Under the pieces are notes generated by a model that did no database searches, was not told where the DNA came from, and worked only from the letters and a program-made list of their open reading frames with translations. DNA of 64,000 nt, taken from NCBI GenBank assembly GCA_045638525.1, contig JAZUBQ010000012.1, forward strand, positions 162,094-226,093. Reading direction: 5' to 3'. The stretch is from Clostridia bacterium. GTDB lineage: Bacteria; Bacillota; Clostridia; UMGS1840. Position numbers and translations under genes: made by a program. Positions 1 through 64,000 of this stretch are shown here, in pieces. How positions within the stretch are numbered: the stretch's first letter is position 1; the number at the start of each line of letters is the position of its first letter.

Positions 1-1670
1 TCTGCGTCTTCTGCCGCAACAACAACTGCCATACGTTCCTGAGATTCGGAAATTGCCAGTTCGGTACCGTCTAAACCTTCATATTTTTTCGGAACTTTAT
101 CCAGCTGAATCACCAAACCATCACAAAGTTCTCCGATAGCAACAGACACACCGCCTGCACCAAAGTCATTACAACGTTTGATTAAAGTAGTAACTTCTTT
201 CTTTCTCATCAAACGCTGAATTTTACGTTCTTCGGGGGGATTTCCCTTCTGAACTTCGGCACCGCAGGATTCCAGAGATTCCATCGTGTGCGCTTTGGAG
301 GAACCGGTTGCACCACCGCAACCGTCACGACCGGTTCTGCCGCCTAACAGAATAATTTTATCACCGGGCTGGGGACGTTCTCTTACCACATTCGCTTTGG
401 GAACAGCACCAACAACAGCACCGATTTCCAAACGTTTTGCTACATAGCCTTCGTCATAAACTTCTCTTACCAAACCGGTTGCCAAACCAATCTGGTTCCC
501 ATAGGAGCTGTAACCTTTTGCAGCAACTTTGGAGATTTTTCTCTGAGGTAGCTTGCCGGGCAGAGTTTCTTTTAAGGATTTTCTCGGGTCACCGCTACCG
601 GTAATACGCATTGCCTGATATACATAGGAACGACCGGACAACGGGTCACGGATTGCGCCACCCAAACAAGTTGCCGCACCACCAAATGGTTCAATTTCTG
701 TGGGATGGTTATGGGTTTCATTTTTAAACATAATGAGGTAAGCTTCTTTTTTGCCGTTTACCTCTGCTTCCACTTCAATAGAACAAGCATTGATTTCTTC
801 GGATTCATCTAAGTTTTTAAGATAACCCATTTTTTTCAGTTCTTTTGCCGCAATGGTGGCAATATCCATCAGACAAACAGGTTTTTCACTTCTGCCCAAA
901 GAAATTCTTGCATCACAATAGTCTTTATATACTTCATTCACCAACTCGTCTTCCACGTTGATATCTGTCAGATGCGTTGCAAAGGTTGTGTGACGGCAAT
1001 GGTCAGACCAATAGGTATCAATCATACGAAGTTCGGTTAATGTGGGTTCTCTTTGTTCTTCCTCTTTAAAATATTTCTGACAGAAAGAAATATCGTCAAT
1101 ATCCATAGCAAAGCCATATTCGGAAAGCATTGCAGTTAACGCGGTTTTATCTGCAGAAATAAAACCGTCAATCACAGCCACATCTTCAGGCTCGGTCACA
1201 GCGTCAGTCAAGGTCAAAGGTTTTTCTGCTTTGGCTTCTCTTGCTTCCACAGGATTGATAAGATACTTTTTAATTTCGGTAAGTTCATCTTCTGATACAG
1301 CTCCTAAAAAAGCATACACCGTTGCAGTTTTTACAATGGGACGCTCTTTTCCGGTGATAACCTGCACACATTGCGCCGCAGAATCTGCTCTCTGATCATA
1401 CTGACCGGGAAGATATTCCATCACAAAAGTTTTTGCATCCGCTAAATCTACGGTTTCATCATATACAAAGTCCTGCATCGGTTCAGAAAATATAACAAAT
1501 TTTGCCTTATTATATTCTTCTAAGGTGATGCCCGAAATGTCATAGCGAACCAAAATTCTTACTTTGGTGAGCCCTTTGATTCCCAGATTTTCTTTTAAAT
1601 CCTGACAAACGGATTTTGCAGCAATGTCAAAACCATCTTTCTTTTCTGCATAAATTCTAAAAATTTCCAT
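1..1670 (-). CDS. purL: Phosphoribosylformylglycinamidine (FGAM) synthase, N-terminal ~556 aa; the gene runs off the left edge of the window
   Basis: Absent from the ORF track because there is no stop codon in the window. My minus-strand translation from the ATG at 1670-1668 reads MEIFRIYAEKKDGFDIAAKS... It continues through DTYWSDHCRHTTF (around 965-1010) and ETHNHPTEIEPFGGAATC (around 665-720), both typical FGAM synthase core motifs. Confidence 0.85.
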   Translation of the reverse strand, partial: MEIFRIYAEKKDGFDIAAKSVCQDLKENLGIKGLTKVRILVRYDISGITLEEYNKAKFVIFSEPMQDFVYDETVDLADAKTFVMEYLPGQYDQRADSAAQCVQVITGKERPIVKTATVYAFLGAVSEDELTEIKKYLINPVEAREAKAEKPLTLTDAVTEPEDVAVIDGFISADKTALTAMLSEYGFAMDIDDISFCQKYFKEEEQREPTLTELRMIDTYWSDHCRHTTFATHLTDINVEDELVNEVYKDYCDARISLGRSEKPVCLMDIATIAAKELKKMGYLKNLDESEEINACSIEVEAEVNGKKEAYLIMFKNETHNHPTEIEPFGGAATCLGGAIRDPLSGRSYVYQAMRITGSGDPRKSLKETLPGKLPQRKISKVAAKGYSSYGNQIGLATGLVREVYDEGYVAKRLEIGAVVGAVPKANVVRERPQPGDKIILLGGRTGRDGCGGATGSSKAHTMESLESCGAEVQKGNPPEERKIQRLMRKKEVTTLIKRCNDFGAGGVSVAIGELCDGLVIQLDKVPKKYEGLDGTELAISESQERMAVVVAAEDA

Positions 1671-1696
1671 AACCTGACTCCTTTGCGATATTCTTT

Positions 1697-2452
1697 CTAT
1701 TGTTTGTCGGAATCGCCTTGTTCCAAACGGTCAAGCAATTCTCTTACCTGTTCTTCTTTGATGGTGGTGACACCGGAAAACTCTTGTTGCAATGACAGAT
1801 TCAGCATCCGAATTGCTTCCTGGGTGTCCCCTGCTTGTTGTAACGCACAAGCATAGTTGTAATATGCTTCCGGGAATTTGGGTTCTTTTGCAATGAGTTC
1901 TCGATAAATCGCAATGGCTTCAGAAACCTCTCCTGCCATAAATAAACTCAATGCATAATTATCACAAATCACCAAATTGTCCCGATTATACTGATATGCT
2001 TCCTGATTGATCTTTGTGTAATACTCCCGGTCACCTGTTAAAATTGCCATATAGCCGTAAGTGGCATAAAAGTTGGTAGTGCGATATCCTTTTTCATAAA
2101 GAGAATCCAAACTCTCTTTTGCTTCCTCCAACTCACCCTCTTGCAACCGCAAAATGTCCATCATCACTCTTGCCTGATATTTCACATCCTGCTTCACTTT
2201 GGAATCTAACAATAACAAATTCAACGCAGTTTTTGTGCTGTCGGGATCACCGTATTTTAACTCAGCATAGGCAACCTGCACCTGCTGTCCGGGTGAGAGT
2301 CCCATTTTGGAGGCTTTTCTTAAAAGCTCCAATCCTTTTTTCGGATCTCCTGTTACTACTTCCTTCACACCGTTTCGGTAAGTAAAGAAAGAGCGTTTTT
2401 TAAACAAAAACGAAAGTAACAGTATCAGCAATACAACAAGAATCAATTTCAT
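1697..2452 (-). CDS. Membrane-anchored TPR-repeat protein
   Basis: 251-aa ORF with a hydrophobic N-terminus (MKLILVVLLILLLSFLF). It is followed by repeated Ala/Tyr-rich 34-aa-like units (AYYNYACALQQAGDTQEAI, NYALSLFMAGEVSEAIAIY). Confidence 0.6.
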   Translation of the reverse strand: MKLILVVLLILLLSFLFKKRSFFTYRNGVKEVVTGDPKKGLELLRKASKMGLSPGQQVQVAYAELKYGDPDSTKTALNLLLLDSKVKQDVKYQARVMMDILRLQEGELEEAKESLDSLYEKGYRTTNFYATYGYMAILTGDREYYTKINQEAYQYNRDNLVICDNYALSLFMAGEVSEAIAIYRELIAKEPKFPEAYYNYACALQQAGDTQEAIRMLNLSLQQEFSGVTTIKEEQVRELLDRLEQGDSDKQ

Positions 2453-2487
2453 AATGTTTCGTCTCTTTTCGTGCCCATTTAGGGAAA

Positions 2488-3879
2488 TTAAAATTCTGCG
2501 GTTCCCACAGTTCTGGGGAACGGAATTACATCACGGATGTTGGACATACCGGTCAGATACATAATTGCACGTTCAAAGCCCAGACCGTAACCTGCGTGTT
2601 TGTTGGAGCCGTATTTTCTTAAATCCAGATAGAAACCGTAATCTTCTTCGTTTAAGCCCATTTCTTTCATACGTTCCAATAAAACATCCATTCTTTCTTC
2701 TCTCTGGCTTCCGCCGATGATTTCACCAACGCCGGGAACCAGACAGTCCATAGCGGCAACGGTTTTACCGTCATCGTTTAAGCGCATATAGAAAGCTTTG
2801 ATATCCTTGGGATAATCGGTAACAAAGATGGGTTTTTTGAACACGGTTTCGGTTAAATAACGTTCGTGTTCGGTTTGTAAGTCGATACCCCATTTTACGG
2901 GATATTCAAATTTTTCGCCGCAGTTTTCTAAAATCTCAACTGCTTCGGTATAGGTCACTCTGCCAAACTCAGAATTTGCAACAAAGTTCAAACGTTCCAG
3001 CAAAGTCTTATCCACAAAGTTATTGAAAAATTCCATTTCTTCGGGAGCATTTTCCAAAACATAGCGAATGATATATTTTAACATATCTTCTGCCAGTTCC
3101 ATATCGTCATTCAAATCAGCAAACGCGATTTCAGGCTCAATCATCCAGAATTCTGCTGCATGACGGCTGGTGTTGGAGTTTTCTGCACGGAAAGTAGGCC
3201 CAAATGTGTACACTTTCTTAAATGCCATTGCATAAGTTTCCACATTTAACTGACCGCTAACGGTTAAGTTGGTGGATTTTCCGAAGAAATCTTCAGAGAA
3301 ATCAACCTGACCGTCCTGCATAGGAAGTTCGTTCAAATCCAGAGTGGTTACACGGAACATTTCCCCTGCACCTTCACAGTCACTTCCGGTAATGATGGGA
3401 GTGTGTACATATACGAAACCACGTTCATTAAAGAACTGATGAATTGCAAAAGCAACCAAAGAACGAATTCTAAACACCGCTGAAAACAGATTGGAACGAG
3501 GACGCAAATGTGCAATCTGACGAAGATATTCCACACTGTGGCGTTTTTTCTGCAACGGATAATCGGGAGTAGAAACACCCTCGATTATGATTTCTTCTGC
3601 CTGAATTTCAAAGGGCTGTTTGGATTCGGGAGTTTCTAACAAAACACCTCTGACACGCAGTGCAGCACCAACATTTAAGGCAGCAATTTCAGCATAGTTA
3701 TCCAGTTTATCCTGACTGAACACAATCTGAATGTTCTTAAAAAAAGTACCGTCGTTTAATTCGATAAATCCGAATGCTTTGGAGTCACGAATGGTTCTTA
3801 CCCAACCGGTGACAAATACTTCCTGCTGATCCAGAGAAGCGTGTGTTTTGTAAAGTTCTTTAATTTCTGTAGTACGCAT
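2488..3879 (-). CDS. asnS: Asparagine--tRNA ligase
   Basis: 463 aa with an N-terminal OB-fold region ([24 protein letters not shown]). The class II core motifs are [21 protein letters not shown] and [12 protein letters not shown]. Confidence 0.9.
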
Positions 3880-4074
3880 GGTTTTCCTCCATATCTATTC
3901 TTTTTCATTTACAAAATTGATTTGTGACAGAGTTTTCCGGAAACCTGTCTATAATTTGATATTTTATTATAACATAATAAAATCGTAAAGGAAAGAGTTT
4001 TTTGTAATTTTTTTTATTTTTTTGCATATTTTTTTTCATTTTTTCTAAAATTAACGACGAGGGAGGCATTTTTT

Positions 4075-5514
4075 ATGAATTTCAGTCCCAATTTACAAGA
4101 AAATTATCATCATTTCAAACAAATATTCCAAAACAACTGTATGGTTGTGTTTCGATACTTAGAAAACAGTTTCAATCCCAATCTGAAAGGATTGGCAATC
4201 TTTGCGGATGGTCTTGTCGGAGCAAGTCTCGTCAACGACTATGTGGTGAAGCCATTTTTAAACAATCCTAAGTTACAAAATTCCGAAAATCACCTTTTAT
4301 TTGTCAAAAACAGTGTGTTGCAATCGAACGATATTGTGATTCTCAATGATTACGAAGAATGTATCAAGCGGTTGTTTTCAGGCGATGTGATATTTTTTCT
4401 GGATGGCTTCCCCACTCCACTTGCCGTGAACGCCAGATTTCCTGCCACAAGAAGCATCTCGGAACCCGAAAACGAAAAATCGTTAAAAGGTCCACGGGAA
4501 GGTTTTTGCGAACTGATTTTATTTAATACCGCACTGTTGATGCGCAGACTCAAAAACGACCGGCTGAAATTTGAGAGTTTTACGTTAGGTAATCGCACAA
4601 AAACCCCGGTGGTGATGGCATATCTGGAAGGCATTTGCCACAACAAACTGATTTTAGAGACTAAAAAGCGTCTGAATCGTATCAATACCGATGCCATTAC
4701 CGACACCAATCAAATTGCAGAACTCATCAAAGCAAAGCCCTACTCCCCTTTTAAAACCACAGGTTCTTCCGAGCGACCCGATGTGGTTGCCAATAAACTG
4801 CTGGAAGGACGCATTGCAATTATTGCTGACGGAACACCGCAGGTTATCACACTTCCTTTTTTATTTAATGAATATTTCCAGTCTTCCGACGATTACAGCC
4901 TCAATTTTTATTTTGGAACCATTTCCCGACTTCTTCGCTATCTTTCCTTTTTGATTGCTGTATTCTTGCCCGCTTTGTATCTTGCCTCCATCAAATTCCA
5001 AAAAGAAATTCTGCCGGAAAAACTGCTGTATAGCATTAGTGCCGCCCGTATGAATGTTCCGCTTTCTGCCACTATGGAACTCATTGTATTCCTGATTTTT
5101 TTTGAAATTTTACGGGAAGCCTCCACCAGAACACCTTCTGTGATCGGACAAACTTTAAGTATTGCAGGGGCATTGATTTTAGGGCAAACAGCTGTGGAGG
5201 CAAATTTCATTTCAATCCCCGCCATCATCATTGTTGCCATCAGCGGATTGTGCAGCAATGTTCTTCCACAGATGCGTGGAGCTCTTCTTTTGTGTCGGCT
5301 TGCAATTCTTATCATAGCCTCTCAGATCGGGATTTACGGAGTGATTTTAGGTGCCTGTGCCATCATCATTCATCTGTCGGACATCACAGTATATTCCACC
5401 AGTTATTTAAACGATATGCTTCCACATGAGAAAAACGGTTGGATGGATATTTATATTCGGGCTCCCTATCGGTTTCTGACACAGAAAAAAGACTACCTCT
5501 CCAAAGGAAATTAG
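4075..5514 (+). CDS. Spore germination receptor, GerA-family A subunit
   Basis: 479 aa. A soluble N-terminal part (SISEPENEKSLKGPREGF, RPDVVANKLLEGRIAIIADGTPQVITLP) is followed by a multi-TM C-terminus. A GGAGG RBS lies upstream. Confidence 0.8.
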   Translation: MNFSPNLQENYHHFKQIFQNNCMVVFRYLENSFNPNLKGLAIFADGLVGASLVNDYVVKPFLNNPKLQNSENHLLFVKNSVLQSNDIVILNDYEECIKRLFSGDVIFFLDGFPTPLAVNARFPATRSISEPENEKSLKGPREGFCELILFNTALLMRRLKNDRLKFESFTLGNRTKTPVVMAYLEGICHNKLILETKKRLNRINTDAITDTNQIAELIKAKPYSPFKTTGSSERPDVVANKLLEGRIAIIADGTPQVITLPFLFNEYFQSSDDYSLNFYFGTISRLLRYLSFLIAVFLPALYLASIKFQKEILPEKLLYSISAARMNVPLSATMELIVFLIFFEILREASTRTPSVIGQTLSIAGALILGQTAVEANFISIPAIIIVAISGLCSNVLPQMRGALLLCRLAILIIASQIGIYGVILGACAIIIHLSDITVYSTSYLNDMLPHEKNGWMDIYIRAPYRFLTQKKDYLSKGN

Positions 5515-5519
5515 GTGAA

Positions 5520-6185
5520 ATGATGAAGCGGTTTTTTTGTATATTCTTTTCCGTTCTGCTTGGAATTTTACTTCTGACAGGATGTGGTTACCAAGCAGAT
5601 GCCGAGCTTGGAAATGTCAATGTAGTCATTGGATTGTATCTGGATGTTTCCCCCGCTAATGGTCACTATATTTTAAAAGCAGAAATTGCAGATTTCAGCG
5701 AATACGAAAAATCGTCGGATATTTCAGCAAAAATACTGCAATCAGAGGGGACTTCCATTGCCGATGCTATGGCAAAACTGAATCAGATTTCAGATAAGGA
5801 ACTGTATTTTTCTCACGCAAAAATGATTCTGTTAGGAAGCGGTTTTCAATCTGTTGATATAGAAAATACCGTCGAGTATTTCACCCGTCACCCCCATATC
5901 AACTCCAACATACATCTTTGTATGTCTCAAAATGATTTATTATCAAAAAAAGAAGAAACATCGGATTCCGTTTTTCAGCCGCTCTGTTCTCTTTTAGAAC
6001 GTGATACCGAAACCGACTTCCCCACTCTTTATCAGTTATACCGAAAAGAAAATGCACAATTTTCTCTGCCTTTGGTAATCAAAACAGAGAACGGTGCTAT
6101 CATTTCATCGGCAATATTTTTTAATTATCATCATCAAATGACTGTTGACAATTTTCAATCATCTACTACAATGCAGGGAGGTTAA
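5520..6185 (+). CDS. Ger(x)C-like germination lipoprotein, unusually short (~221 aa)
   Basis: In-frame ATG at 5520 gives MMKRFFCIFFSVLLGILLLTGCGY with an LTGC lipobox. It sits between the A and B subunit genes. The region upstream of 5520 in the track ORF overlaps the A gene and is not counted. Confidence 0.6.
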   Translation: MMKRFFCIFFSVLLGILLLTGCGYQADAELGNVNVVIGLYLDVSPANGHYILKAEIADFSEYEKSSDISAKILQSEGTSIADAMAKLNQISDKELYFSHAKMILLGSGFQSVDIENTVEYFTRHPHINSNIHLCMSQNDLLSKKEETSDSVFQPLCSLLERDTETDFPTLYQLYRKENAQFSLPLVIKTENGAIISSAIFFNYHHQMTVDNFQSSTTMQGG

Positions 6186-6189
6186 TCCT

Positions 6190-7290
6190 ATGAAACTGAC
6201 AAATCAACAAGGCTTTTGCCTGATGACTGCTTTTTTGTTAGGAAATGTTCTCTCAGGAATCGGCGGAATGGGGCACGAACCCAAAACAGGCTATCTCGGC
6301 ATCTTTATCAGCTATGGAATCTATCTGGTATTTGTGGCGATGTATCACTTCATTTTAAAGCGCAACGGCTACCGGGGATTTTTTCACATCATAAAAAATC
6401 AATTTGGTCCGAACGGACAGAAACCGGTATTGATTGTAATAGCAGTTTCTGCCTTCTTATCCGCTTTTTTCAGCATCAGCAATTATATGAATTTTATTTT
6501 TGTCAGCACCTATCAGAAAACACCGGTTTTACCATGTCTGATTTTTGTATTACTGCTCATTTTGTATTTATGCCTGAGCCGTGAAAAAACAATGGGGCGA
6601 TATTCGGAAATTGTGTTACCCATTGTGTTTGTTGCCATTATCACTTTATTATGCTTTGGTCTTTCGCATTGGAATTCAGCAAATTTACAAACCGATATTT
6701 CCATCACGACCATAGTAAAACAAGGTGCATTTTTATTTTTGGGTCCTTTTTCCGAGATGGTATTTTTCTATTTGGTTTCTGAGTGTCTGCAATCGCCAAA
6801 AAGCATTTCCAAAATTGCTGTTTTCTCGGGCGCGACTGTAACCGTAATTTTTTCTTTGATTTATCTTTTTAATTTATCCGTTTTAGGCGAACAACTGATG
6901 GCAGATTCTAAATTTCCAACCTTTACTGCCGCATCGGTTATACCGATTGGAACCGTCATTGAAAAAGCCGAAACCCTGATTACTTTTTCCTATAGTTTTT
7001 GTGACATTCTCTATAGCAGCGTTTGTCTTTTTGTGTGTCAGAAATCGCTTGGAATTTTGTTTTCAATGAAACAAAAGACAAAAAAAATAACAGCGTTTTC
7101 AGCTGTTATTTTCATTGGTTTATTATGGTTTTTGTTAAAACAAAAAATCACTTTGGAAACTGTATATCCCATTGCCACCATCCTGCTGATGCCGTTAACA
7201 ACAGGACTTCCCATTCTGATGTTATTATTCAGTATCAAATCACCAAAAGACAACCATCAATACAAAAGCTCGTGTTCTAAAAAGCTATAG
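6190..7290 (+). CDS. Spore germination receptor B subunit (GerAB/amino-acid-permease-like membrane protein)
   Basis: ATG at 6190 is preceded by GGGAGG. The product MKLTNQQGFCLMTAFLLGNVLSG... has about 10 hydrophobic segments and lies in the ger operon. Confidence 0.75.
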   Translation: MKLTNQQGFCLMTAFLLGNVLSGIGGMGHEPKTGYLGIFISYGIYLVFVAMYHFILKRNGYRGFFHIIKNQFGPNGQKPVLIVIAVSAFLSAFFSISNYMNFIFVSTYQKTPVLPCLIFVLLLILYLCLSREKTMGRYSEIVLPIVFVAIITLLCFGLSHWNSANLQTDISITTIVKQGAFLFLGPFSEMVFFYLVSECLQSPKSISKIAVFSGATVTVIFSLIYLFNLSVLGEQLMADSKFPTFTAASVIPIGTVIEKAETLITFSYSFCDILYSSVCLFVCQKSLGILFSMKQKTKKITAFSAVIFIGLLWFLLKQKITLETVYPIATILLMPLTTGLPILMLLFSIKSPKDNHQYKSSCSKKL

Positions 7291-7988
7291 CATCTGTGTC
7301 CGGATACAATCACGTGATCTTCCACACGAATATCAACCGTATTTAAGGCACGGGTAATCAAACGAGTTGTATCAATATCAGCACCACTTGGATTGATATT
7401 CCCACTGGGATGATTATGTGCAAGAATCACCCGTTTGGTTTTGGGATATTTCAGCACTTGTTCCACAATTTTTCTGGGTTCTACAGAAATTTCACTGACG
7501 GAGCCTTCAAATACTTTTTCATAAGCAATTACTTTACCGGCATTGTTCAGAAAAACAACATAGAAAACCTCGTTCAGATGTCCCGAAAACAAACTAACTG
7601 CAAACTCCTGAATATCCTCTGCGGTTTTTAACACCTTAGTTTCCTTCAGTCGTTCCGTTTCGATTTCTCTCATGATACATTTGACAAGCGTAATCAATGC
7701 TGCCGTATTTTCACCGACACCCGGAATCTTTTTCAAGTCACCGGGATCCGCTTCAAAAACAGCAGATAAACGATTGCCGTAATATGCCAAAATCTCGTGG
7801 GACAACTCATTGGTATCTTTTCTGGGGATGGAATAAAACGTCAAAAGTTCCATCAACTCGTGAGGACACAAGTAATCAAACTGTGCCGACAATAATTTCG
7901 AGCGCAGTCTTTGTCTGTGTCCATCATGATGGTGAGATGGTTTCTTTGGGGTACTATCTGACATATAAATTATTTCCGTCTTTATCAA
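7257..7988 (-). CDS. radC: RadC-like JAB-domain protein
   Basis: The JAB/MPN motif HNHPSGNINPSGADIDTTR sits near the C-terminus, and there is an HhH-like GVGENTAALI segment. The true start may be the internal Met at 7964. Confidence 0.8.
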   Translation of the reverse strand: MIKTEIIYMSDSTPKKPSHHHDGHRQRLRSKLLSAQFDYLCPHELMELLTFYSIPRKDTNELSHEILAYYGNRLSAVFEADPGDLKKIPGVGENTAALITLVKCIMREIETERLKETKVLKTAEDIQEFAVSLFSGHLNEVFYVVFLNNAGKVIAYEKVFEGSVSEISVEPRKIVEQVLKYPKTKRVILAHNHPSGNINPSGADIDTTRLITRALNTVDIRVEDHVIVSGHRCYSFLEHELLY

Positions 7989-8487
7989 TTACTACGGTTA
8001 ATGCAAGATCTTCCACTCTGAGCTTACGGATTGCTTCTGCACCCAAGTCTTCATAGCAAACAATTTCTGCTTCCTTAATGGACTTGGAAATCAAAGCACC
8101 TGCACCACCGATGGCAGCAAAATAAATGCCTTCATTTCGTTTAATCGCATCAATGACATCCTGGTTTCGGAGACCTTTACCAATCATACCAAGCTGTCCT
8201 TCGTCCAGCAAAGTGGGAGCGTATTTATCCATACGATAGCTGGTGGTAGGTCCGCAAGAACCGATGACTTCACCCGGCTTCGGAGGAGTGGGCCCTGCAT
8301 AGTAAATCACTGCATTTTTGATGTCGATAGGCAATTCTTCCCCACGAGCCAAAGCTTCGGTCAAACGTTTATGAGCCGCATCTCTGGCGGTATAAATAGT
8401 ACCGGAGAGAAGAACCATATCCCCTGCTTTTAAATTTTTGATTTTTTCCACTTCAGAAGTATGAACTTTAATTTCCATAGTTTTCAC
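7954..8487 (-). CDS. Fe-S hydro-lyase beta subunit (class I fumarate hydratase / tartrate dehydratase beta type)
   Basis: 177 aa containing LSGTIYTARDAAHKRL, YYAGPTPPKPGEVIGSCGPTTSYRMD and MIGKG, as in FumA C-terminal/TtdB-type proteins. No alpha subunit gene is adjacent. Confidence 0.75.
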   Translation of the reverse strand: MKTMEIKVHTSEVEKIKNLKAGDMVLLSGTIYTARDAAHKRLTEALARGEELPIDIKNAVIYYAGPTPPKPGEVIGSCGPTTSYRMDKYAPTLLDEGQLGMIGKGLRNQDVIDAIKRNEGIYFAAIGGAGALISKSIKEAEIVCYEDLGAEAIRKLRVEDLALTVVIDKDGNNLYVR

Positions 8488-8505
8488 TTTCCTTTATATT
8501 ATTCG

Positions 8506-9531
8506 TTATTTTATCAGAATTTCAGGGAGCTTAGTCGCATCCTCCAAAATATAATCTGCACCCATATTTTCAAAAAACAATCGGGCATCTTTTCCGTCAA
8601 TACCGGTCAGAACCGCACAGAATTTACAACCTGCAGCATGAGCCGCCAACAAATCGCAAAGAGCATCTCCCACCACCAGAACACGACTGCAATCGGGTAT
8701 ATTACGAAGATGTTCTATGGCAAAGCTGCTTCCCATTGCTCCTTTGATAAACTGAAACGGATGGGGTTTCACCAAACTTTCTTCCACTTGATTCTGCCAA
8801 GTGAGCACGTCATCGTAACTCACAATTCTGTCAGAATCAAACAAGGATAAGACCTCCCAGTTAGACAGCGGACGCTCCATTTCTATTTTTGGTCTTCCAC
8901 TGCCAATCCCCAAATGATATCCACTGTTTTTGAGCTTGGTCAGCATTGTCACAGTTGGCTGTAGTCCCAATAAAGGTTCCTCAAAATCCAAAAGTCCGAC
9001 ATTTCCTTTTACCGTCGGTGCAGCCTCTTGATATTGTTTAAAATAGCCGGCATCTCCAAGAGACCAATGCTGAAATTTACGAACAATTTCCTGATAGAAG
9101 GTGTTCCCTTTTTGAGCATACCCTTCCGGATAATTGAAAATTTCTTCGTATTCTTGTGACAAAACAGTTAACAATTCGGGAGCCAGTATATTTTTATCGG
9201 TGAGATACTCAGAAACCCGAGAGAAAACATCTTCCTCCTCCAGTCCTTCACTTTTTAAAATATCAATCACCATTACTACCGCAAATGCCAAATCCCAGTT
9301 TGAGTTGATTCCCAAAGATTTCATGGTTACAACAGTTTCCTGATAAGAAAACACCTGATCCATAATGGCATCTGCATTTTCATAACAGTATTCACTGTTT
9401 AATTCCAAATCATCGTGAAAATATTCATACACGGTCAGAGCCGCCGCTTTCCAATAGGCATATTCGCCGGTTATCACACCGTCCAAATCAAACAGTACGG
9501 TATCAAACTGCCTAGAGTGCCCGTCGTCCAT
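8506..9531 (-). CDS. HAD-superfamily hydrolase with a large cap insertion
   Basis: 341 aa. HAD motif I is LFDLDGVI and the C-terminal motif is VLVVGDALCDLLAAHAAG. About 200 aa lie between the motifs. Confidence 0.65.
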   Translation of the reverse strand: MDDGHSRQFDTVLFDLDGVITGEYAYWKAAALTVYEYFHDDLELNSEYCYENADAIMDQVFSYQETVVTMKSLGINSNWDLAFAVVMVIDILKSEGLEEEDVFSRVSEYLTDKNILAPELLTVLSQEYEEIFNYPEGYAQKGNTFYQEIVRKFQHWSLGDAGYFKQYQEAAPTVKGNVGLLDFEEPLLGLQPTVTMLTKLKNSGYHLGIGSGRPKIEMERPLSNWEVLSLFDSDRIVSYDDVLTWQNQVEESLVKPHPFQFIKGAMGSSFAIEHLRNIPDCSRVLVVGDALCDLLAAHAAGCKFCAVLTGIDGKDARLFFENMGADYILEDATKLPEILIK

Positions 9532-9570
9532 AGTTGTTGTTCTCCATTTCTTTTTTACATATCAAAAATT

Positions 9571-10197
9571 TTATTCTATTACAAAGTCAATTTTTCCGGC
9601 AACACCGGAAGTTAAGCCGATTCTGGCTTCATCACAAAAGAGCGCTCTCTTTAATGCAATACCGAACGCACGGTAAATTGCTTCAAAAATGTGGTGCATA
9701 TTTGCACCCTTTCTCAGGTTAACATGCAAGGTTGCCTGCGCTCCCTGTGCCACACCTTCCAAAAAGACAAATAAATCTTCGGTAGCAATCCCTTCGGTAA
9801 TTTCCGAAAGTGTTCCCACGCTGTTCTCAAAATGAAAGTAGGCACGGTCTTCAAAACTGATTGCCGCTTCTGCATATGCCTCGTCGATAATACCAACGCC
9901 GTCGCCAAACCCGGTAACACCGCTGGAAGAATTTTGTGAAACATAAGTTTTTAACGCCTTTCCAAACGCAATGCCAAGATCCTCAAAAACTACATGAGAC
10001 AACACAAACGTATTTAACTTTACATCCGTTTCAATGGTAATCCCTGCACGATATGCAATATGTTCAATCATATGATTGAGAAAGGGATAGGGTGTATTGA
10101 TTTTTTTGCGATAATCACAAGATAACGCTTTAAAATCACAAGCTACTTTCATATTGGATTCCGTCGTAGTACGTGTGACCGTAACAGTAGTTTTCAT
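9571..10197 (-). CDS. Imidazoleglycerol-phosphate dehydratase-like protein (divergent)
   Basis: Start chosen at the ATG at 10197, after a GGAAGGAA RBS. The product MKTTVTVTRTTTESN... has the second IGPD motif intact (GANMHHIFEAIYRAFG). The first motif is degenerate (LSHVVFEDLGIAFG where xHHxxE is expected). Confidence 0.65.
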   Translation of the reverse strand: MKTTVTVTRTTTESNMKVACDFKALSCDYRKKINTPYPFLNHMIEHIAYRAGITIETDVKLNTFVLSHVVFEDLGIAFGKALKTYVSQNSSSGVTGFGDGVGIIDEAYAEAAISFEDRAYFHFENSVGTLSEITEGIATEDLFVFLEGVAQGAQATLHVNLRKGANMHHIFEAIYRAFGIALKRALFCDEARIGLTSGVAGKIDFVIE

Positions 10198-10279
10198 AAA
10201 GGTTCCTTCCTTTCTTCCTATCTTCACCGGAAGATATATAGAATGTATTATAACATATGGTAAACCAAAAATCAAGACC

Positions 10280-12909
<2,630 letters not shown>

Positions 12910-12924
12910 TTTCTCACCGTCCTT

Positions 12925-14082
12925 TTACTGCACCAACATTCTTTCTTGCCCGATGATGGCAATTTTGTTTTTAAAATAATTAACATCTTTGATTTCAAAA
13001 TCAATAATCTGACTATCCAGAATTTTTCCTTTTTTGGAAACACTCAGCACTTCTTTTCGTTTATGCACCAAAAACTTATTATTGGTAATATCACCGATTT
13101 TTACGAAAGCATCCAACGTAAAAGTCGAGGTTTGTCTACCTTTTTTATCATACACTTCACACAAATAGGTTTCCGAAGCGGTATTTTCATAACAAAGAAG
13201 CAACGAACCATCGGTAAAATAATCAAAAAATTTCAATTTTTTATCTTTAAACTGCATCAACATACTCAGTTCGCCCGAATCAGTCATAATATACAACCCA
13301 TTTGTACATAATACCAATGCATAGCGATCGGTATAAGAAACCGATGCAGCCATTTTATCCCCGATGACATATCCTTTTACAGGCTCTGCGGTGTCCAGAC
13401 GGAAAAACAACAATTTGGAAGTAATCCCACCGCCGGATATGTCGTTGGTTAAAACTGCCATCATATCGTTTTTAGGATGAATCACAGCATCCACCACATA
13501 AGCGGTTCCGGAATACCAGGTATACTGCTCGGTGCCGTATTCGTCAAAAACTTTGACTGCAGCTTTGGCACCATCTTCGTTTAGAATTACCACAAACTGT
13601 CCTTTCTGATTCATTCTGGCACAAATGATTTCCCTTTCAAAACTGAGTGGAGAAATAATGCCTGATTCATCAAATAACATTGCAGTTTTTCCGCCGATAT
13701 CATACGCCAATACGGTTTTATCACTGGTTAGATAAACCGGTTCTTTCATCGCACGAATAAAAGGAGATATGGTAGAGTTGATATTATGATCCGTATCATT
13801 TCCTGCAACATCTACCGATTTTAAGCCATCAATCGTGGTCAGATAAAAGGTATTTTTAAAAGAAGTTCCGCTGATATGCTGCATAGGAGTATAATGCACA
13901 ATCTTACCCTCAGAAGAAAACTGCACAATTCCTGTCTGATACAAAAGATACACACCACCACAAAGAAGTGCAACAATCAAGATTGCAAACAGAAATTTTA
14001 GAAATGAATTTTTATGGTTTTTTTCTTTTCGTTCTTTATGTCTGATTCTTCGTTTTCCCGAAGTGTTAGGTTGTCCATTCAT
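12925..14082 (-). CDS. Hypothetical single-pass membrane protein with a beta-rich extracellular domain
   Basis: 385 aa. A basic N-terminus (KRRIRHKERKEKNHK) precedes one TM segment (FLFAILIVALLCGGVYLLY), then a repetitive beta-strand-like sequence. No catalytic motif was recognised. Confidence 0.5.
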   Translation of the reverse strand: MNGQPNTSGKRRIRHKERKEKNHKNSFLKFLFAILIVALLCGGVYLLYQTGIVQFSSEGKIVHYTPMQHISGTSFKNTFYLTTIDGLKSVDVAGNDTDHNINSTISPFIRAMKEPVYLTSDKTVLAYDIGGKTAMLFDESGIISPLSFEREIICARMNQKGQFVVILNEDGAKAAVKVFDEYGTEQYTWYSGTAYVVDAVIHPKNDMMAVLTNDISGGGITSKLLFFRLDTAEPVKGYVIGDKMAASVSYTDRYALVLCTNGLYIMTDSGELSMLMQFKDKKLKFFDYFTDGSLLLCYENTASETYLCEVYDKKGRQTSTFTLDAFVKIGDITNNKFLVHKRKEVLSVSKKGKILDSQIIDFEIKDVNYFKNKIAIIGQERMLVQ

Positions 14083-14100
14083 AAGACTTCTGTCCTTCCT

Positions 14101-14835
14101 TTAATAATAAACATCATATAAGTACAATCCGTGAGGAGGAACCGTCATTCCTGCCTCTTTCCGACATTTTTCGGCAATAATATCACGGAGTTCTTCTTTC
14201 GTCATTTTCCCGATGCCGATTTGAATGAGAGTTCCGGTAATAATACGAACCATATTATAGAGAAATCCATTTGCTGAAATGCGAATTTCCACTTCACTCC
14301 CAATTTTGGTAACAGTAAGTTCAGTAACATTGCGGACAGTGGTTTTCACCTGTCCTCCCGATGCCATAAAACAACGAAAATCCTTTTCTCCGATAATTTC
14401 GCTGCAAGCATCCTGCATTTTTTCTACATCTAAGGAAATGGGATAAAAATAACTGCGTTTCGCTTGCAGTGCTTCCGGATTTCGCTGATTTAAGATTTTA
14501 TAAACATAGGTTTTGTATTTTGGGGAAAATCTTGCGTGAAATTCTTCATTTTCTTCCCAACAATCGCTCACCGTAATATCGCACGGTAACAAAGAATTCA
14601 TCGCCAGAACAAAACGGTCACACGGAATGGGAGAGTTGGTGTGCACATTAAAATAATAACGCATGGCGTGTACACCGGCATCGGTTCTTCCACATCCCAC
14701 AATCCGAAGGTTTTCACCAGTCAATGTATGCAAGACACGCTCCAATTCACTTTGAATGGTAATTTGTCCGTCCTGACACTGAAATCCGTGATAAGCGGTT
14801 CCGTCATATGAAATTCGAAACACAAGATTTCTCAT
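14101..14835 (-). CDS. truA: tRNA pseudouridine(38-40) synthase
   Basis: 244 aa with the catalytic-Asp motif GCGRTDAGVHA and FLYNMVRIITG. It overlaps ecfT by 4 nt. Confidence 0.9.
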   Translation of the reverse strand: MRNLVFRISYDGTAYHGFQCQDGQITIQSELERVLHTLTGENLRIVGCGRTDAGVHAMRYYFNVHTNSPIPCDRFVLAMNSLLPCDITVSDCWEENEEFHARFSPKYKTYVYKILNQRNPEALQAKRSYFYPISLDVEKMQDACSEIIGEKDFRCFMASGGQVKTTVRNVTELTVTKIGSEVEIRISANGFLYNMVRIITGTLIQIGIGKMTKEELRDIIAEKCRKEAGMTVPPHGLYLYDVYY

Positions 14836-15641
14836 ATAGATGCTCCCATAAGATTCAACAATAAGATACCGGTTACACCAACCACAAAAACAAATAAAGC
14901 AACCGTATCTTTTTTTCCATATTTCAATTCTTTCATTTTGGTGCGGTCATCTCCACCGTGATAACAGCGTGATTCCATTGCAATCGCAAGTTCATCCGCA
15001 CGACGAAATGCCGATACAAACAAGGGAATTAAAATCGGAATCAACGCTTTTGCTCTCTGCAACAGATTCCCCTCGGAAAGTGCAGCGCCTCTGGCTTTTT
15101 GTGCCGACATAATTTTGTCGGTTTCTTCAATCAAAGTAGGAATAAAACGAAGCGCAATGGACATCATCATTGCAATTTCGTGAGCAGGTACGCCGATTTT
15201 AGAAAACGGCTTTAATAAGCTCTCAATTCCCGAAGTTAAGGTGATGGGAGTTGTGGTATAAGTCAAAAAAGACGTCCCAAGCACTAAAAACAAAATCCTT
15301 AAGAGCATAAATGCAGATAAAATGCACCCCTCTTTGGTAATTTTCAAAAAGCCAAGTTGCCACAGCAGTTGACCATCCGTCATAAACAAATTCAAAAGTG
15401 CTGTAATTGTCATTAAAACCGCAAGGGGTTTCATGCCCTTTAAGAGAAATCCAACAGGAATTTTAGAAAGCTTTGCAAGCAGTACAGCCAGCACCGCCAA
15501 CAGCAAAAATCCCCAAAAATTCCGAATCAGAAAAATGGCAACGATATATACTAAAGTCAGTATAATTTTTAACCGGGGATCCAGTTTATGAACCACCGAT
15601 TCCGACGGGTAATATTGCCCGATGGTAATATCCTTTAACAT
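14832..15641 (-). CDS. ecfT: ECF transporter transmembrane (T) component
   Basis: 269-aa multi-TM protein with the conserved ARG...AL and RRADELAIAMESR motifs. It lies downstream of two EcfA ATPase genes. Confidence 0.85.
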   Translation of the reverse strand: MLKDITIGQYYPSESVVHKLDPRLKIILTLVYIVAIFLIRNFWGFLLLAVLAVLLAKLSKIPVGFLLKGMKPLAVLMTITALLNLFMTDGQLLWQLGFLKITKEGCILSAFMLLRILFLVLGTSFLTYTTTPITLTSGIESLLKPFSKIGVPAHEIAMMMSIALRFIPTLIEETDKIMSAQKARGAALSEGNLLQRAKALIPILIPLFVSAFRRADELAIAMESRCYHGGDDRTKMKELKYGKKDTVALFVFVVGVTGILLLNLMGASI

Positions 15642-15645
15642 AAGA

Positions 15646-16491
15646 TTAGCCTCTCAATTTCATAATGGCGTCCATTGCTTCCGAAACGGTAAACACATTC
15701 TCAGAAATGTCTATCCCTTTTTTCCGAAGCTGATGTACTGCCATAGTCACCTGGGGAACCGAAAGTCCGATATCCGTCAGAGTATCTGCATGGTGGAACA
15801 CTTCTGCCAATGTTCCCTGCAAAATCACTTCCCCTTCATTTAACACCAAAAGCTTGTCGCAATATTTTGCCACATCTTCCATACTGTGTGACACTAAAAT
15901 CACCGTCATATCCATTTGTTTATGGATTTTCCGGATGCTGTTTAAAATTTCGTCTCTGCCTTTTGGATCAAGTCCGGCAGTGGGTTCATCCAGAATGAGA
16001 ACCTTTGGCTCCATCGCAAGCACTCCTGCAATAGCAACCCGTCGTTTCTGTCCGCCGGAAACCGAAAAAGGTGATTTCTCCATCAAATCTTCCGAAAGTC
16101 CAACCAATTCCATTGCGGTACGAACCCGAAGATCAATTTCTTTGGAAGAAAGCCCCATATTGGATGGTCCAAAGGCAATATCTTGATAAATGGTTTCCGC
16201 AAACAACTGTTGTTCCGGATATTGAAACACCAATCCAACGGTAAAGCAAAGACCTTTGGTATCGGCATGTTTGCCGGTAATCACACGATCTCCTACTCTG
16301 ATAGTGCCGCTTGTTGGCTTTACCAAGCCGTTCAAATGCTGTACCAAAGTGGATTTTCCGCTTCCGGAATGTCCGATTAGTCCGACAAAATCGCCACTTT
16401 CAATATCAAAATTGATATCCCGCAGTGCCGCTTTTTCAAACGGAGTGCCGGGAGCATAAATATATGATAAATTTTCAACTGTAATTTTCAA
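15646..16491 (-). CDS. ecfA2: ECF transporter ATPase component A2
   Basis: 281 aa with Walker A GHSGSGKST, signature SGGQKRRVAIA and Walker B LILDEPTAGLD. Confidence 0.85.
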   Translation of the reverse strand: MKITVENLSYIYAPGTPFEKAALRDINFDIESGDFVGLIGHSGSGKSTLVQHLNGLVKPTSGTIRVGDRVITGKHADTKGLCFTVGLVFQYPEQQLFAETIYQDIAFGPSNMGLSSKEIDLRVRTAMELVGLSEDLMEKSPFSVSGGQKRRVAIAGVLAMEPKVLILDEPTAGLDPKGRDEILNSIRKIHKQMDMTVILVSHSMEDVAKYCDKLLVLNEGEVILQGTLAEVFHHADTLTDIGLSVPQVTMAVHQLRKKGIDISENVFTVSEAMDAIMKLRG

Positions 16492-16509
16492 TACTTTTCA
16501 CCAGATTTT

Positions 16510-17337
16510 CTACAATACTTTTGCAACTTGTTCCACAAATTCATCCACCGATAAAATGCAACTGTCAATGGGAAATCCTGCCTTGTGCAGTTCATAAGAC
16601 AGAGCGGTTATCTGCGGAACATCCAACCCTGTTTTCTTTAAAATTTCATATTCCGAGAAAATTTCTTGGGGCGTTCCATCCAAAAGAATTTTTCCTTTTT
16701 CAATCACAACAATCCGATCTGCCAATGCCGCTTCATCCATATTATGCGTAATAAGAATGGACGTAATTCCGTAATCCCGATTAAGGCGCTGTATGGTTTC
16801 TACCACTTCTTTTCTGCCTTTCGGGTCCAACATGGCAGTAGGCTCGTCCAACACAATAACCGAAGGACGCATTGCAACAATTCCTGCAATGGCAACCCGT
16901 TGCTTTTGTCCACCGGATAAATGATGAGGAGAACGCATCCGATATTCATACATTCCCACACATTTTAAGGCGTCGTCCACACGTTGACGAATTTCATCGG
17001 AGGGAACGCCTAAATTTTCGGGTGCAAACGCTACATCATCCTCGATAATGGAAGCAATCAGCTGGTTGTCAGGATTCTGAAACACCAATCCACAGCTTTT
17101 TCGGATATCAAGTAACAATTCTTCGTTTTGGGTATCCATTCCCGCAACATACACCTTGCCACCTTCGGGCAACAAGATGCCGTTAAACAGCTTGGCAAGA
17201 GAAGATTTTCCACTTCCGTTATGCCCCAAAAGTGCTGTGAACTTCCCTTTTTCAATGGTCAAGTCAAAATTTTCAAGCACCTTTTTCTTGCTGTCTTCAT
17301 ATTGAAATGTAAGATTCTCTGTTTTAATAATACTCAT
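16510..17337 (-). CDS. ecfA1: ECF transporter ATPase component A1
   Basis: Start taken at the internal ATG at 17337 (MSIIKTENLTF). Walker A is GHNGSGKSS, the signature is SGGQKQRVAIA, and Walker B is IVLDEPTAMLD. Confidence 0.85.
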   Translation of the reverse strand: MSIIKTENLTFQYEDSKKKVLENFDLTIEKGKFTALLGHNGSGKSSLAKLFNGILLPEGGKVYVAGMDTQNEELLLDIRKSCGLVFQNPDNQLIASIIEDDVAFAPENLGVPSDEIRQRVDDALKCVGMYEYRMRSPHHLSGGQKQRVAIAGIVAMRPSVIVLDEPTAMLDPKGRKEVVETIQRLNRDYGITSILITHNMDEAALADRIVVIEKGKILLDGTPQEIFSEYEILKKTGLDVPQITALSYELHKAGFPIDSCILSVDEFVEQVAKVL

Positions 17338-17381
17338 CGACCCAGTTCCTTTTAGCAGAATCATCAAAAAATATCAAAATA

Positions 17382-18251
17382 CTATTCAGCCTGCCATCTT
17401 GCAGTAGAACCGCAAGGCAAATATAAACCCGAATGTTTGGCACGAAAACCAATCTCATCTGCTGTAACTTTCCCACCAAACTTTTTAGTAACAGTTAAAT
17501 TTAAAATATTTTCCATCACAGTGTTGGAAAGACCTGTAGTGTAACTGTTGATAATAAAGAACAATGGTTTATCTGTTAAAATACGAGATGCCAGTTCCAC
17601 AAGCTCGTAAATTTTATCTTCAATTTTCCATAGCTCTCCGTTGGGCCCTCTTCCGTAGGACGGAGGGTCCATAATAATGGCATCGTAATAGTTGCCGCGT
17701 TTGATTTCCCGTTCTACGAATTTATAGGCATCGTCCACAATAAAGCGGACTTTTCCGTTCTGATTTAAGTTATTTAATTCCACATTTTCTTTTGCCCAGG
17801 TGACAATGGATTTTGCCGCATCCAAGTGGCACACGCTTGCACCCTCTTTTAAACAGGCAACAGTGGCACCGCCGGTATAAGCAAACAAATTCAAAACCTT
17901 GATTTCTCTGCCGGCGGAACGAATCATATCCCGTGCAAAATCCCAGTTGACCGCCTGCTCAGGAAACAACCCCGTATGCTTAAAGCCGGTGGGACGCACC
18001 TTAAAGCGTAAATCACGATACTGTATTTCCCAATGTTCGGGCAGTTTTTTAAAATACTTCCATTCGCCGCCACCTTTTTTGCTGCGAAAATATTTGGCAT
18101 CAATTTTACGGGAATGTTTTTCAATTTCGCCGTGTTTCCATACCACCTGCGGGTCGGGACGAAGAAGCTTTACATCCTTCCATCTCTCCAGCTTGTAGCC
18201 ATCCTCAGCTTCCAACAATTCAAAATCTTCCCAATACTCTGAAATCCACAT
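17382..18251 (-). CDS. Class I SAM-dependent methyltransferase (RlmI/RlmK-like rRNA methyltransferase family)
   Basis: 289 aa with the SAM-binding motif VLNLFAYTGGATVA and the catalytic-type DPPSYG motif. Confidence 0.7.
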   Translation of the reverse strand: MWISEYWEDFELLEAEDGYKLERWKDVKLLRPDPQVVWKHGEIEKHSRKIDAKYFRSKKGGGEWKYFKKLPEHWEIQYRDLRFKVRPTGFKHTGLFPEQAVNWDFARDMIRSAGREIKVLNLFAYTGGATVACLKEGASVCHLDAAKSIVTWAKENVELNNLNQNGKVRFIVDDAYKFVEREIKRGNYYDAIIMDPPSYGRGPNGELWKIEDKIYELVELASRILTDKPLFFIINSYTTGLSNTVMENILNLTVTKKFGGKVTADEIGFRAKHSGLYLPCGSTARWQAE

Positions 18252-18324
18252 AATTTTCCCTCTTTTGTTCTGTGTTCAATCTATCAATAATTAAAAAAAT
18301 CTAAAAATGGACATACTTTGATCA

Positions 18325-18353
18325 ATTTTATCATAAAACCATATATTTGTCAA
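18325..18353 (-). promoter_or_regulatory. Sigma-A-type promoter for the methyltransferase/ecfA1A2T/truA string
   Basis: Minus strand reads TTGACA (18353-18348), a 17-nt spacer ending in TGa, then TAAAAT (18330-18325). Confidence 0.5.
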
Positions 18354-18377
18354 GGTTTTCAAGGTGGAAAATGGCAT

Positions 18378-18417
18378 AAAAAAAGCAGATACAAAACGAC
18401 AATTTTGCACTGCTTTT
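18378..18417 (-). terminator. Rho-independent terminator of the 18418..18906 gene
   Basis: On the minus strand a GCAGTGCAAAA...TTTTGTATCTGC hairpin is followed by TTTTTTT. It starts directly after the stop codon. Confidence 0.6.
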
Positions 18418-18906
18418 TTATCGTGGCTTATAAATTTTCGCTCCTGTAATCGGAATACAATTTCCTAAGGCATCCCATATCATAACCTTAATGCTATCAT
18501 ACACCTCAGGAACCGGGAACCAATAGGCTGCATAATTACTGGAATAAACCGTACCGGAAATATGCGAAATCTGATTGCCTATATAACACACAAATACAAT
18601 CTGACACCCCTCAGGGAGGGAACCTTCAACGCTGATATACTCTTTTTTATCCCCTGCATACAAGAAGCGATCTGTTAAAAAGTGAATCAACAAACTTTGC
18701 TTTTCACGTTCCGTTTCTCCTGTAGTTTCATGCTTGTTAAAAGCATCTAAATCCGGCAACGGTATCAGTCCCCCACCAGAAGAACCTGTACCTGGGATAA
18801 TCGGAGCAATCGGTTTGTCTGTTATCAAAGGAAACGACGAGGCAGATGCGGTTATATTCATCAGGATGCACCAAAGCACTATTCCTATCAAAATCCTTCT
18901 TTTCAT
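18418..18906 (-). CDS. Hypothetical secreted protein
   Basis: Start chosen at the ATG at 18906, after a GGAG RBS. The product begins MKRRILIGIVLWCILMNITASA, which looks like a signal peptide. No motif was recognised. Confidence 0.45.
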   Translation of the reverse strand: MKRRILIGIVLWCILMNITASASSFPLITDKPIAPIIPGTGSSGGGLIPLPDLDAFNKHETTGETEREKQSLLIHFLTDRFLYAGDKKEYISVEGSLPEGCQIVFVCYIGNQISHISGTVYSSNYAAYWFPVPEVYDSIKVMIWDALGNCIPITGAKIYKPR

Positions 18907-19006
18907 ATGATGAAATCTCCAATTAAATTTCTCGGCTCTTTTTATTAATAATAACACAAACAACAAAAAAAGTCCATATTTTTTTAAGAATTGATAAATT
19001 TATTTA

Positions 19007-19118
19007 GTAGGGGGCGATGCCCACATCGTCCCGTGTATGGCTTCCAAAAATTGCAGAAAGAAAAAAGCGGGACGATGTAGGCATCGTCCCCTACACGTCT
19101 CCCTCTGACGAGGGAGAC
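19007..19118. repeat. Nested palindromic (REP-like) element: two hairpin-forming arms in inverted orientation, plus a third hairpin
   Basis: GTAGGGGGCGATGCCCACATCGTCCCG (19007-19033) matches the reverse complement of CGGGACGATGTAGGCATCGTCCCCTAC (19068-19094) at 25 of 27 positions. Each arm is itself a 9-bp hairpin (GGGACGATG/CATCGTCCC). GTCTCCCT-CTGACG-AGGGAGAC follows at 19097-19118. Confidence 0.7.
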
Positions 19119-19189
19119 AAGGTGCAACAGATAATTTTTAATATCATCCAGCCCCTAAAACCACAAAAATAAAAATAATAAAAAAATTC

Positions 19190-19218
19190 TTGCTTTATTT
19201 TCTTTTCTATGATATAAT
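19190..19218 (+). promoter_or_regulatory. Sigma-A-type promoter upstream of the topoisomerase genes
   Basis: TTGCTT (19190-19195), a 17-nt spacer, then TATAAT (19213-19218), about 35 nt before the GTG start. Confidence 0.5.
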
Positions 19219-19251
19219 AAAATGTAAAAATTTGTGAAGAGGTGAAATTGA

Positions 19252-21231
19252 GTGGCAGAAGAAATCTACGGCAACGAGAGTATATCCAAATTAAAAGACG
19301 AAGAACGAGTGCGTTTACGTCCTGCAGTTATCTTCGGTTCGGACGGGATTACCGGTTGTCAGCACTCTATTTTTGAAATATTATCCAACTCCATTGACGA
19401 GGCAAGAGAGGGATATGGTAAAAAAATTGAAATTACCCGATTCCGTGACCAGTCGGTGGAAGTAAAAGACTATGGTCGTGGAATTCCCCTTGATTATAAC
19501 TCCAAAGAAGATACTTACAACTGGCAGTTGGTATTCTGTGAACTGTATGCCGGCGGGAAATACAACAATCAGGGTGGCGAAAACTACGAGTACAGCTTGG
19601 GCTTAAACGGTCTGGGCGCTTGTGCAACCCAATATGCTTCCGAATATATGAGTGTAAGAGTTATCCGTGACGGGTATCTCTACTCTCTGGAATTTGAAAA
19701 AGGAAAAAATGTGGGTGGCTTAAAAAAAGAACCCACTCTGGAAAAGAAAACGGGAACCGTTATCAAATGGCGTCCCGATTTGGAAGTGTTTACCGACATT
19801 GATGTACCGCTGGAATACTACATCAACACCTTGAAAAAACAGGCGGTGGTAAACTCTGGCATCACCTTCATCTTAAAAGACGAAATGGAAAACGGAAAAT
19901 TTCAGGAATACGTTTTCCTCTACAAAGACGGTATCACCGACTATGTGAACGAATTAACCACCGAAAAAGCTTTAACGCAGGTTCGCACCGTATCCGCAGA
20001 ACGTATGGGTCGTGACCGTTCGGACAAGCCGGAATATAAAGTGAAGATGAATTTTGCTTTCTGTTTTAACAACGAAGTGAATCTCATTGAATACTACCAC
20101 AACTCCAGCTTCTTAGAATATGGCGGTTCTCCCGAAAAAGCAGTGAAGAATGCCTTTGTGTATGCCATTGATAACTACATCAAGCAGACCAACAAATACA
20201 AAGCCAACGAAGCCAAAATTACTTACAACGATGTGTTTGACAGTTTGATTTTGGTTTCCAACTCCTTCTCTACCATTACCTCCTATGAAAACCAAACCAA
20301 AAAAGCGATTACCAACAAGTTTATTCAGGAAGCAATGCAGGATTTCTTGAAAGAACAGTTGGAAATCTACTTTATCGAAAATAAAACCGATGCGGAAAAA
20401 ATCGCAGAACAGATTTTAGTTAACAAACGTAGCCGTGAACAGGCAGAAAAAGCAAAAGTTAATATCAAGAAAAAACTGTCGCAGGCTGTGGATGTGGTAA
20501 ACCGTGTACAAAAATTTGTGGATTGCCGTACCAAAGATGCCACCCGTCGTGAGCTCTACATCGTGGAAGGTGATTCTGCGCTGGGTTCCTGTAAACAGGG
20601 ACGAGACGCAGAATTCCAGGCAATTATGCCCATCCGTGGTAAAATCCTGAACTGTTTAAAAGCAGGATATGACAAAATTTTCAATTCCGAAATCATCACT
20701 GACCTGATGCGAGTGTTAGGTTGCGGCGTGGAAATCAAATTAAAAAATCAAAAAGATATGTCTGCATTTGATTTGGAAAAACTCCGTTGGGATAAAATCA
20801 TTATCTGTACGGATGCCGATGTGGACGGCTTCCAGATTCGTACGCTGGTTTTAACTATGCTGTACATCTTGACTCCCACACTGATTGAAAAAGGAAAAGT
20901 ATACATTGCAGAATCTCCTTTGTATGAAATCACTTCCAAAGAACAAGGAACCTTCTTTGCATACGATGAAAAAGAAAAGGCTGACCATATCGCATCGCTG
21001 ACAGGAAAATACACCTTACAGCGTTCCAAAGGGTTAGGTGAAAACGAACCTGAAATGATGTGGCAAACCACTATGAATCCGGAAACTCGCCGTTTAATCA
21101 AAGTAATGCCAGAAGGCATGATGGAAACCAAAGAAACGTTTGAACTGCTCTTAGGTGACAATTTGCAAGGCAGAAAAGACTACATCCAGATGCACGGAAA
21201 AGAATACTACGATTTTTTGGATATCAGTTAA
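19252..21231 (+). CDS. Type IIA DNA topoisomerase, ATPase/Toprim subunit B (GyrB/ParE family, divergent paralogue)
   Basis: 659 aa starting at GTG. It has a GHKL ATPase region (ILSNSIDEA, DYGRGIP, GLNGLGA) and Toprim motifs (ELYIVEGDSALGS, IICTDADVDGFQI). It is followed by an A subunit gene. Confidence 0.85.
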   Translation: MAEEIYGNESISKLKDEERVRLRPAVIFGSDGITGCQHSIFEILSNSIDEAREGYGKKIEITRFRDQSVEVKDYGRGIPLDYNSKEDTYNWQLVFCELYAGGKYNNQGGENYEYSLGLNGLGACATQYASEYMSVRVIRDGYLYSLEFEKGKNVGGLKKEPTLEKKTGTVIKWRPDLEVFTDIDVPLEYYINTLKKQAVVNSGITFILKDEMENGKFQEYVFLYKDGITDYVNELTTEKALTQVRTVSAERMGRDRSDKPEYKVKMNFAFCFNNEVNLIEYYHNSSFLEYGGSPEKAVKNAFVYAIDNYIKQTNKYKANEAKITYNDVFDSLILVSNSFSTITSYENQTKKAITNKFIQEAMQDFLKEQLEIYFIENKTDAEKIAEQILVNKRSREQAEKAKVNIKKKLSQAVDVVNRVQKFVDCRTKDATRRELYIVEGDSALGSCKQGRDAEFQAIMPIRGKILNCLKAGYDKIFNSEIITDLMRVLGCGVEIKLKNQKDMSAFDLEKLRWDKIIICTDADVDGFQIRTLVLTMLYILTPTLIEKGKVYIAESPLYEITSKEQGTFFAYDEKEKADHIASLTGKYTLQRSKGLGENEPEMMWQTTMNPETRRLIKVMPEGMMETKETFELLLGDNLQGRKDYIQMHGKEYYDFLDIS

Positions 21232-21305
21232 TTTTGGTATTTTTTAATTACAATCGTTTCTATCTTTCGTTTATTCAGTAATCAAGAAAAAAGGAGTGAG
21301 CCCCT

Positions 21306-23477
21306 TTGAATCATAGAGAACAGCCCATTACCGAGACCTTACGAACCAACTATATGCCCTATGCCATGAGTGTTATTATCTCCCGTGCCATTCCGGAAAT
21401 AGACGGTTTTAAGCCCTCTCACCGAAAGCTGTTATACACCATGTATAAAATGGGACTTTTAAATTCCCAGAAAATCAAATCTGCTAACGTTGTGGGTAGA
21501 ACCATGCAGTTGAACCCTCACGGTGACGGTGCCATTTATGAAACGATGGTTCGTTTAACCCGTGGGAATGAAGCACTCTTACACCCGCTGGTAGATTCTA
21601 AAGGAAACTTTGGGAAAGTATATTCCCGTGATATGGCATACGCCGCATCCCGTTATACCGAAGTAAAATTAGATCCCATCTGTGGAGAACTGTTTCGGGA
21701 TATTGATTCCGACACCGTAGATTTTGTGGACAACTACGACGGTACCATGAAGGAACCCGTACTGCTCCCTGTCACCTTCCCCACCATTCTGACCGGTGCA
21801 AACCAAGGGATTGCCGTTGGGATGGCATCCAATATTTGTTCTTTCAACTTACGGGAAGTTTGTGACGCCACCGTTGCCTATTTAAAAGACGAAGATGCCG
21901 ATATCTATGATATCATCACTGCACCCGATTTCCCTACCGGTGGAACCATCATCTGCGACCCGGAAGCTATGAAGGAAATTCTGGCAACCGGTCGCGGTTC
22001 CTTTAAAATCCGTGGTTCTTATGAATATAACAAAAAAGAAAACGTTATCGAAATCAAAGAAATTCCCTACACCACCACCATTGAAGCAATCATTGATAAA
22101 ATTGTAGAAAATATCAAAAACGGAAAATTAAGCAAAGAAATTGCGGATGTCCGTGACGAAACCGACTTAAAAGGTTTAAAAATTGCCATCGATTTAAAAC
22201 GTGGTGCAGATCCGGATGCTCTGATGCTGAAGTTATACAAAATGACGCCACTGCAGGATAGTTTTGGTTGCAACTTCAATCTGATTGTGGGTAACGAACC
22301 GGATGTATACGGTGTTGGCGGAATTATCGCCGAGTGGTCAAAATTCCGCATTAACTGTGTCAGAAGAAGACTGCTTCACGATATCAAAAAGAAAACTGCA
22401 AAACTGCATCTGTTGGAAGGCTTAAAGAAAATCCTTCTGGATTTAGACAAAGCCATCGCTATCATCCGTGGCACCGAAGACGATGCTATGGTTGTTCCTA
22501 ACTTGATGACAGGATTTGACATTGATGAAATTCAAGCAGAATTCATTGCAGAAATCAAGTTAAGAAACTTAAATAAAAAATACATCTTAAACCGTATTGC
22601 TGATGTGGATGATTTAAAAAATGAAATCAAAAACTTAAAAGATACCGTAGAACACGAAGAAAAAATCAAACTGATTATCATTGAAGAATTAGAAAAAATC
22701 AAAGATAAGTACGGTATGGACAGAAAAACCGCCTTCGTTCCCGAAGGTGAAGTTGACCACTATGAAGCCAATGCCGCAATCGAAGATTATAATCTGAAGC
22801 TCTTTGTCACCAAACAGCACTACATCAAAAAAATCCGCCTGACCTCTTTGAAAACAGGTGGAGAGCATAAATTAAAAGACGGCGACAAAGTAAGCTTGGA
22901 AATTGATGAAACCAACTTAGGAGAAATTCTGGTATTCACCAATCAGTTTAATGCATACAAACTGAAAATCCACGAAATCCCCGATACAAAATTGTCCAAC
23001 TTCGGTGACTATCTCCCCTCACTTTTAGAAATGGAACCGGATGAAGTTCCTGTTCAGTTGTTTACCACAGGTGATTACAATGGTTTCTTCCTCTTTGTGT
23101 TTGAAAACGGAAAAACAGCAAAAGTTCCCGTATCGGCATATCAGACAAAAACCAACAGAAAACGTCTGATTAAAGCTTATTCGGATGCTTCTCCCGTGGT
23201 TCGCATATTTAAATTGCAGGAAGATACTGACCTGGCACTCTTCTCCAATATGGATAAGGCTTTGGTGATTAACACTTCTTTAATCAACTTAAAAACCACC
23301 CGTGATACCATCGGAGTACAAACTATGCGACTTAAAAATGCAAAAATCAAAAAAGCAGCACTACTTTCCGAAACCCGTATCAAAGAACCCGAGTATTACT
23401 TAGGAAAAACCATTCCTTTAAGCGGTTGCTCCATGCGAATGGAAGACAAAGGCTTTAAACAGTTAAAGCTGTTCTAA
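21306..23477 (+). CDS. Type IIA DNA topoisomerase subunit A (GyrA/ParC family, divergent paralogue)
   Basis: 723 aa starting at TTG, 9 nt after a GGAG RBS. Motifs are YAMSVIISRAIPEIDGFKPSHRKLLY and the active-site region AASRYTEVKL. Confidence 0.85.
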   Translation: MNHREQPITETLRTNYMPYAMSVIISRAIPEIDGFKPSHRKLLYTMYKMGLLNSQKIKSANVVGRTMQLNPHGDGAIYETMVRLTRGNEALLHPLVDSKGNFGKVYSRDMAYAASRYTEVKLDPICGELFRDIDSDTVDFVDNYDGTMKEPVLLPVTFPTILTGANQGIAVGMASNICSFNLREVCDATVAYLKDEDADIYDIITAPDFPTGGTIICDPEAMKEILATGRGSFKIRGSYEYNKKENVIEIKEIPYTTTIEAIIDKIVENIKNGKLSKEIADVRDETDLKGLKIAIDLKRGADPDALMLKLYKMTPLQDSFGCNFNLIVGNEPDVYGVGGIIAEWSKFRINCVRRRLLHDIKKKTAKLHLLEGLKKILLDLDKAIAIIRGTEDDAMVVPNLMTGFDIDEIQAEFIAEIKLRNLNKKYILNRIADVDDLKNEIKNLKDTVEHEEKIKLIIIEELEKIKDKYGMDRKTAFVPEGEVDHYEANAAIEDYNLKLFVTKQHYIKKIRLTSLKTGGEHKLKDGDKVSLEIDETNLGEILVFTNQFNAYKLKIHEIPDTKLSNFGDYLPSLLEMEPDEVPVQLFTTGDYNGFFLFVFENGKTAKVPVSAYQTKTNRKRLIKAYSDASPVVRIFKLQEDTDLALFSNMDKALVINTSLINLKTTRDTIGVQTMRLKNAKIKKAALLSETRIKEPEYYLGKTIPLSGCSMRMEDKGFKQLKLF

Positions 23478-23491
23478 GGTTATAAAACAAA

Positions 23492-23541
23492 AAGAAGCTT
23501 ATTACCAATGACGTGATTGCGATTGGTGATGAGCTTCTTTT
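23492..23541 (+). terminator. Rho-independent terminator after the topoisomerase A gene
   Basis: AAGAAGCTTATTACCAAT (23492-23509) pairs with ATTGGTGATGAGCTTCTT (23522-23539) as an 18-bp stem with two G-U pairs. TTTT follows. Confidence 0.7.
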
Positions 23542-23581
23542 GATATTTGAAATTTGTATCATTGCTGGGACTTAAAGTTGC

Positions 23582-23610
23582 TTGACAATTCCTATGAGTT
23601 ATGATAACAT
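23582..23610 (+). promoter_or_regulatory. Sigma-A-type promoter for the LTA-synthase-family gene
   Basis: TTGACA (23582-23587), a 17-nt spacer ending in TGa, then TAACAT (23605-23610). Confidence 0.45.
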
Positions 23611-23695
23611 ATATCAAAAAATCCGACATTTTTTTGAAAAAAGATAAGGGGGATATTAGTACGTTGTGACCGCAATGCACTAACCAGAAAATCAT

Positions 23696-25480
23696 ATGAA
23701 AAAGCTATCCGTTCTCTTTCCGATTATATTGCTCCCTTTACTGATAACTTTGGTAGTTCTCCTTACGGACACCTATCAGATATCAACCTATATGCTAACA
23801 GTAAGCACTGTAATCATCACTGCTCTGTTTTGGGTGATTTACGGCTTTACAAATCAGATATGGATTTCTTGGATTGGGGTAAGTATTCCGTCATTGTTAT
23901 TGGTAATCATAAATTATTACAAGCTGAAAATCAATGGTGCTCCTTTTTTACCAAGCGATTTCACTTTTTTTGCAACGGCTGATAAAATCCTTCAGTTCGC
24001 CTTGCCTCAAATTGAGATTACCAACTATATTTTTTATATTGTGCTTTATCTGTTGGCTACTGTAATTTTGATTATTGCAGAAAAATATCTGGTAAAAAAT
24101 AAAAAAATACAAATCAGTGCATTGGCATTAGGGTTAACCACCACTTTACTTCTGTTTTCGCCACCCACGCACAATTTCATCGGCAAATTAGGCTATCACG
24201 GCACTGCTTCTTCAGAAGATTTAATTTTGGAACATGGTATTGTGGCGGGGTTGTATTCTGCTGTTACCAGCATCCCAAACACCGGCGACTCTGCCCTTAG
24301 CAAAGAGAAAATATATGAAATTGTTAACGCAAGTAAAAAAGACGAACAAATCACGATAAAACCAACTGTAATTTTTGTAATGTCTGAAAGTTTTTTTGAT
24401 ACCAACAGATTACAAAACGTCAGTTTTTCAGAAGACCCGATCAAAAACTTCCATACACTACAAAAACAATATTCCTCCGGGGATTTTATCTCCAGCACCT
24501 ATTCCGGAGGTACCGGCAATGTTGAATTTGAGTTCCTGACAGGAATGTGCAGATATTTTTTAAATCCGGATGATTCGTTTGACAATATGTCCGATGAAAC
24601 ATATCGCCGTATCCCCTCCATCAGCGATGTATTTAAAACTTACGGCTATAGTACAAAATTTGTCCACTCCCATGATAACTCCTTCTTTAACCGGGTAAAT
24701 ATTTATAAAAATTTCAACTTTGATGAAGTAGTCTTTGCTGAAAATTTCAAAACAGAAAAAGAATACAGCGGTGGATATATTTCAGACAAATCTTTCACCA
24801 ATGAAATCATCTCCATGTACGAATCAACAACACAAAAACCGCTGATGCTGTATGCAATTTCAATGGAAAATCATCAACCATACGTTGAAAACAAGTATGA
24901 CACAACAAGCGGAATCCAGATTACATCAGAACTGTTAAACGATTCTGATAAAAACACGTTGGATACCTATCTTCACGGGTTAACAAATGCTGATAAAGCC
25001 TTAGGTCAGCTGATAGACTATTTTTCCAATGTAACAGAGCCGGTAATGATTGTTTTTTGGGGAGATCATCTGCCAAATTTGAATCTGCCGGAAAACACGA
25101 ATATTTATCAAAAATTAAACAATATTTCCAACGCAAACAACTATGAATGGAGAGGCAAAGACCTGTTAAAAATGCTGACTACCGACTATGTCATCTGGGA
25201 TAATTTCAATTTAGAAAAAAAAGACCAAACCATCGGCTCAGCTATGCTTGGTATTGAAATCATGCATCGTTTGGGATTTGAAATGCCTCCTTATTTTAAC
25301 TGGTTGTCCGAATCGGTAAAAGATAACTATCTGGTATATCGATCCAGAGTGTTTGCTTCAAAAGATGAAGTGAGTGACGCCGTTCCAACACAATATCAGA
25401 ATATGATAAATGATTATTCTATGATTGTCCGGGATATTGTATATGGCGAAAGCACTATCTTTGGTGTTCCCAATCGCTAA
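23696..25480 (+). CDS. LTA-synthase/sulfatase-family membrane protein (phosphoglycerol-transferase-like)
   Basis: 594 aa with about 5 N-terminal TM helices. The extracellular domain (VIFVMSESFF, GGTGNVEFEFLTG, WGDHLP) is typical of alkaline-phosphatase-superfamily LtaS-like enzymes. Confidence 0.7.
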   Translation: MKKLSVLFPIILLPLLITLVVLLTDTYQISTYMLTVSTVIITALFWVIYGFTNQIWISWIGVSIPSLLLVIINYYKLKINGAPFLPSDFTFFATADKILQFALPQIEITNYIFYIVLYLLATVILIIAEKYLVKNKKIQISALALGLTTTLLLFSPPTHNFIGKLGYHGTASSEDLILEHGIVAGLYSAVTSIPNTGDSALSKEKIYEIVNASKKDEQITIKPTVIFVMSESFFDTNRLQNVSFSEDPIKNFHTLQKQYSSGDFISSTYSGGTGNVEFEFLTGMCRYFLNPDDSFDNMSDETYRRIPSISDVFKTYGYSTKFVHSHDNSFFNRVNIYKNFNFDEVVFAENFKTEKEYSGGYISDKSFTNEIISMYESTTQKPLMLYAISMENHQPYVENKYDTTSGIQITSELLNDSDKNTLDTYLHGLTNADKALGQLIDYFSNVTEPVMIVFWGDHLPNLNLPENTNIYQKLNNISNANNYEWRGKDLLKMLTTDYVIWDNFNLEKKDQTIGSAMLGIEIMHRLGFEMPPYFNWLSESVKDNYLVYRSRVFASKDEVSDAVPTQYQNMINDYSMIVRDIVYGESTIFGVPNR

Positions 25481-25493
25481 ATCCAAAATACAT

Positions 25494-25535
25494 AAAAATC
25501 ACATGAGGATTTATAAAGTCCTCATGTGATTTTTT
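25494..25535. terminator. Bidirectional rho-independent terminator between convergent genes
   Basis: AAAAATCACATGAGGA (25494-25509) pairs perfectly over 16 bp with TCCTCATGTGATTTTT (25519-25534). A/T runs flank both sides. Confidence 0.8.
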
Positions 25536-25536
25536 A

Positions 25537-27006
25537 TTACAGTATAATACAGATTAGTCCCCCGCTGCCTTCGTTGATGATTTTCGTAAGAGTTTCACGG
25601 AGTTTTCCACGGGCGTCTTCGGGCATACGGGATAATTTTGTTTGTAACCCTTCATTAATCAGTTCGTGTAAAGACTTGCCGAAAATATTGGATTCCCAAA
25701 TTTTCTTCGGGTCCTCTTCGTAGTCAGATAACAAATATTTCACCAAGTCCTCCGACTGTTTTTCAGTTCCCACAATCGGACTGACCTCGGTCTGAATATC
25801 CGCCCGAATCATATGGATAGATGGTGCAGATGCTTTTAATGATACGCCATATTTATTTCCCTGTCGAATGATTTCCGGTTCTTCTAAAGTCAGCTCCTCA
25901 ATTTCAGGCGATACGATGCCATAGCCTTTTTCTTTGACTTCATTCAAAGCAAACTCTAATCTGTCGTACTTAGATTTTGCTTGAGAGAGCTCCCGTAACA
26001 CTGACATCAGAGCATCATCGGAATCAATCTGAATTCCGGTAGTTTCAGAAATTGCTTCATAAAAGAGATGTTCTCCGATATCAAACGCTACATTCACTGT
26101 TCCTGCTCCCGGTAAAATAGATGCAACTGAAATTTTTTCAATAAAATTTTCGGGTTGTACCAACTTACAAGCATCCACCACATTACGAACTGATTTTGCA
26201 TCTTTCATCAGTTTTGATACAGTCTGAATGACGCTTTGTTTAATTTCATGGTCGCCATCTAACGAACGAATCCATTTGGGGAACATAAATCCAACTTCCG
26301 AAATTGGAAATTCATACAATACGGTTTTTAACAAAGCCAAAAGTTCTTCTTTGGTAATTTCCGCACAGTTGGCACAAACTACGGGAACGCCATATTCTTT
26401 TGCCAATTCATCACACAATCTACAAGAAGCTTCCTCTTTGGGATTTTTTGAATTTAAAACCACAACAAATGGTTTTTGAAGTTCTTTTAACTCCTTTACA
26501 GCCCGTCGCTCAGCATCTACATAATTATGACGTTCGATATCCGTAACTGTTCCGTCTGTGGTAATCAAAAGTCCGATGGTAGAATGTTCACAGATCACTT
26601 TTTTGGTTCCGATTTCCGCCGCTTCCACAAATGGAATTTCCTGCTCAAACCAAGGTGTTTTCACCATACGCTCGTTGCCATCTTCTTCGTACCCCAATGA
26701 ATCGGGAATCACATACCCCACACAGTCAATCATTTTCACCTTAGCACTACCATGATCTTCAAAATCCACTAAAGCCGCCTCATTGGGAATAAACTTCGGT
26801 TCGGTAGTCATAATGGTCTTCCCTTGCGCTGACTGAGGAAGCTCATCGGTCAGTCTCTCTTTTTCATAAGTATTTTTCATATTGGGCAACACCATCAAAT
26901 CCATAAAACGCTTGATAAATGTGGATTTCCCCGTTCTGACAGGTCCAACCACCCCGATATAAATATCACCGTTTGTGCGTTTCGCAATGTCTTTTAATAC
27001 GTTCAT
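25537..27006 (-). CDS. spoIVA: Stage IV sporulation protein A (spore-coat basement-layer ATPase)
   Basis: 489 aa starting MNVLKDIAKRTNGDIYIGVVGPVRTGKSTFIKRFM (Walker A). Collinear SpoIVA-like sequence runs to the C-terminal GGLICIIL. Confidence 0.9.
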   Translation of the reverse strand: MNVLKDIAKRTNGDIYIGVVGPVRTGKSTFIKRFMDLMVLPNMKNTYEKERLTDELPQSAQGKTIMTTEPKFIPNEAALVDFEDHGSAKVKMIDCVGYVIPDSLGYEEDGNERMVKTPWFEQEIPFVEAAEIGTKKVICEHSTIGLLITTDGTVTDIERHNYVDAERRAVKELKELQKPFVVVLNSKNPKEEASCRLCDELAKEYGVPVVCANCAEITKEELLALLKTVLYEFPISEVGFMFPKWIRSLDGDHEIKQSVIQTVSKLMKDAKSVRNVVDACKLVQPENFIEKISVASILPGAGTVNVAFDIGEHLFYEAISETTGIQIDSDDALMSVLRELSQAKSKYDRLEFALNEVKEKGYGIVSPEIEELTLEEPEIIRQGNKYGVSLKASAPSIHMIRADIQTEVSPIVGTEKQSEDLVKYLLSDYEEDPKKIWESNIFGKSLHELINEGLQTKLSRMPEDARGKLRETLTKIINEGSGGLICIIL

Positions 27007-27042
27007 AAAATATTCCTCCGTTTTTGATTTTTCATTGGTACT

Positions 27043-27071
27043 ATCTATATGAACGAAAGAAAAATTTATGT
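27043..27071 (-). promoter_or_regulatory. Possible sigma-E-type (mother-cell) promoter for spoIVA
   Basis: Minus strand reads ACATAAA (27071-27065), 13 nt, then CATATAGAT (27051-27043). This resembles the -35 ATA / -10 CATAcA-T pattern. It is a weak, by-eye call. Confidence 0.25.
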
Positions 27072-27103
27072 TTCCTGTTTTTTACATTTTTTGGAAGAAT
27101 TTG

Positions 27104-27132
27104 TTTACAAATCATTTTGTGTGTGATAAAAT
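27104..27132 (+). promoter_or_regulatory. Sigma-A-type extended -10 promoter for the 1499-aa surface protein gene
   Basis: TTTACA (27104-27109), a 17-nt spacer ending in TGa, then TAAAAT (27127-27132). Confidence 0.45.
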
Positions 27133-27168
27133 GAATTTGTAAATTTATTTTTTTAGGAGGAATGAAAA

Positions 27169-30100
27169 ATGACAAATCGAATTTTAAGCATGGTCTTGGT
27201 ATTCGTTTTAGTTTGTTGCAACGGAATCATTGCACTTACCGCAAATGCCGCTACCATAGCAACTGTATTCACATTCACCGCTTCTGAAGTGGATGAAAAC
27301 GGAAGGTTTTCCCTCACCTTCAACTCTCCCGTAGAACTTTTTGGTGTAACATTGGCAATTGAATATGACAATTCCAAAGTAGTGCCAATCAATGCCGAGG
27401 GCAGTTCGATCATCATAAATTCTTCCGGAACAAATTTCACGATTGATAAACTACCGAATGATTGGGTACAGTCAGCTCAAAGTGCTAAAGCTTATTCCGA
27501 TTATATTATCATCAAAACAAGTGGAAGTTCCACAGAACCAGAGAATTACGCATATGGTGACTTATATCGAATTCACTTCCAAACACTTCCCGGAACATCC
27601 ATCCAAACAAATCCCTTCCAATTAAAAAATAGTGCTCTGTATCACGGTGGAATACACGCTGTTTATTCAAGTTACCTCACCTATGGAATCCGCGAAGGTA
27701 CCGCTGCTGTACGGTGGGATATCGATGCTTTAACAGTGGGTAACACAACTGTACCGGAAGTTATTTCTGCGGAAGCATCTCCTAATACTTTGCTTGTGGG
27801 TAACACTACAACATTTACTGTAAAAACAAATACAAAAGCAACGAAACTTATTATGTACACAGAAACGGGTGCAATTGCAGACGAATGGAGCGACAGTTCC
27901 TATTATACCGATAATGGTAATGAACGCATCTGGACTATCGAGCGTGAAATTTATTCTGCAGGAAAAAGATTTTTAACATTTAAAGCGTCTGACGGCGAGA
28001 ATGTTAACGATCTTTCAACCGCAACAGTAACCCTACAAGTAACATCTGAGGGTAAAACAATGCAAACAACGCTTACCTCTCAGAAAAATGTTACCATAAC
28101 AATTGGCGAATCCTATTACGCTACATGGAAAACAGATATCACCACCCAAAGTTATAACTTATTGATTTATTATAACGGTAATTTGATTCGTACCATTAAA
28201 AATTACCGTTATCAATCCTATACCCTCACCCCTGCTATGCTGTCCAATCAGGGCGAATATGCAATAGAAGTTATCCCCTATTATCCCGGTTATGATGCAA
28301 TCGGAGATACCGCAACTATAACAGTTTCACCATCAGAAATCTCGACTACTGTTATAAAAAACATTGATTCAACTTCGGAAGTTGTTTGTAACGTTGATAA
28401 TTTTGAATGTACAGTAACAACAAATGCAAATACTAATAAAGTTGTATTGGAATATGAACTTGGAAATCGTAGTGAACTGACTCTTGCATCTTCCACCACA
28501 ACAGAAAAAACGTGGAAACTTTCAAAAAAATTAAACTATATCGGCAAAAGAAAGCTGACCGTCAGAGCCTTGGATTCAAACGGTATTGAAACAGCTCCGT
28601 CATTCGTTAATGTTGATGTAATACCCGAAAATATTAACTGGAACTTATCATATGACGAGGCAAGTGGCGAATTAACCGTTAACACTTCTGACGTAATTTC
28701 TTCAAAATTAGCCGGCGCATACGCAAAACTTGTTGTATATAAAAGCGGAAGCAATAAAAATCTGCTTGAAAATTCCGGCGAATTAGCATTAATCAATAAA
28801 GGGAATGCAAAAGGAAGAACTTGGAATGTTTTCACAGACTTAAATTTGACATCCGGCGAAACCTATACCTTTGCTATAAGTTATTTAAGTACCTATGCAC
28901 AAAAATATAATTGCGCTGCAATTATAAAAACAATCGGCACAAAAACGATTTCAGATACAGAGGAAGAATTACCTGAAATTTATAGTATTGATATGGAAAT
29001 TGATGATACCAGCGAAGTTAGTTTGATGTCTTCAACAGAAGTTGATTCAGGAGAAGTCAGCTTAACAATTGGTGATTCTGCAAAATTTATCATTGCAACA
29101 AATCAATCAGTCAATGAAGTTTTTATGATTGATGCCAATAATTCAGATAACAAAAATGCTCTTATTAAGTTGAATGCCACCTCCAAGACTTTAGGAATAA
29201 TAAAAGTATGGGTAGTGAATCATAAATTTACAAGTTTACACGATAAGAGACCAATTAAGTTTGTAGCCCAAGATACAGCTGGAAATTATTCCGGTGTTTT
29301 AGCGTATAAAAATAAACTCTCTGTAGGTTTTCCCGGTGGTGCGTGGGATGGAGTGTTTTTAAATTGGGATGACGGTGATTATTTAAGAATTACACAAGAT
29401 GAATCAATAAAAGAGTATAATTCTAATAATAAATATTATTTATGGATAAGAAAAGCTGGCACTACAGATGATTATGTTTGTTATCACAATAGAGAAGAAA
29501 TCAGAGTGCCATTAGTAAGACAAAATGAAAACGGATGCATCAGTCACACATTTGATATTGAAAACGATTTGCCAATGCTTGAGGCAAATACTGTCTATGA
29601 ATATGGTATTAGTGGAAAATCTACATACTGCGATGGCATGGATGTCGCAACAGTAGATTACACAATTAATAATGGTGATACTCCAAAAACATTTACGACA
29701 TCTGAACTAAATCATAATAAAAAAATCATTATAAAATACATAAAAAATCCCAAGGAAGGATTATTTGTATATAGAAGCCCTTATCAAAGTGTAGTTAATC
29801 GTGCAAAAGATAGAGACGGTAATGACATATGGCTGAAAGATGTATCGAGTGTTGAGTGTGACTACGAGAGTTCATATGCAGAATTCTATGATAAAACTGA
29901 ATTTGAAAAAAATGTATGGGTGAGAATTAAATGTGAAAACTATGTAAATGGGGTTAAATACGATACTGCATATATAAAAAAAGAATTTTTAAGTGATAAT
30001 CCATATATGATTTGGCCTACAGATAACGACATTAGTCGTATATCTAGTAATTATGGTATGCGTATGCATCCTACCAAAAATGTTTATAAAAAGCATACCG

Positions 30101-31668
30101 GTATTGATATTATTGGTTCTAATGGTGTAGCGTGCAACGGAAGAAATATATACGCTGCTGCTTCCGGGAATGTAGTTACTTGCAATTATGATCCATCTTA
30201 TGGTAATGAGGTTATTATTGATCATGGAAATGGCTACTATACCCTATATGGACATATGAGCAAAATCATAGCAAAAAAAGGGTTTGTTAATACGGGTGAC
30301 ATAATAGGTAAAATAGGGTCTACAGGCGGATCTTCTACGGGACCTCACTTACATTTTGAGGTACGGAAGGATAAAAATAAATATGGAAATGATGTTGATC
30401 CATTACAGTATATTAGAACAGATGGGCAAAACAACTATTATACACCTGTGCCAATAAATTCAATAGAACTTATGTCGGTTGAAGCTCAACTGACGTATGA
30501 AATTGTGTTGTACAATAAATACGGTGAAATAATAACTACTATTTCTGCTGCTTCTGATAATACAAGTTTCATTAATATACCATATTCAACAGAATACATA
30601 TCTTTTATTGCTATACCGAACAATATTGATAGTTCTGCTGTTGTGAGTTACAATGGAACGATTATAGAAGGAACTGAAACTTTTGCAATTTCAAAAGAAG
30701 TATCCAACGTAATTGACGTTGTGTATGTAGATGGTGAAACTAATGAGCAAACGGCCTATGCAGTTGAGTTAACAAGAGAAGATGCAAAAACAGAAAACTT
30801 CTTAACTTTTGTTGCAATTGCAGATAATGAGCGTGAAAGCGGTGGAGATGTTCCTTGTTATAATGTTGATATATCCGATAATATGACAATTACTCTGCCC
30901 AAGAGCATTTCAGAAATTGGACTCACTTTAGAAACAGATAATCCGTATGCTTCAACTCGTGTATTTAAAAACGGTCATTACTGGATTGACAAAGACGTAA
31001 TATTGCTTGATGACACAACAAATGAATTAACAATCATCGTTGAAAATGAATTAGGTGATGAAAAAGAATATACACTAACTATCAACAAAAAAAGCGAATA
31101 TGAAAGCGATACAACGCTGGAAACACTTAACATTTTTGCTTATGACGGTGCTGATGAATACATAGATGTATATACATTTGATTCAACCGTAAACGAAATT
31201 AAAGGTTTGTCTGAAAATGCTGAAACAATTATTATAAATGCATCAGCAACATCAGATTTTGCAGCTGTTACATATTACATTAACGGAGAAGAAACAATTT
31301 TTGATAAACCAATTTCATTGTCAAGCGGTTTTGTTTTAACTGTCAGAGTTACAGCAGAGAATGGAACATATAAAGACTATACCTATGTAATTCCCCCTGC
31401 CCCGCTTACAAAAACAACATTTGAAAACACTGCAACTCATCACAAATTCCATGTTACCTTTGAAGAAGCAACGAAAGATGCAACAATCTATGCCGCAATT
31501 TATGATGAAAATGACAAATTGCTTGGGGTACAGTCAAAACTTTGTGATGGTGATGACGACTACAACATGGAGGTTCCGTTAAATGCCGACACAAAAAAAG
31601 CGAAAATATTTGTATGGAAAAACAACATTGAACCTCTTGGCGGAACTGAAGTTCTTAATATGAAATAA
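27169..31668 (+). CDS. Giant secreted multidomain protein with an internal M23 (LytM-type) metallopeptidase domain
   Basis: 1499 aa with the signal peptide MTNRILSMVLVFVLVCCNGIIALTANA. The N-terminal domain is cohesin-like (GVTLAIEYDNSKVVPI). Many Ig-like segments follow. The M23 motifs HTGIDI and GPHLHFEV lie at about nt 30040-30400, and three C-terminal modules look like cadherin-like beta-sandwiches. Confidence 0.8.
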   Translation: MTNRILSMVLVFVLVCCNGIIALTANAATIATVFTFTASEVDENGRFSLTFNSPVELFGVTLAIEYDNSKVVPINAEGSSIIINSSGTNFTIDKLPNDWVQSAQSAKAYSDYIIIKTSGSSTEPENYAYGDLYRIHFQTLPGTSIQTNPFQLKNSALYHGGIHAVYSSYLTYGIREGTAAVRWDIDALTVGNTTVPEVISAEASPNTLLVGNTTTFTVKTNTKATKLIMYTETGAIADEWSDSSYYTDNGNERIWTIEREIYSAGKRFLTFKASDGENVNDLSTATVTLQVTSEGKTMQTTLTSQKNVTITIGESYYATWKTDITTQSYNLLIYYNGNLIRTIKNYRYQSYTLTPAMLSNQGEYAIEVIPYYPGYDAIGDTATITVSPSEISTTVIKNIDSTSEVVCNVDNFECTVTTNANTNKVVLEYELGNRSELTLASSTTTEKTWKLSKKLNYIGKRKLTVRALDSNGIETAPSFVNVDVIPENINWNLSYDEASGELTVNTSDVISSKLAGAYAKLVVYKSGSNKNLLENSGELALINKGNAKGRTWNVFTDLNLTSGETYTFAISYLSTYAQKYNCAAIIKTIGTKTISDTEEELPEIYSIDMEIDDTSEVSLMSSTEVDSGEVSLTIGDSAKFIIATNQSVNEVFMIDANNSDNKNALIKLNATSKTLGIIKVWVVNHKFTSLHDKRPIKFVAQDTAGNYSGVLAYKNKLSVGFPGGAWDGVFLNWDDGDYLRITQDESIKEYNSNNKYYLWIRKAGTTDDYVCYHNREEIRVPLVRQNENGCISHTFDIENDLPMLEANTVYEYGISGKSTYCDGMDVATVDYTINNGDTPKTFTTSELNHNKKIIIKYIKNPKEGLFVYRSPYQSVVNRAKDRDGNDIWLKDVSSVECDYESSYAEFYDKTEFEKNVWVRIKCENYVNGVKYDTAYIKKEFLSDNPYMIWPTDNDISRISSNYGMRMHPTKNVYKKHTGIDIIGSNGVACNGRNIYAAASGNVVTCNYDPSYGNEVIIDHGNGYYTLYGHMSKIIAKKGFVNTGDIIGKIGSTGGSSTGPHLHFEVRKDKNKYGNDVDPLQYIRTDGQNNYYTPVPINSIELMSVEAQLTYEIVLYNKYGEIITTISAASDNTSFINIPYSTEYISFIAIPNNIDSSAVVSYNGTIIEGTETFAISKEVSNVIDVVYVDGETNEQTAYAVELTREDAKTENFLTFVAIADNERESGGDVPCYNVDISDNMTITLPKSISEIGLTLETDNPYASTRVFKNGHYWIDKDVILLDDTTNELTIIVENELGDEKEYTLTINKKSEYESDTTLETLNIFAYDGADEYIDVYTFDSTVNEIKGLSENAETIIINASATSDFAAVTYYINGEETIFDKPISLSSGFVLTVRVTAENGTYKDYTYVIPPAPLTKTTFENTATHHKFHVTFEEATKDATIYAAIYDENDKLLGVQSKLCDGDDDYNMEVPLNADTKKAKIFVWKNNIEPLGGTEVLNMK

Positions 31669-31744
31669 TACTATGACGGTAACATCGAACCGATAACAAT
31701 AAAATGTTGAACCAAAAAACAATCTATGATGAAAGGTGAGCAAA

Positions 31745-32992
31745 ATGAACAAAAGCAAATTTTTTCGTAGTTTGGGAGTTAGCGCAATCAGCACTTGTCT
31801 GCTTACGGGAAGTCTGTTAGGATTTACCGGCTGTTCCCCTGCCACTCCCCAAAAAAGCAATCAGGAGGATACTGAAAAACAGCCTGCGGTAGTAGAAACG
31901 ATTGACTATGAAACACCGTATCTGGAATATATCGAAAGTCAGTATGAATATTTTAACAGAGGGATATTACTTTGTGATTTAAACGACGATAACGTTCCGG
32001 AGCTGTTTTCCATTGCTTATGATACAGAAGGCGACAAACTGATGTATCACCAATTACAAGAAGACGGTACTGTGATTGCGAAAGAAGATATCGCAACTTA
32101 CATAGACAGTATGCAGTTTGTTGATCCCTCAACTTTTTTTGAAACTCCCAGACTGTTTTTTGGGATTTATAAAAACAAAACAACTGCTCAGAAAGCATTG
32201 ATTAACTCTAATATCGGATATGAAAATCGAGATGTTTTTGATGTCATCACTTTTGAAGGAGACAGTGTTGTATTGAAATCAGAAGGTGTAACTGATCTTA
32301 GCACAGTTGACAAAAAAAGAGATGAAATCATGTCTTGTTATGAGGTTTCTGAAAAAACTTATGAACTTAGTTATCTTTTAAGAGGCGAGTTCGGTGGAGA
32401 ACATGGCAATAACCCGGTTGCCGGTATGCAGGAAGCGATTGAACAATTCAAAGAAAAACAAACTCCCGAATATGCTTCTGCTGTTGACGGAGAATTAGAG
32501 TGTTATATCAAAAGCATCAATTTATCCGACAACGAAATGATTTTGGTTCCTGTGGCTTATGTGACCTATGAAGCATATACCAATGCCAAAGAAGGCGAAA
32601 AATTTATTACTATCAACGAAGACGAAATGAGCCTTCAGTATGACGAAAACTTAGCAGAAGAACAAGGAATTGCCCATTTGTTCCAAATGCCCTGGATGGA
32701 CTATGCTTTTGAAATCCCAACCGAAGAATATCCGGAATCTGTTTTACAAGATTATTTTTGTAACACTCCGATGAAAGTGAAAATAAGCAAAGATTGTAAA
32801 ATCAGATATGGTGTAACCGGAATTTATGATGAAAACGGAAATCCCACAGGATATGAAACCTTAGGCAGAAAGCCGGAATATACTGTTTCGGAGTATTTGC
32901 CCCACTATGCTGAATATTCGATGGGTAGCTACTACAAAGCAACCATTAAAAACAACGAATTGGTATCGATTGACGTGATGTATCGTCCTTAA
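31745..32992 (+). CDS. Hypothetical lipoprotein
   Basis: ATG at 31745 after an AAAGGTGAG RBS. The product MNKSKFFRSLGVSAISTCLLTGSLLGFTGCSP has a lipobox (FTGC). The rest is an acidic soluble domain with no recognised motif. Confidence 0.6.
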   Translation: MNKSKFFRSLGVSAISTCLLTGSLLGFTGCSPATPQKSNQEDTEKQPAVVETIDYETPYLEYIESQYEYFNRGILLCDLNDDNVPELFSIAYDTEGDKLMYHQLQEDGTVIAKEDIATYIDSMQFVDPSTFFETPRLFFGIYKNKTTAQKALINSNIGYENRDVFDVITFEGDSVVLKSEGVTDLSTVDKKRDEIMSCYEVSEKTYELSYLLRGEFGGEHGNNPVAGMQEAIEQFKEKQTPEYASAVDGELECYIKSINLSDNEMILVPVAYVTYEAYTNAKEGEKFITINEDEMSLQYDENLAEEQGIAHLFQMPWMDYAFEIPTEEYPESVLQDYFCNTPMKVKISKDCKIRYGVTGIYDENGNPTGYETLGRKPEYTVSEYLPHYAEYSMGSYYKATIKNNELVSIDVMYRP

Positions 32993-33001
32993 TGCAAAAA
33001 A

Positions 33002-33037
33002 GAACGGCTGATGGTTAACATTCAGCCGTTCTTTTTT
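33002..33037. terminator. Rho-independent terminator after the lipoprotein gene
   Basis: GAACGGCTGA (33002-33011) pairs with TCAGCCGTTC (33022-33031). AAAAAA precedes the hairpin and TTTTTT follows it. Confidence 0.8.
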
Positions 33038-33100
33038 GCATTTCTCTTATCATTCTGATCTTTAAACACCGGATATTCCAAAATATATTTTTTAAATTTA

Positions 33101-33129
33101 TTTACAAATTGATGCCAATGTGATATGAT
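33101..33129 (+). promoter_or_regulatory. Sigma-A-type extended -10 promoter for the SLH protein gene
   Basis: TTTACA (33101-33106), a 17-nt spacer ending in TGa, then TATGAT (33124-33129). The layout is the same as the promoter at 27104. Confidence 0.45.
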
Positions 33130-33171
33130 AAAATCGCTACATATAAAAACAAACGGAAAGAAGGCAAAGCA

Positions 33172-35625
33172 ATGAAAAAAAGGATTTTAAGCTTACTGAT
33201 AACACTCTGTATGCTAACAAGCTTGTTTGGAGTTTTTTCCATCACCGTCCATGGAGCAAATGCACCGTCTGATTGGGCGCTGGCGGAAGTGAACACAGCA
33301 ATCACTGCGGGGTTGGTAACCGAAAAAGTAACAAGCGATTATCAAAAAGCAATTACCAGAGAAGAATTTTGCGAATTGGTAGTAAAGCTGTATGAAAAAC
33401 TCACAAACGAACAGGCTAACTTTAGCAACAACCCGTTCTCTGATACCGATAATACCGAAATTTTAAAAGCATATTCTTTAGGAATTGTAAAAGGTATTTC
33501 CGATACTGCATTTGCCCCAAATAACAACATAACAAGACAAGAATTATGCGTGATGCTCGTTCGTGCGATTGAGGCAATACTGGGTGACGAATTTATGCTA
33601 AAGTATGATTTTGTCAGCTTTCATGATGTAAAAGATATTGCAGATTGGGCGTTGGAGCAAATTTATTATTCTTATGAAAAAGGAATTGTAAAAGGTGTTG
33701 GAGAAAACAAATTTAACCCCCTTGGAACAGCTACTTGCGAACAAGCAATTATCATGGCGTGCAGATTATATCAAAATATTGAAAGCTGTAAAACAACAAT
33801 TCCCAAAGAAGTCATTGATCGCTATGAAAATTACACCTATATTAACAACACATTTTTAGAAATCGAAAAAAAATATACAAATGAAAGCGGGTATGTTCCC
33901 CCTGAAAAAATCGAAGCGTTGCTTGACGAAATATATACCGAAGCTCAAACGCTGCTTCGTAACGGAGAAATCACACAGGCACAGCTTAACAGAGACTTCT
34001 TAAACGTTTGTATTCTTTTAAAAGACGGAAGCGGATATCTCTATTCCCCTACAGTTGAAGGCTTGGCAAACACTCCACAAAAAACAACCGATATTATAGA
34101 AGTTGATAATTTTCGTTGGAATGATGTCGTTGTGCATAACAAAGCCGGAGACGTAGCTGCAGAAACATTCGATTTTTGTGACTATTCTTATATTGATACC
34201 ACCAAACAAAGCATCACTGCTTTAAAAGCAAAGCTTTCCTCTTTACGTCCCGATAAAAAATACATCTTATTCTGGCACGGACACGGAAGTGTTGAAACTT
34301 TACTCACACATCCCTTAAGCATACACGGATATGGTCCCCAACAATTTTATTCGGGCGTAACTTTTGGAATTCCAGAAGAAGCTTCTCTTAACACACAGTA
34401 TAAATTCCAAAATGATATTGAAGAACATCGCATCATATTTTTTAAAGATGCATACGGTCTGACTCCTGCATTTTTTGACACCTATATTCCAAAAATAAAA
34501 TCCGGACTTTTCTTTGCAGGCACTTGTTATTCTATGTGTGATAATGGTTTATTGGCAAATGTATTTTTAAACAAAGGATTTGACACCTACATCGGTTCCA
34601 ATCTGGCGGTACTTACCCAATATGCAAACGATATGATGAATTCCTTTGGGGATGCTTTATGCCTCCCTGAGGACTTAAAAAATTCAGAAACAATCCCTGC
34701 AGAAGAAGCCTTGAAAATTGCAAAAACAGCACAAGGTGCTACTGACGGAGATGTGGTAGAGAAAGTATATGAATTTATCTACCAGACAGATATTGCCTCC
34801 GGTGGAGAATTCCTGTTAAAAGGAGAGCCCAATTTCCGATTGGTTGATTACAATTTTAAAACAGTGGGAATAGACGGTGAACATTTTGGTTCCTCATTTT
34901 ATTACGTATCCGGTCATACTCTTTATCAGGAAAAAGACGGAAAACGAACAGCTGTTGCAGATGGCATTTACGGAACCAATGTTATCACCAATGGTAAGGA
35001 AGTATACTATGGCACCCAAGATTTAAATATCAAGCATAAAAATTTAAAAGATGGTACAGTTAAGACTGTCTATACAGAAATAGTTCCGGAAAACATTCAA
35101 TCAAAATGGTCATCCTATGACTACGACAACGAATTTTCTTTAAACGTTGTAGGAATTAACGAAAATCGCTTGTTTTTCTATCTTAGCCATACCGTGGGTG
35201 CAATTTATTTAAAAGGAATTGACTTATCAACTGCACAAACAATATTTTTGCGGGATGATTTGAAAGTGGAAAACGGCGAAATGGTAAATCATCAGTTGGT
35301 GGTATTTCCAACCAGACGCGATGTTTCTGCCAGTCTGAAACTGTGCGTCATCAACATGGATACACTGACAATCAATAATCTGGGAAATCTTTGTTTTTAT
35401 CAGCTAAAACCATACAAAAACGGTTTTTGCTATTGGGATGTTGCCTATTCCGACAGCAACTCCGATGCAACACTGATGTACCATAGCTTTGATACCAATC
35501 ACACAAGCAACATATTCCACGCAAACAATATTGATTTAGGTGGTTTCAGCTATGGAAAACATACCGCAACCTATTCATCCAAAAATAAAAACCACACCTT
35601 TGACTTAACAATGTTAATCAACTAA
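33172..35625 (+). CDS. SLH-domain cell-surface protein with a putative clan-CD (gingipain/caspase-like) cysteine peptidase domain and a C-terminal beta-rich domain
   Basis: 817 aa with a signal peptide and three SLH-like repeats (WALAEVNTAITAGLV.., FSDTDNTEILKAYSLGIVKG, FHDVKDIADWALEQIYYSYEKGIVKG). The candidate His and Cys motifs are ILFWHGHGS (nt 34261-34290) and LFFAGTCYSMCDNG...TYIGS (nt ~34510-34610). Confidence 0.65.
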   Translation: MKKRILSLLITLCMLTSLFGVFSITVHGANAPSDWALAEVNTAITAGLVTEKVTSDYQKAITREEFCELVVKLYEKLTNEQANFSNNPFSDTDNTEILKAYSLGIVKGISDTAFAPNNNITRQELCVMLVRAIEAILGDEFMLKYDFVSFHDVKDIADWALEQIYYSYEKGIVKGVGENKFNPLGTATCEQAIIMACRLYQNIESCKTTIPKEVIDRYENYTYINNTFLEIEKKYTNESGYVPPEKIEALLDEIYTEAQTLLRNGEITQAQLNRDFLNVCILLKDGSGYLYSPTVEGLANTPQKTTDIIEVDNFRWNDVVVHNKAGDVAAETFDFCDYSYIDTTKQSITALKAKLSSLRPDKKYILFWHGHGSVETLLTHPLSIHGYGPQQFYSGVTFGIPEEASLNTQYKFQNDIEEHRIIFFKDAYGLTPAFFDTYIPKIKSGLFFAGTCYSMCDNGLLANVFLNKGFDTYIGSNLAVLTQYANDMMNSFGDALCLPEDLKNSETIPAEEALKIAKTAQGATDGDVVEKVYEFIYQTDIASGGEFLLKGEPNFRLVDYNFKTVGIDGEHFGSSFYYVSGHTLYQEKDGKRTAVADGIYGTNVITNGKEVYYGTQDLNIKHKNLKDGTVKTVYTEIVPENIQSKWSSYDYDNEFSLNVVGINENRLFFYLSHTVGAIYLKGIDLSTAQTIFLRDDLKVENGEMVNHQLVVFPTRRDVSASLKLCVINMDTLTINNLGNLCFYQLKPYKNGFCYWDVAYSDSNSDATLMYHSFDTNHTSNIFHANNIDLGGFSYGKHTATYSSKNKNHTFDLTMLIN

Positions 35626-35651
35626 TCGAATATTTTCTTATTAACGTAAAA

Positions 35652-35684
35652 ACAGGCGGTTTCTATAAGAAACCGCCTGTTTTA
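35652..35684. terminator. Bidirectional rho-independent terminator between the SLH gene and trxA
   Basis: ACAGGCGGTTTC (35652-35663), loop TATAA, GAAACCGCCTGT (35669-35680). AAAA precedes the hairpin and TTTT follows it. Confidence 0.8.
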
Positions 35685-35696
35685 TGTTTTATTCTT

Positions 35697-36005
35697 TTAT
35701 AATCCCAAAAGCTCCACCAGTTCTTCTTTGGAATGGTAACCAATCAGAGAATCTTTTAATTCCCCATTTTCAAATACCATCATAGTGGGAACGGTTGCCA
35801 CACGGAATTCGCGGGCAAGTTCAATATGCTTGTCAATATCCACTTTTACGATTTTAAGTTTGTCGCCATATTCGCTGTCCAGTTCTTCTAAAACCGGTGC
35901 CAACATTTTGCAAGGTCCACACCAGGTGGCAAAGAAATCTACCAATACGGGAAGACTTTGTTCTAAAACGTCTTCTTTAAAATTGTTAAGTTCCATAAGA
36001 AACAC
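35697..36005 (-). CDS. trxA: Thioredoxin
   Basis: 102 aa with the WCGPCK active site. Confidence 0.9.
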   Translation of the reverse strand: MFLMELNNFKEDVLEQSLPVLVDFFATWCGPCKMLAPVLEELDSEYGDKLKIVKVDIDKHIELAREFRVATVPTMMVFENGELKDSLIGYHSKEELVELLGL

Positions 36006-36038
36006 GCTCCTTTAAAATTTTTAAACTATCATCAGAAT

Positions 36039-37340
36039 TTACAAATCATTTTTGATTAAATCCTCAAAGGTTTCCCGTTTTACAATCAGTTTATCCTGAC
36101 CGCCGGACACCATTACCACAGCAGGTCTTGGAATCCGATTATAATTGGATGCCATGGAATAATTATAGGCACCGGTTGCCAATACGCAGAGGGTGTCCCC
36201 CACTTCCACTTTGGGAAGTTTGGCTTTTTCCACTAAAATATCGCCTGATTCGCAACATTTGCCGGCAACAGTGTAGGTACAATCTGCTACTTTATTTGCC
36301 TTATTTGCCACTACAGCAGAATATTCGGAACCATACATAATGTAACGAGGATTATCCGCCATACCGCCGTCTACCGACACATAGGTGCGGATATTCGGGA
36401 TTTCTTTCACACATCCAACCTCATAGACAGTAATCCCTGCGGGTGCCACAATGGAACGCCCGGGTTCCATCAGAATTTTCGGAACGGGAATCTTGAAAAT
36501 TTCTGCCTGTGCTTTCACTTCTTCGGAAACTGCTTTGATATATAAATCATACGAAATGGGGTCATCCGATTCTACGTAACGGATACCAAATCCGCCCCCC
36601 AAATCCAGTTCTTCGGTAATAAGACCAAGTTTTTCTTTGATTTCGCCAATAAAATTCATCATGACTTTGGCTGTTTCACGGAAGGGTGCTACATCAAAAA
36701 TCTGAGAACCAATATGGCAATGCAACCCTTTATAGCAGATATTATTTTTATCTTTCACAGCCGAAACCGCAGACAAAGCTTCTCCGGTTTCCAATGCAAA
36801 ACCAAACTTGGAATCAATCTGACCGGTCATAATAAAATCGTGCGTATGTGCATCAATTCCGGGTTTAATACGGAAAATTACATCCTGTACTTTCCCCAGT
36901 TCACCTGCAATTTTATCAATCTGCTCCAATTCATAGATGTTATCTACCACAATGGTTCCAACATCGTGACCGATGGCAAATGTGAGCTCGTCTTTGGTTT
37001 TATTATTGCCGTGAAAACAGATTTTATCCGCAGGAAAATCGGCGGATAAAGCGGTATACAGTTCACCGCCGGATACCACGTCAAGCCCAAGTCCTTCTTC
37101 TGCCACAATCTTGCACATATACTTGGTACAAAAGGCTTTGGAAGCAAATTGACACAATCCATTGCCGTTATAGTAGGTATTTAGGGCATCACGATAGGTG
37201 CGAAGATGAGTTCGAATCATATCCTCATCCATCACATATAACGGGGTGTCGTATTTTTCTTTTAAGGAGAGCACATCTACCCCACCAATGGTGAGATGTC
37301 CCTGCTCATTTACTCCTAAATTTTCTGAAACAAATTTCAT
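36039..37340 (-). CDS. lysA: Diaminopimelate decarboxylase
   Basis: 433 aa, fold-III PLP decarboxylase type (FASKAF, HCHIGSQ, EPGRSIVA, GKCCESGD). Confidence 0.85.
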   Translation of the reverse strand: MKFVSENLGVNEQGHLTIGGVDVLSLKEKYDTPLYVMDEDMIRTHLRTYRDALNTYYNGNGLCQFASKAFCTKYMCKIVAEEGLGLDVVSGGELYTALSADFPADKICFHGNNKTKDELTFAIGHDVGTIVVDNIYELEQIDKIAGELGKVQDVIFRIKPGIDAHTHDFIMTGQIDSKFGFALETGEALSAVSAVKDKNNICYKGLHCHIGSQIFDVAPFRETAKVMMNFIGEIKEKLGLITEELDLGGGFGIRYVESDDPISYDLYIKAVSEEVKAQAEIFKIPVPKILMEPGRSIVAPAGITVYEVGCVKEIPNIRTYVSVDGGMADNPRYIMYGSEYSAVVANKANKVADCTYTVAGKCCESGDILVEKAKLPKVEVGDTLCVLATGAYNYSMASNYNRIPRPAVVMVSGGQDKLIVKRETFEDLIKNDL

Positions 37341-37422
37341 ATAACGTCCTCGCTTTGTTACAAATTCAGCGGAAGGATATTCCCTCCGCTGAACCGTAAT
37401 TGTTAAATTTTTATAAAAGAAA

Positions 37423-37953
37423 TTACAAGTTTGCGCCTGCTTCGATGGCTTTTTTGTTTAAGTCATAAAGTTCGGGTTTCTTTGCAGGAACCAGTCCTTT
37501 TAACGCTTCAAAAATCACATCTAATTCAAACACTTTGGATTCTTTTAATACTTTACCAACCAAGAACATATTGGCAAGTTTGCCCATACCCATTTCGGTT
37601 GCCAGTTTGGTTGCTTCTACACCTACATAGTTGATGTCGTCACGGGTAGGAGTGGGCTGTACCAAAGAGCTGTCATAATACATAGTTCCACCCTTTGCAA
37701 CGCTTTTTTCAAATTTCACAAAGGAAGGACCGTTCATTGCAATCACATCGGTTGCTTCGGTTACCAAGGGAGAACCGATGGCATCATCGGAAATGATAAC
37801 ATTACAGCTTGCAGTACCACCACGCATTTCGGGACCGTAAGACGGAAGCCAGGACACTTCATAGTCATTTTTCATACCGGTGTAAGCAAGGAGTTTTCCG
37901 ATAAACAGAATTCCCTGACCGCCAAAGCCGGAAATAATAAATTCTTTCTGCAT
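37423..37953 (-). CDS. korC: 2-oxoacid:ferredoxin oxidoreductase, gamma subunit
   Basis: Start taken at the ATG at 37953 (MQKEFIISGFGGQGILFIGK), which overlaps the beta gene stop by a few nt. This is a typical gamma-subunit N-terminus. Confidence 0.8.
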   Translation of the reverse strand: MQKEFIISGFGGQGILFIGKLLAYTGMKNDYEVSWLPSYGPEMRGGTASCNVIISDDAIGSPLVTEATDVIAMNGPSFVKFEKSVAKGGTMYYDSSLVQPTPTRDDINYVGVEATKLATEMGMGKLANMFLVGKVLKESKVFELDVIFEALKGLVPAKKPELYDLNKKAIEAGANL

Positions 37954-37954
37954 A

Positions 37955-38707
37955 TTATTCGTCTCCTTTCGCACCTTTATCTTTATAAACGCCTAAGGGA
38001 TACTGAGGCATCATTTTTTCTTCCATCCACTTCATAGATTCCTGAGGAGACAGACCCCAGTTGGTGGGACAAGTGGATAATACTTCCACAAAGGTGAAGC
38101 CTTTTTTCTCGGTCTGATAGGTGAATGCTTTTTTAATTGCCGCTTTTGCTTCACGGATGTTTTTTACATTGTTAACAGCAACTCTCTGTGCCAATGCGGT
38201 ACCTTCCAGCTGAGAAACCAGTTCACAACCGTTGATGGGCCAACCCTGAGTTTCGGTTTTTCTACCGTAAGGAGTGGTCTGTGTTACCTGACCAACCAAA
38301 GAAGTGGGAGCCATCTGACCACCGGTCATACCATAGATACAGTTGTTGATAAATACAACGGTGATATTTTCACCACGGGTTGCTGCGTGAATGGTTTCCG
38401 CAGTACCAATCGCAAGTAAGTCACCGTCGCCCTGATAAGTGAATACCACTTTATCGGGATGTGCTCTTTTTACGCCGGTTGCAACAGCCGGTGCTCTACC
38501 GTGTGCTGCCTGCACCATATCACATTCAAAATAGTTATAGGAGAATACGGAACATCCTACAGATGCAATCCCTACAGCTTCTCCTTCCAGTTTTAATTCA
38601 TCCAGCACTTCTGCAACCAGACGGTGTACAATACCGTGAGTACAACCGGGGCAATAATGGAAGCCCACATCAGAAAGTGCATGGGGTTTTTCAAATACAA
38701 TACTCAT
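37955..38707 (-). CDS. korB: 2-oxoacid:ferredoxin oxidoreductase, beta (TPP-binding) subunit
   Basis: Start taken at the ATG at 38707 (MSIVFEKPHAL..YCPGCTHG). The TPP motif is GDGDLLAIG. The 37-aa N-terminal extension in the ORF track was rejected. Confidence 0.8.
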   Translation of the reverse strand: MSIVFEKPHALSDVGFHYCPGCTHGIVHRLVAEVLDELKLEGEAVGIASVGCSVFSYNYFECDMVQAAHGRAPAVATGVKRAHPDKVVFTYQGDGDLLAIGTAETIHAATRGENITVVFINNCIYGMTGGQMAPTSLVGQVTQTTPYGRKTETQGWPINGCELVSQLEGTALAQRVAVNNVKNIREAKAAIKKAFTYQTEKKGFTFVEVLSTCPTNWGLSPQESMKWMEEKMMPQYPLGVYKDKGAKGDE

Positions 38708-38724
38708 CTTTTTCTTCCTCCCTC

Positions 38725-39786
38725 TTACAGTTTTTTGGACATTTCCACGATTTTGTCCAGAATTTCCTGCGGAACGGGTACCACACCACCGGTTCTGCCG
38801 TAAAATTCTACGGGGCATTTGCCGTTTACTGCCAATTTTACGTCATAAACCATCTGACCGGTGCTCATTTCAACGCTTAAGAAACTCTTTGCAGTGTTTG
38901 CCACCTGGGCAATTTCCTGTTCGGGGAAGGGCCACAAAGTGATGGGACGGATTAAACCTGCTTTGATTCCCATTGCTCTTGCTTTTTTAACAGCATTCAT
39001 TGCAACTCTGGCAATGGTGCCGTATGCAACTAAAACGATATCTGCATCATCACAGAAGAAGGTTTCAGCACGGGTTTCGTTTTTGGTGATTAACTCATAA
39101 CGTTTTTCACGTTCCCACACCAGATTTTCCAGTTCGTCGGGATTGATGTATAAAGAGTTTACAATGTTTTTCTTACGTTTCATTCCGGTGGTATCGCAAG
39201 CCCAGGATTTATCAAAGGATACGGAATCGTCATGCTCGGGGAAGGAAACGGGTTCCATCATCTGACCCAGCATACCGTCCCCCATAATCATAACAGGAAC
39301 ACGATAGTTGTCCGCAATGTCAAATGCTTTATAAGTTAAGTCCACACATTCCTGAATGGTGGAGGGAGCCAGAACTACCAAATGATAGTCACCATGTCCG
39401 CCGCCTTTGGTTGCCTGAAAATAGTCAGACTGTGCAGGCTGAATACCACCTAAACCGGGGCCACCACGAACGATGTTGATGATAACACAGGGAAGATCAG
39501 CACCTGCAATGTAGGAAAGACCTTCCTGTTTTAAGCTGATTCCGGGGCTGGAAGAAGAGGTCATAACTCTTGCACCTGCCGCTGCAGCACCATATACCAT
39601 ATTGATTGCCGCAACTTCACTCTCAGCCTGTAAGTAAAGTCCGTCTACCTGAGGCATTCTTTTGGACATATAGGCAGAAACTTCTGTCTGAGGAGTGATG
39701 GGATAACCGAAAAACAGTTTACATCCGCTACGAATAGCGGCTTCGGCAATGGCTTCATTGCCCTTCATTAACACTTTTTCACTCAT
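38725..39786 (-). CDS. korA: 2-oxoacid:ferredoxin oxidoreductase, alpha subunit
   Basis: 353 aa starting MSEKVLMKGNEAIAEAAIRSGCKLFFGYPITPQTE, a typical KorA/PorA N-terminus. Confidence 0.8.
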   Translation of the reverse strand: MSEKVLMKGNEAIAEAAIRSGCKLFFGYPITPQTEVSAYMSKRMPQVDGLYLQAESEVAAINMVYGAAAAGARVMTSSSSPGISLKQEGLSYIAGADLPCVIINIVRGGPGLGGIQPAQSDYFQATKGGGHGDYHLVVLAPSTIQECVDLTYKAFDIADNYRVPVMIMGDGMLGQMMEPVSFPEHDDSVSFDKSWACDTTGMKRKKNIVNSLYINPDELENLVWEREKRYELITKNETRAETFFCDDADIVLVAYGTIARVAMNAVKKARAMGIKAGLIRPITLWPFPEQEIAQVANTAKSFLSVEMSTGQMVYDVKLAVNGKCPVEFYGRTGGVVPVPQEILDKIVEMSKKL

Positions 39787-39808
39787 TTGTAATCTATTCC
39801 TTTCCTAC

Positions 39809-40015
39809 TTATTTCTCCACAGTGATTACCACGTCGGGACAAATGGTTGCGCAGAATGCACAGCCGATGCACTGATCCATTTCCAGAACCTCAACGGGGT
39901 TAAAGCCCTTCACGTTCAAACGGTCAGTAGCTTTTTTAATAATTTTTTTCGGACATACGTCCATGCAAAGATAACAGCCTTTACAAGCATTTTCGTTAAA
40001 TGTTACTTTTGCCAT
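39809..40015 (-). CDS. korD: 2x[4Fe-4S] ferredoxin-type delta subunit of the oxidoreductase
   Basis: 68 aa with two CxxCxxCxxxCP motifs (CKGCYLCMDVCP and CIGCAFCATICP). Confidence 0.8.
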   Translation of the reverse strand: MAKVTFNENACKGCYLCMDVCPKKIIKKATDRLNVKGFNPVEVLEMDQCIGCAFCATICPDVVITVEK

Positions 40016-40100
40016 AATTGCTCTTTCCTTTCTTTCCGATTTCTTTTCAAAATCGGTTTATCAGATATGTTAAAAATTTAATAAACAAAACAATAAAATA

Positions 40101-40766
40101 TTATAAATCCCAAGGTTTTTTATGAAACAACTGTACTCCGATTGCCTTTTTCTTTAAGTCATCGGGCAACGAATCCAAAAGTTTATTCCACACAAAAGTG
40201 TAGCGGTTGGGAAGATTGCACACTTTTGCAACCCGGTCGGTAATGTCTTCCCCTTCCAGAATGTCGGACAAGGTGGTTTCATAAGACAAATTTGTGGCAT
40301 TCGCCAATGCCGTTATTTGCAATCGGGAGGCTCTTTCAATATCCCCCTTGTACATTATAATACTTTCTTCATCTCTCGTCAAGGGTCTTTTTGTATTAAC
40401 CACCAGGAAAAAATCGTATTCTTCTTGTGAAAAATCGACAAAAAAACGACTTAACACAACAGCACCGTCATCATCCCCTGCCGCATCAAACACCACATAG
40501 GTATCTTTTTGGCTGAATGCCGCCATCATTTCAGGAGGAACGGAGGGAGTTTCAATATTGGTGTTTGCATAGGTGGGAGAAATCACATGGATCCCCAAAG
40601 CGTCCAATTCCTCCTTAGCATCTTTGGTTCGATAATAGGGATTGATTAAATCAATATCCACAATCATCACTTTTTCGTGCTCTTCTCTTAATTTTTTTGC
40701 ATAGGCTACGGCAGCTGTGGTTTTTCCGCTACCGTAATGACCCGCAAATATGGTAATTCGTTTCAT
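40101..40766 (-). CDS. P-loop NTPase of the MinD/CooC/ParA-like (SIMIBI) type, function unknown
   Basis: 221 aa with Walker A at the extreme N-terminus (IFAGHYGSGKTT) and a Walker-B-like VVFDAAGDDDG. Its start overlaps the upstream RseC-like gene stop by 4 nt. Confidence 0.6.
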   Translation of the reverse strand: MKRITIFAGHYGSGKTTAAVAYAKKLREEHEKVMIVDIDLINPYYRTKDAKEELDALGIHVISPTYANTNIETPSVPPEMMAAFSQKDTYVVFDAAGDDDGAVVLSRFFVDFSQEEYDFFLVVNTKRPLTRDEESIIMYKGDIERASRLQITALANATNLSYETTLSDILEGEDITDRVAKVCNLPNRYTFVWNKLLDSLPDDLKKKAIGVQLFHKKPWDL

Positions 40767-41167
40767 ATATTTCCTCTTTCGTTGGGTAGTAAAGTTGCTT
40801 TGGGCAATTTTAATTTCCGAAGTGCTATCACTATCATAACAAATGCCAGAATCCCTGCCAGAACAGCAGCCAATGAAGCCACAGTTTCAGGACAGAAACA
40901 GCTGAGCATCAGATATACCGCAAAAATGATGCAAAGTGGACAGACAAATACTAAAAAGGACAGTAAAAAATACCGATTTTTGGAAGTTTCCAACACCACA
41001 CGGTCTCCCACTTTGATTTCTTTCTCGCCTTCTGCCACAATTTGTGACGTGCCGGCACTGCAACTTCCGCAACTGTGACAGTTTCCGCCACACGCAGAAG
41101 CACGTTTGATTTCCACCAAAATCCGCTGATTTTCTAACTTTTGCACCACAGTTCCGATGGTTTTCAT
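40763..41167 (-). CDS. RseC/MucC-family (SoxR-reducing-system type) Cys-rich membrane protein
   Basis: 134 aa. The N-terminal domain has CGGNCHSCGSCS, followed by two TM helices. This layout is typical of RseC-family proteins. Confidence 0.65.
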   Translation of the reverse strand: MKTIGTVVQKLENQRILVEIKRASACGGNCHSCGSCSAGTSQIVAEGEKEIKVGDRVVLETSKNRYFLLSFLVFVCPLCIIFAVYLMLSCFCPETVASLAAVLAGILAFVMIVIALRKLKLPKATLLPNERGNI

Positions 41168-41168
41168 T

Positions 41169-42836
41169 TTAACACTCCTGTTTGAATTTTTTTGCCAATT
41201 CTAACATTTCATGAGCACTTTGACGTGTCAACTCAGTCACAGTTACTCCGCCTAACATACGGGCAAGTTCTTCTGTACGCATGGTATCTTCCACAACGCA
41301 TACTGAAGTCTTGGTTCCCAGCGTATCTTCCGTTTTGGAAACCACAATATGTTGGTCTGCCATTGCTGCAATCTGAGGCAAATGTGTAACACAAAGCACC
41401 TGAGAACCTTTTGTCCCATTGGCAATGGCACACATCTTTTCTCCGGTTTTTTGTGCAGCTCTTCCGCTTAACCCCGTATCAATTTCATCAAACACAAAGG
41501 CACACGCCGGGTCAATCCCCCGAAGAATGGATTTTAGCGCCAGATTCACTCTGGAAATTTCTCCACCGGATGCAATTTTAGACAAGGGAGCCGGTGGCAT
41601 TCCCGCATTTGCGGAAAATAAAAACTTCACCTGCTCTGCCCCGTATGCTCCATATTCATCCTCATGGACCAGTTCCACTAAAAAACGTGCGGAAGGCATC
41701 ATCAAATCTGAAAGTTCCGTTTCCAGAGCTTGTGCCAAACGAGGTGCCGCTTCTTCCCTTTGTTGGGTAAGCTTTTCTGCTAAAAGGGCAAGTTCTGTGC
41801 GAATTGTTTCTTTTTCCTGATATAGTTTAGAAACCAACGTTTCTCTGTTTTCTGTTTGATACAGCTGGGCTTTTGCGTTTTCCAAATAGGAAAGCACACT
41901 TTCAAATGTGCCGCCGTATTTCATTTTCAGCTGATAAATCACATTCAGCCGTTCTTCTATTTCATCTAAATTCTGATATTCACATTCAACCTGTTCGCTA
42001 TGATGACGAATGGTTTCTGACAGCTCGGAAATTTCATATTTCAAATCATACAGTCGTTCGGCAACGGCTTCCAATCCTTCAATATTTCGGACTGCTGTTT
42101 CTGCAAGAGAAAGATATTGATATGCGCTTTCCTCGTTTTCATACAGTGCATAAGTTGCAGCTTGAATATTCTGCTGATTTTTTTCCTGATTTTTCATCTG
42201 CAGTTTGATTTGCTTTAGGTTTTCTTCTTCCATAGGTTGCAAGTTAGCTCCCTCGATTTCCGAAACCACAAACCTTAGATAATCGACACGACTGTTATCC
42301 TGTTCATTTTTTTCTTCTAATTTGGAAATTTCGCCCAAAACATTCCGATAGTTCAGATAGCACTCCCGATAACTCTTAAAAAGTTCTTGATTTTCTGCAT
42401 AACGGTCCAAAAAACGGTAGTGAAGTTCTTCCCGGAACAAAATCTGATTATCATTTTGTGAATGAATACTGATTAAATAGGGTGAAAGTTCACGCAAAAT
42501 TGCTGTATTACAAAGACTGCCGTTTAATTTCACCACATTTCTGCCATCCCGAAAAATTTCACGGGAAATGATAAGCGAACCATCCATCAGATAAGACGAA
42601 AGAGCTTCCGGTTCGGTTGCATCCGAAAAGAAAAATTCTGCTTCCACCAACGTAGACTTTTCGTCAGCACGAATCATTTCTTTCGACATTCTTGCACCCA
42701 TTACCGCTTGCAAAGCATCCATCAAAATAGATTTCCCGGCACCGGTTTCACCGGTCAGCACAGTAAGACCTCGGTCAAAGTGAATCTCTGCTTCACGAAT
42801 AACCGCTAAATTTTTAATTAAAATGGTCGTTAGCAT
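41169..42836 (-). CDS. recN: DNA repair protein RecN
   Basis: 555 aa with Walker A GETGAGKSIL, a long coiled-coil middle section, and C-terminal SGGEISR and FDEIDTG motifs. Confidence 0.9.
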   Translation of the reverse strand: MLTTILIKNLAVIREAEIHFDRGLTVLTGETGAGKSILMDALQAVMGARMSKEMIRADEKSTLVEAEFFFSDATEPEALSSYLMDGSLIISREIFRDGRNVVKLNGSLCNTAILRELSPYLISIHSQNDNQILFREELHYRFLDRYAENQELFKSYRECYLNYRNVLGEISKLEEKNEQDNSRVDYLRFVVSEIEGANLQPMEEENLKQIKLQMKNQEKNQQNIQAATYALYENEESAYQYLSLAETAVRNIEGLEAVAERLYDLKYEISELSETIRHHSEQVECEYQNLDEIEERLNVIYQLKMKYGGTFESVLSYLENAKAQLYQTENRETLVSKLYQEKETIRTELALLAEKLTQQREEAAPRLAQALETELSDLMMPSARFLVELVHEDEYGAYGAEQVKFLFSANAGMPPAPLSKIASGGEISRVNLALKSILRGIDPACAFVFDEIDTGLSGRAAQKTGEKMCAIANGTKGSQVLCVTHLPQIAAMADQHIVVSKTEDTLGTKTSVCVVEDTMRTEELARMLGGVTVTELTRQSAHEMLELAKKFKQEC

Positions 42837-42891
42837 AACCGTTCTCCGTTCTGCCCATCAGGCAACCGCTTATCCTTTGATTTTTAAAAAT

Positions 42892-43341
42892 TTATAAGTG
42901 GGTTTTTAAGTATTGAGATACCCGTTCGGTCACTTCCGGACCACGACAAACCACCATAATGGTATCGTCGCCGGCAATCGTTCCCAAAATATCGTGATTT
43001 CCCAAATGGTCAATGGATGCAGCAATCCCTTGTGCCATTCCTACCGCAGTGTGAATGACTAAAATATTGACGCTTGCCTCCACCGATAAAATCATATTTT
43101 TGAAAAATCCAAGATGTGTACTGTTTTTCCCGGCATGAAACTCAGCTCTGGGAGCACAATAACAAATCTCACCATTTTCATCAGTTGTTTTCACAATTTT
43201 TAATTCCTTAATATCGCGGGAAATGGTTGCCTGCGTTACCGTATAGCCCATTTGAATTAACCGTTCGGTCAAATCCTCCTGGGTTCTGATTTTTTCCCGA
43301 CGAATCAAAGACAGTAAGTCATCTTGTCTTCTTTTTTTCAT
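42892..43341 (-). CDS. argR: Arginine repressor
   Basis: 149 aa with an N-terminal winged-helix region (QEDLTERLIQMGYTVTQATISRDIKEL) and the C-terminal GTIAGDDTI motif. Confidence 0.9.
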   Translation of the reverse strand: MKKRRQDDLLSLIRREKIRTQEDLTERLIQMGYTVTQATISRDIKELKIVKTTDENGEICYCAPRAEFHAGKNSTHLGFFKNMILSVEASVNILVIHTAVGMAQGIAASIDHLGNHDILGTIAGDDTIMVVCRGPEVTERVSQYLKTHL

Positions 43342-43355
43342 AACAAAAACCTCTC

Positions 43356-44186
43356 TTAGAGTTTATCTTTTAAAACAGAATAAAAATTTCGATTCACAAT
43401 CCGAACCAATTTGGTGGTATGCTCGGATAAACGGATGGTAAGTTCCATCTCAGGATTTATGGTGACAGCCTCGTTTCCATCATAAGATAAAAACGAAATA
43501 TTTTCTGTTCCCTCTTTTTGCTTCACCGTGATGGTTCGATTTTTACAAATAATCATAGGTCGACTGGTCAATGTATGAGGACAGATGGGGGTTACCGCAA
43601 AGGCTTCTGTCAATGGGTCAATCACCGCTCCGCCTGCTGACAGAGAATACGCTGTGGACCCTGTTGGAGTTGACACAATCAAACCATCGGCACGAATGGG
43701 TGTGCACAGTGCGTTGTCAATGTAAAATTCCATTTCCAGCATTTTCGCAAAATTCCCACGGGATAATGCAATTTCATTCAAAGCGGTGAATCGATGTTTT
43801 TCTCCTGTTTTATCGGTTACCACAGCCGACAGCATCATTCGTTCGTCAATGGAATATTCTCCTGTAAAAATATGACGCACCAAATCCATTTCGTCTTGTT
43901 CTAAATCAGTCAAAAGACCAACCCGACCAAAATTGATGCCCAAAATCGGAATATCATATTGGGATGCAGACTGAGCCACACGAAGCAACGTTCCGTCGCC
44001 TCCCAACACAATCACCATTTCAACGGTTTTATAAAACTCATCCGAAGAAAGCATATTTGCAACATTGCCCATTCCGCTATCACAAGGAAAATACACACAA
44101 GCTCCGTTTTCTTCCAACAATGAAATCAATCGTGTAATCACAGAGACATCAATATTCGATTTTCCGCTCACAATTCCTATGTTCAT
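43356..44186 (-). CDS. nadK: NAD kinase
   Basis: Start taken at the ATG at 44186 (MNIGIV..). Motifs are GGDGTLL, NFGRVGLL and STPTGSTAYSLSAGG. Confidence 0.9.
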   Translation of the reverse strand: MNIGIVSGKSNIDVSVITRLISLLEENGACVYFPCDSGMGNVANMLSSDEFYKTVEMVIVLGGDGTLLRVAQSASQYDIPILGINFGRVGLLTDLEQDEMDLVRHIFTGEYSIDERMMLSAVVTDKTGEKHRFTALNEIALSRGNFAKMLEMEFYIDNALCTPIRADGLIVSTPTGSTAYSLSAGGAVIDPLTEAFAVTPICPHTLTSRPMIICKNRTITVKQKEGTENISFLSYDGNEAVTINPEMELTIRLSEHTTKLVRIVNRNFYSVLKDKL

Positions 44187-44199
44187 ACGATCCCTCGTT

Positions 44200-44997
44200 T
44201 TAGTCCAATGTGGTATGGGACTGTTCTGTAATTTCTTTTGCTTTGGCAAGATAATCCATTGAAGGCTCTTGCCGTTTTGTCATATATAATAAGTATTCAA
44301 TATTTCCTTCCGGTCCCTTGATGGGAGAAAAATCCAAATCCAGCAAAGTAAGTCCTTTGGCTTGCATTTGCTCACAAACTTTCACAATCACATCGTGATG
44401 CACCTTTTTATCCTTCACCACGCCTTTTTTGCCCACAAATTCTCTGCCTGCTTCAAACTGCGGTTTGATTAACACCATAAGCTCTGCAGAATCACTCAGC
44501 AAATCTACCACGGTAGATAAGGCGGTATTTAAAGAAATAAATGCCACATCGGCGGATAAAAAGTCTGCCCGTTCCGGAATTTCTTTTTCGGTGAGGTAGC
44601 GGGCGTTGGTTCTCTCTAATACCACCACACGCTCATCACTTCGGAGTTTCCAGTCCAACTGACCGTATCCCACATCCACCGCATAGACTTTTTTCGCTCC
44701 GTTTTGAAGCATACAGTCTGTAAAACCACCGGTAGACGCACCAATATCTACACAAATTTTATTTTTTAAATCAATTCCAAACACTTTAACCCCTTTGTCC
44801 AGCTTATAACCTCCGCGTGATACAAACGGAAGGTCTTCTTTCACCGTAAGGGTTTGTGTGTCTTCAATCATTTCGCCTGCTTTATATGCCTTTTGTCCAT
44901 CTACATATACCTGCCCTGCCATGATAAGCGCTTTCGCCTTCTCACGGGAAGCAGCAAGTCCCTGTTCGGTCAAGGCTACATCCAGTCTTATTTTCAA
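44200..44997 (-). CDS. tlyA: TlyA-family rRNA 2'-O-methyltransferase
   Basis: 265 aa with an S4 domain (RLDVALTEQGLAASREKAKALIMAGQV) and an FtsJ-like DIGASTGGFTD motif. Confidence 0.9.
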   Translation of the reverse strand: MKIRLDVALTEQGLAASREKAKALIMAGQVYVDGQKAYKAGEMIEDTQTLTVKEDLPFVSRGGYKLDKGVKVFGIDLKNKICVDIGASTGGFTDCMLQNGAKKVYAVDVGYGQLDWKLRSDERVVVLERTNARYLTEKEIPERADFLSADVAFISLNTALSTVVDLLSDSAELMVLIKPQFEAGREFVGKKGVVKDKKVHHDVIVKVCEQMQAKGLTLLDLDFSPIKGPEGNIEYLLYMTKRQEPSMDYLAKAKEITEQSHTTLD

Positions 44998-46850
44998 CGG
45001 AAAAACTCCTCCATAATTTTTTCAGCCACGCTTTCTCCATCCATTTTCAACAAAGAAAGCAACTCCTCAACACTACCGTGAGGAACATAACAATCGGGAA
45101 CCGAAACCGAAAGCAACGGCAATGCAGTGAATCCCGATAACATTGAGTAAATGCCGCCATATCGACTGGCACTTTCCATCACAACACCACGTTTGGTCTT
45201 TTGCAAAGAAGTTGCAATGGTATCAAAATCCAAAGGTTTTATATATCGCAAATTGATAAGTTCAGCCGAAACCCCTTGCTCTTTTAACATTTGGGTGGCT
45301 TTCAGACCTTCCGAAATCATTGTTCCGTCGCAGAAAATACTCACGTGTTTTCCGGGAACTAAAATCTGTGCTTTTCCCGGTTGATATTTCTGCTCCAATT
45401 TCGCAACTTCCGGATCCTCCGTACCTTTGGGATATCGAATGGCACAAGGAGAATCATAATCGTTAATCGCTTCTTTTAACATAAAGTCCAAATCATGATA
45501 AGTTGCCGGAGAAAACACAGTCATATTCGGCATGGAAGTCAGATAAGAAATGTCAAAAATCCCCTGATGTGTTTCTCCATCCTCTCCCACAATTCCGGCA
45601 CGATCCACTGCAAATACACAATGCAGATTCATGCCGCAAACATCGGTAAGGAGCTGGTCGTATGCCCGCTGTAAGAAAGAAGAATATACAGCGAATACCG
45701 GAACCATGCCGGAAATGGACAATCCTGCCGCCAGCCCTGCTCCGTGAGCTTCCGCTATGGCAACATCATAATAACGTTCAGGAAATTTATAACGAAAATC
45801 GCTTAATCCGGTGCCATCCGGCATTGCAGCAGTAATCGCAACAATTTTTTTATTTTCCGCTGCCATTGTTTCCAAAGTGGTACCAAAGGCTTTGGAAAAA
45901 TTCTTGTGGTTTTCTGCCGAAATTCCCACTTTGACATCAAAAGGTTTCACTCCGTGGAACAAATCCGGTCGTTCTTCCGCAAAAGAGTATCCTTTGCCTT
46001 TCTTGGTAAGTACGTGAATCACCATCGGCTTGTCCACATCTTTTAACTGTTCAAACACCTTGCATAACCCTTTGACATCATGTCCGTCAAACGGACCTGC
46101 ATAATAAAAACCTAATTCTTCAAATATATTGCTTCCGAACATCATATTGCGAAAGCCTGTTTTAAAATCAGAAATGGCATTGTATAAATGAGAACCCAGC
46201 CACGGGATTTTGGAAAAGACAGTGGAAACCGTTCCTTTTGTGCGTAAGTAAAGTGGGCTTGTTCGCATTTTTGCCAAGTGATGAGAAATCCCACCCACAT
46301 TTTCCGAAATGCTCATTTCATTATCGTTTAATATCACGATGATGTTATTTTTTTCTCTGCCGGCATCATTCATCGCCTCAATCGCCATTCCGCCGGTCAA
46401 AGCACCGTCCCCAATCATGGCAATCACGTGAGAATTGTCTCCTTGTTGCTCCAGTCCTCGTTTTAACCCAAGTGCCACCGAAATGGAATTGGAACTGTGA
46501 CCGGAATGAAACGTATCAAATTCACTTTCAGTTCGTTTGGGGAAACCGGAAATCCCATTTAATTTTCGCAAATTAGCAAAGCCTTCTGCACGACCTGTCA
46601 GAATCTTATGAACATAGCTTTGATGCCCCACATCAAAAATGATTTTATCATCCGGAAACGAAAAAGACTTATGAAGTGCAACCGTTAACTCTACAGCGCC
46701 TAAATTAGATGCCAGATGCCCCCCGGTTTGGGAAACAGAATCCAACAAAAACTCCCGAATTTCTGTGCAGAGTGTTTCCAATTCGGAGACAGACATATTC
46801 TTGATATTTTGATAGTTTTTTGTTTTTTCAAACAATTTCTGATGTTTCAC
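44994..46850 (-). CDS. dxs: 1-deoxy-D-xylulose-5-phosphate synthase
   Basis: 618 aa with GGHLASNLGAVELTVALH, the TPP motif GDGALTGGMAIEA, and DVAIAEAHG. Confidence 0.95.
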   Translation of the reverse strand: MKHQKLFEKTKNYQNIKNMSVSELETLCTEIREFLLDSVSQTGGHLASNLGAVELTVALHKSFSFPDDKIIFDVGHQSYVHKILTGRAEGFANLRKLNGISGFPKRTESEFDTFHSGHSSNSISVALGLKRGLEQQGDNSHVIAMIGDGALTGGMAIEAMNDAGREKNNIIVILNDNEMSISENVGGISHHLAKMRTSPLYLRTKGTVSTVFSKIPWLGSHLYNAISDFKTGFRNMMFGSNIFEELGFYYAGPFDGHDVKGLCKVFEQLKDVDKPMVIHVLTKKGKGYSFAEERPDLFHGVKPFDVKVGISAENHKNFSKAFGTTLETMAAENKKIVAITAAMPDGTGLSDFRYKFPERYYDVAIAEAHGAGLAAGLSISGMVPVFAVYSSFLQRAYDQLLTDVCGMNLHCVFAVDRAGIVGEDGETHQGIFDISYLTSMPNMTVFSPATYHDLDFMLKEAINDYDSPCAIRYPKGTEDPEVAKLEQKYQPGKAQILVPGKHVSIFCDGTMISEGLKATQMLKEQGVSAELINLRYIKPLDFDTIATSLQKTKRGVVMESASRYGGIYSMLSGFTALPLLSVSVPDCYVPHGSVEELLSLLKMDGESVAEKIMEEFFR

Positions 46851-46892
46851 GGCGTTTTTCTCCGTTCTTTTTCACTTTTTATCGGTAACGAT

Positions 46893-47501
46893 TTATTGTT
46901 TCTTCTGAAATAATAAACCGATGTTTTTCATATAATAGGCAATTTTTCCAACCAAAAACACAATCTTTTCTGCATTTTTGATGGCATATTTCTTTCCGGC
47001 AGCCTTTCCGCCAACCGTCAATGCGGCAACCAATGCCGACAACAAACTTAAAATAATAAACTCTCCGAATTGAGGATTACTGTCTACAAACAAACCTTTT
47101 AACATTGTCAAAAAATACACACCGATTGTTGTTCCGGTTGCACCACTGACAATTCCGGCAATATCTCCGATAACATCGTTAAAGATATTGGTTGCTTTTT
47201 CTGCATTTTTAAGGAGTACCAACGCTTCTTTGGCACCTCCGATTTTCCTTGCCGCCATGGCATTTAAAGTTTTTTCATCTGCAGTAGCAATGGCAATCCC
47301 TGCCATATCAGCAACAATCCCCACCAAAACAATGAGAACAAGTACCAAAAGTGCAGGAAGCAAACTTAAATTTTTGGATAATACATCGGCAAACATCCCC
47401 ATAAAAAAAGCAATTAAAAAGGTGATAATGGTAATTTTAACTGCCCAATTCATCGGTTTTCTCTGTCGCTTGGGAATGTCGTCTTTTTTATTGGATTCCA
47501 T
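46893..47501 (-). CDS. oapA: Four-TM membrane protein in the position of OapA (OLE-associated protein A)
   Basis: 202 aa with a basic N-terminus (KKDDIPKRQRKP) and four hydrophobic helices. It lies directly between the ORF-free structured region and dxs, as published for oapA. The call rests on context only. Confidence 0.55.
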   Translation of the reverse strand: MESNKKDDIPKRQRKPMNWAVKITIITFLIAFFMGMFADVLSKNLSLLPALLVLVLIVLVGIVADMAGIAIATADEKTLNAMAARKIGGAKEALVLLKNAEKATNIFNDVIGDIAGIVSGATGTTIGVYFLTMLKGLFVDSNPQFGEFIILSLLSALVAALTVGGKAAGKKYAIKNAEKIVFLVGKIAYYMKNIGLLFQKKQ

Positions 47502-47550
47502 AAGTTACTCCATCAATTTTTTTAATATTTATTATCATTCTATCCCATTG

Positions 47551-47579
47551 ATTGTACTCTGCAATCTTATCTTTTTCAA
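47551..47579 (-). promoter_or_regulatory. Possible sigma-A promoter for the oapA-like gene
   Basis: Minus strand reads TTGAAA (47579-47574), a 17-nt spacer, then TACAAT (47556-47551). Confidence 0.4.
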
Positions 47580-47649
47580 ATTAAAAAAGTTCTAAAATTG
47601 TAAAATAGAATGGAACATTATAGTTCAAACTCTGATATGATTCTTTAAA

Positions 47650-48400
47650 AATTTGTAAAATCGACTTGGACATTTGATGTTCGTGGAGAAAATTTTTAAA
47701 CAAGAGTGAGTGAAAAGCACAAAGAATACTTTTTGTATTCCCAAGCATTTTCGCACGCTATGGCTAAAAATTACCTACGAAAAGCAAGTGGACAAGTCCA
47801 TTTTACAATTCAAATAAGTAGCGTGGCAGAACCGGAGTAAATTCTGCGGCTTAGGTCGAGTTGGATTTCCCGAAAAGCTACTCCTTGTCGCCAATGGAGC
47901 GATTTCTCTTAAAAACTTTTCCGATAAAGTCGCCAAACTATCGCACTCGATCGCCACTGAGTCCGCACTGCAATCCTCCGGTGCTATTCTGTCTAGTGGT
48001 TTTCCCAAACAACATTTGTGCTATTTAATCCTGTTTTGCAAACAGAGTTTCAACCGGCGATAACTTCCTTGGATAGGCCTACTCCAAAAAAAGTCTGATC
48101 CGAATCTCCCCTCATATTCACTCAAGGCAAGCTACTCTGCACACAGCAATCCAAATCAATGTCATACCGCAATTGCAGGTTTAATCCTGAACCGTAGAAG
48201 GAAGCTTGTGTCGATTAAGTCACAGAATATTCCGACCACGAGGACAGGTCTCCACGGAAATAGGGTTGTTGCCGCTATGCCATTAACTGCCGCCCCATAA
48301 CCTTAACTCCCAGCATCCGCCCCGGACTGGGCGTCCAAAGCAAACACAAGAAACTTCATCGATATGCTCTTTAACGGATTTTTAGGCCCGTCTTCAATAA
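47650..48400 (-). ncRNA. ole: Large structured non-coding RNA, probably OLE (ornate, large, extremophilic) RNA; the ends are approximate
   Basis: The 940-nt gap has no credible ORF. Hand-counted GC is 52-53% per 60-nt line, against 13% for a normal intergenic line. It holds many local and long-range helices. The flanking gene order ispA/PAP2 ... oapA-like/dxs/tlyA/nadK/argR/recN matches the published OLE operon. No covariance model was run. Confidence 0.6.
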
Positions 48401-48440
48401 CACATAGTTGACTAGAATACAGCGCCACAATATAAAATAA

Positions 48441-48896
48441 CTATATTATGATAACAGAAAAACAAATTCCAATCACAATTCCAAGCAATGCACCAACCAG
48501 CACTTCCGGCTTGGTATGTCCAATCAATTCTTTTAATTCCTGATCGATATGGAATTCTTGTTTTTCAAACTTTTTGATAATTCGATTTAAAATTTTTGCC
48601 TGTTCTCCTGCTTCCTTTCTGACGCCTGCAGCATCATACATCACAATCACTGCAAATGCCACCGTTATCGCAAACAACGGCGTATCAAAACCGTATTGCA
48701 ACCCCACACAAGTTCCCAAGGTACACACCGAAGAAGAATGTGAACTGGGCATTCCGCCGGAACCGATGCAACGAGTCCAATCCAGTTGCTTGTGCATCCA
48801 ATAATGAAGCGGAATTTTTAGTAACTGTGCCAATATGCAGGAAAACACTGTCGCCCACAGAATATTGTTGGAAAAAATTTCTCCAAAACTGTGCAA
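48441..48896 (-). CDS. Divergent PAP2-family membrane protein (YuiD-like)
   Basis: 151 aa, polytopic, with GGMPSSHSS and YDAAGVR motifs characteristic of the divergent PAP2 / acid-phosphatase-related family. Confidence 0.7.
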   Translation of the reverse strand: MHSFGEIFSNNILWATVFSCILAQLLKIPLHYWMHKQLDWTRCIGSGGMPSSHSSSVCTLGTCVGLQYGFDTPLFAITVAFAVIVMYDAAGVRKEAGEQAKILNRIIKKFEKQEFHIDQELKELIGHTKPEVLVGALLGIVIGICFSVIII

Positions 48897-48914
48897 AAGC
48901 GATTCCTCCCAATG

Positions 48915-49802
48915 TTAATAATTTCGATTCACCAAAAATAAGGTTAAATCTTTTAAAAACAAAACGGCTTCCTGGTTTTTTATCGATTGAGCCACCATCT
49001 CCAATAAAGAAATGGCTTTATTCTCATATTCTTGCAGAAGTTCTTTACATCGCTTCAATCCATACTCTGAAACAAACGTAATCTTCATATTTTTTTCATC
49101 ACTTAAAATGGGTTTCCCTAATGTTTCGGCATCAGAGGTGACATCTAAAACATCATCCTGAATCTGAAACATCAGACCAATGGTATCTGCATATTGTTCC
49201 AAAAGAGCCAGAGTTTCTTTCTTAGCTCCTCCTAAAATAGCACCAACTGCCACACTTGCCTTTAACAGAGCTCCTGTTTTCTGGCTATACATCAAAGAAA
49301 GCGAATCAAAATCGGTTACCGACTGTTCCATATCTGTCATCTGACCGGCACACATCCCTTTCGCACCGGAAGCAGTTGTGATATATTGCATTGCCTCCAT
49401 TGCACGCTCTGCCGGAAAATGATTGGCATATTTCAACATAGTTTCCATACTCAGATTTAACAGTGCATCTCCTGCCAGAACTGCTCCGAACTCAGAAAAA
49501 CGTTTGTGACAGGTAGGTTTCCCTCTTCGCAAATCGTCATCATCCATACAAGGCAAATCGTCATGGACTAAAGAATAGCTGTGAATCATTTCCATCGCCG
49601 CAGCATAAGGAACTGCTTTTGTAATATCCGATTCAAACAATTCAAACACACCAAGCATGAAAACGGGACGCAAACGTTTTCCGCCGTTCATAACGGCATA
49701 TTCCATAATTTCACGAAGATTCTTTTGAGGAGAACACTGTTTTAGTTCTTCCTGTAAAAATGCTTCTATCAGAAAGACTTTTTGTTCCATTTTTTCTTTC
49801 AT
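48915..49802 (-). CDS. ispA: Polyprenyl (farnesyl/geranylgeranyl) diphosphate synthase
   Basis: Start taken at the ATG at 49802, abutting the xseB stop. The two Asp-rich motifs are LVHDDLPCMDDDDLRRG and FQIQDDVLD. Confidence 0.9.
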   Translation of the reverse strand: MKEKMEQKVFLIEAFLQEELKQCSPQKNLREIMEYAVMNGGKRLRPVFMLGVFELFESDITKAVPYAAAMEMIHSYSLVHDDLPCMDDDDLRRGKPTCHKRFSEFGAVLAGDALLNLSMETMLKYANHFPAERAMEAMQYITTASGAKGMCAGQMTDMEQSVTDFDSLSLMYSQKTGALLKASVAVGAILGGAKKETLALLEQYADTIGLMFQIQDDVLDVTSDAETLGKPILSDEKNMKITFVSEYGLKRCKELLQEYENKAISLLEMVAQSIKNQEAVLFLKDLTLFLVNRNY

Positions 49803-49803
49803 A

Positions 49804-50046
49804 TTATACACCGGTTGCTTCCTTTGTTTCAAAATCAACAGCAGTCACCTGCCCGTTTTCTTCGGTAATCATTTTGATTTTGGATTCCGCTTCATCTAAA
49901 ATTTTCTGAAGCTCACGGGAAAGTTTGGTTCCTTCGGTGAAGAGTTCCATCGCATCTTCCAATGCAACAGAGCCTTTTTCCAACCCCAACACAATTTCTT
50001 CCAGACGTTTCATTCCGTCTTCAAATGTAATCTTTTTTTCTTCCAT
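49804..50046 (-). CDS. xseB: Exodeoxyribonuclease VII small subunit
   Basis: 80 aa containing FEDGMKRLEEIVLGLEKGSVALEDAMELFTEG, a typical XseB sequence. Confidence 0.9.
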   Translation of the reverse strand: MEEKKITFEDGMKRLEEIVLGLEKGSVALEDAMELFTEGTKLSRELQKILDEAESKIKMITEENGQVTAVDFETKEATGV

Positions 50047-50049
50047 AGT

Positions 50050-51261
50050 TTATTCCTCTCCGGCTTGTTCTGAAGTCTTAACGTCACAAACCTCGCAGTC
50101 CAAAGTACCGTCTGCCAAAGTGACAAATAGCCGATCTCCTGTTTGAACTTCCTTAACAGAAGATACGGGATTTCCGTCTGCATTTTGGGCAACCGAGTAA
50201 CCTCGCTGTAAAATCTTCAACGGACTTAACGCATCAAGTTTGGAAATATTTTTCACAAACTGTTCTTTTCCTGCCTGAAGCTTGCTCCGATAAAGATTCT
50301 CAAGCTTCATTCCGTAAGAATCAATCTGCAAACGTTTGACATTGTATACTGCCATAGGATTTTTCAGCACTTCTCTTTGCGACAGCATTGTGTAGGATTT
50401 GCGGGATTTTTCAAGACTACCAACCAATGCTCCATACAGCCGTCCATCCACCATTTTTAAAAACTTTGTCAAATCCGTCGCAGATGGAACTGCAATTTCA
50501 GCCGCCGCTGACGGAGTGGGAACCCGTCGGTCTGCCACAAAATCGGCAATGGTAAAATCGGTTTCGTGTCCTACTGCAGAAATAACGGGCGTCACCATGG
50601 AAGCAATCTGTCTTGCAACCACTTCTTCGTTAAATGCCCATAAATCTTCAATAGAACCGCCGCCGCGACCGGTAATCACCGTGTCTACCTTACCATCAAA
50701 AAAACGAAGCCCTTTGACAATAGACTGCGCCGCTCCCTCCCCCTGGACCAATGCGGGATACAAATAAACCCGTGTATACGGAAAACGCCGTTTTAACACG
50801 TTTAAAATATCACGAATGGCAGCACCGGTGGGAGACGTGACAATCCCGATGGTTTCGGGATATTTAGGAATTGGCTTCTTTCGTTCAGGAGAAAACAATC
50901 CCTCTGCTTCCAGTTTTGCTTTCAGCTGTTCGTATGCCACATATAAAGCACCGACACCGTCAGGCATCATTTCATCAATATAAATCTGATATTGTCCATC
51001 TCTTTCATACAAAGAAACTTTACCGGTCACAACCACCTGCATCCCGTTTTCGGGACGAAACACAAGTTTTTGTGCACTAAAGCGGAACATCACCGCACGA
51101 ATGACACCGCCATCATCCTTTAAGGACAAATACAAATGCCCGGAAGAATGATGTTTAAAATTGGAGATTTCCCCCTTCACGGTGACTCTTTGAAGCAAAC
51201 TATCCCGCTCGATAAGATTCTTTATGTATAAATTCAATTCTGTAATGGTAAGAACATCCAT
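50050..51261 (-). CDS. xseA: Exodeoxyribonuclease VII large subunit
   Basis: Start taken at the ATG at 51261 (MDVLTITELNLYIKNLIE). It has an OB-fold N-terminus and the motifs RGGGSIEDLWAFNEE and SAVGHETD. Confidence 0.9.
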   Translation of the reverse strand: MDVLTITELNLYIKNLIERDSLLQRVTVKGEISNFKHHSSGHLYLSLKDDGGVIRAVMFRFSAQKLVFRPENGMQVVVTGKVSLYERDGQYQIYIDEMMPDGVGALYVAYEQLKAKLEAEGLFSPERKKPIPKYPETIGIVTSPTGAAIRDILNVLKRRFPYTRVYLYPALVQGEGAAQSIVKGLRFFDGKVDTVITGRGGGSIEDLWAFNEEVVARQIASMVTPVISAVGHETDFTIADFVADRRVPTPSAAAEIAVPSATDLTKFLKMVDGRLYGALVGSLEKSRKSYTMLSQREVLKNPMAVYNVKRLQIDSYGMKLENLYRSKLQAGKEQFVKNISKLDALSPLKILQRGYSVAQNADGNPVSSVKEVQTGDRLFVTLADGTLDCEVCDVKTSEQAGEE

Positions 51262-51274
51262 AGCGAATCCTTTA

Positions 51275-51670
51275 TTATTTTCCTCTGGCAACAGAGCCAA
51301 GCACTCCATTCACAAAGGCCTTTGATTTTTCATCTTCATAGGTTGCTGCAATTTCCATTGCTTCCGAAATGGCAACTCCATCCGGGATATCTTCATCAAA
51401 CATGATTTCGTATACGCCCAGACGCATTACCGCCAAAGAAACTTTAGAAATACGGTCAAAAGTATACCCTTTGACATTTTCTTGAATCAAGCTGTCAATT
51501 TCCGCCAAACGGGAAAAGATTTTTTCCACCTTTTCACCAATCTGACGAAGGTCTTTTCCTTTGATTTCATTATCCGAACAATAATGTTCAAATCCACCCT
51601 CGGGCAAAGCTCCTTCATATCCGGAAAACAACAGTTTAAAAATATGTTCTCTTACTTCTCGTCTTTTCAT
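51275..51670 (-). CDS. nusB: Transcription antitermination factor NusB
   Basis: 131 aa starting MKRREVREHIFKLLF and containing AVMRLGVYEI. Confidence 0.85.
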   Translation of the reverse strand: MKRREVREHIFKLLFSGYEGALPEGGFEHYCSDNEIKGKDLRQIGEKVEKIFSRLAEIDSLIQENVKGYTFDRISKVSLAVMRLGVYEIMFDEDIPDGVAISEAMEIAATYEDEKSKAFVNGVLGSVARGK

Positions 51671-51681
51671 ATCTTTATTCC

Positions 51682-52041
51682 TTATTGGTCAACTTCGGAA
51701 AAGTCAACGCCCACCACAATGACATTAACAGATTTCAGCGGAAAACCAATCATATTTTCCAATGAATCTTTCACTTTAAGTTGAACTTCTCTTGCAACCT
51801 CATCCACCTGATAGCCATATTTTACCACCAGATTCAACGTCACGGTCATTTCATCATTTTTGGTTTCCACAGAAATTCCGCGGCTAAGCATTTTTTTAGA
51901 ATACACGGTGCTGTCGGTATCTTCTGCTAACGAAGCCACACCTTCAATTTCATTAACCGCCATTCCGGAAATCACAGAAATTACTTCTGTGCTGACTTTA
52001 ATTTCGCCTTTCGTGTTGTTGGTTAAGATGTTTTCTTCCAT
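51682..52041 (-). CDS. Asp23/Gls24-family envelope stress protein
   Basis: Start taken at the ATG at 52041 (MEENILTN..). KGEIKVSTEVISVISGMAVNEIEGVA is typical of Asp23-family proteins. Confidence 0.8.
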   Translation of the reverse strand: MEENILTNNTKGEIKVSTEVISVISGMAVNEIEGVASLAEDTDSTVYSKKMLSRGISVETKNDEMTVTLNLVVKYGYQVDEVAREVQLKVKDSLENMIGFPLKSVNVIVVGVDFSEVDQ

Positions 52042-52353
52042 CCTGAGCCCATCCTTTCTATCAATCATTTTTATGTTTTCTAAAAAATCGGATAAAGAAT
52101 CCGAGTCTACTTATATAGTATATCATATCCCTCTGTATAATTCAAACATTTTTTGAATATTTCTTGAATTTTTTTTGATTTTTATGTATTTTTTTCAAAT
52201 TACCGGTTATTTTCAGAAAAAAGAGCCGAAAAAGAATAAATTTTGGTAAGATTTTCTTGGTAAAACGGTTATAATAATTCAAAAATTGTAAAACATAAAA
52301 AGAGAAATTAAAAAATATTCATCACACGATGAATAAAAGAGGCAGGGATTACT

Positions 52354-53865
52354 ATGGACGCAAACGGCACGATTTTAACAATGGAACATATCACCAAAGA
52401 ATTTACAGGTGTGAAAGCACTCAAGGACGCCAATTTAGATTTATATGCCGGCGAGGTACACGCATTGGTCGGTGAAAACGGTGCAGGCAAATCAACACTG
52501 ATGAAAATTCTCACGGGAATCCATCAAAAAGACAGCGGAACCATCACCTATATGGGAAAAGAGCTGATTTTAAAGAATCCAAAAGAAGCACAGGAAGCTG
52601 GCATCATTATTGTACATCAGGAACTCAATATGATGAACCATTTAAGCGTTTCAGAAAACATTTTCATTGGAAGAGAAGAAAAAAAGTTTGGCTTCTGGCT
52701 GGATGACAAAGCACTGAATTTAAAGTCTGACAAACTGTTTCAAAAGCTTGGCATCTCCATCAACCCCAAAGAAATGATAGGCAATCTTACAGTCGGAAAA
52801 CAGCAGATGGTCGAAATTGCAAAAGCAATTTCCTATCACGCCAAAATCATTATTTTTGATGAACCCACAGCAGCCCTCACAGAAGCAGAAATCAATGAAT
52901 TGTTCCGAATGATTGAAGAACTCAAGAAAAACGGAGTGGGAATGATTTACATTTCTCACCGTATGAATGAAATTGAAAAAATCACCGACCGGGTGACTGT
53001 AATGCGAGATGGAGAATACGTCGGAACGGTTAACACCCGAGATACCAACAAAGATGAAATCATCAATATGATGGTGGGTCGTGTCATTTACGAAACACCA
53101 AAGACCAAAAGCACCGTAAAAGAAGATGCACCTGTGGTTTTAAAAGCAGAAAACATCACCATGCTCCCCTCGGTCAAAAACGCCGGTTTTTCTTTAAAAA
53201 AAGGAGAAATTCTTGGTTTTGCAGGGTTAATGGGAGCAGGAAGAACCGAACTTGCCAGAGCCATCTTCGGAGCCGATAAAATGGATAGCGGAACTGTGTT
53301 TATTCACGGAAAACGGGTGGAAATCAATTCTCCGATAGATGCTGTAAAAAACGGAATCGGATATCTTTCAGAAGACCGAAAACGATACGGCGTGGCCGTT
53401 GATTTAAGCGTTTCGGAAAACTCGGTGATGACCGCTTTATCCAAATTTTCGGATTTTGGATTTGTGGACGCCAACTCTGTCAACAAAAGTGCCAAAGAAT
53501 ACTGTGAAAAGCTAAAAACAAAAACACCGACTGTGCATCAATTAGTCCGAAATCTGTCCGGTGGAAATCAGCAGAAAGTAGTGATTGCCAAATGGTTGAT
53601 TCAAAATTCAGATATTTTGATTTTCGATGAACCAACCCGTGGGATTGACGTAGGCGCCAAAAGTGAAATTTACACACTGATGAACGAATTGGCGCAAATG
53701 GGAAAATCGATTATTATGATTTCCTCAGAATTAACTGAAATCCTGCGATTGAGCGACAGAATCATCGTAATGTGCGAAGGAAGAATCACCGGTGAGTTAG
53801 ATATCGGGGATGCCAACCAGGAAGAAATTATGCGTCTGGCAACCATGCGAGAACACACCGGCTGA
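52354..53865 (+). CDS. Sugar ABC transporter ATP-binding protein (RbsA/MglA-like, duplicated ATPase)
   Basis: 503 aa with two nucleotide-binding domains (GENGAGKST / LTVGKQQMVEIA / IIFDEPTAAL and GLMGAGRTE / LSGGNQQKVVIA / LIFDEPTRGID). Confidence 0.85.
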   Translation: MDANGTILTMEHITKEFTGVKALKDANLDLYAGEVHALVGENGAGKSTLMKILTGIHQKDSGTITYMGKELILKNPKEAQEAGIIIVHQELNMMNHLSVSENIFIGREEKKFGFWLDDKALNLKSDKLFQKLGISINPKEMIGNLTVGKQQMVEIAKAISYHAKIIIFDEPTAALTEAEINELFRMIEELKKNGVGMIYISHRMNEIEKITDRVTVMRDGEYVGTVNTRDTNKDEIINMMVGRVIYETPKTKSTVKEDAPVVLKAENITMLPSVKNAGFSLKKGEILGFAGLMGAGRTELARAIFGADKMDSGTVFIHGKRVEINSPIDAVKNGIGYLSEDRKRYGVAVDLSVSENSVMTALSKFSDFGFVDANSVNKSAKEYCEKLKTKTPTVHQLVRNLSGGNQQKVVIAKWLIQNSDILIFDEPTRGIDVGAKSEIYTLMNELAQMGKSIIMISSELTEILRLSDRIIVMCEGRITGELDIGDANQEEIMRLATMREHTG

Positions 53866-53915
53866 GTTCCCCAAAACAAGCAAAGGATAAACAAGAAAAC
53901 GAAAGGAGTTCTTTT

Positions 53916-54902
53916 ATGAACGACATGATAGAAAACATCAAAACAAAGGGGATGCAAAAATTCATCGCACTGGGCGCCCTGATTGTACTCTATACCGCAT
54001 TTTCGGTATTCGGCAATAACTTCTTTACCGTAGATACTTTGGTCAGCATTTTTGACGCTTCCTATTATATTGGATTTTTAGCAATCGGCGTCACTTTCGT
54101 CATTATTACCGGTGGTATTGACCTTTCCATCGGTACGGTAATGATGTGTTCTGCCATTGTAGGTGGTACGCTGTACAACAACGTTGGTGTCCCTTTATGG
54201 TTATGTCTATTGATTATCATCCTGGTGGGGGGAATTTTCGGACTGTTAAACGGAATTATGGTTTCCCGACTAAAACTTCCTCCGTTCATTGCCACTTTAG
54301 GTACCATGATGGTAGCCTCCGGGATTGGTTCCATTGTGTCAAATGTACAATCAACCACCTTCCCCATGCGTTCTGTCGCCGATGGTTGGTACAAGAATAT
54401 TTTCCGAACTGCAGACAACTTCCCCACAGGAATTTTTGTTCTGATACTCTTCACCTTACTTGCGGTAATCATTTTAAATAAAACCATCATAGGTCGCTAT
54501 ACCTATGCCATCGGCAGTAACAAAGAAGCTGCCCGACTGTCCGGTGTGGATGTTCAAAAATGGGAAACTGTAGTCTATGTGATTTCCGGACTGTTCGCAG
54601 GACTTGCCGGAATTGCATATGCTGCAACCTATACCACAATCTTACCCGGTGCCGGTCAGGGATTCGAATTACAAGCCATTGCCGGAGTAGTTGTCGGTGG
54701 GACCTCCCTTTCCGGTGGAGTCGGCTCCATCGTCGGAACCTTCATCGGGGTATTTATTATGAGTATTTTAAAAATCGGTCTCCCTTATATCAATCTGCAA
54801 CCCCACTATCAGACGCTCATTACAGGGATTGTTGTAATTGGTGCGGTACTTTTGGATATTTACCGCAGTAAAAAAGAAAAAACTTTGAAGAAAAAAGCAT
54901 AA
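53916..54902 (+). CDS. Sugar ABC transporter permease (RbsC-like)
   Basis: 328-aa polytopic protein with VIITGGIDLSIG and GSNKEAARLSGV motifs. Confidence 0.85.
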   Translation: MNDMIENIKTKGMQKFIALGALIVLYTAFSVFGNNFFTVDTLVSIFDASYYIGFLAIGVTFVIITGGIDLSIGTVMMCSAIVGGTLYNNVGVPLWLCLLIIILVGGIFGLLNGIMVSRLKLPPFIATLGTMMVASGIGSIVSNVQSTTFPMRSVADGWYKNIFRTADNFPTGIFVLILFTLLAVIILNKTIIGRYTYAIGSNKEAARLSGVDVQKWETVVYVISGLFAGLAGIAYAATYTTILPGAGQGFELQAIAGVVVGGTSLSGGVGSIVGTFIGVFIMSILKIGLPYINLQPHYQTLITGIVVIGAVLLDIYRSKKEKTLKKKA

Positions 54903-54918
54903 GAAAGGAATCAAGCAT

Positions 54919-55968
54919 ATGAACAGAAAAAAACTTTTGTGCTGTATGATTGCAATGATTACAGCACTCACAACCTTCAGCGGTTGCGGTATGGGCAACT
55001 CGTCTGAAAAAACGGTAGAAATCATCGCCAAAGGCTTTCAGCACGACTTCTGGAAGGCAGTAAAAAAAGGTGCCGATCAGGCAGGGAAAGACTTAGGCGT
55101 CAAAATCAATTTTGTAGGTCCTGAAGGAGAAGGTGCCATTGCTGCTCAGGTGGAAATGATTAACAACGCCATCAATAAAAAACCTGACGCTATCTGTATT
55201 GCCGCATTGGATACCACCGCATCGTTGGATGCTGTCAACAAAGCAAAAGCCAACAATATTCCCGTTATCGGGTTTGACTCAGGGGTACCGGGTGCTCCCG
55301 AAGGCACCATTTTTGCTAATGCCTCCACCGATAACTACAAAGCAGGAGAACTTGCAGCACAAAAAATGTATGAAGCAATTTCTAAAAAACTTGCAACCGG
55401 GAATCCCCGAATCGGAGTGGTTTCTCAGGAAGCAAACTCTCAATCTATCAGCATGAGAACCCAAGGATTTTTGGATAAAATGGAGAGTTTAATCAAATCC
55501 GGCGGTCGTTCGGTTGCTATTATCGGACACACCAAGTTTGCAAACGGAAACAAACAAGGGGATGTTATCATCGACATCGCAATCCCGCCGGAAATCAATG
55601 ATACCCAGGCACAAACCTCTGCTCAAACTTTGCTGAACAAAGATGACTTAATTGCCATTTACGGTTCCAACGAATTTGCCGCAAAAGCTATTATTAACGC
55701 CGATGCTGCTATCTCAGGAGGAAGAATCGGAAACGACAAAGTAGTGGCGGTGGGATTCGACTCGGGTGCATTACAAATCGATGCCATCCGTAACCGTAAA
55801 TTTTTAGGTTCTGTCACACAGGACCCTGTCTCCATCGGTTACCGTGCGGTGGAACTGGCAGTCAAAGCCATCAACGGAGAATCTGCCGAAGATGTAGACA
55901 CCGGCTCCCAATGGTATACCGCTGACAACATTGACTCCGATGCGATTAAACCTTTATTATATCAATAG
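54919..55968 (+). CDS. Sugar ABC transporter substrate-binding lipoprotein (RbsB-like periplasmic-binding fold)
   Basis: 349 aa with a signal peptide and lipobox (TTFSGCG). Type I PBP features include DFWKAVKKGA and VIGFDSG. Confidence 0.8.
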   Translation: MNRKKLLCCMIAMITALTTFSGCGMGNSSEKTVEIIAKGFQHDFWKAVKKGADQAGKDLGVKINFVGPEGEGAIAAQVEMINNAINKKPDAICIAALDTTASLDAVNKAKANNIPVIGFDSGVPGAPEGTIFANASTDNYKAGELAAQKMYEAISKKLATGNPRIGVVSQEANSQSISMRTQGFLDKMESLIKSGGRSVAIIGHTKFANGNKQGDVIIDIAIPPEINDTQAQTSAQTLLNKDDLIAIYGSNEFAAKAIINADAAISGGRIGNDKVVAVGFDSGALQIDAIRNRKFLGSVTQDPVSIGYRAVELAVKAINGESAEDVDTGSQWYTADNIDSDAIKPLLYQ

Positions 55969-55970
55969 CA

Positions 55971-56013
55971 AAGAAAGCTGTGACCACAAAAATAATGGTC
56001 ACAGCTTTCTTTT
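55971..56013. terminator. Bidirectional rho-independent terminator
   Basis: AAGAAAGCTGTGACCA (55971-55986) pairs perfectly over 16 bp with TGGTCACAGCTTTCTT (55996-56011). It lies between convergent genes and T residues follow. Confidence 0.8.
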
Positions 56014-56040
56014 GATTCCAACAATTGAATGAATAATTTC

Positions 56041-56262
56041 TTACCATTCTTTTGCTCTCATCTTACATTCTTCGCAATAATTAAAATACGCTTCAAATTC
56101 TTCAGGTTTTGTGTCTCTCTGTCTCTGAATCGCCAACTCCTCATCTAAGGAATAGCGTTCCCTTATGAGTGACACAACCCGTTCTTCATAAGAACTCTCC
56201 ACATATGGTAACTCAGCAAAATCAGTTCCCTCTGTATAGGTTTTGTTTTTTAAAATCAACAT
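56041..56262 (-). CDS. Small phage-associated protein of the kind usually found next to tail-fibre genes; function unknown
   Basis: 73 aa, 1 nt downstream of the tail-fibre-like gene. The C-terminal segment YSLDEELAIQRQRDTKPEEFEAYFNYCEECKMRAKE resembles small proteins that follow fibre genes in Firmicute prophages. This is recalled from memory and was not searched. Confidence 0.45.
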   Translation of the reverse strand: MLILKNKTYTEGTDFAELPYVESSYEERVVSLIRERYSLDEELAIQRQRDTKPEEFEAYFNYCEECKMRAKEW

Positions 56263-56263
56263 C

Positions 56264-57508
56264 CTACTTCACCTCCGTGATTTTGATGATGGTTCCGTTT
56301 CGAAAAACACCCTTGTTGACACCATTCATACGGAATATCACACTGACAACCTTGGTATTCTTTGAAATTTCATTTCCGTAACCAAACACCTGATAAACTT
56401 TTGCTTTATTGGTGAGATATCTCACCACGCAGGAGCGTTCTGAAGAAAAATAGCCATTTCCGTCACGTCTTAAAGTAGAGTTGTCGTAAATACGGTTATC
56501 ACCATATTGTGTCTCTGAAATGGGTGCATACGTCACAATATCCTTGGTAGAATCACTCTGAAACGCACCGGTACCGTTGGTAGAGTGATAAGATTTCACA
56601 TTTTTGTCGGTTTTATATACGCAATAATAATAGGCATTGGTATCCTGCGGAATAATTTCGCCGTGAACCGTAACAGAAAGCATCCCCGTATCTCCAAAGA
56701 GGCTCCAGTCATTAGTATCATAGGTAATTGACACAACCCCTGCATCACGCATTCCGAAATTAACTCCGATGGAAGTGAATTCCACGGGATAATTTTCGGT
56801 CAAGGTTGTAAAGCCTGTGTCCAGATTCGCAAGCGTAAACACGGTAGAATACAAATTGGCATCATCTGCATAAGAATCCTTCAGCATAAACTGTCCGTCA
56901 GGAAGAGAAGCACCATTTGCATCCTTTAACGTAACATAACAGCAATCTCCCTGATAACAAGCAGGGTCTAACACACCTTCGTATGTGGGTTTATTGGTCC
57001 ATTGCGGAGTATTTACCGTATCCTCATATAAAACTACTTCTTCTGTTTTCTGCGTGATTTTGGCATTGACTTCCTCTTTAAAAGAAACAAATTCCGTTAC
57101 ATTCTGTTTTTGAGAAAGCAAGGCTGAAATTTCATCTTTCGTGTGGGCATCCAAAATGCCGTATCCACTCAGACTTTCCGCCTTTTCCGCCTTTTGATCA
57201 ATTTTTTCTTCCAGCTCCTCTTTGAAATCTTCCACCAGCTTTCCGGAAGCAACATCGGACATTTTTTCTTGTAAATCCGGTTTTAGTTTTTTCAAAGAAA
57301 CTGACTCGTCCTGCAGATTTTTTTCTGAAATTCCACCCTTGTCGTTCCCGTTTAAAAGGTCTGCCTCAGGGTCAAACATTGCATGAATGTTGTCAATATC
57401 CTCCGCAATGGCACGAGGGCCGTACAAACCGGTTGCCACCTTGGATTCATCTGCAATAAATCGCCTTACCGGCAGATGTTTTTCCGAAGAAAAAGAATCG
57501 GTTCTCAT
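56264..57508 (-). CDS. Phage tail-fibre / receptor-binding-like protein
   Basis: 414 aa with a charged coiled-coil region. It contains SLSGYGILDAHTKDEISALL (nt 57116-57175), which resembles the GYGITDAYTK motif of phage fibre proteins, and a beta-rich C-terminal domain. No other phage genes are nearby. Confidence 0.55.
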   Translation of the reverse strand: MRTDSFSSEKHLPVRRFIADESKVATGLYGPRAIAEDIDNIHAMFDPEADLLNGNDKGGISEKNLQDESVSLKKLKPDLQEKMSDVASGKLVEDFKEELEEKIDQKAEKAESLSGYGILDAHTKDEISALLSQKQNVTEFVSFKEEVNAKITQKTEEVVLYEDTVNTPQWTNKPTYEGVLDPACYQGDCCYVTLKDANGASLPDGQFMLKDSYADDANLYSTVFTLANLDTGFTTLTENYPVEFTSIGVNFGMRDAGVVSITYDTNDWSLFGDTGMLSVTVHGEIIPQDTNAYYYCVYKTDKNVKSYHSTNGTGAFQSDSTKDIVTYAPISETQYGDNRIYDNSTLRRDGNGYFSSERSCVVRYLTNKAKVYQVFGYGNEISKNTKVVSVIFRMNGVNKGVFRNGTIIKITEVK

Positions 57509-57564
57509 AGTTTTCTCCTTTGTCGATTTTTCATCTCTTTTTACAACAATCTCGTTACCTCTTT

Positions 57565-57592
57565 ATTGTAAAGTATTTATAATAAAAGTCAA
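57565..57592 (-). promoter_or_regulatory. Near-consensus sigma-A promoter for the tail-fibre-like gene
   Basis: Minus strand reads TTGACT (57592-57587), a 16-nt spacer, then TACAAT (57570-57565). It lies just downstream of the terminator of the preceding transporter gene. Confidence 0.5.
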
Positions 57593-57630
57593 GAAAACAG
57601 CCGGATTCTGCATAAAATCCGACTGTTTTT
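57590..57630 (-). terminator. Rho-independent terminator of the DMT-type transporter gene
   Basis: AACAGCCGGAT (57596-57606) pairs with ATCCGACTGTT (57617-57627) as an 11-bp stem with one mismatch. A/T runs flank both sides. Confidence 0.6.
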
Positions 57631-57650
57631 GAAACAGATTTAAAAAAACA

Positions 57651-58097
57651 CTACGGCGCCTTATTCCACTGAAACAATATGACACCGCCAATCATCAGAA
57701 GAAGCCCTACATATTTATTCCATAAAAATGGAACCTGTTCACTTTCAAACCATCCGAAGGCATCAATCAAAGCCGCCACCAAAAGCTGTGACACCAATAT
57801 CACCGAAATGGCATAGGTTGGACTTAATCCTTTGATGGACAGCATCACCGTCACAGTAATTACCATTCCCAACAGTCCACCCAACCAGTAAAGTTTTGGT
57901 GTATTCACAAGTTCTTTGAAATTCCCCTTCCCGAAGATCCACATCACCACAAGTCCAATGAGAAAAGCAGTTCCCTGCACAAAAACATTGGATTCAAAAA
58001 GTCCGATTTTGGAAGAAAGACGGGTATTTAACACCCCTTGCACACTCATTGCCGCTCCGGCTATCACACTCATCAAAAGACCTAACATTTTCGTCAC
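57651..58097 (-). CDS. Small DMT-superfamily membrane protein (YdcZ/DUF606-like)
   Basis: 148 aa with 4-5 TM helices. The N-terminus is LLMSVIAGAAMSVQGVLNTRLS. Confidence 0.6.
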   Translation of the reverse strand: MTKMLGLLMSVIAGAAMSVQGVLNTRLSSKIGLFESNVFVQGTAFLIGLVVMWIFGKGNFKELVNTPKLYWLGGLLGMVITVTVMLSIKGLSPTYAISVILVSQLLVAALIDAFGWFESEQVPFLWNKYVGLLLMIGGVILFQWNKAP

Positions 58098-58153
58098 CTC
58101 ACAATTTGATTATTGCCGGATTTTTCAGTGTAATACATAATAAAAAACACAAA

Positions 58154-58187
58154 AAAGCTGTGACAAGCAAAAACTTATCACAGCTTT
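58154..58187 (-). terminator. Rho-independent terminator of the pflBA operon
   Basis: AAAGCTGTGACAAG (58154-58167) pairs with CTTATCACAGCTTT (58174-58187) as a 14-bp stem with one mismatch. On the minus strand TTTTTTGTGTTTTTT follows. Confidence 0.75.
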
Positions 58188-58191
58188 CTTC

Positions 58192-58899
58192 TTATTCTTT
58201 AATACCGAAAATCTGTTTTGCCAATGCCATTTCCTCACCGGTAGGCTGTCTGACATCCCCCAAATGGTATTCGTAGCCAAGCTCTTCCCATTTGTATTCT
58301 CCCATTTTGTGGAAGGGCAACAGTTCAATTCTCTCGATACATTTATAGTTTTTCAGATACTCTGCCAATTGTTCCATCCGTTCTTTCACCAGGGTATACC
58401 CCGGCACCAGCACATGACGAATCCAAACCGGTTTCCCAATGGATTCACAAAAATCAAGGGTATCCAGAACCGTTTGCATATCGCCGCCGATATAAGATGG
58501 GAACAGCTCTTTATCCAGCGTTTTCATATCCAGAAGAAGCATGTCCGCTTCTCTGATAATTTCTTCGGAAACTACTAACGATACAGAGCCTGCTGTATCA
58601 ATGGCGGTATGGAGTCCGTTTGCCTTACATTTTTGAATCAATGAAAGCAAAAACTTTGGCTGTAAAAGCGGTTCGCCACCCGAAAAGGTAACGCCGCCTT
58701 TTTTGATAAAGTTTTTGTAATCCAGAATATCGGCAATGAGTTCATCGTCTGAAACGATTTCCCCTTCACAAATCTTCCAAGAATCCGGATTGTGGCAATA
58801 CAGACAGCGAAGCTTACATCCCTGAAAAAACACCACATAGCGAACCCCCGGTCCGTCCACGGCACCAAAGGTTTCTACGGAATGAATCCAACCTTCCAT
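58192..58899 (-). CDS. pflA: Pyruvate formate-lyase activating enzyme (radical SAM)
   Basis: 235 aa with the CKLRCLYCHN radical-SAM cluster motif and a GGVTFSGGEP motif. It lies downstream of pflB. Confidence 0.9.
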   Translation of the reverse strand: MEGWIHSVETFGAVDGPGVRYVVFFQGCKLRCLYCHNPDSWKICEGEIVSDDELIADILDYKNFIKKGGVTFSGGEPLLQPKFLLSLIQKCKANGLHTAIDTAGSVSLVVSEEIIREADMLLLDMKTLDKELFPSYIGGDMQTVLDTLDFCESIGKPVWIRHVLVPGYTLVKERMEQLAEYLKNYKCIERIELLPFHKMGEYKWEELGYEYHLGDVRQPTGEEMALAKQIFGIKE

Positions 58900-58937
58900 A
58901 TCTTTTCTATCCCCTTTTTGTAAAACGAACCTACAAA

Positions 58938-61151
58938 TTAGAAGCGAGTGTGGAATGTTCTGTTGATAACATCCAACTGCTGTTCTCTGGTTAATTTGAT
59001 GAAGTTTACAGCATAACCGGAAACACGAATGGTCAGCTGAGGATATTTTTCCGGATGATCCATTGCATCCAACAGTACGTCTTTGTTGATAACGTTAACG
59101 TTGATGTGATGACCGGTGTCACCAAAGTAACCGTCCATCAGAGAAACCAAGTTTTCAACTTTTTCTGCATCAGTTTTACCCAGTGCAGAAGGAACAATGG
59201 AGAAGGTATAAGAAATACCGTCTTCGGAATATTCATAAGGCAGTTTTGCAACAGATTTCATAGATGCAATACAGCCTTTGGAATCTCTACCGTGCATGGG
59301 GTTTGCACCGGGTGCAAAAGGTTCACCGGCTTTTCTGCCATCGGGAGTAGAACCGGTTTTCTTACCGTATACTACGTTAGAGGTGATGGTCAGAATGGAC
59401 ATGGTGGGTTTAGAGCTACGATAGGTAGTATGCTGAGACAGTTTTTTCATGAAGTTTTCAACGATTGCAACAGCAATTTCGTCAGCTTTGGAATCGTTGT
59501 TACCATATTTGGGATAGTCTCCTTCGATTTCGAAGTCAACAGCAATACCGTGTTCGTTACGAATGGGTTTCACTTTTGCATATTTGATTGCAGCCAAGCT
59601 GTCTGCCACAACGGAAAGACCAGCCATACCACAAGCGGAAGTTCTTAAGATTTCTTCATCATGCAATGCCATTTCCAGTTTTTCGTAGCAATATTTATCG
59701 TGCATGTAGTGAATGATGTTTAAGGTATTGATGTATAACTCAGCCAACCAATCACTGATTTTATCAAATTTACCCATTACTTCATCATAATCTAAGTATT
59801 CGGAAGTAATTGCACCGATATCAGGACCAACCTGTTCAAAATATTTTTCGTCTTTACCGCCGTTGATTGCGTACAGTAATGCTTTTGCCAAGTTTGCTCT
59901 TGCACCGAAGAACTGCATCTGTTTACCGATTCTCATCGCAGATACACAGCAAGCGATACCATAGTCATCGCCAAAGAGTTCTCTCATCAGTTCGTCATTT
60001 TCATACTGGATAGAAGAAGTCTGAATGGAGATTTTTGCACAGTAACGTTTGAAGTTTTCAGGCAGTTTTTCACTCCATAAAACGGTCATGTTCGGTTCCG
60101 GAGCAGGACCTAAGTTAGACAGAGTGTGTAAGAAACGATAAGACATTTTGGTAACCAGACTCTTACCGTCTTCTGCCATACCGCCCAGTGCTTCGGTAAT
60201 CCAGGTGGGGTCACCGGAGAACAGTTCGTCATATGCAGGAGTTCTTAAGAATCTTACAATTCTTAATTTCATAATGAACTGGTCAACAAATTCCTGAATT
60301 TCAGATTCGGTATAGGTTCCGTTCTGTAAGTCTCTTTCTGCATAGCAATCTAAGAAGGTAGAAATTCTACCTAAGGACATTGCTGCACCGTTCTGTTCTT
60401 TTACTGCACCTAAGTAACCAAAATACAACCACTGGATTGCTTCTTTGGTGTCGGTTGCAGGTTTGGAAATATCAAAGCCATAGCTTTCTGCCATCACTTT
60501 TAATTCTTTTAATGCACGAATCTGTTCGGAAATTTCTTCACGCAGACGGATGTGCGGGCTGTCCATATAAGTAGGATTGATTGCTTTTTTCGCTTCTTCT
60601 TTTTTCTGAATCAAGAAGTCAACACCGTACAGAGCAACTCTACGATAGTCACCGATGATTCTTCCTCTGCCGTATGCATCCGGCAGACCGGTGATGATAC
60701 CGGTGTGACGAGCTTTTTTCATTTCGTCAGTATAAGCATCAAAAACACCATCATTGTGAGTTTTACGATATTTGAACACGTTTGCTACGTCAGGATCCAT
60801 CTGTTTGCCGTAAGCATCCAAAGAGGTATATACCAGACGGATACCGCCAAAGGGCATAATTGCTCTTTTTAAAGGTTCATCAGTCTGTAAACCTACGATT
60901 TTTTCCAGTTCTTTCTGAATGTAACCGGGTTTGTGAGAAGCGATGGTAGAAATGGTTTTTTCATCGATGTCATAAACACCGCCACGTTCTCTTTCCACCT
61001 GCATCAGTTCGGAAAGACGTTTCCAAAGTGCTAAAGTGCTTTCGGTAGCGGGAGCTAAAAAGCTGTCATCCCCGCAATATTCAGTATAGTTTTGTGAAAT
61101 AAAATCTCTGACATTGATTTCGTTTTGCCAGAGTTCTCCTTTGAATTCCAT
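58938..61151 (-). CDS. pflB: Formate C-acetyltransferase (pyruvate formate-lyase)
   Basis: 737 aa with the active-site GIACCVSAM and the C-terminal glycyl-radical motif RVSGYAVNF. Confidence 0.95.
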
Positions 61152-61255
61152 AGAATAAGCCTCCTATTTTCTTACAAAACAATATTATTTATATGTTATC
61201 CCATATAGTATACATCATCTTTTCCAAAATGTCAACTCAACTTTTCAACAACATT

Positions 61256-61987
61256 CTAATTTTTTTTATATTTTTTTTTGCTGTTTTGTACAATTTTTCT
61301 ATTCTTATTTAAAATACGCTCCTTTTTTTGAAAAAATGTAACCCCGTTTTTATCGGCATACATCACTAAAACATCTTTTGGCGATGCGACCTTCTCCGAT
61401 TTCAGATACTCCATCACAAACTGTTTGCTTTTGTGAATTCTTTGCAAATTCCCCTCTGAAATATTTCCATCAATAATCACAGCAAAATCCTGCGGCGATT
61501 CTTTGACATTGATTCCCAGATCACGACGGGTTACACCGGAAGATGCGTTGGTTGGAATAATACTGATTTGTCCGTTGTTTTCGATGATTGCAAGATATAC
61601 ATCTTTGATATTCACATTTTTAATCCGAAGTTCTTCGTTGAGTTCGGTAATGGTAAGTCGAGCCCTTCTAAGCGCATCTTCCAAAATTTCCCCATTTTCA
61701 ATGACAATAATGGGTTTTCCCTGTGTCAAAATCAAAAAAAACGGGAATTTCAGGCTTAAATAAGAATATAAAATTTCCATGCCAACCAGCACAAAAACCG
61801 CAACAATTCCGTTTTTCATAGGAATGTTTGGATCAGCAATCGGCGCAGCTGCTGCCTCTGATATCAACATCGCCACAACAATTTCAGCGGTAGATAACTC
61901 TCCCACCTGCCGTTTGCCCATGCACCGAATGGCAACGTTGATGATAATGTAGAACAAAACTGTTTTTCCGATTAACACAATCACCAA
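61256..61987 (-). CDS. DUF421/YetF-like membrane protein
   Basis: 243 aa with N-terminal TM helices (CMGKRQVGELSTAEIVVAMLISEAA) and LTITELNEELR. The C-terminal tail is basic. Confidence 0.6.
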   Translation of the reverse strand: MVIVLIGKTVLFYIIINVAIRCMGKRQVGELSTAEIVVAMLISEAAAAPIADPNIPMKNGIVAVFVLVGMEILYSYLSLKFPFFLILTQGKPIIVIENGEILEDALRRARLTITELNEELRIKNVNIKDVYLAIIENNGQISIIPTNASSGVTRRDLGINVKESPQDFAVIIDGNISEGNLQRIHKSKQFVMEYLKSEKVASPKDVLVMYADKNGVTFFQKKERILNKNRKIVQNSKKKYKKN

Positions 61988-62023
61988 AAAACCCCTTCTT
62001 TTTTAATTTTCCACACTTTATTA

Positions 62024-62053
62024 TTGACAAAAGAAAACACTTTTAGTTATAAT
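62024..62053 (+). promoter_or_regulatory. Consensus sigma-A promoter for the second SLH gene
   Basis: TTGACA (62024-62029), an 18-nt spacer, then TATAAT (62048-62053). Confidence 0.5.
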
Positions 62054-62124
62054 GGAAAAAATGGAACTTTTTTACGAAAAGACTGTCCACTACAATAGAA
62101 GATTTTTTTTAAAGGAGTTTTTTT

Positions 62125-63288
62125 ATGAAACAAATCATTTCTTACATAATTCTGTTAACAACCATTTGCACCATCACGGCAAACGCTGTCTCATACACCG
62201 ATATGACTTCCTCACACGATTGGGCAAAAGAAGCGATCGAACAACTCACCAATCAAAAGATTTTTGAAGGCTATCCCGACGGAAGCTTTCAACCGGACAG
62301 AAATATTACCCGGGCAGAACTTTGCAAGCTGATTATTCTGTTGTTCGGCAACGGCAACACAGTCTCCTACAGCGATGTAGCAACCGATCAATGGTATTAT
62401 GATAACATCTCCAAAAGCGGCGGCTATTTTCTGACAGAAGAAACCTTCTCACCCGAACGCTCCGCCACCCGTGAAGAAGTGGCGTATGCAGTCTATGCGG
62501 GAATGAACCTCACGGAATCCCCCACCGACAAATCCATTTCTTTCAAAGATCAAAAAGATATTACACTCCAATATCTGGAGGCTGTCAAAAAGCTGACACA
62601 AAACGGTATCTTAACAGGATATCCTGACGAAACATTCCGTCCGACTTCCAACATTACACGGGCTGAAACTGCCGCTGTATTGTACAGAAGTTTGCAAAAG
62701 CTACAAAACAAAGATAACGAAGAAGAATCTTCCGATCCCTCTCTTCAATCAAGAAACTACTTTTTCATCATAACCAAAGTATCTACTGTTTTGGATGAAG
62801 ATGGTGAATTATCAACCAAAGTGACCGGTTATCAGGACGGTAACCTCTGCGAACTGATAATCCCGGATAATGCCACCATTGACCGAAGTGAATTTTCACG
62901 CGGAACCACTCTGAAACCTGGAGATTTGATTGACTATTACCGAACCGCTTCCGGAAGAATCAATCGTGTCAGCGTTGGTCTCAATTTATCAGAACTCCCC
63001 CAATATTACGGTATCAACCTGCTGAAAATCGGTAATACTACCGTAAGAAGGGTTGTTTACGGAACAGTGCTTGAACGTTATAAAAAAGGAATTGAGCTGA
63101 AAGCAATCAACGGTTCAGCGAAAATGCTCTATAACTTATCTGAAAACCCCATTGTTTATCTTTGGAAAAACAATAAACTGCAGTTAAGTGACATTAACGA
63201 AATTCAAGACAGTCGCTACGAAACCGGAGATACCGTCCTTGCCTACTGCTACGAAGATACCCTTTCTACGTTTATTATCATAAAATAA
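62125..63288 (+). CDS. SLH-domain cell-surface protein
   Basis: 387 aa with a signal peptide. The SLH repeats are WAKEAIEQLTNQKIFEGYPDGSFQPDRNITRAELCKL, YSDVATDQWYY and FKDQKDITLQYLEAVKKLTQNGILTGYPDETFRPTSNITRAE. Confidence 0.75.
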   Translation: MKQIISYIILLTTICTITANAVSYTDMTSSHDWAKEAIEQLTNQKIFEGYPDGSFQPDRNITRAELCKLIILLFGNGNTVSYSDVATDQWYYDNISKSGGYFLTEETFSPERSATREEVAYAVYAGMNLTESPTDKSISFKDQKDITLQYLEAVKKLTQNGILTGYPDETFRPTSNITRAETAAVLYRSLQKLQNKDNEEESSDPSLQSRNYFFIITKVSTVLDEDGELSTKVTGYQDGNLCELIIPDNATIDRSEFSRGTTLKPGDLIDYYRTASGRINRVSVGLNLSELPQYYGINLLKIGNTTVRRVVYGTVLERYKKGIELKAINGSAKMLYNLSENPIVYLWKNNKLQLSDINEIQDSRYETGDTVLAYCYEDTLSTFIIIK

Positions 63289-63303
63289 AGGAGTTATCTT
63301 ACT

Positions 63304-64000
63304 ATGCCAAGATTATTCGGCACAGATGGTGTCAGAGGAATTGTAAACTGTGAACTCACCGGTTCTCTGGCCCAACACATCGGTTCAGCAACCGCAATGG
63401 TACTGTCAAAAAATCAGCAACACAAACCGCTGTTTTTACTGGCAAACGATTCTCGCCTTTCCGCAGATATGCTGACCGAAGCACTGACTGCAGGAATTTT
63501 ATCTCAAGGTGGAACAGTAATGAAATTGGGCGTACTGCCCACCCCTGCCGTTGCCTATCTGGTAAAAACCTATCAAGCTACAGCTGGCATTATGATTTCC
63601 GCCTCACATAACCCTGCCGAATATAACGGTATTAAAATATTTGATAAAAACGGATTGAAACTCAGTGACGAAACAGAAGATGAAATTGAACACCTTGTAA
63701 AAAATCCCCATCTGCTTCAAAGTGCTCCCCCATTGGAAATCGGAACTGTTTCACTAAAAAAAGACGGTGTCAGAGATTATATCAATCACTTAAAATCAAC
63801 GGTTTCTCAGGATTTTTCAGGACTCAACATCGCAATCGACTGTGCCAACGGAGCAACTTCAAACATTGCAGAAACGGTTTTTACGGAACTTGGAGCTAAA
63901 GTTTTCCCGATTTCCAATCAACCGAACGGCATAAACATCAACCGGAATTGCGGCTCTACTCATCTTCAAAACCTATGCCGGCATACCAGGCAATCGGGTT
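63304..64000 (+). CDS. glmM: Phosphoglucosamine mutase, N-terminal part; the gene runs off the right edge of the window
   Basis: ATG at 63304. My translation reads MPRLFGTDGVRGIVN... with the phosphoserine-loop motif SASHNPAEYNGIK. There is no stop in the window. Confidence 0.9.
   Translation, partial: MPRLFGTDGVRGIVNCELTGSLAQHIGSATAMVLSKNQQHKPLFLLANDSRLSADMLTEALTAGILSQGGTVMKLGVLPTPAVAYLVKTYQATAGIMISASHNPAEYNGIKIFDKNGLKLSDETEDEIEHLVKNPHLLQSAPPLEIGTVSLKKDGVRDYINHLKSTVSQDFSGLNIAIDCANGATSNIAETVFTELGAKVFPISNQPNGININRNCGSTHLQNLCRHTRQSG

Follow-up and report, generated by a model that had tools for sequence, protein, structure and literature searches.

A full-length OLE RNA with its membrane-protein partner

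The window, the 64-kb stretch of DNA analysed here, almost certainly carries a full-length OLE (ornate, large, extremophilic) RNA on its minus strand at 47807-48444, with the gene for the membrane partner of this RNA, OapA, lying downstream at 46893-47501 (probability of roughly 0.97). An earlier note, drawn up from the letters of the DNA, had proposed an OLE-class RNA on the minus strand, and a scan with the Rfam covariance models bears this out: RF01071 (OLE) matches from 48444 to 47807 with 415.3 bits and an E-value of 1.4e-118, the gathering score of the family being 50 bits. The match covers model positions 1-616 of 616 and is not truncated, and it is the sole Rfam match in the window. 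A permissive Rfam scan of 46800-49000 likewise returned no family other than OLE at E<=1. Within the full extent of the match, the structured core occupies 47823-48428 (minus strand) and is delimited by the closing helix P1, in which GUGGC (48428-48424) pairs with GCCAC (47827-47823) to enclose a length of 606 nt. The interval originally put forward, 47650-48400, does have OLE within it, but clips 44 nt from the 5' end of the RNA and takes in approximately 157 nt (47650-47806) of another element, which is considered below.

OLE lies in a gap of 939 nt (47502-48440) between oapA and the gene for a DUF212 ('divergent PAP2') membrane protein (48441-48896, minus strand; PF02681, E 3.7e-50), the stop codon of which is 12 nt before P1. 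Such a gap might also be nothing more than the untranslated leader of the membrane-protein gene, or might conceal a small protein gene, and minus-strand ORFs of 77 aa (47775-48008) and 55 aa (47581-47748) are present. These are, however, the only ORFs in the gap; both fall within the structured RNA or the repeat and have no Pfam match, and the covariance-model score and the covariation of paired columns are those of a structured RNA, leaving a leader or a small protein gene with a negligible chance. The original claim that the gap holds no credible ORF therefore stands.

The G+C content is 45% in OLE as compared with 29% in the 305 nt that separate ole from oapA, and the hand counts of the earlier note, 31/60 for 47821-47880 and 32/60 for 48241-48300 against 8/60 for 3961-4020, proved exact. 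Two example helices, CCCAG...CTGGG (48309-48331) and CTGTTT-TGC-AAACAG (48031-48045), are present in the sequence, but neither forms in the real fold. In the P5 hairpin, CCCAG occupies the terminal loop and CTGGG is the partner of the 5' strand; in P9, CTGTTT and AAACAG each serve as a 3' strand. The duplication of TTTAATCCTG, at 48024-48033 and 48180-48189, was correctly reported. Despite the wrong example helices, the arguments made from composition and gene context were sound.

OLE ranks among the largest bacterial RNAs of unknown chemistry, and every correct call is for this reason a useful annotation. The call in the window is correct yet not new, the copy being an ordinary full-length member of a curated Rfam family in a common form of its gene cluster, and it adds little to a class for which there are already an Rfam entry, records from ~2,800 Bacillota genomes and partial cryo-EM structures. 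GOLLD, ROOL and the raiA motif resemble OLE in being large non-coding RNAs with elaborate structures and unknown chemistry, and some of them self-assemble; the Rfam scans of the window and of 46800-49000 gave no sequence or structure-model match to any of the three. To our knowledge, a dedicated membrane-protein partner is found only for OLE among the large, ornate bacterial RNAs.

Fold, covariation and conserved motifs

OLE sequences for comparison were gathered independently, through loci encoding homologues of the neighbouring membrane protein. Seventeen loci were obtained, six from ruminant-gut Clostridia assemblies and 11 more distant, including Halanaerobiaceae, Keratinibaculum and Radiobacillus, and the alignment holds 14 OLE sequences that are 56-95% identical to the window copy. 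The secondary structure is that of the family model rather than one deduced from the alignment; transferred onto the window copy, it gives standard pairs at 135 of the 153 consensus pairs and non-standard ones at 18. A check of covariation across the 14 sequences also came out in favour of OLE, with 87.7% of the cells paired, as compared with 74.5% in column shuffles (0/500 reached the observed value) and 39-46% in slid controls, in which the partners were moved by 1-3 columns. Changes on both sides of a pair, which are compensatory, were present in 90 pairs, against 33-53 in the slid controls.

Three long-range helices that are missing from the Rfam structure line, namely the terminal P1, a UCUAGU/ACUAGA helix and the helix enclosing the 5' domain, are all in the published models, and are 84.6% paired in the alignment as compared with 28-48% in controls; the count for P1 is partial, because MAFFT shifts its 3' strand in the distant sequences. 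P1 varies in concert across relatives (GUGAC/GUCAC, ACGGC/GCCGU, GUGGU/ACCAC), and a swap of CUG/CAG for CAG/CUG separates the clade of the window from the distant sequences. Invariant positions make up 194 of 638 (30%) across the 14 sequences, and strictly conserved nucleotides are given as ~25% of OLE in the literature.

Several of the conserved elements correspond to sites that have been characterised in other OLE RNAs. The P4 hairpin (48373-48392, minus strand; helix name mapped by order) has an A-rich loop, CCUAAAAAUCC, the columns of which are invariant in 14/14 sequences, and in cryo-EM structures this loop forms an A-A dimer bridge (PMC12286853, PMC12265935). The long P9 arm (48029-48128, minus strand) ends in the self-complementary loop UAGGCCUA. 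Self-complementarity of the loop core holds throughout the 14 sequences despite changes in the bases themselves (GGCC, GGUACC, GGGCCC and GGAUCC), and the P9 loop has been shown by cryo-EM to be a kissing-loop dimer contact (PMC12286853, PMC12265935). A loop that varies and yet stays self-complementary fits a putative contact of this kind in the window RNA. The strands of the putative kink turn for OapC, J4a/5 (AUCGAUGAAG) and J6/7 (GUGGAGAC), are invariant in 14/14 sequences.

In the 3' domain, which corresponds to the published P11-P15 region (47828-47985, minus strand), pairing in helices 12-18 reaches 81-100%, and compensatory changes are numerous. Two hairpins of this domain are capped by GCGA, one at the P13 position (47922-47943) and one at the P14.1 position (47881-47900). 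In H. halodurans, OapB recognises P13, which has a GNRA loop and a bulge of one nucleotide that binding requires (PMC7936274). At the P13 position of the window RNA, a G-C pair closes the GCGA loop, but two U.U mismatches in the upper stem take the place of a clear bulge; because this upper stem is irregular, a putative OapB site there is uncertain.

Relation to other OLE RNAs

OLE has been reported in 2,822 GTDB Bacillota genomes, and shortened variants of the RNA are known from two gut clades with reduced genomes, TANB77 and RF39 (PMC11332333). The P7, P8 and P9 arms of the window RNA are long, and it is therefore of the 'full-length' type and not one of the shortened variants 1 and 2. Its P7 and P8 loops contain 19 and 12 extra nucleotides, respectively.

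The region could also be seen as a decaying, non-functional remnant of OLE, given that it scores lower than distant copies (415 versus 496-524 bits), is without one 4-bp hairpin of the Rfam consensus (model positions ~425-436) and has its 18 non-standard consensus pairs. Nevertheless, the match is full length with 194 invariant positions, the OLE helices keep compensatory changes within the clade, and oapA is intact and retains all of the invariant residues. Moreover, the same 4-bp-hairpin deletion is common to six sister species, which score 423-439 bits, marking it as a trait of the lineage and not as decay. A decaying remnant is thus very improbable, and the window copy is better regarded as an intact member of the family.

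Compared with the studied OLE RNAs of Halalkalibacterium halodurans, Clostridium acetobutylicum and C. botulinum, the window copy is alike in its helices, its invariant loops, its oapA neighbour and its location in an isoprenoid/DNA-repair cluster. It differs from them in the missing 4-bp hairpin, in the longer P7 and P8 loops, and in having an internal loop at the P13 position instead of a clear single bulge. The locus also differs, with a repeat-bearing spacer of 305 nt before oapA and DUF212 immediately upstream of the RNA.

The OapA gene

The gene at 46893-47501 (minus strand) encodes a protein of 202 aa and is a true oapA, the gene of the OLE-associated membrane protein. The earlier note had likened the gene order around this four-helix neighbour to the context reported for OLE and OapA, and the assignment as OapA is upheld by a DxxxD motif, four helices, a CNNM-like fold and the presence of OLE directly upstream of the gene in 17/17 loci encoding homologues. 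Searches of the protein against Pfam and NCBIfam gave no match, PF01595 not being matched at its default threshold, and a sequence search of OapA and of DUF212 against solved structures returned nothing significant. There are 706 homologues of the protein, and in 24 of these 18 residues are invariant, including D109 and D113 (D109-V-I-G-D113, the DxxxD motif) and an LTVGGKAxGK block.

An AlphaFold2 model of OapA (pLDDT 81.6) has long helices at residues 17-44, 47-73, 100-133 and 143-175. A crude hydropathy scan flags three segments only, because the helix that bears DxxxD is less hydrophobic. The top six PDB matches of the model are transmembrane domains of CNNM/CorB/CorC proteins, 7M1T, 7M1U, 7CFF and 7CFG among them, with probabilities of 0.99-1.00 and TM-scores of 0.45-0.58. 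The window protein therefore has a transmembrane-domain fold in common with the CNNM-family Mg2+ transporters MpfA, CorB and CorC, but unlike these it is without CBS or CorC domains and has a fourth helix and the DxxxD motif. This motif sets OapA apart from true CNNM domains (PMC11332333), and the substitutions D100A/D104A in OapA of H. halodurans result in a dominant-negative phenotype (PMC11332333, PMC9723947). The likeness to H. halodurans OapA extends to DxxxD, the four long helices, a basic C-terminal region, the place downstream of ole and the CNNM/CorB-like predicted fold (PMC11332333), although the window protein shares only ~40% identity with the homologues from Bacillaceae aligned here.

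A possible role for OLE and OapA

The steps outlined here are inferred from work on OLE of H. halodurans and Clostridium. In other species, OLE is abundant, ~600 nt in length and membrane-localised, and it dimerises and is bound by OapA dimers; in one model, the P3 stems cross the bilayer. It also binds OapB at the GNRA-capped P13, OapC at a kink turn and the ribosomal protein bS21, and cells require it to tolerate alcohols, cold, raised Mg2+ and poor carbon sources (PMC12265935, PMC7936274, PMC9723947, PMC12054373, PMC10898510). By analogy, an OLE RNA of ~600 nt would arise in the window organism as part of the cluster transcript, by initiation at a promoter immediately before it, or in both ways. 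Two domains would form in the folded RNA, a 5' one of P3-P9 and another of P1, P2 and P10-P15, and the RNA might dimerise through the A-rich loop of P4, the loops of P5 and P6 and the self-complementary loop of P9. A dimer of the four-helix, CNNM-like OapA would then bind OLE and hold the RNA at, and possibly through, the cell membrane. Together with OapB at a GNRA hairpin, OapC at the kink turn and bS21, OLE may form a particle that would help cells to withstand alcohol, cold, excess Mg2+ and poor carbon sources.

A relative of a mobile element in the ole-oapA spacer

The spacer between ole and oapA contains a long imperfect hairpin of ~155 nt (47648-47808, minus strand), with the inverted ends AAATTGTAAAAT and ATTTTACAAATT and a central stem-loop of GGGAAUAC-AAAAA-GUAUUC. 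It folds at -45.7 kcal/mol (z -3.98) and is followed by a partial second copy of its 3' end (AATGTTCCATTCTATTTTACAATTTT; 47594-47619, minus strand), which is 81% identical to 47649-47674. The 305-nt spacer is specific to the clade, and its hairpin is read here as a passenger insertion related to a miniature mobile element (MITE), and not as part of OLE. The hairpin was not flagged by a terminator scan and was rejected as an intrinsic terminator, and no Rfam family matches it in the permissive scan of 46800-49000.

The same hairpin is found at the same place in six sister loci (L001-L006) and in one metagenome contig, the remaining spacer being unalignable, and the sister loci carry between one and three copies of it, arranged in tandem every ~160 nt. 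It is single-copy in the window and confined to the ole-oapA spacer in the 12-kb sister loci, and among the matches listed, which span the window and ~1.2 Mb of loci, there are no dispersed copies of this subtype away from the ole-oapA spacer. At the ends of the hairpin there is no target-site duplication, the flanks being unmatched in 7/7 loci (for example TTTG/TTTA and TATA/TTTG).

A pattern for the 39-nt core of the hairpin has a far wider distribution, occurring in at least 120 metagenome contigs and 17 viral contigs, and OLE is present in only 1/137 of the core-pattern loci among the matches listed. The other core-pattern loci (L014-L150) contain an element of 172 bp with the terminal inverted repeats GGCAATACCGCACAAAG. 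Exact 4-bp duplications, which vary in sequence, flank 52 of 79 copies of this element, and the inverted repeats and duplications together identify it as a bona fide MITE, common in gut metagenomes. An apparent likeness of the MITE to 'lactis-plasmid' RNA was discarded as a match at the level of chance (22 bits against a threshold of 70).

The hairpin and the MITE share the core AAAATRC..GAATACA..A.GTATTC..GYTTTT, and both are long imperfect palindromes with inverted ends and a bias in stability towards one strand. However, only the central 50-85 nt are held in common. The ends of the hairpin (AAATTGTAAAAT) differ from those of the MITE (GGCAATACCGCACAAAG), the hairpin has no recognisable target duplication, and, among the matches listed, it is seen solely at the ole-oapA spacer, with tandem arrays in the sister genomes. 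In our reading, an ancestor of the clade acquired a relative of the MITE between ole and oapA, and this was later duplicated in tandem.

Alternatively, the RNA may run on to ~47650, with the hairpin serving as a clade-specific extra 3' domain of OLE or as a processing or stability element for the ole-oapA transcript. The hairpin begins directly after OLE, within 2 nt of the end of the match, and its position and orientation are constant in 8/8 clade loci; it is far better conserved than the remainder of the spacer, 19 of its 56 pairs have compensatory changes, and among the matches listed this subtype occurs only beside OLE. Weighing against such an extension are the sharing of its central sequence with a dispersed element, nearly all copies of which are far from OLE, its copy number of one to three in tandem, and its absence from 11/11 OLE loci outside the clade. 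In addition, 8/8 copies of the hairpin are more stable, by ~16 kcal/mol on average, when folded from the strand that does not encode OLE, and the dispersed family behaves alike, the strand opposite the OLE orientation being favoured in 48/48 copies by a mean of 12 kcal/mol. The hairpin was accordingly downgraded as an OLE-specific domain, its core being widespread and accompanied by OLE in a single case, and a longer RNA is considered unlikely.

A passenger insertion is thus the preferred reading of the hairpin. Since the hairpin is well conserved and, among the loci compared, confined to a single location, there is nevertheless some room for a retained role. With an outside chance, it could be a captured relative of a mobile element that has been kept for a purpose, as a signal for dsRNA processing, stability or insulation, in a shared transcript or in an antisense one, from which it folds better, that sets the OLE:OapA ratio. 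If this were true, the hairpin would be a clade-specific accessory part of the OLE system. As an element kept by one ruminant-gut clade, it could in any case offer a natural handle on the balance of ole and oapA products.

Promoters, host and gene cluster

The spacer of 305 nt in the window compares with 24-169 nt, or no spacer at all, in loci outside the clade. In most of these distant loci it is 24-86 nt, and co-expression of ole and oapA is for this reason less certain in the window. Promoter-like sites in the region are not above shuffle expectation in their total count. The best of them, with a 10/12 consensus match, is TTGAAA, a 17-nt spacer and TACAAT at 47551-47579 (minus strand), located 50 nt upstream of the oapA start codon and proposed from its consensus match only. 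A weaker candidate, TTGGAA, a 16-nt spacer and CATAAT at 48445-48472 (minus strand; 9/12, again a consensus match only), overlaps the last codons of DUF212 and lies 17 nt upstream of P1; a -10-like box is found at the equivalent place in the sister loci. In distant OLE loci, clear promoters of the extended -10 type precede P1 by ~12-19 nt, and these OLE genes thus appear to own a strong promoter-like site at a fixed distance from P1.

The window contains a gerA-type germinant receptor operon and spoIVA, together with genes for pyruvate formate-lyase and 2-oxoacid:ferredoxin oxidoreductase, and its closest relatives are Clostridia known from metagenome assemblies of the ruminant gut. As originally supposed, the host is a spore-forming member of the Clostridia; it is anaerobic, and falls within the anaerobic or extremophilic Bacillota expected for OLE. 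Neither oapB (KOW domain) nor oapC (L7Ae family) was found in the 64-kb window, where 56 of 65 candidate ORFs were scanned and the other nine are all <60 aa, too short for either. This is expected, because the ole clusters of the model species do not include these genes. From published correlations, oapB (ybzG) and oapC (ybxF) would lie elsewhere in the genome, and mpfA would be lacking.

Pfam and NCBIfam matches confirm the gene order read from the sequence at the outset, from nusB to recN; with asp23 ahead of nusB, the order on the minus strand is asp23-nusB-xseA-xseB-ispA-DUF212-gap-oapA-dxs-tlyA-nadK-argR-recN, without folD. Upstream of DUF212 are ispA (48915-49838), xseB (49804-50046), xseA (50050-51309), nusB (51275-51670) and asp23 (51682-52068); downstream of oapA are dxs (44994-46850), the gene of a tlyA-type methyltransferase (44200-44997), nadK (43356-44249), argR (42892-43341) and recN (41169-42836), all on the minus strand.

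The earlier description of this cluster as a variant operon was overstated. DUF212 is located between ispA and OLE in 12/18 loci, comprising the clade of the window and five other lineages, and folD is present in only two loci among the 18 examined; the window cluster is thus of a common type. The order ispA-DUF212-ole-oapA recurs in several Clostridia lineages and sets the gene of a lipid-phosphatase-like membrane protein against ole. No account of a link between DUF212 and OLE was found in a literature search that missed the papers likeliest to list the neighbours of ole. As a minor observation on the cluster, a TsaD-like gene often stands in the place of folD.

Features of OLE and its putative promoter

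Nine of 14 OLE sequences, those of the window's clade together with two from more distant loci, L010 and L011, lack the 4-bp hairpin of Rfam model positions ~425-436. In the OLE RNA of the window (47807-48444, minus strand) the site of the missing hairpin lies at ~47985-47990, with CUAGACAG on one side and the 3'-domain helix on the other. Extra nucleotides are present in the OLE loops of P7 (+19) and P8 (+12). In distant OLE genes, a clear consensus promoter whose -10 box is extended (TGnTATAAT-like) lies ~12-19 nt upstream of P1 (L007 ~4340-4390, L008 ~4300-4350, L009 ~4280-4330, L012 ~830-875 and L013 ~4210-4260), and the presence of this box suggests that OLE has a promoter of its own besides read-through of the cluster.

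The hairpin repeat and the 172-bp MITE family

A conserved palindromic hairpin of ~155-160 nt is found directly 3' of OLE in the window (47648-47808, minus strand), in the sister loci from ruminant-gut Clostridia, L001-L006, and in the metagenome contig L065 (188-427); OLE loci from other clades lack it. The sister genomes carry one to three copies in tandem, with repeats at L001 5452-5931, L003 5444-5924, L005 1095-1409 and L006 5161-5521, and the hairpin at L002 5762-5922 and L004 5556-5716. Compensatory changes occur in 19 of 56 hairpin pairs. In a single sister genome, L006, the ole-oapA spacer reaches 840 nt and, past the hairpin repeats (~5640-5990), there appears to be an additional small hydrophobic ORF, with a GGAGG site 5' of it.

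The 172-bp MITE family, with inverted ends GGCAATACCGCACAAAG, is widespread among the matches listed (L014-L150), in human-gut metagenome contigs and 17 IMG/VR viral contigs; examples are L024 4834-5005 and L038 4823-4994. Also among the matches listed, 52 of 79 copies have exact 4-bp target duplications, and one strand folds better than the other by 4-19 kcal/mol in all 48 distinct copies. The MITE matches no Rfam family.

Gene neighbourhood of OLE

Between ispA and OLE, 12 of the 18 OLE loci, spread over several Clostridia lineages, encode a DUF212 ('divergent PAP2') membrane protein (window 48441-48896, L010 3607-4056, L013 3677-4138, L151 2800-3246, L152 2915-3358, L154 3001-3435), and no mention of DUF212 as an OLE neighbour was found in the accessible OLE literature.

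Several OLE clusters carry a TsaD-like gene immediately 5' of xseA (L008 1017-1967, L151 1-434, L152 1-535, L153 187-1110, L154 1-633), in the slot held by folD in L009; nusB precedes it where nusB is in view (L008, L153). The window cluster extends downstream beyond recN to include a gene of the RseC/MucC family and a small P-loop gene of ParA/MinD-like type (40101-41167), whereas in L008 recN is followed by spoIVB and spo0A.

Host features elsewhere in the window

Three proteins (window 27169-31668, 33172-35625 and 62125-63288) are without a family match over most of their lengths: one, of 1,499 aa, carries a single M23 peptidase domain, and the other two have S-layer homology domains. The host is a spore former, since the window holds spoIVA as well as an operon for a gerA-type germinant receptor comprising GerA, GerAC-like and spore permease genes (4075-7290 and 25537-27006). 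In that operon the GerAC-like ORF, 248 aa long, runs into the genes on either side, and these overlaps may be start-codon miscalls.
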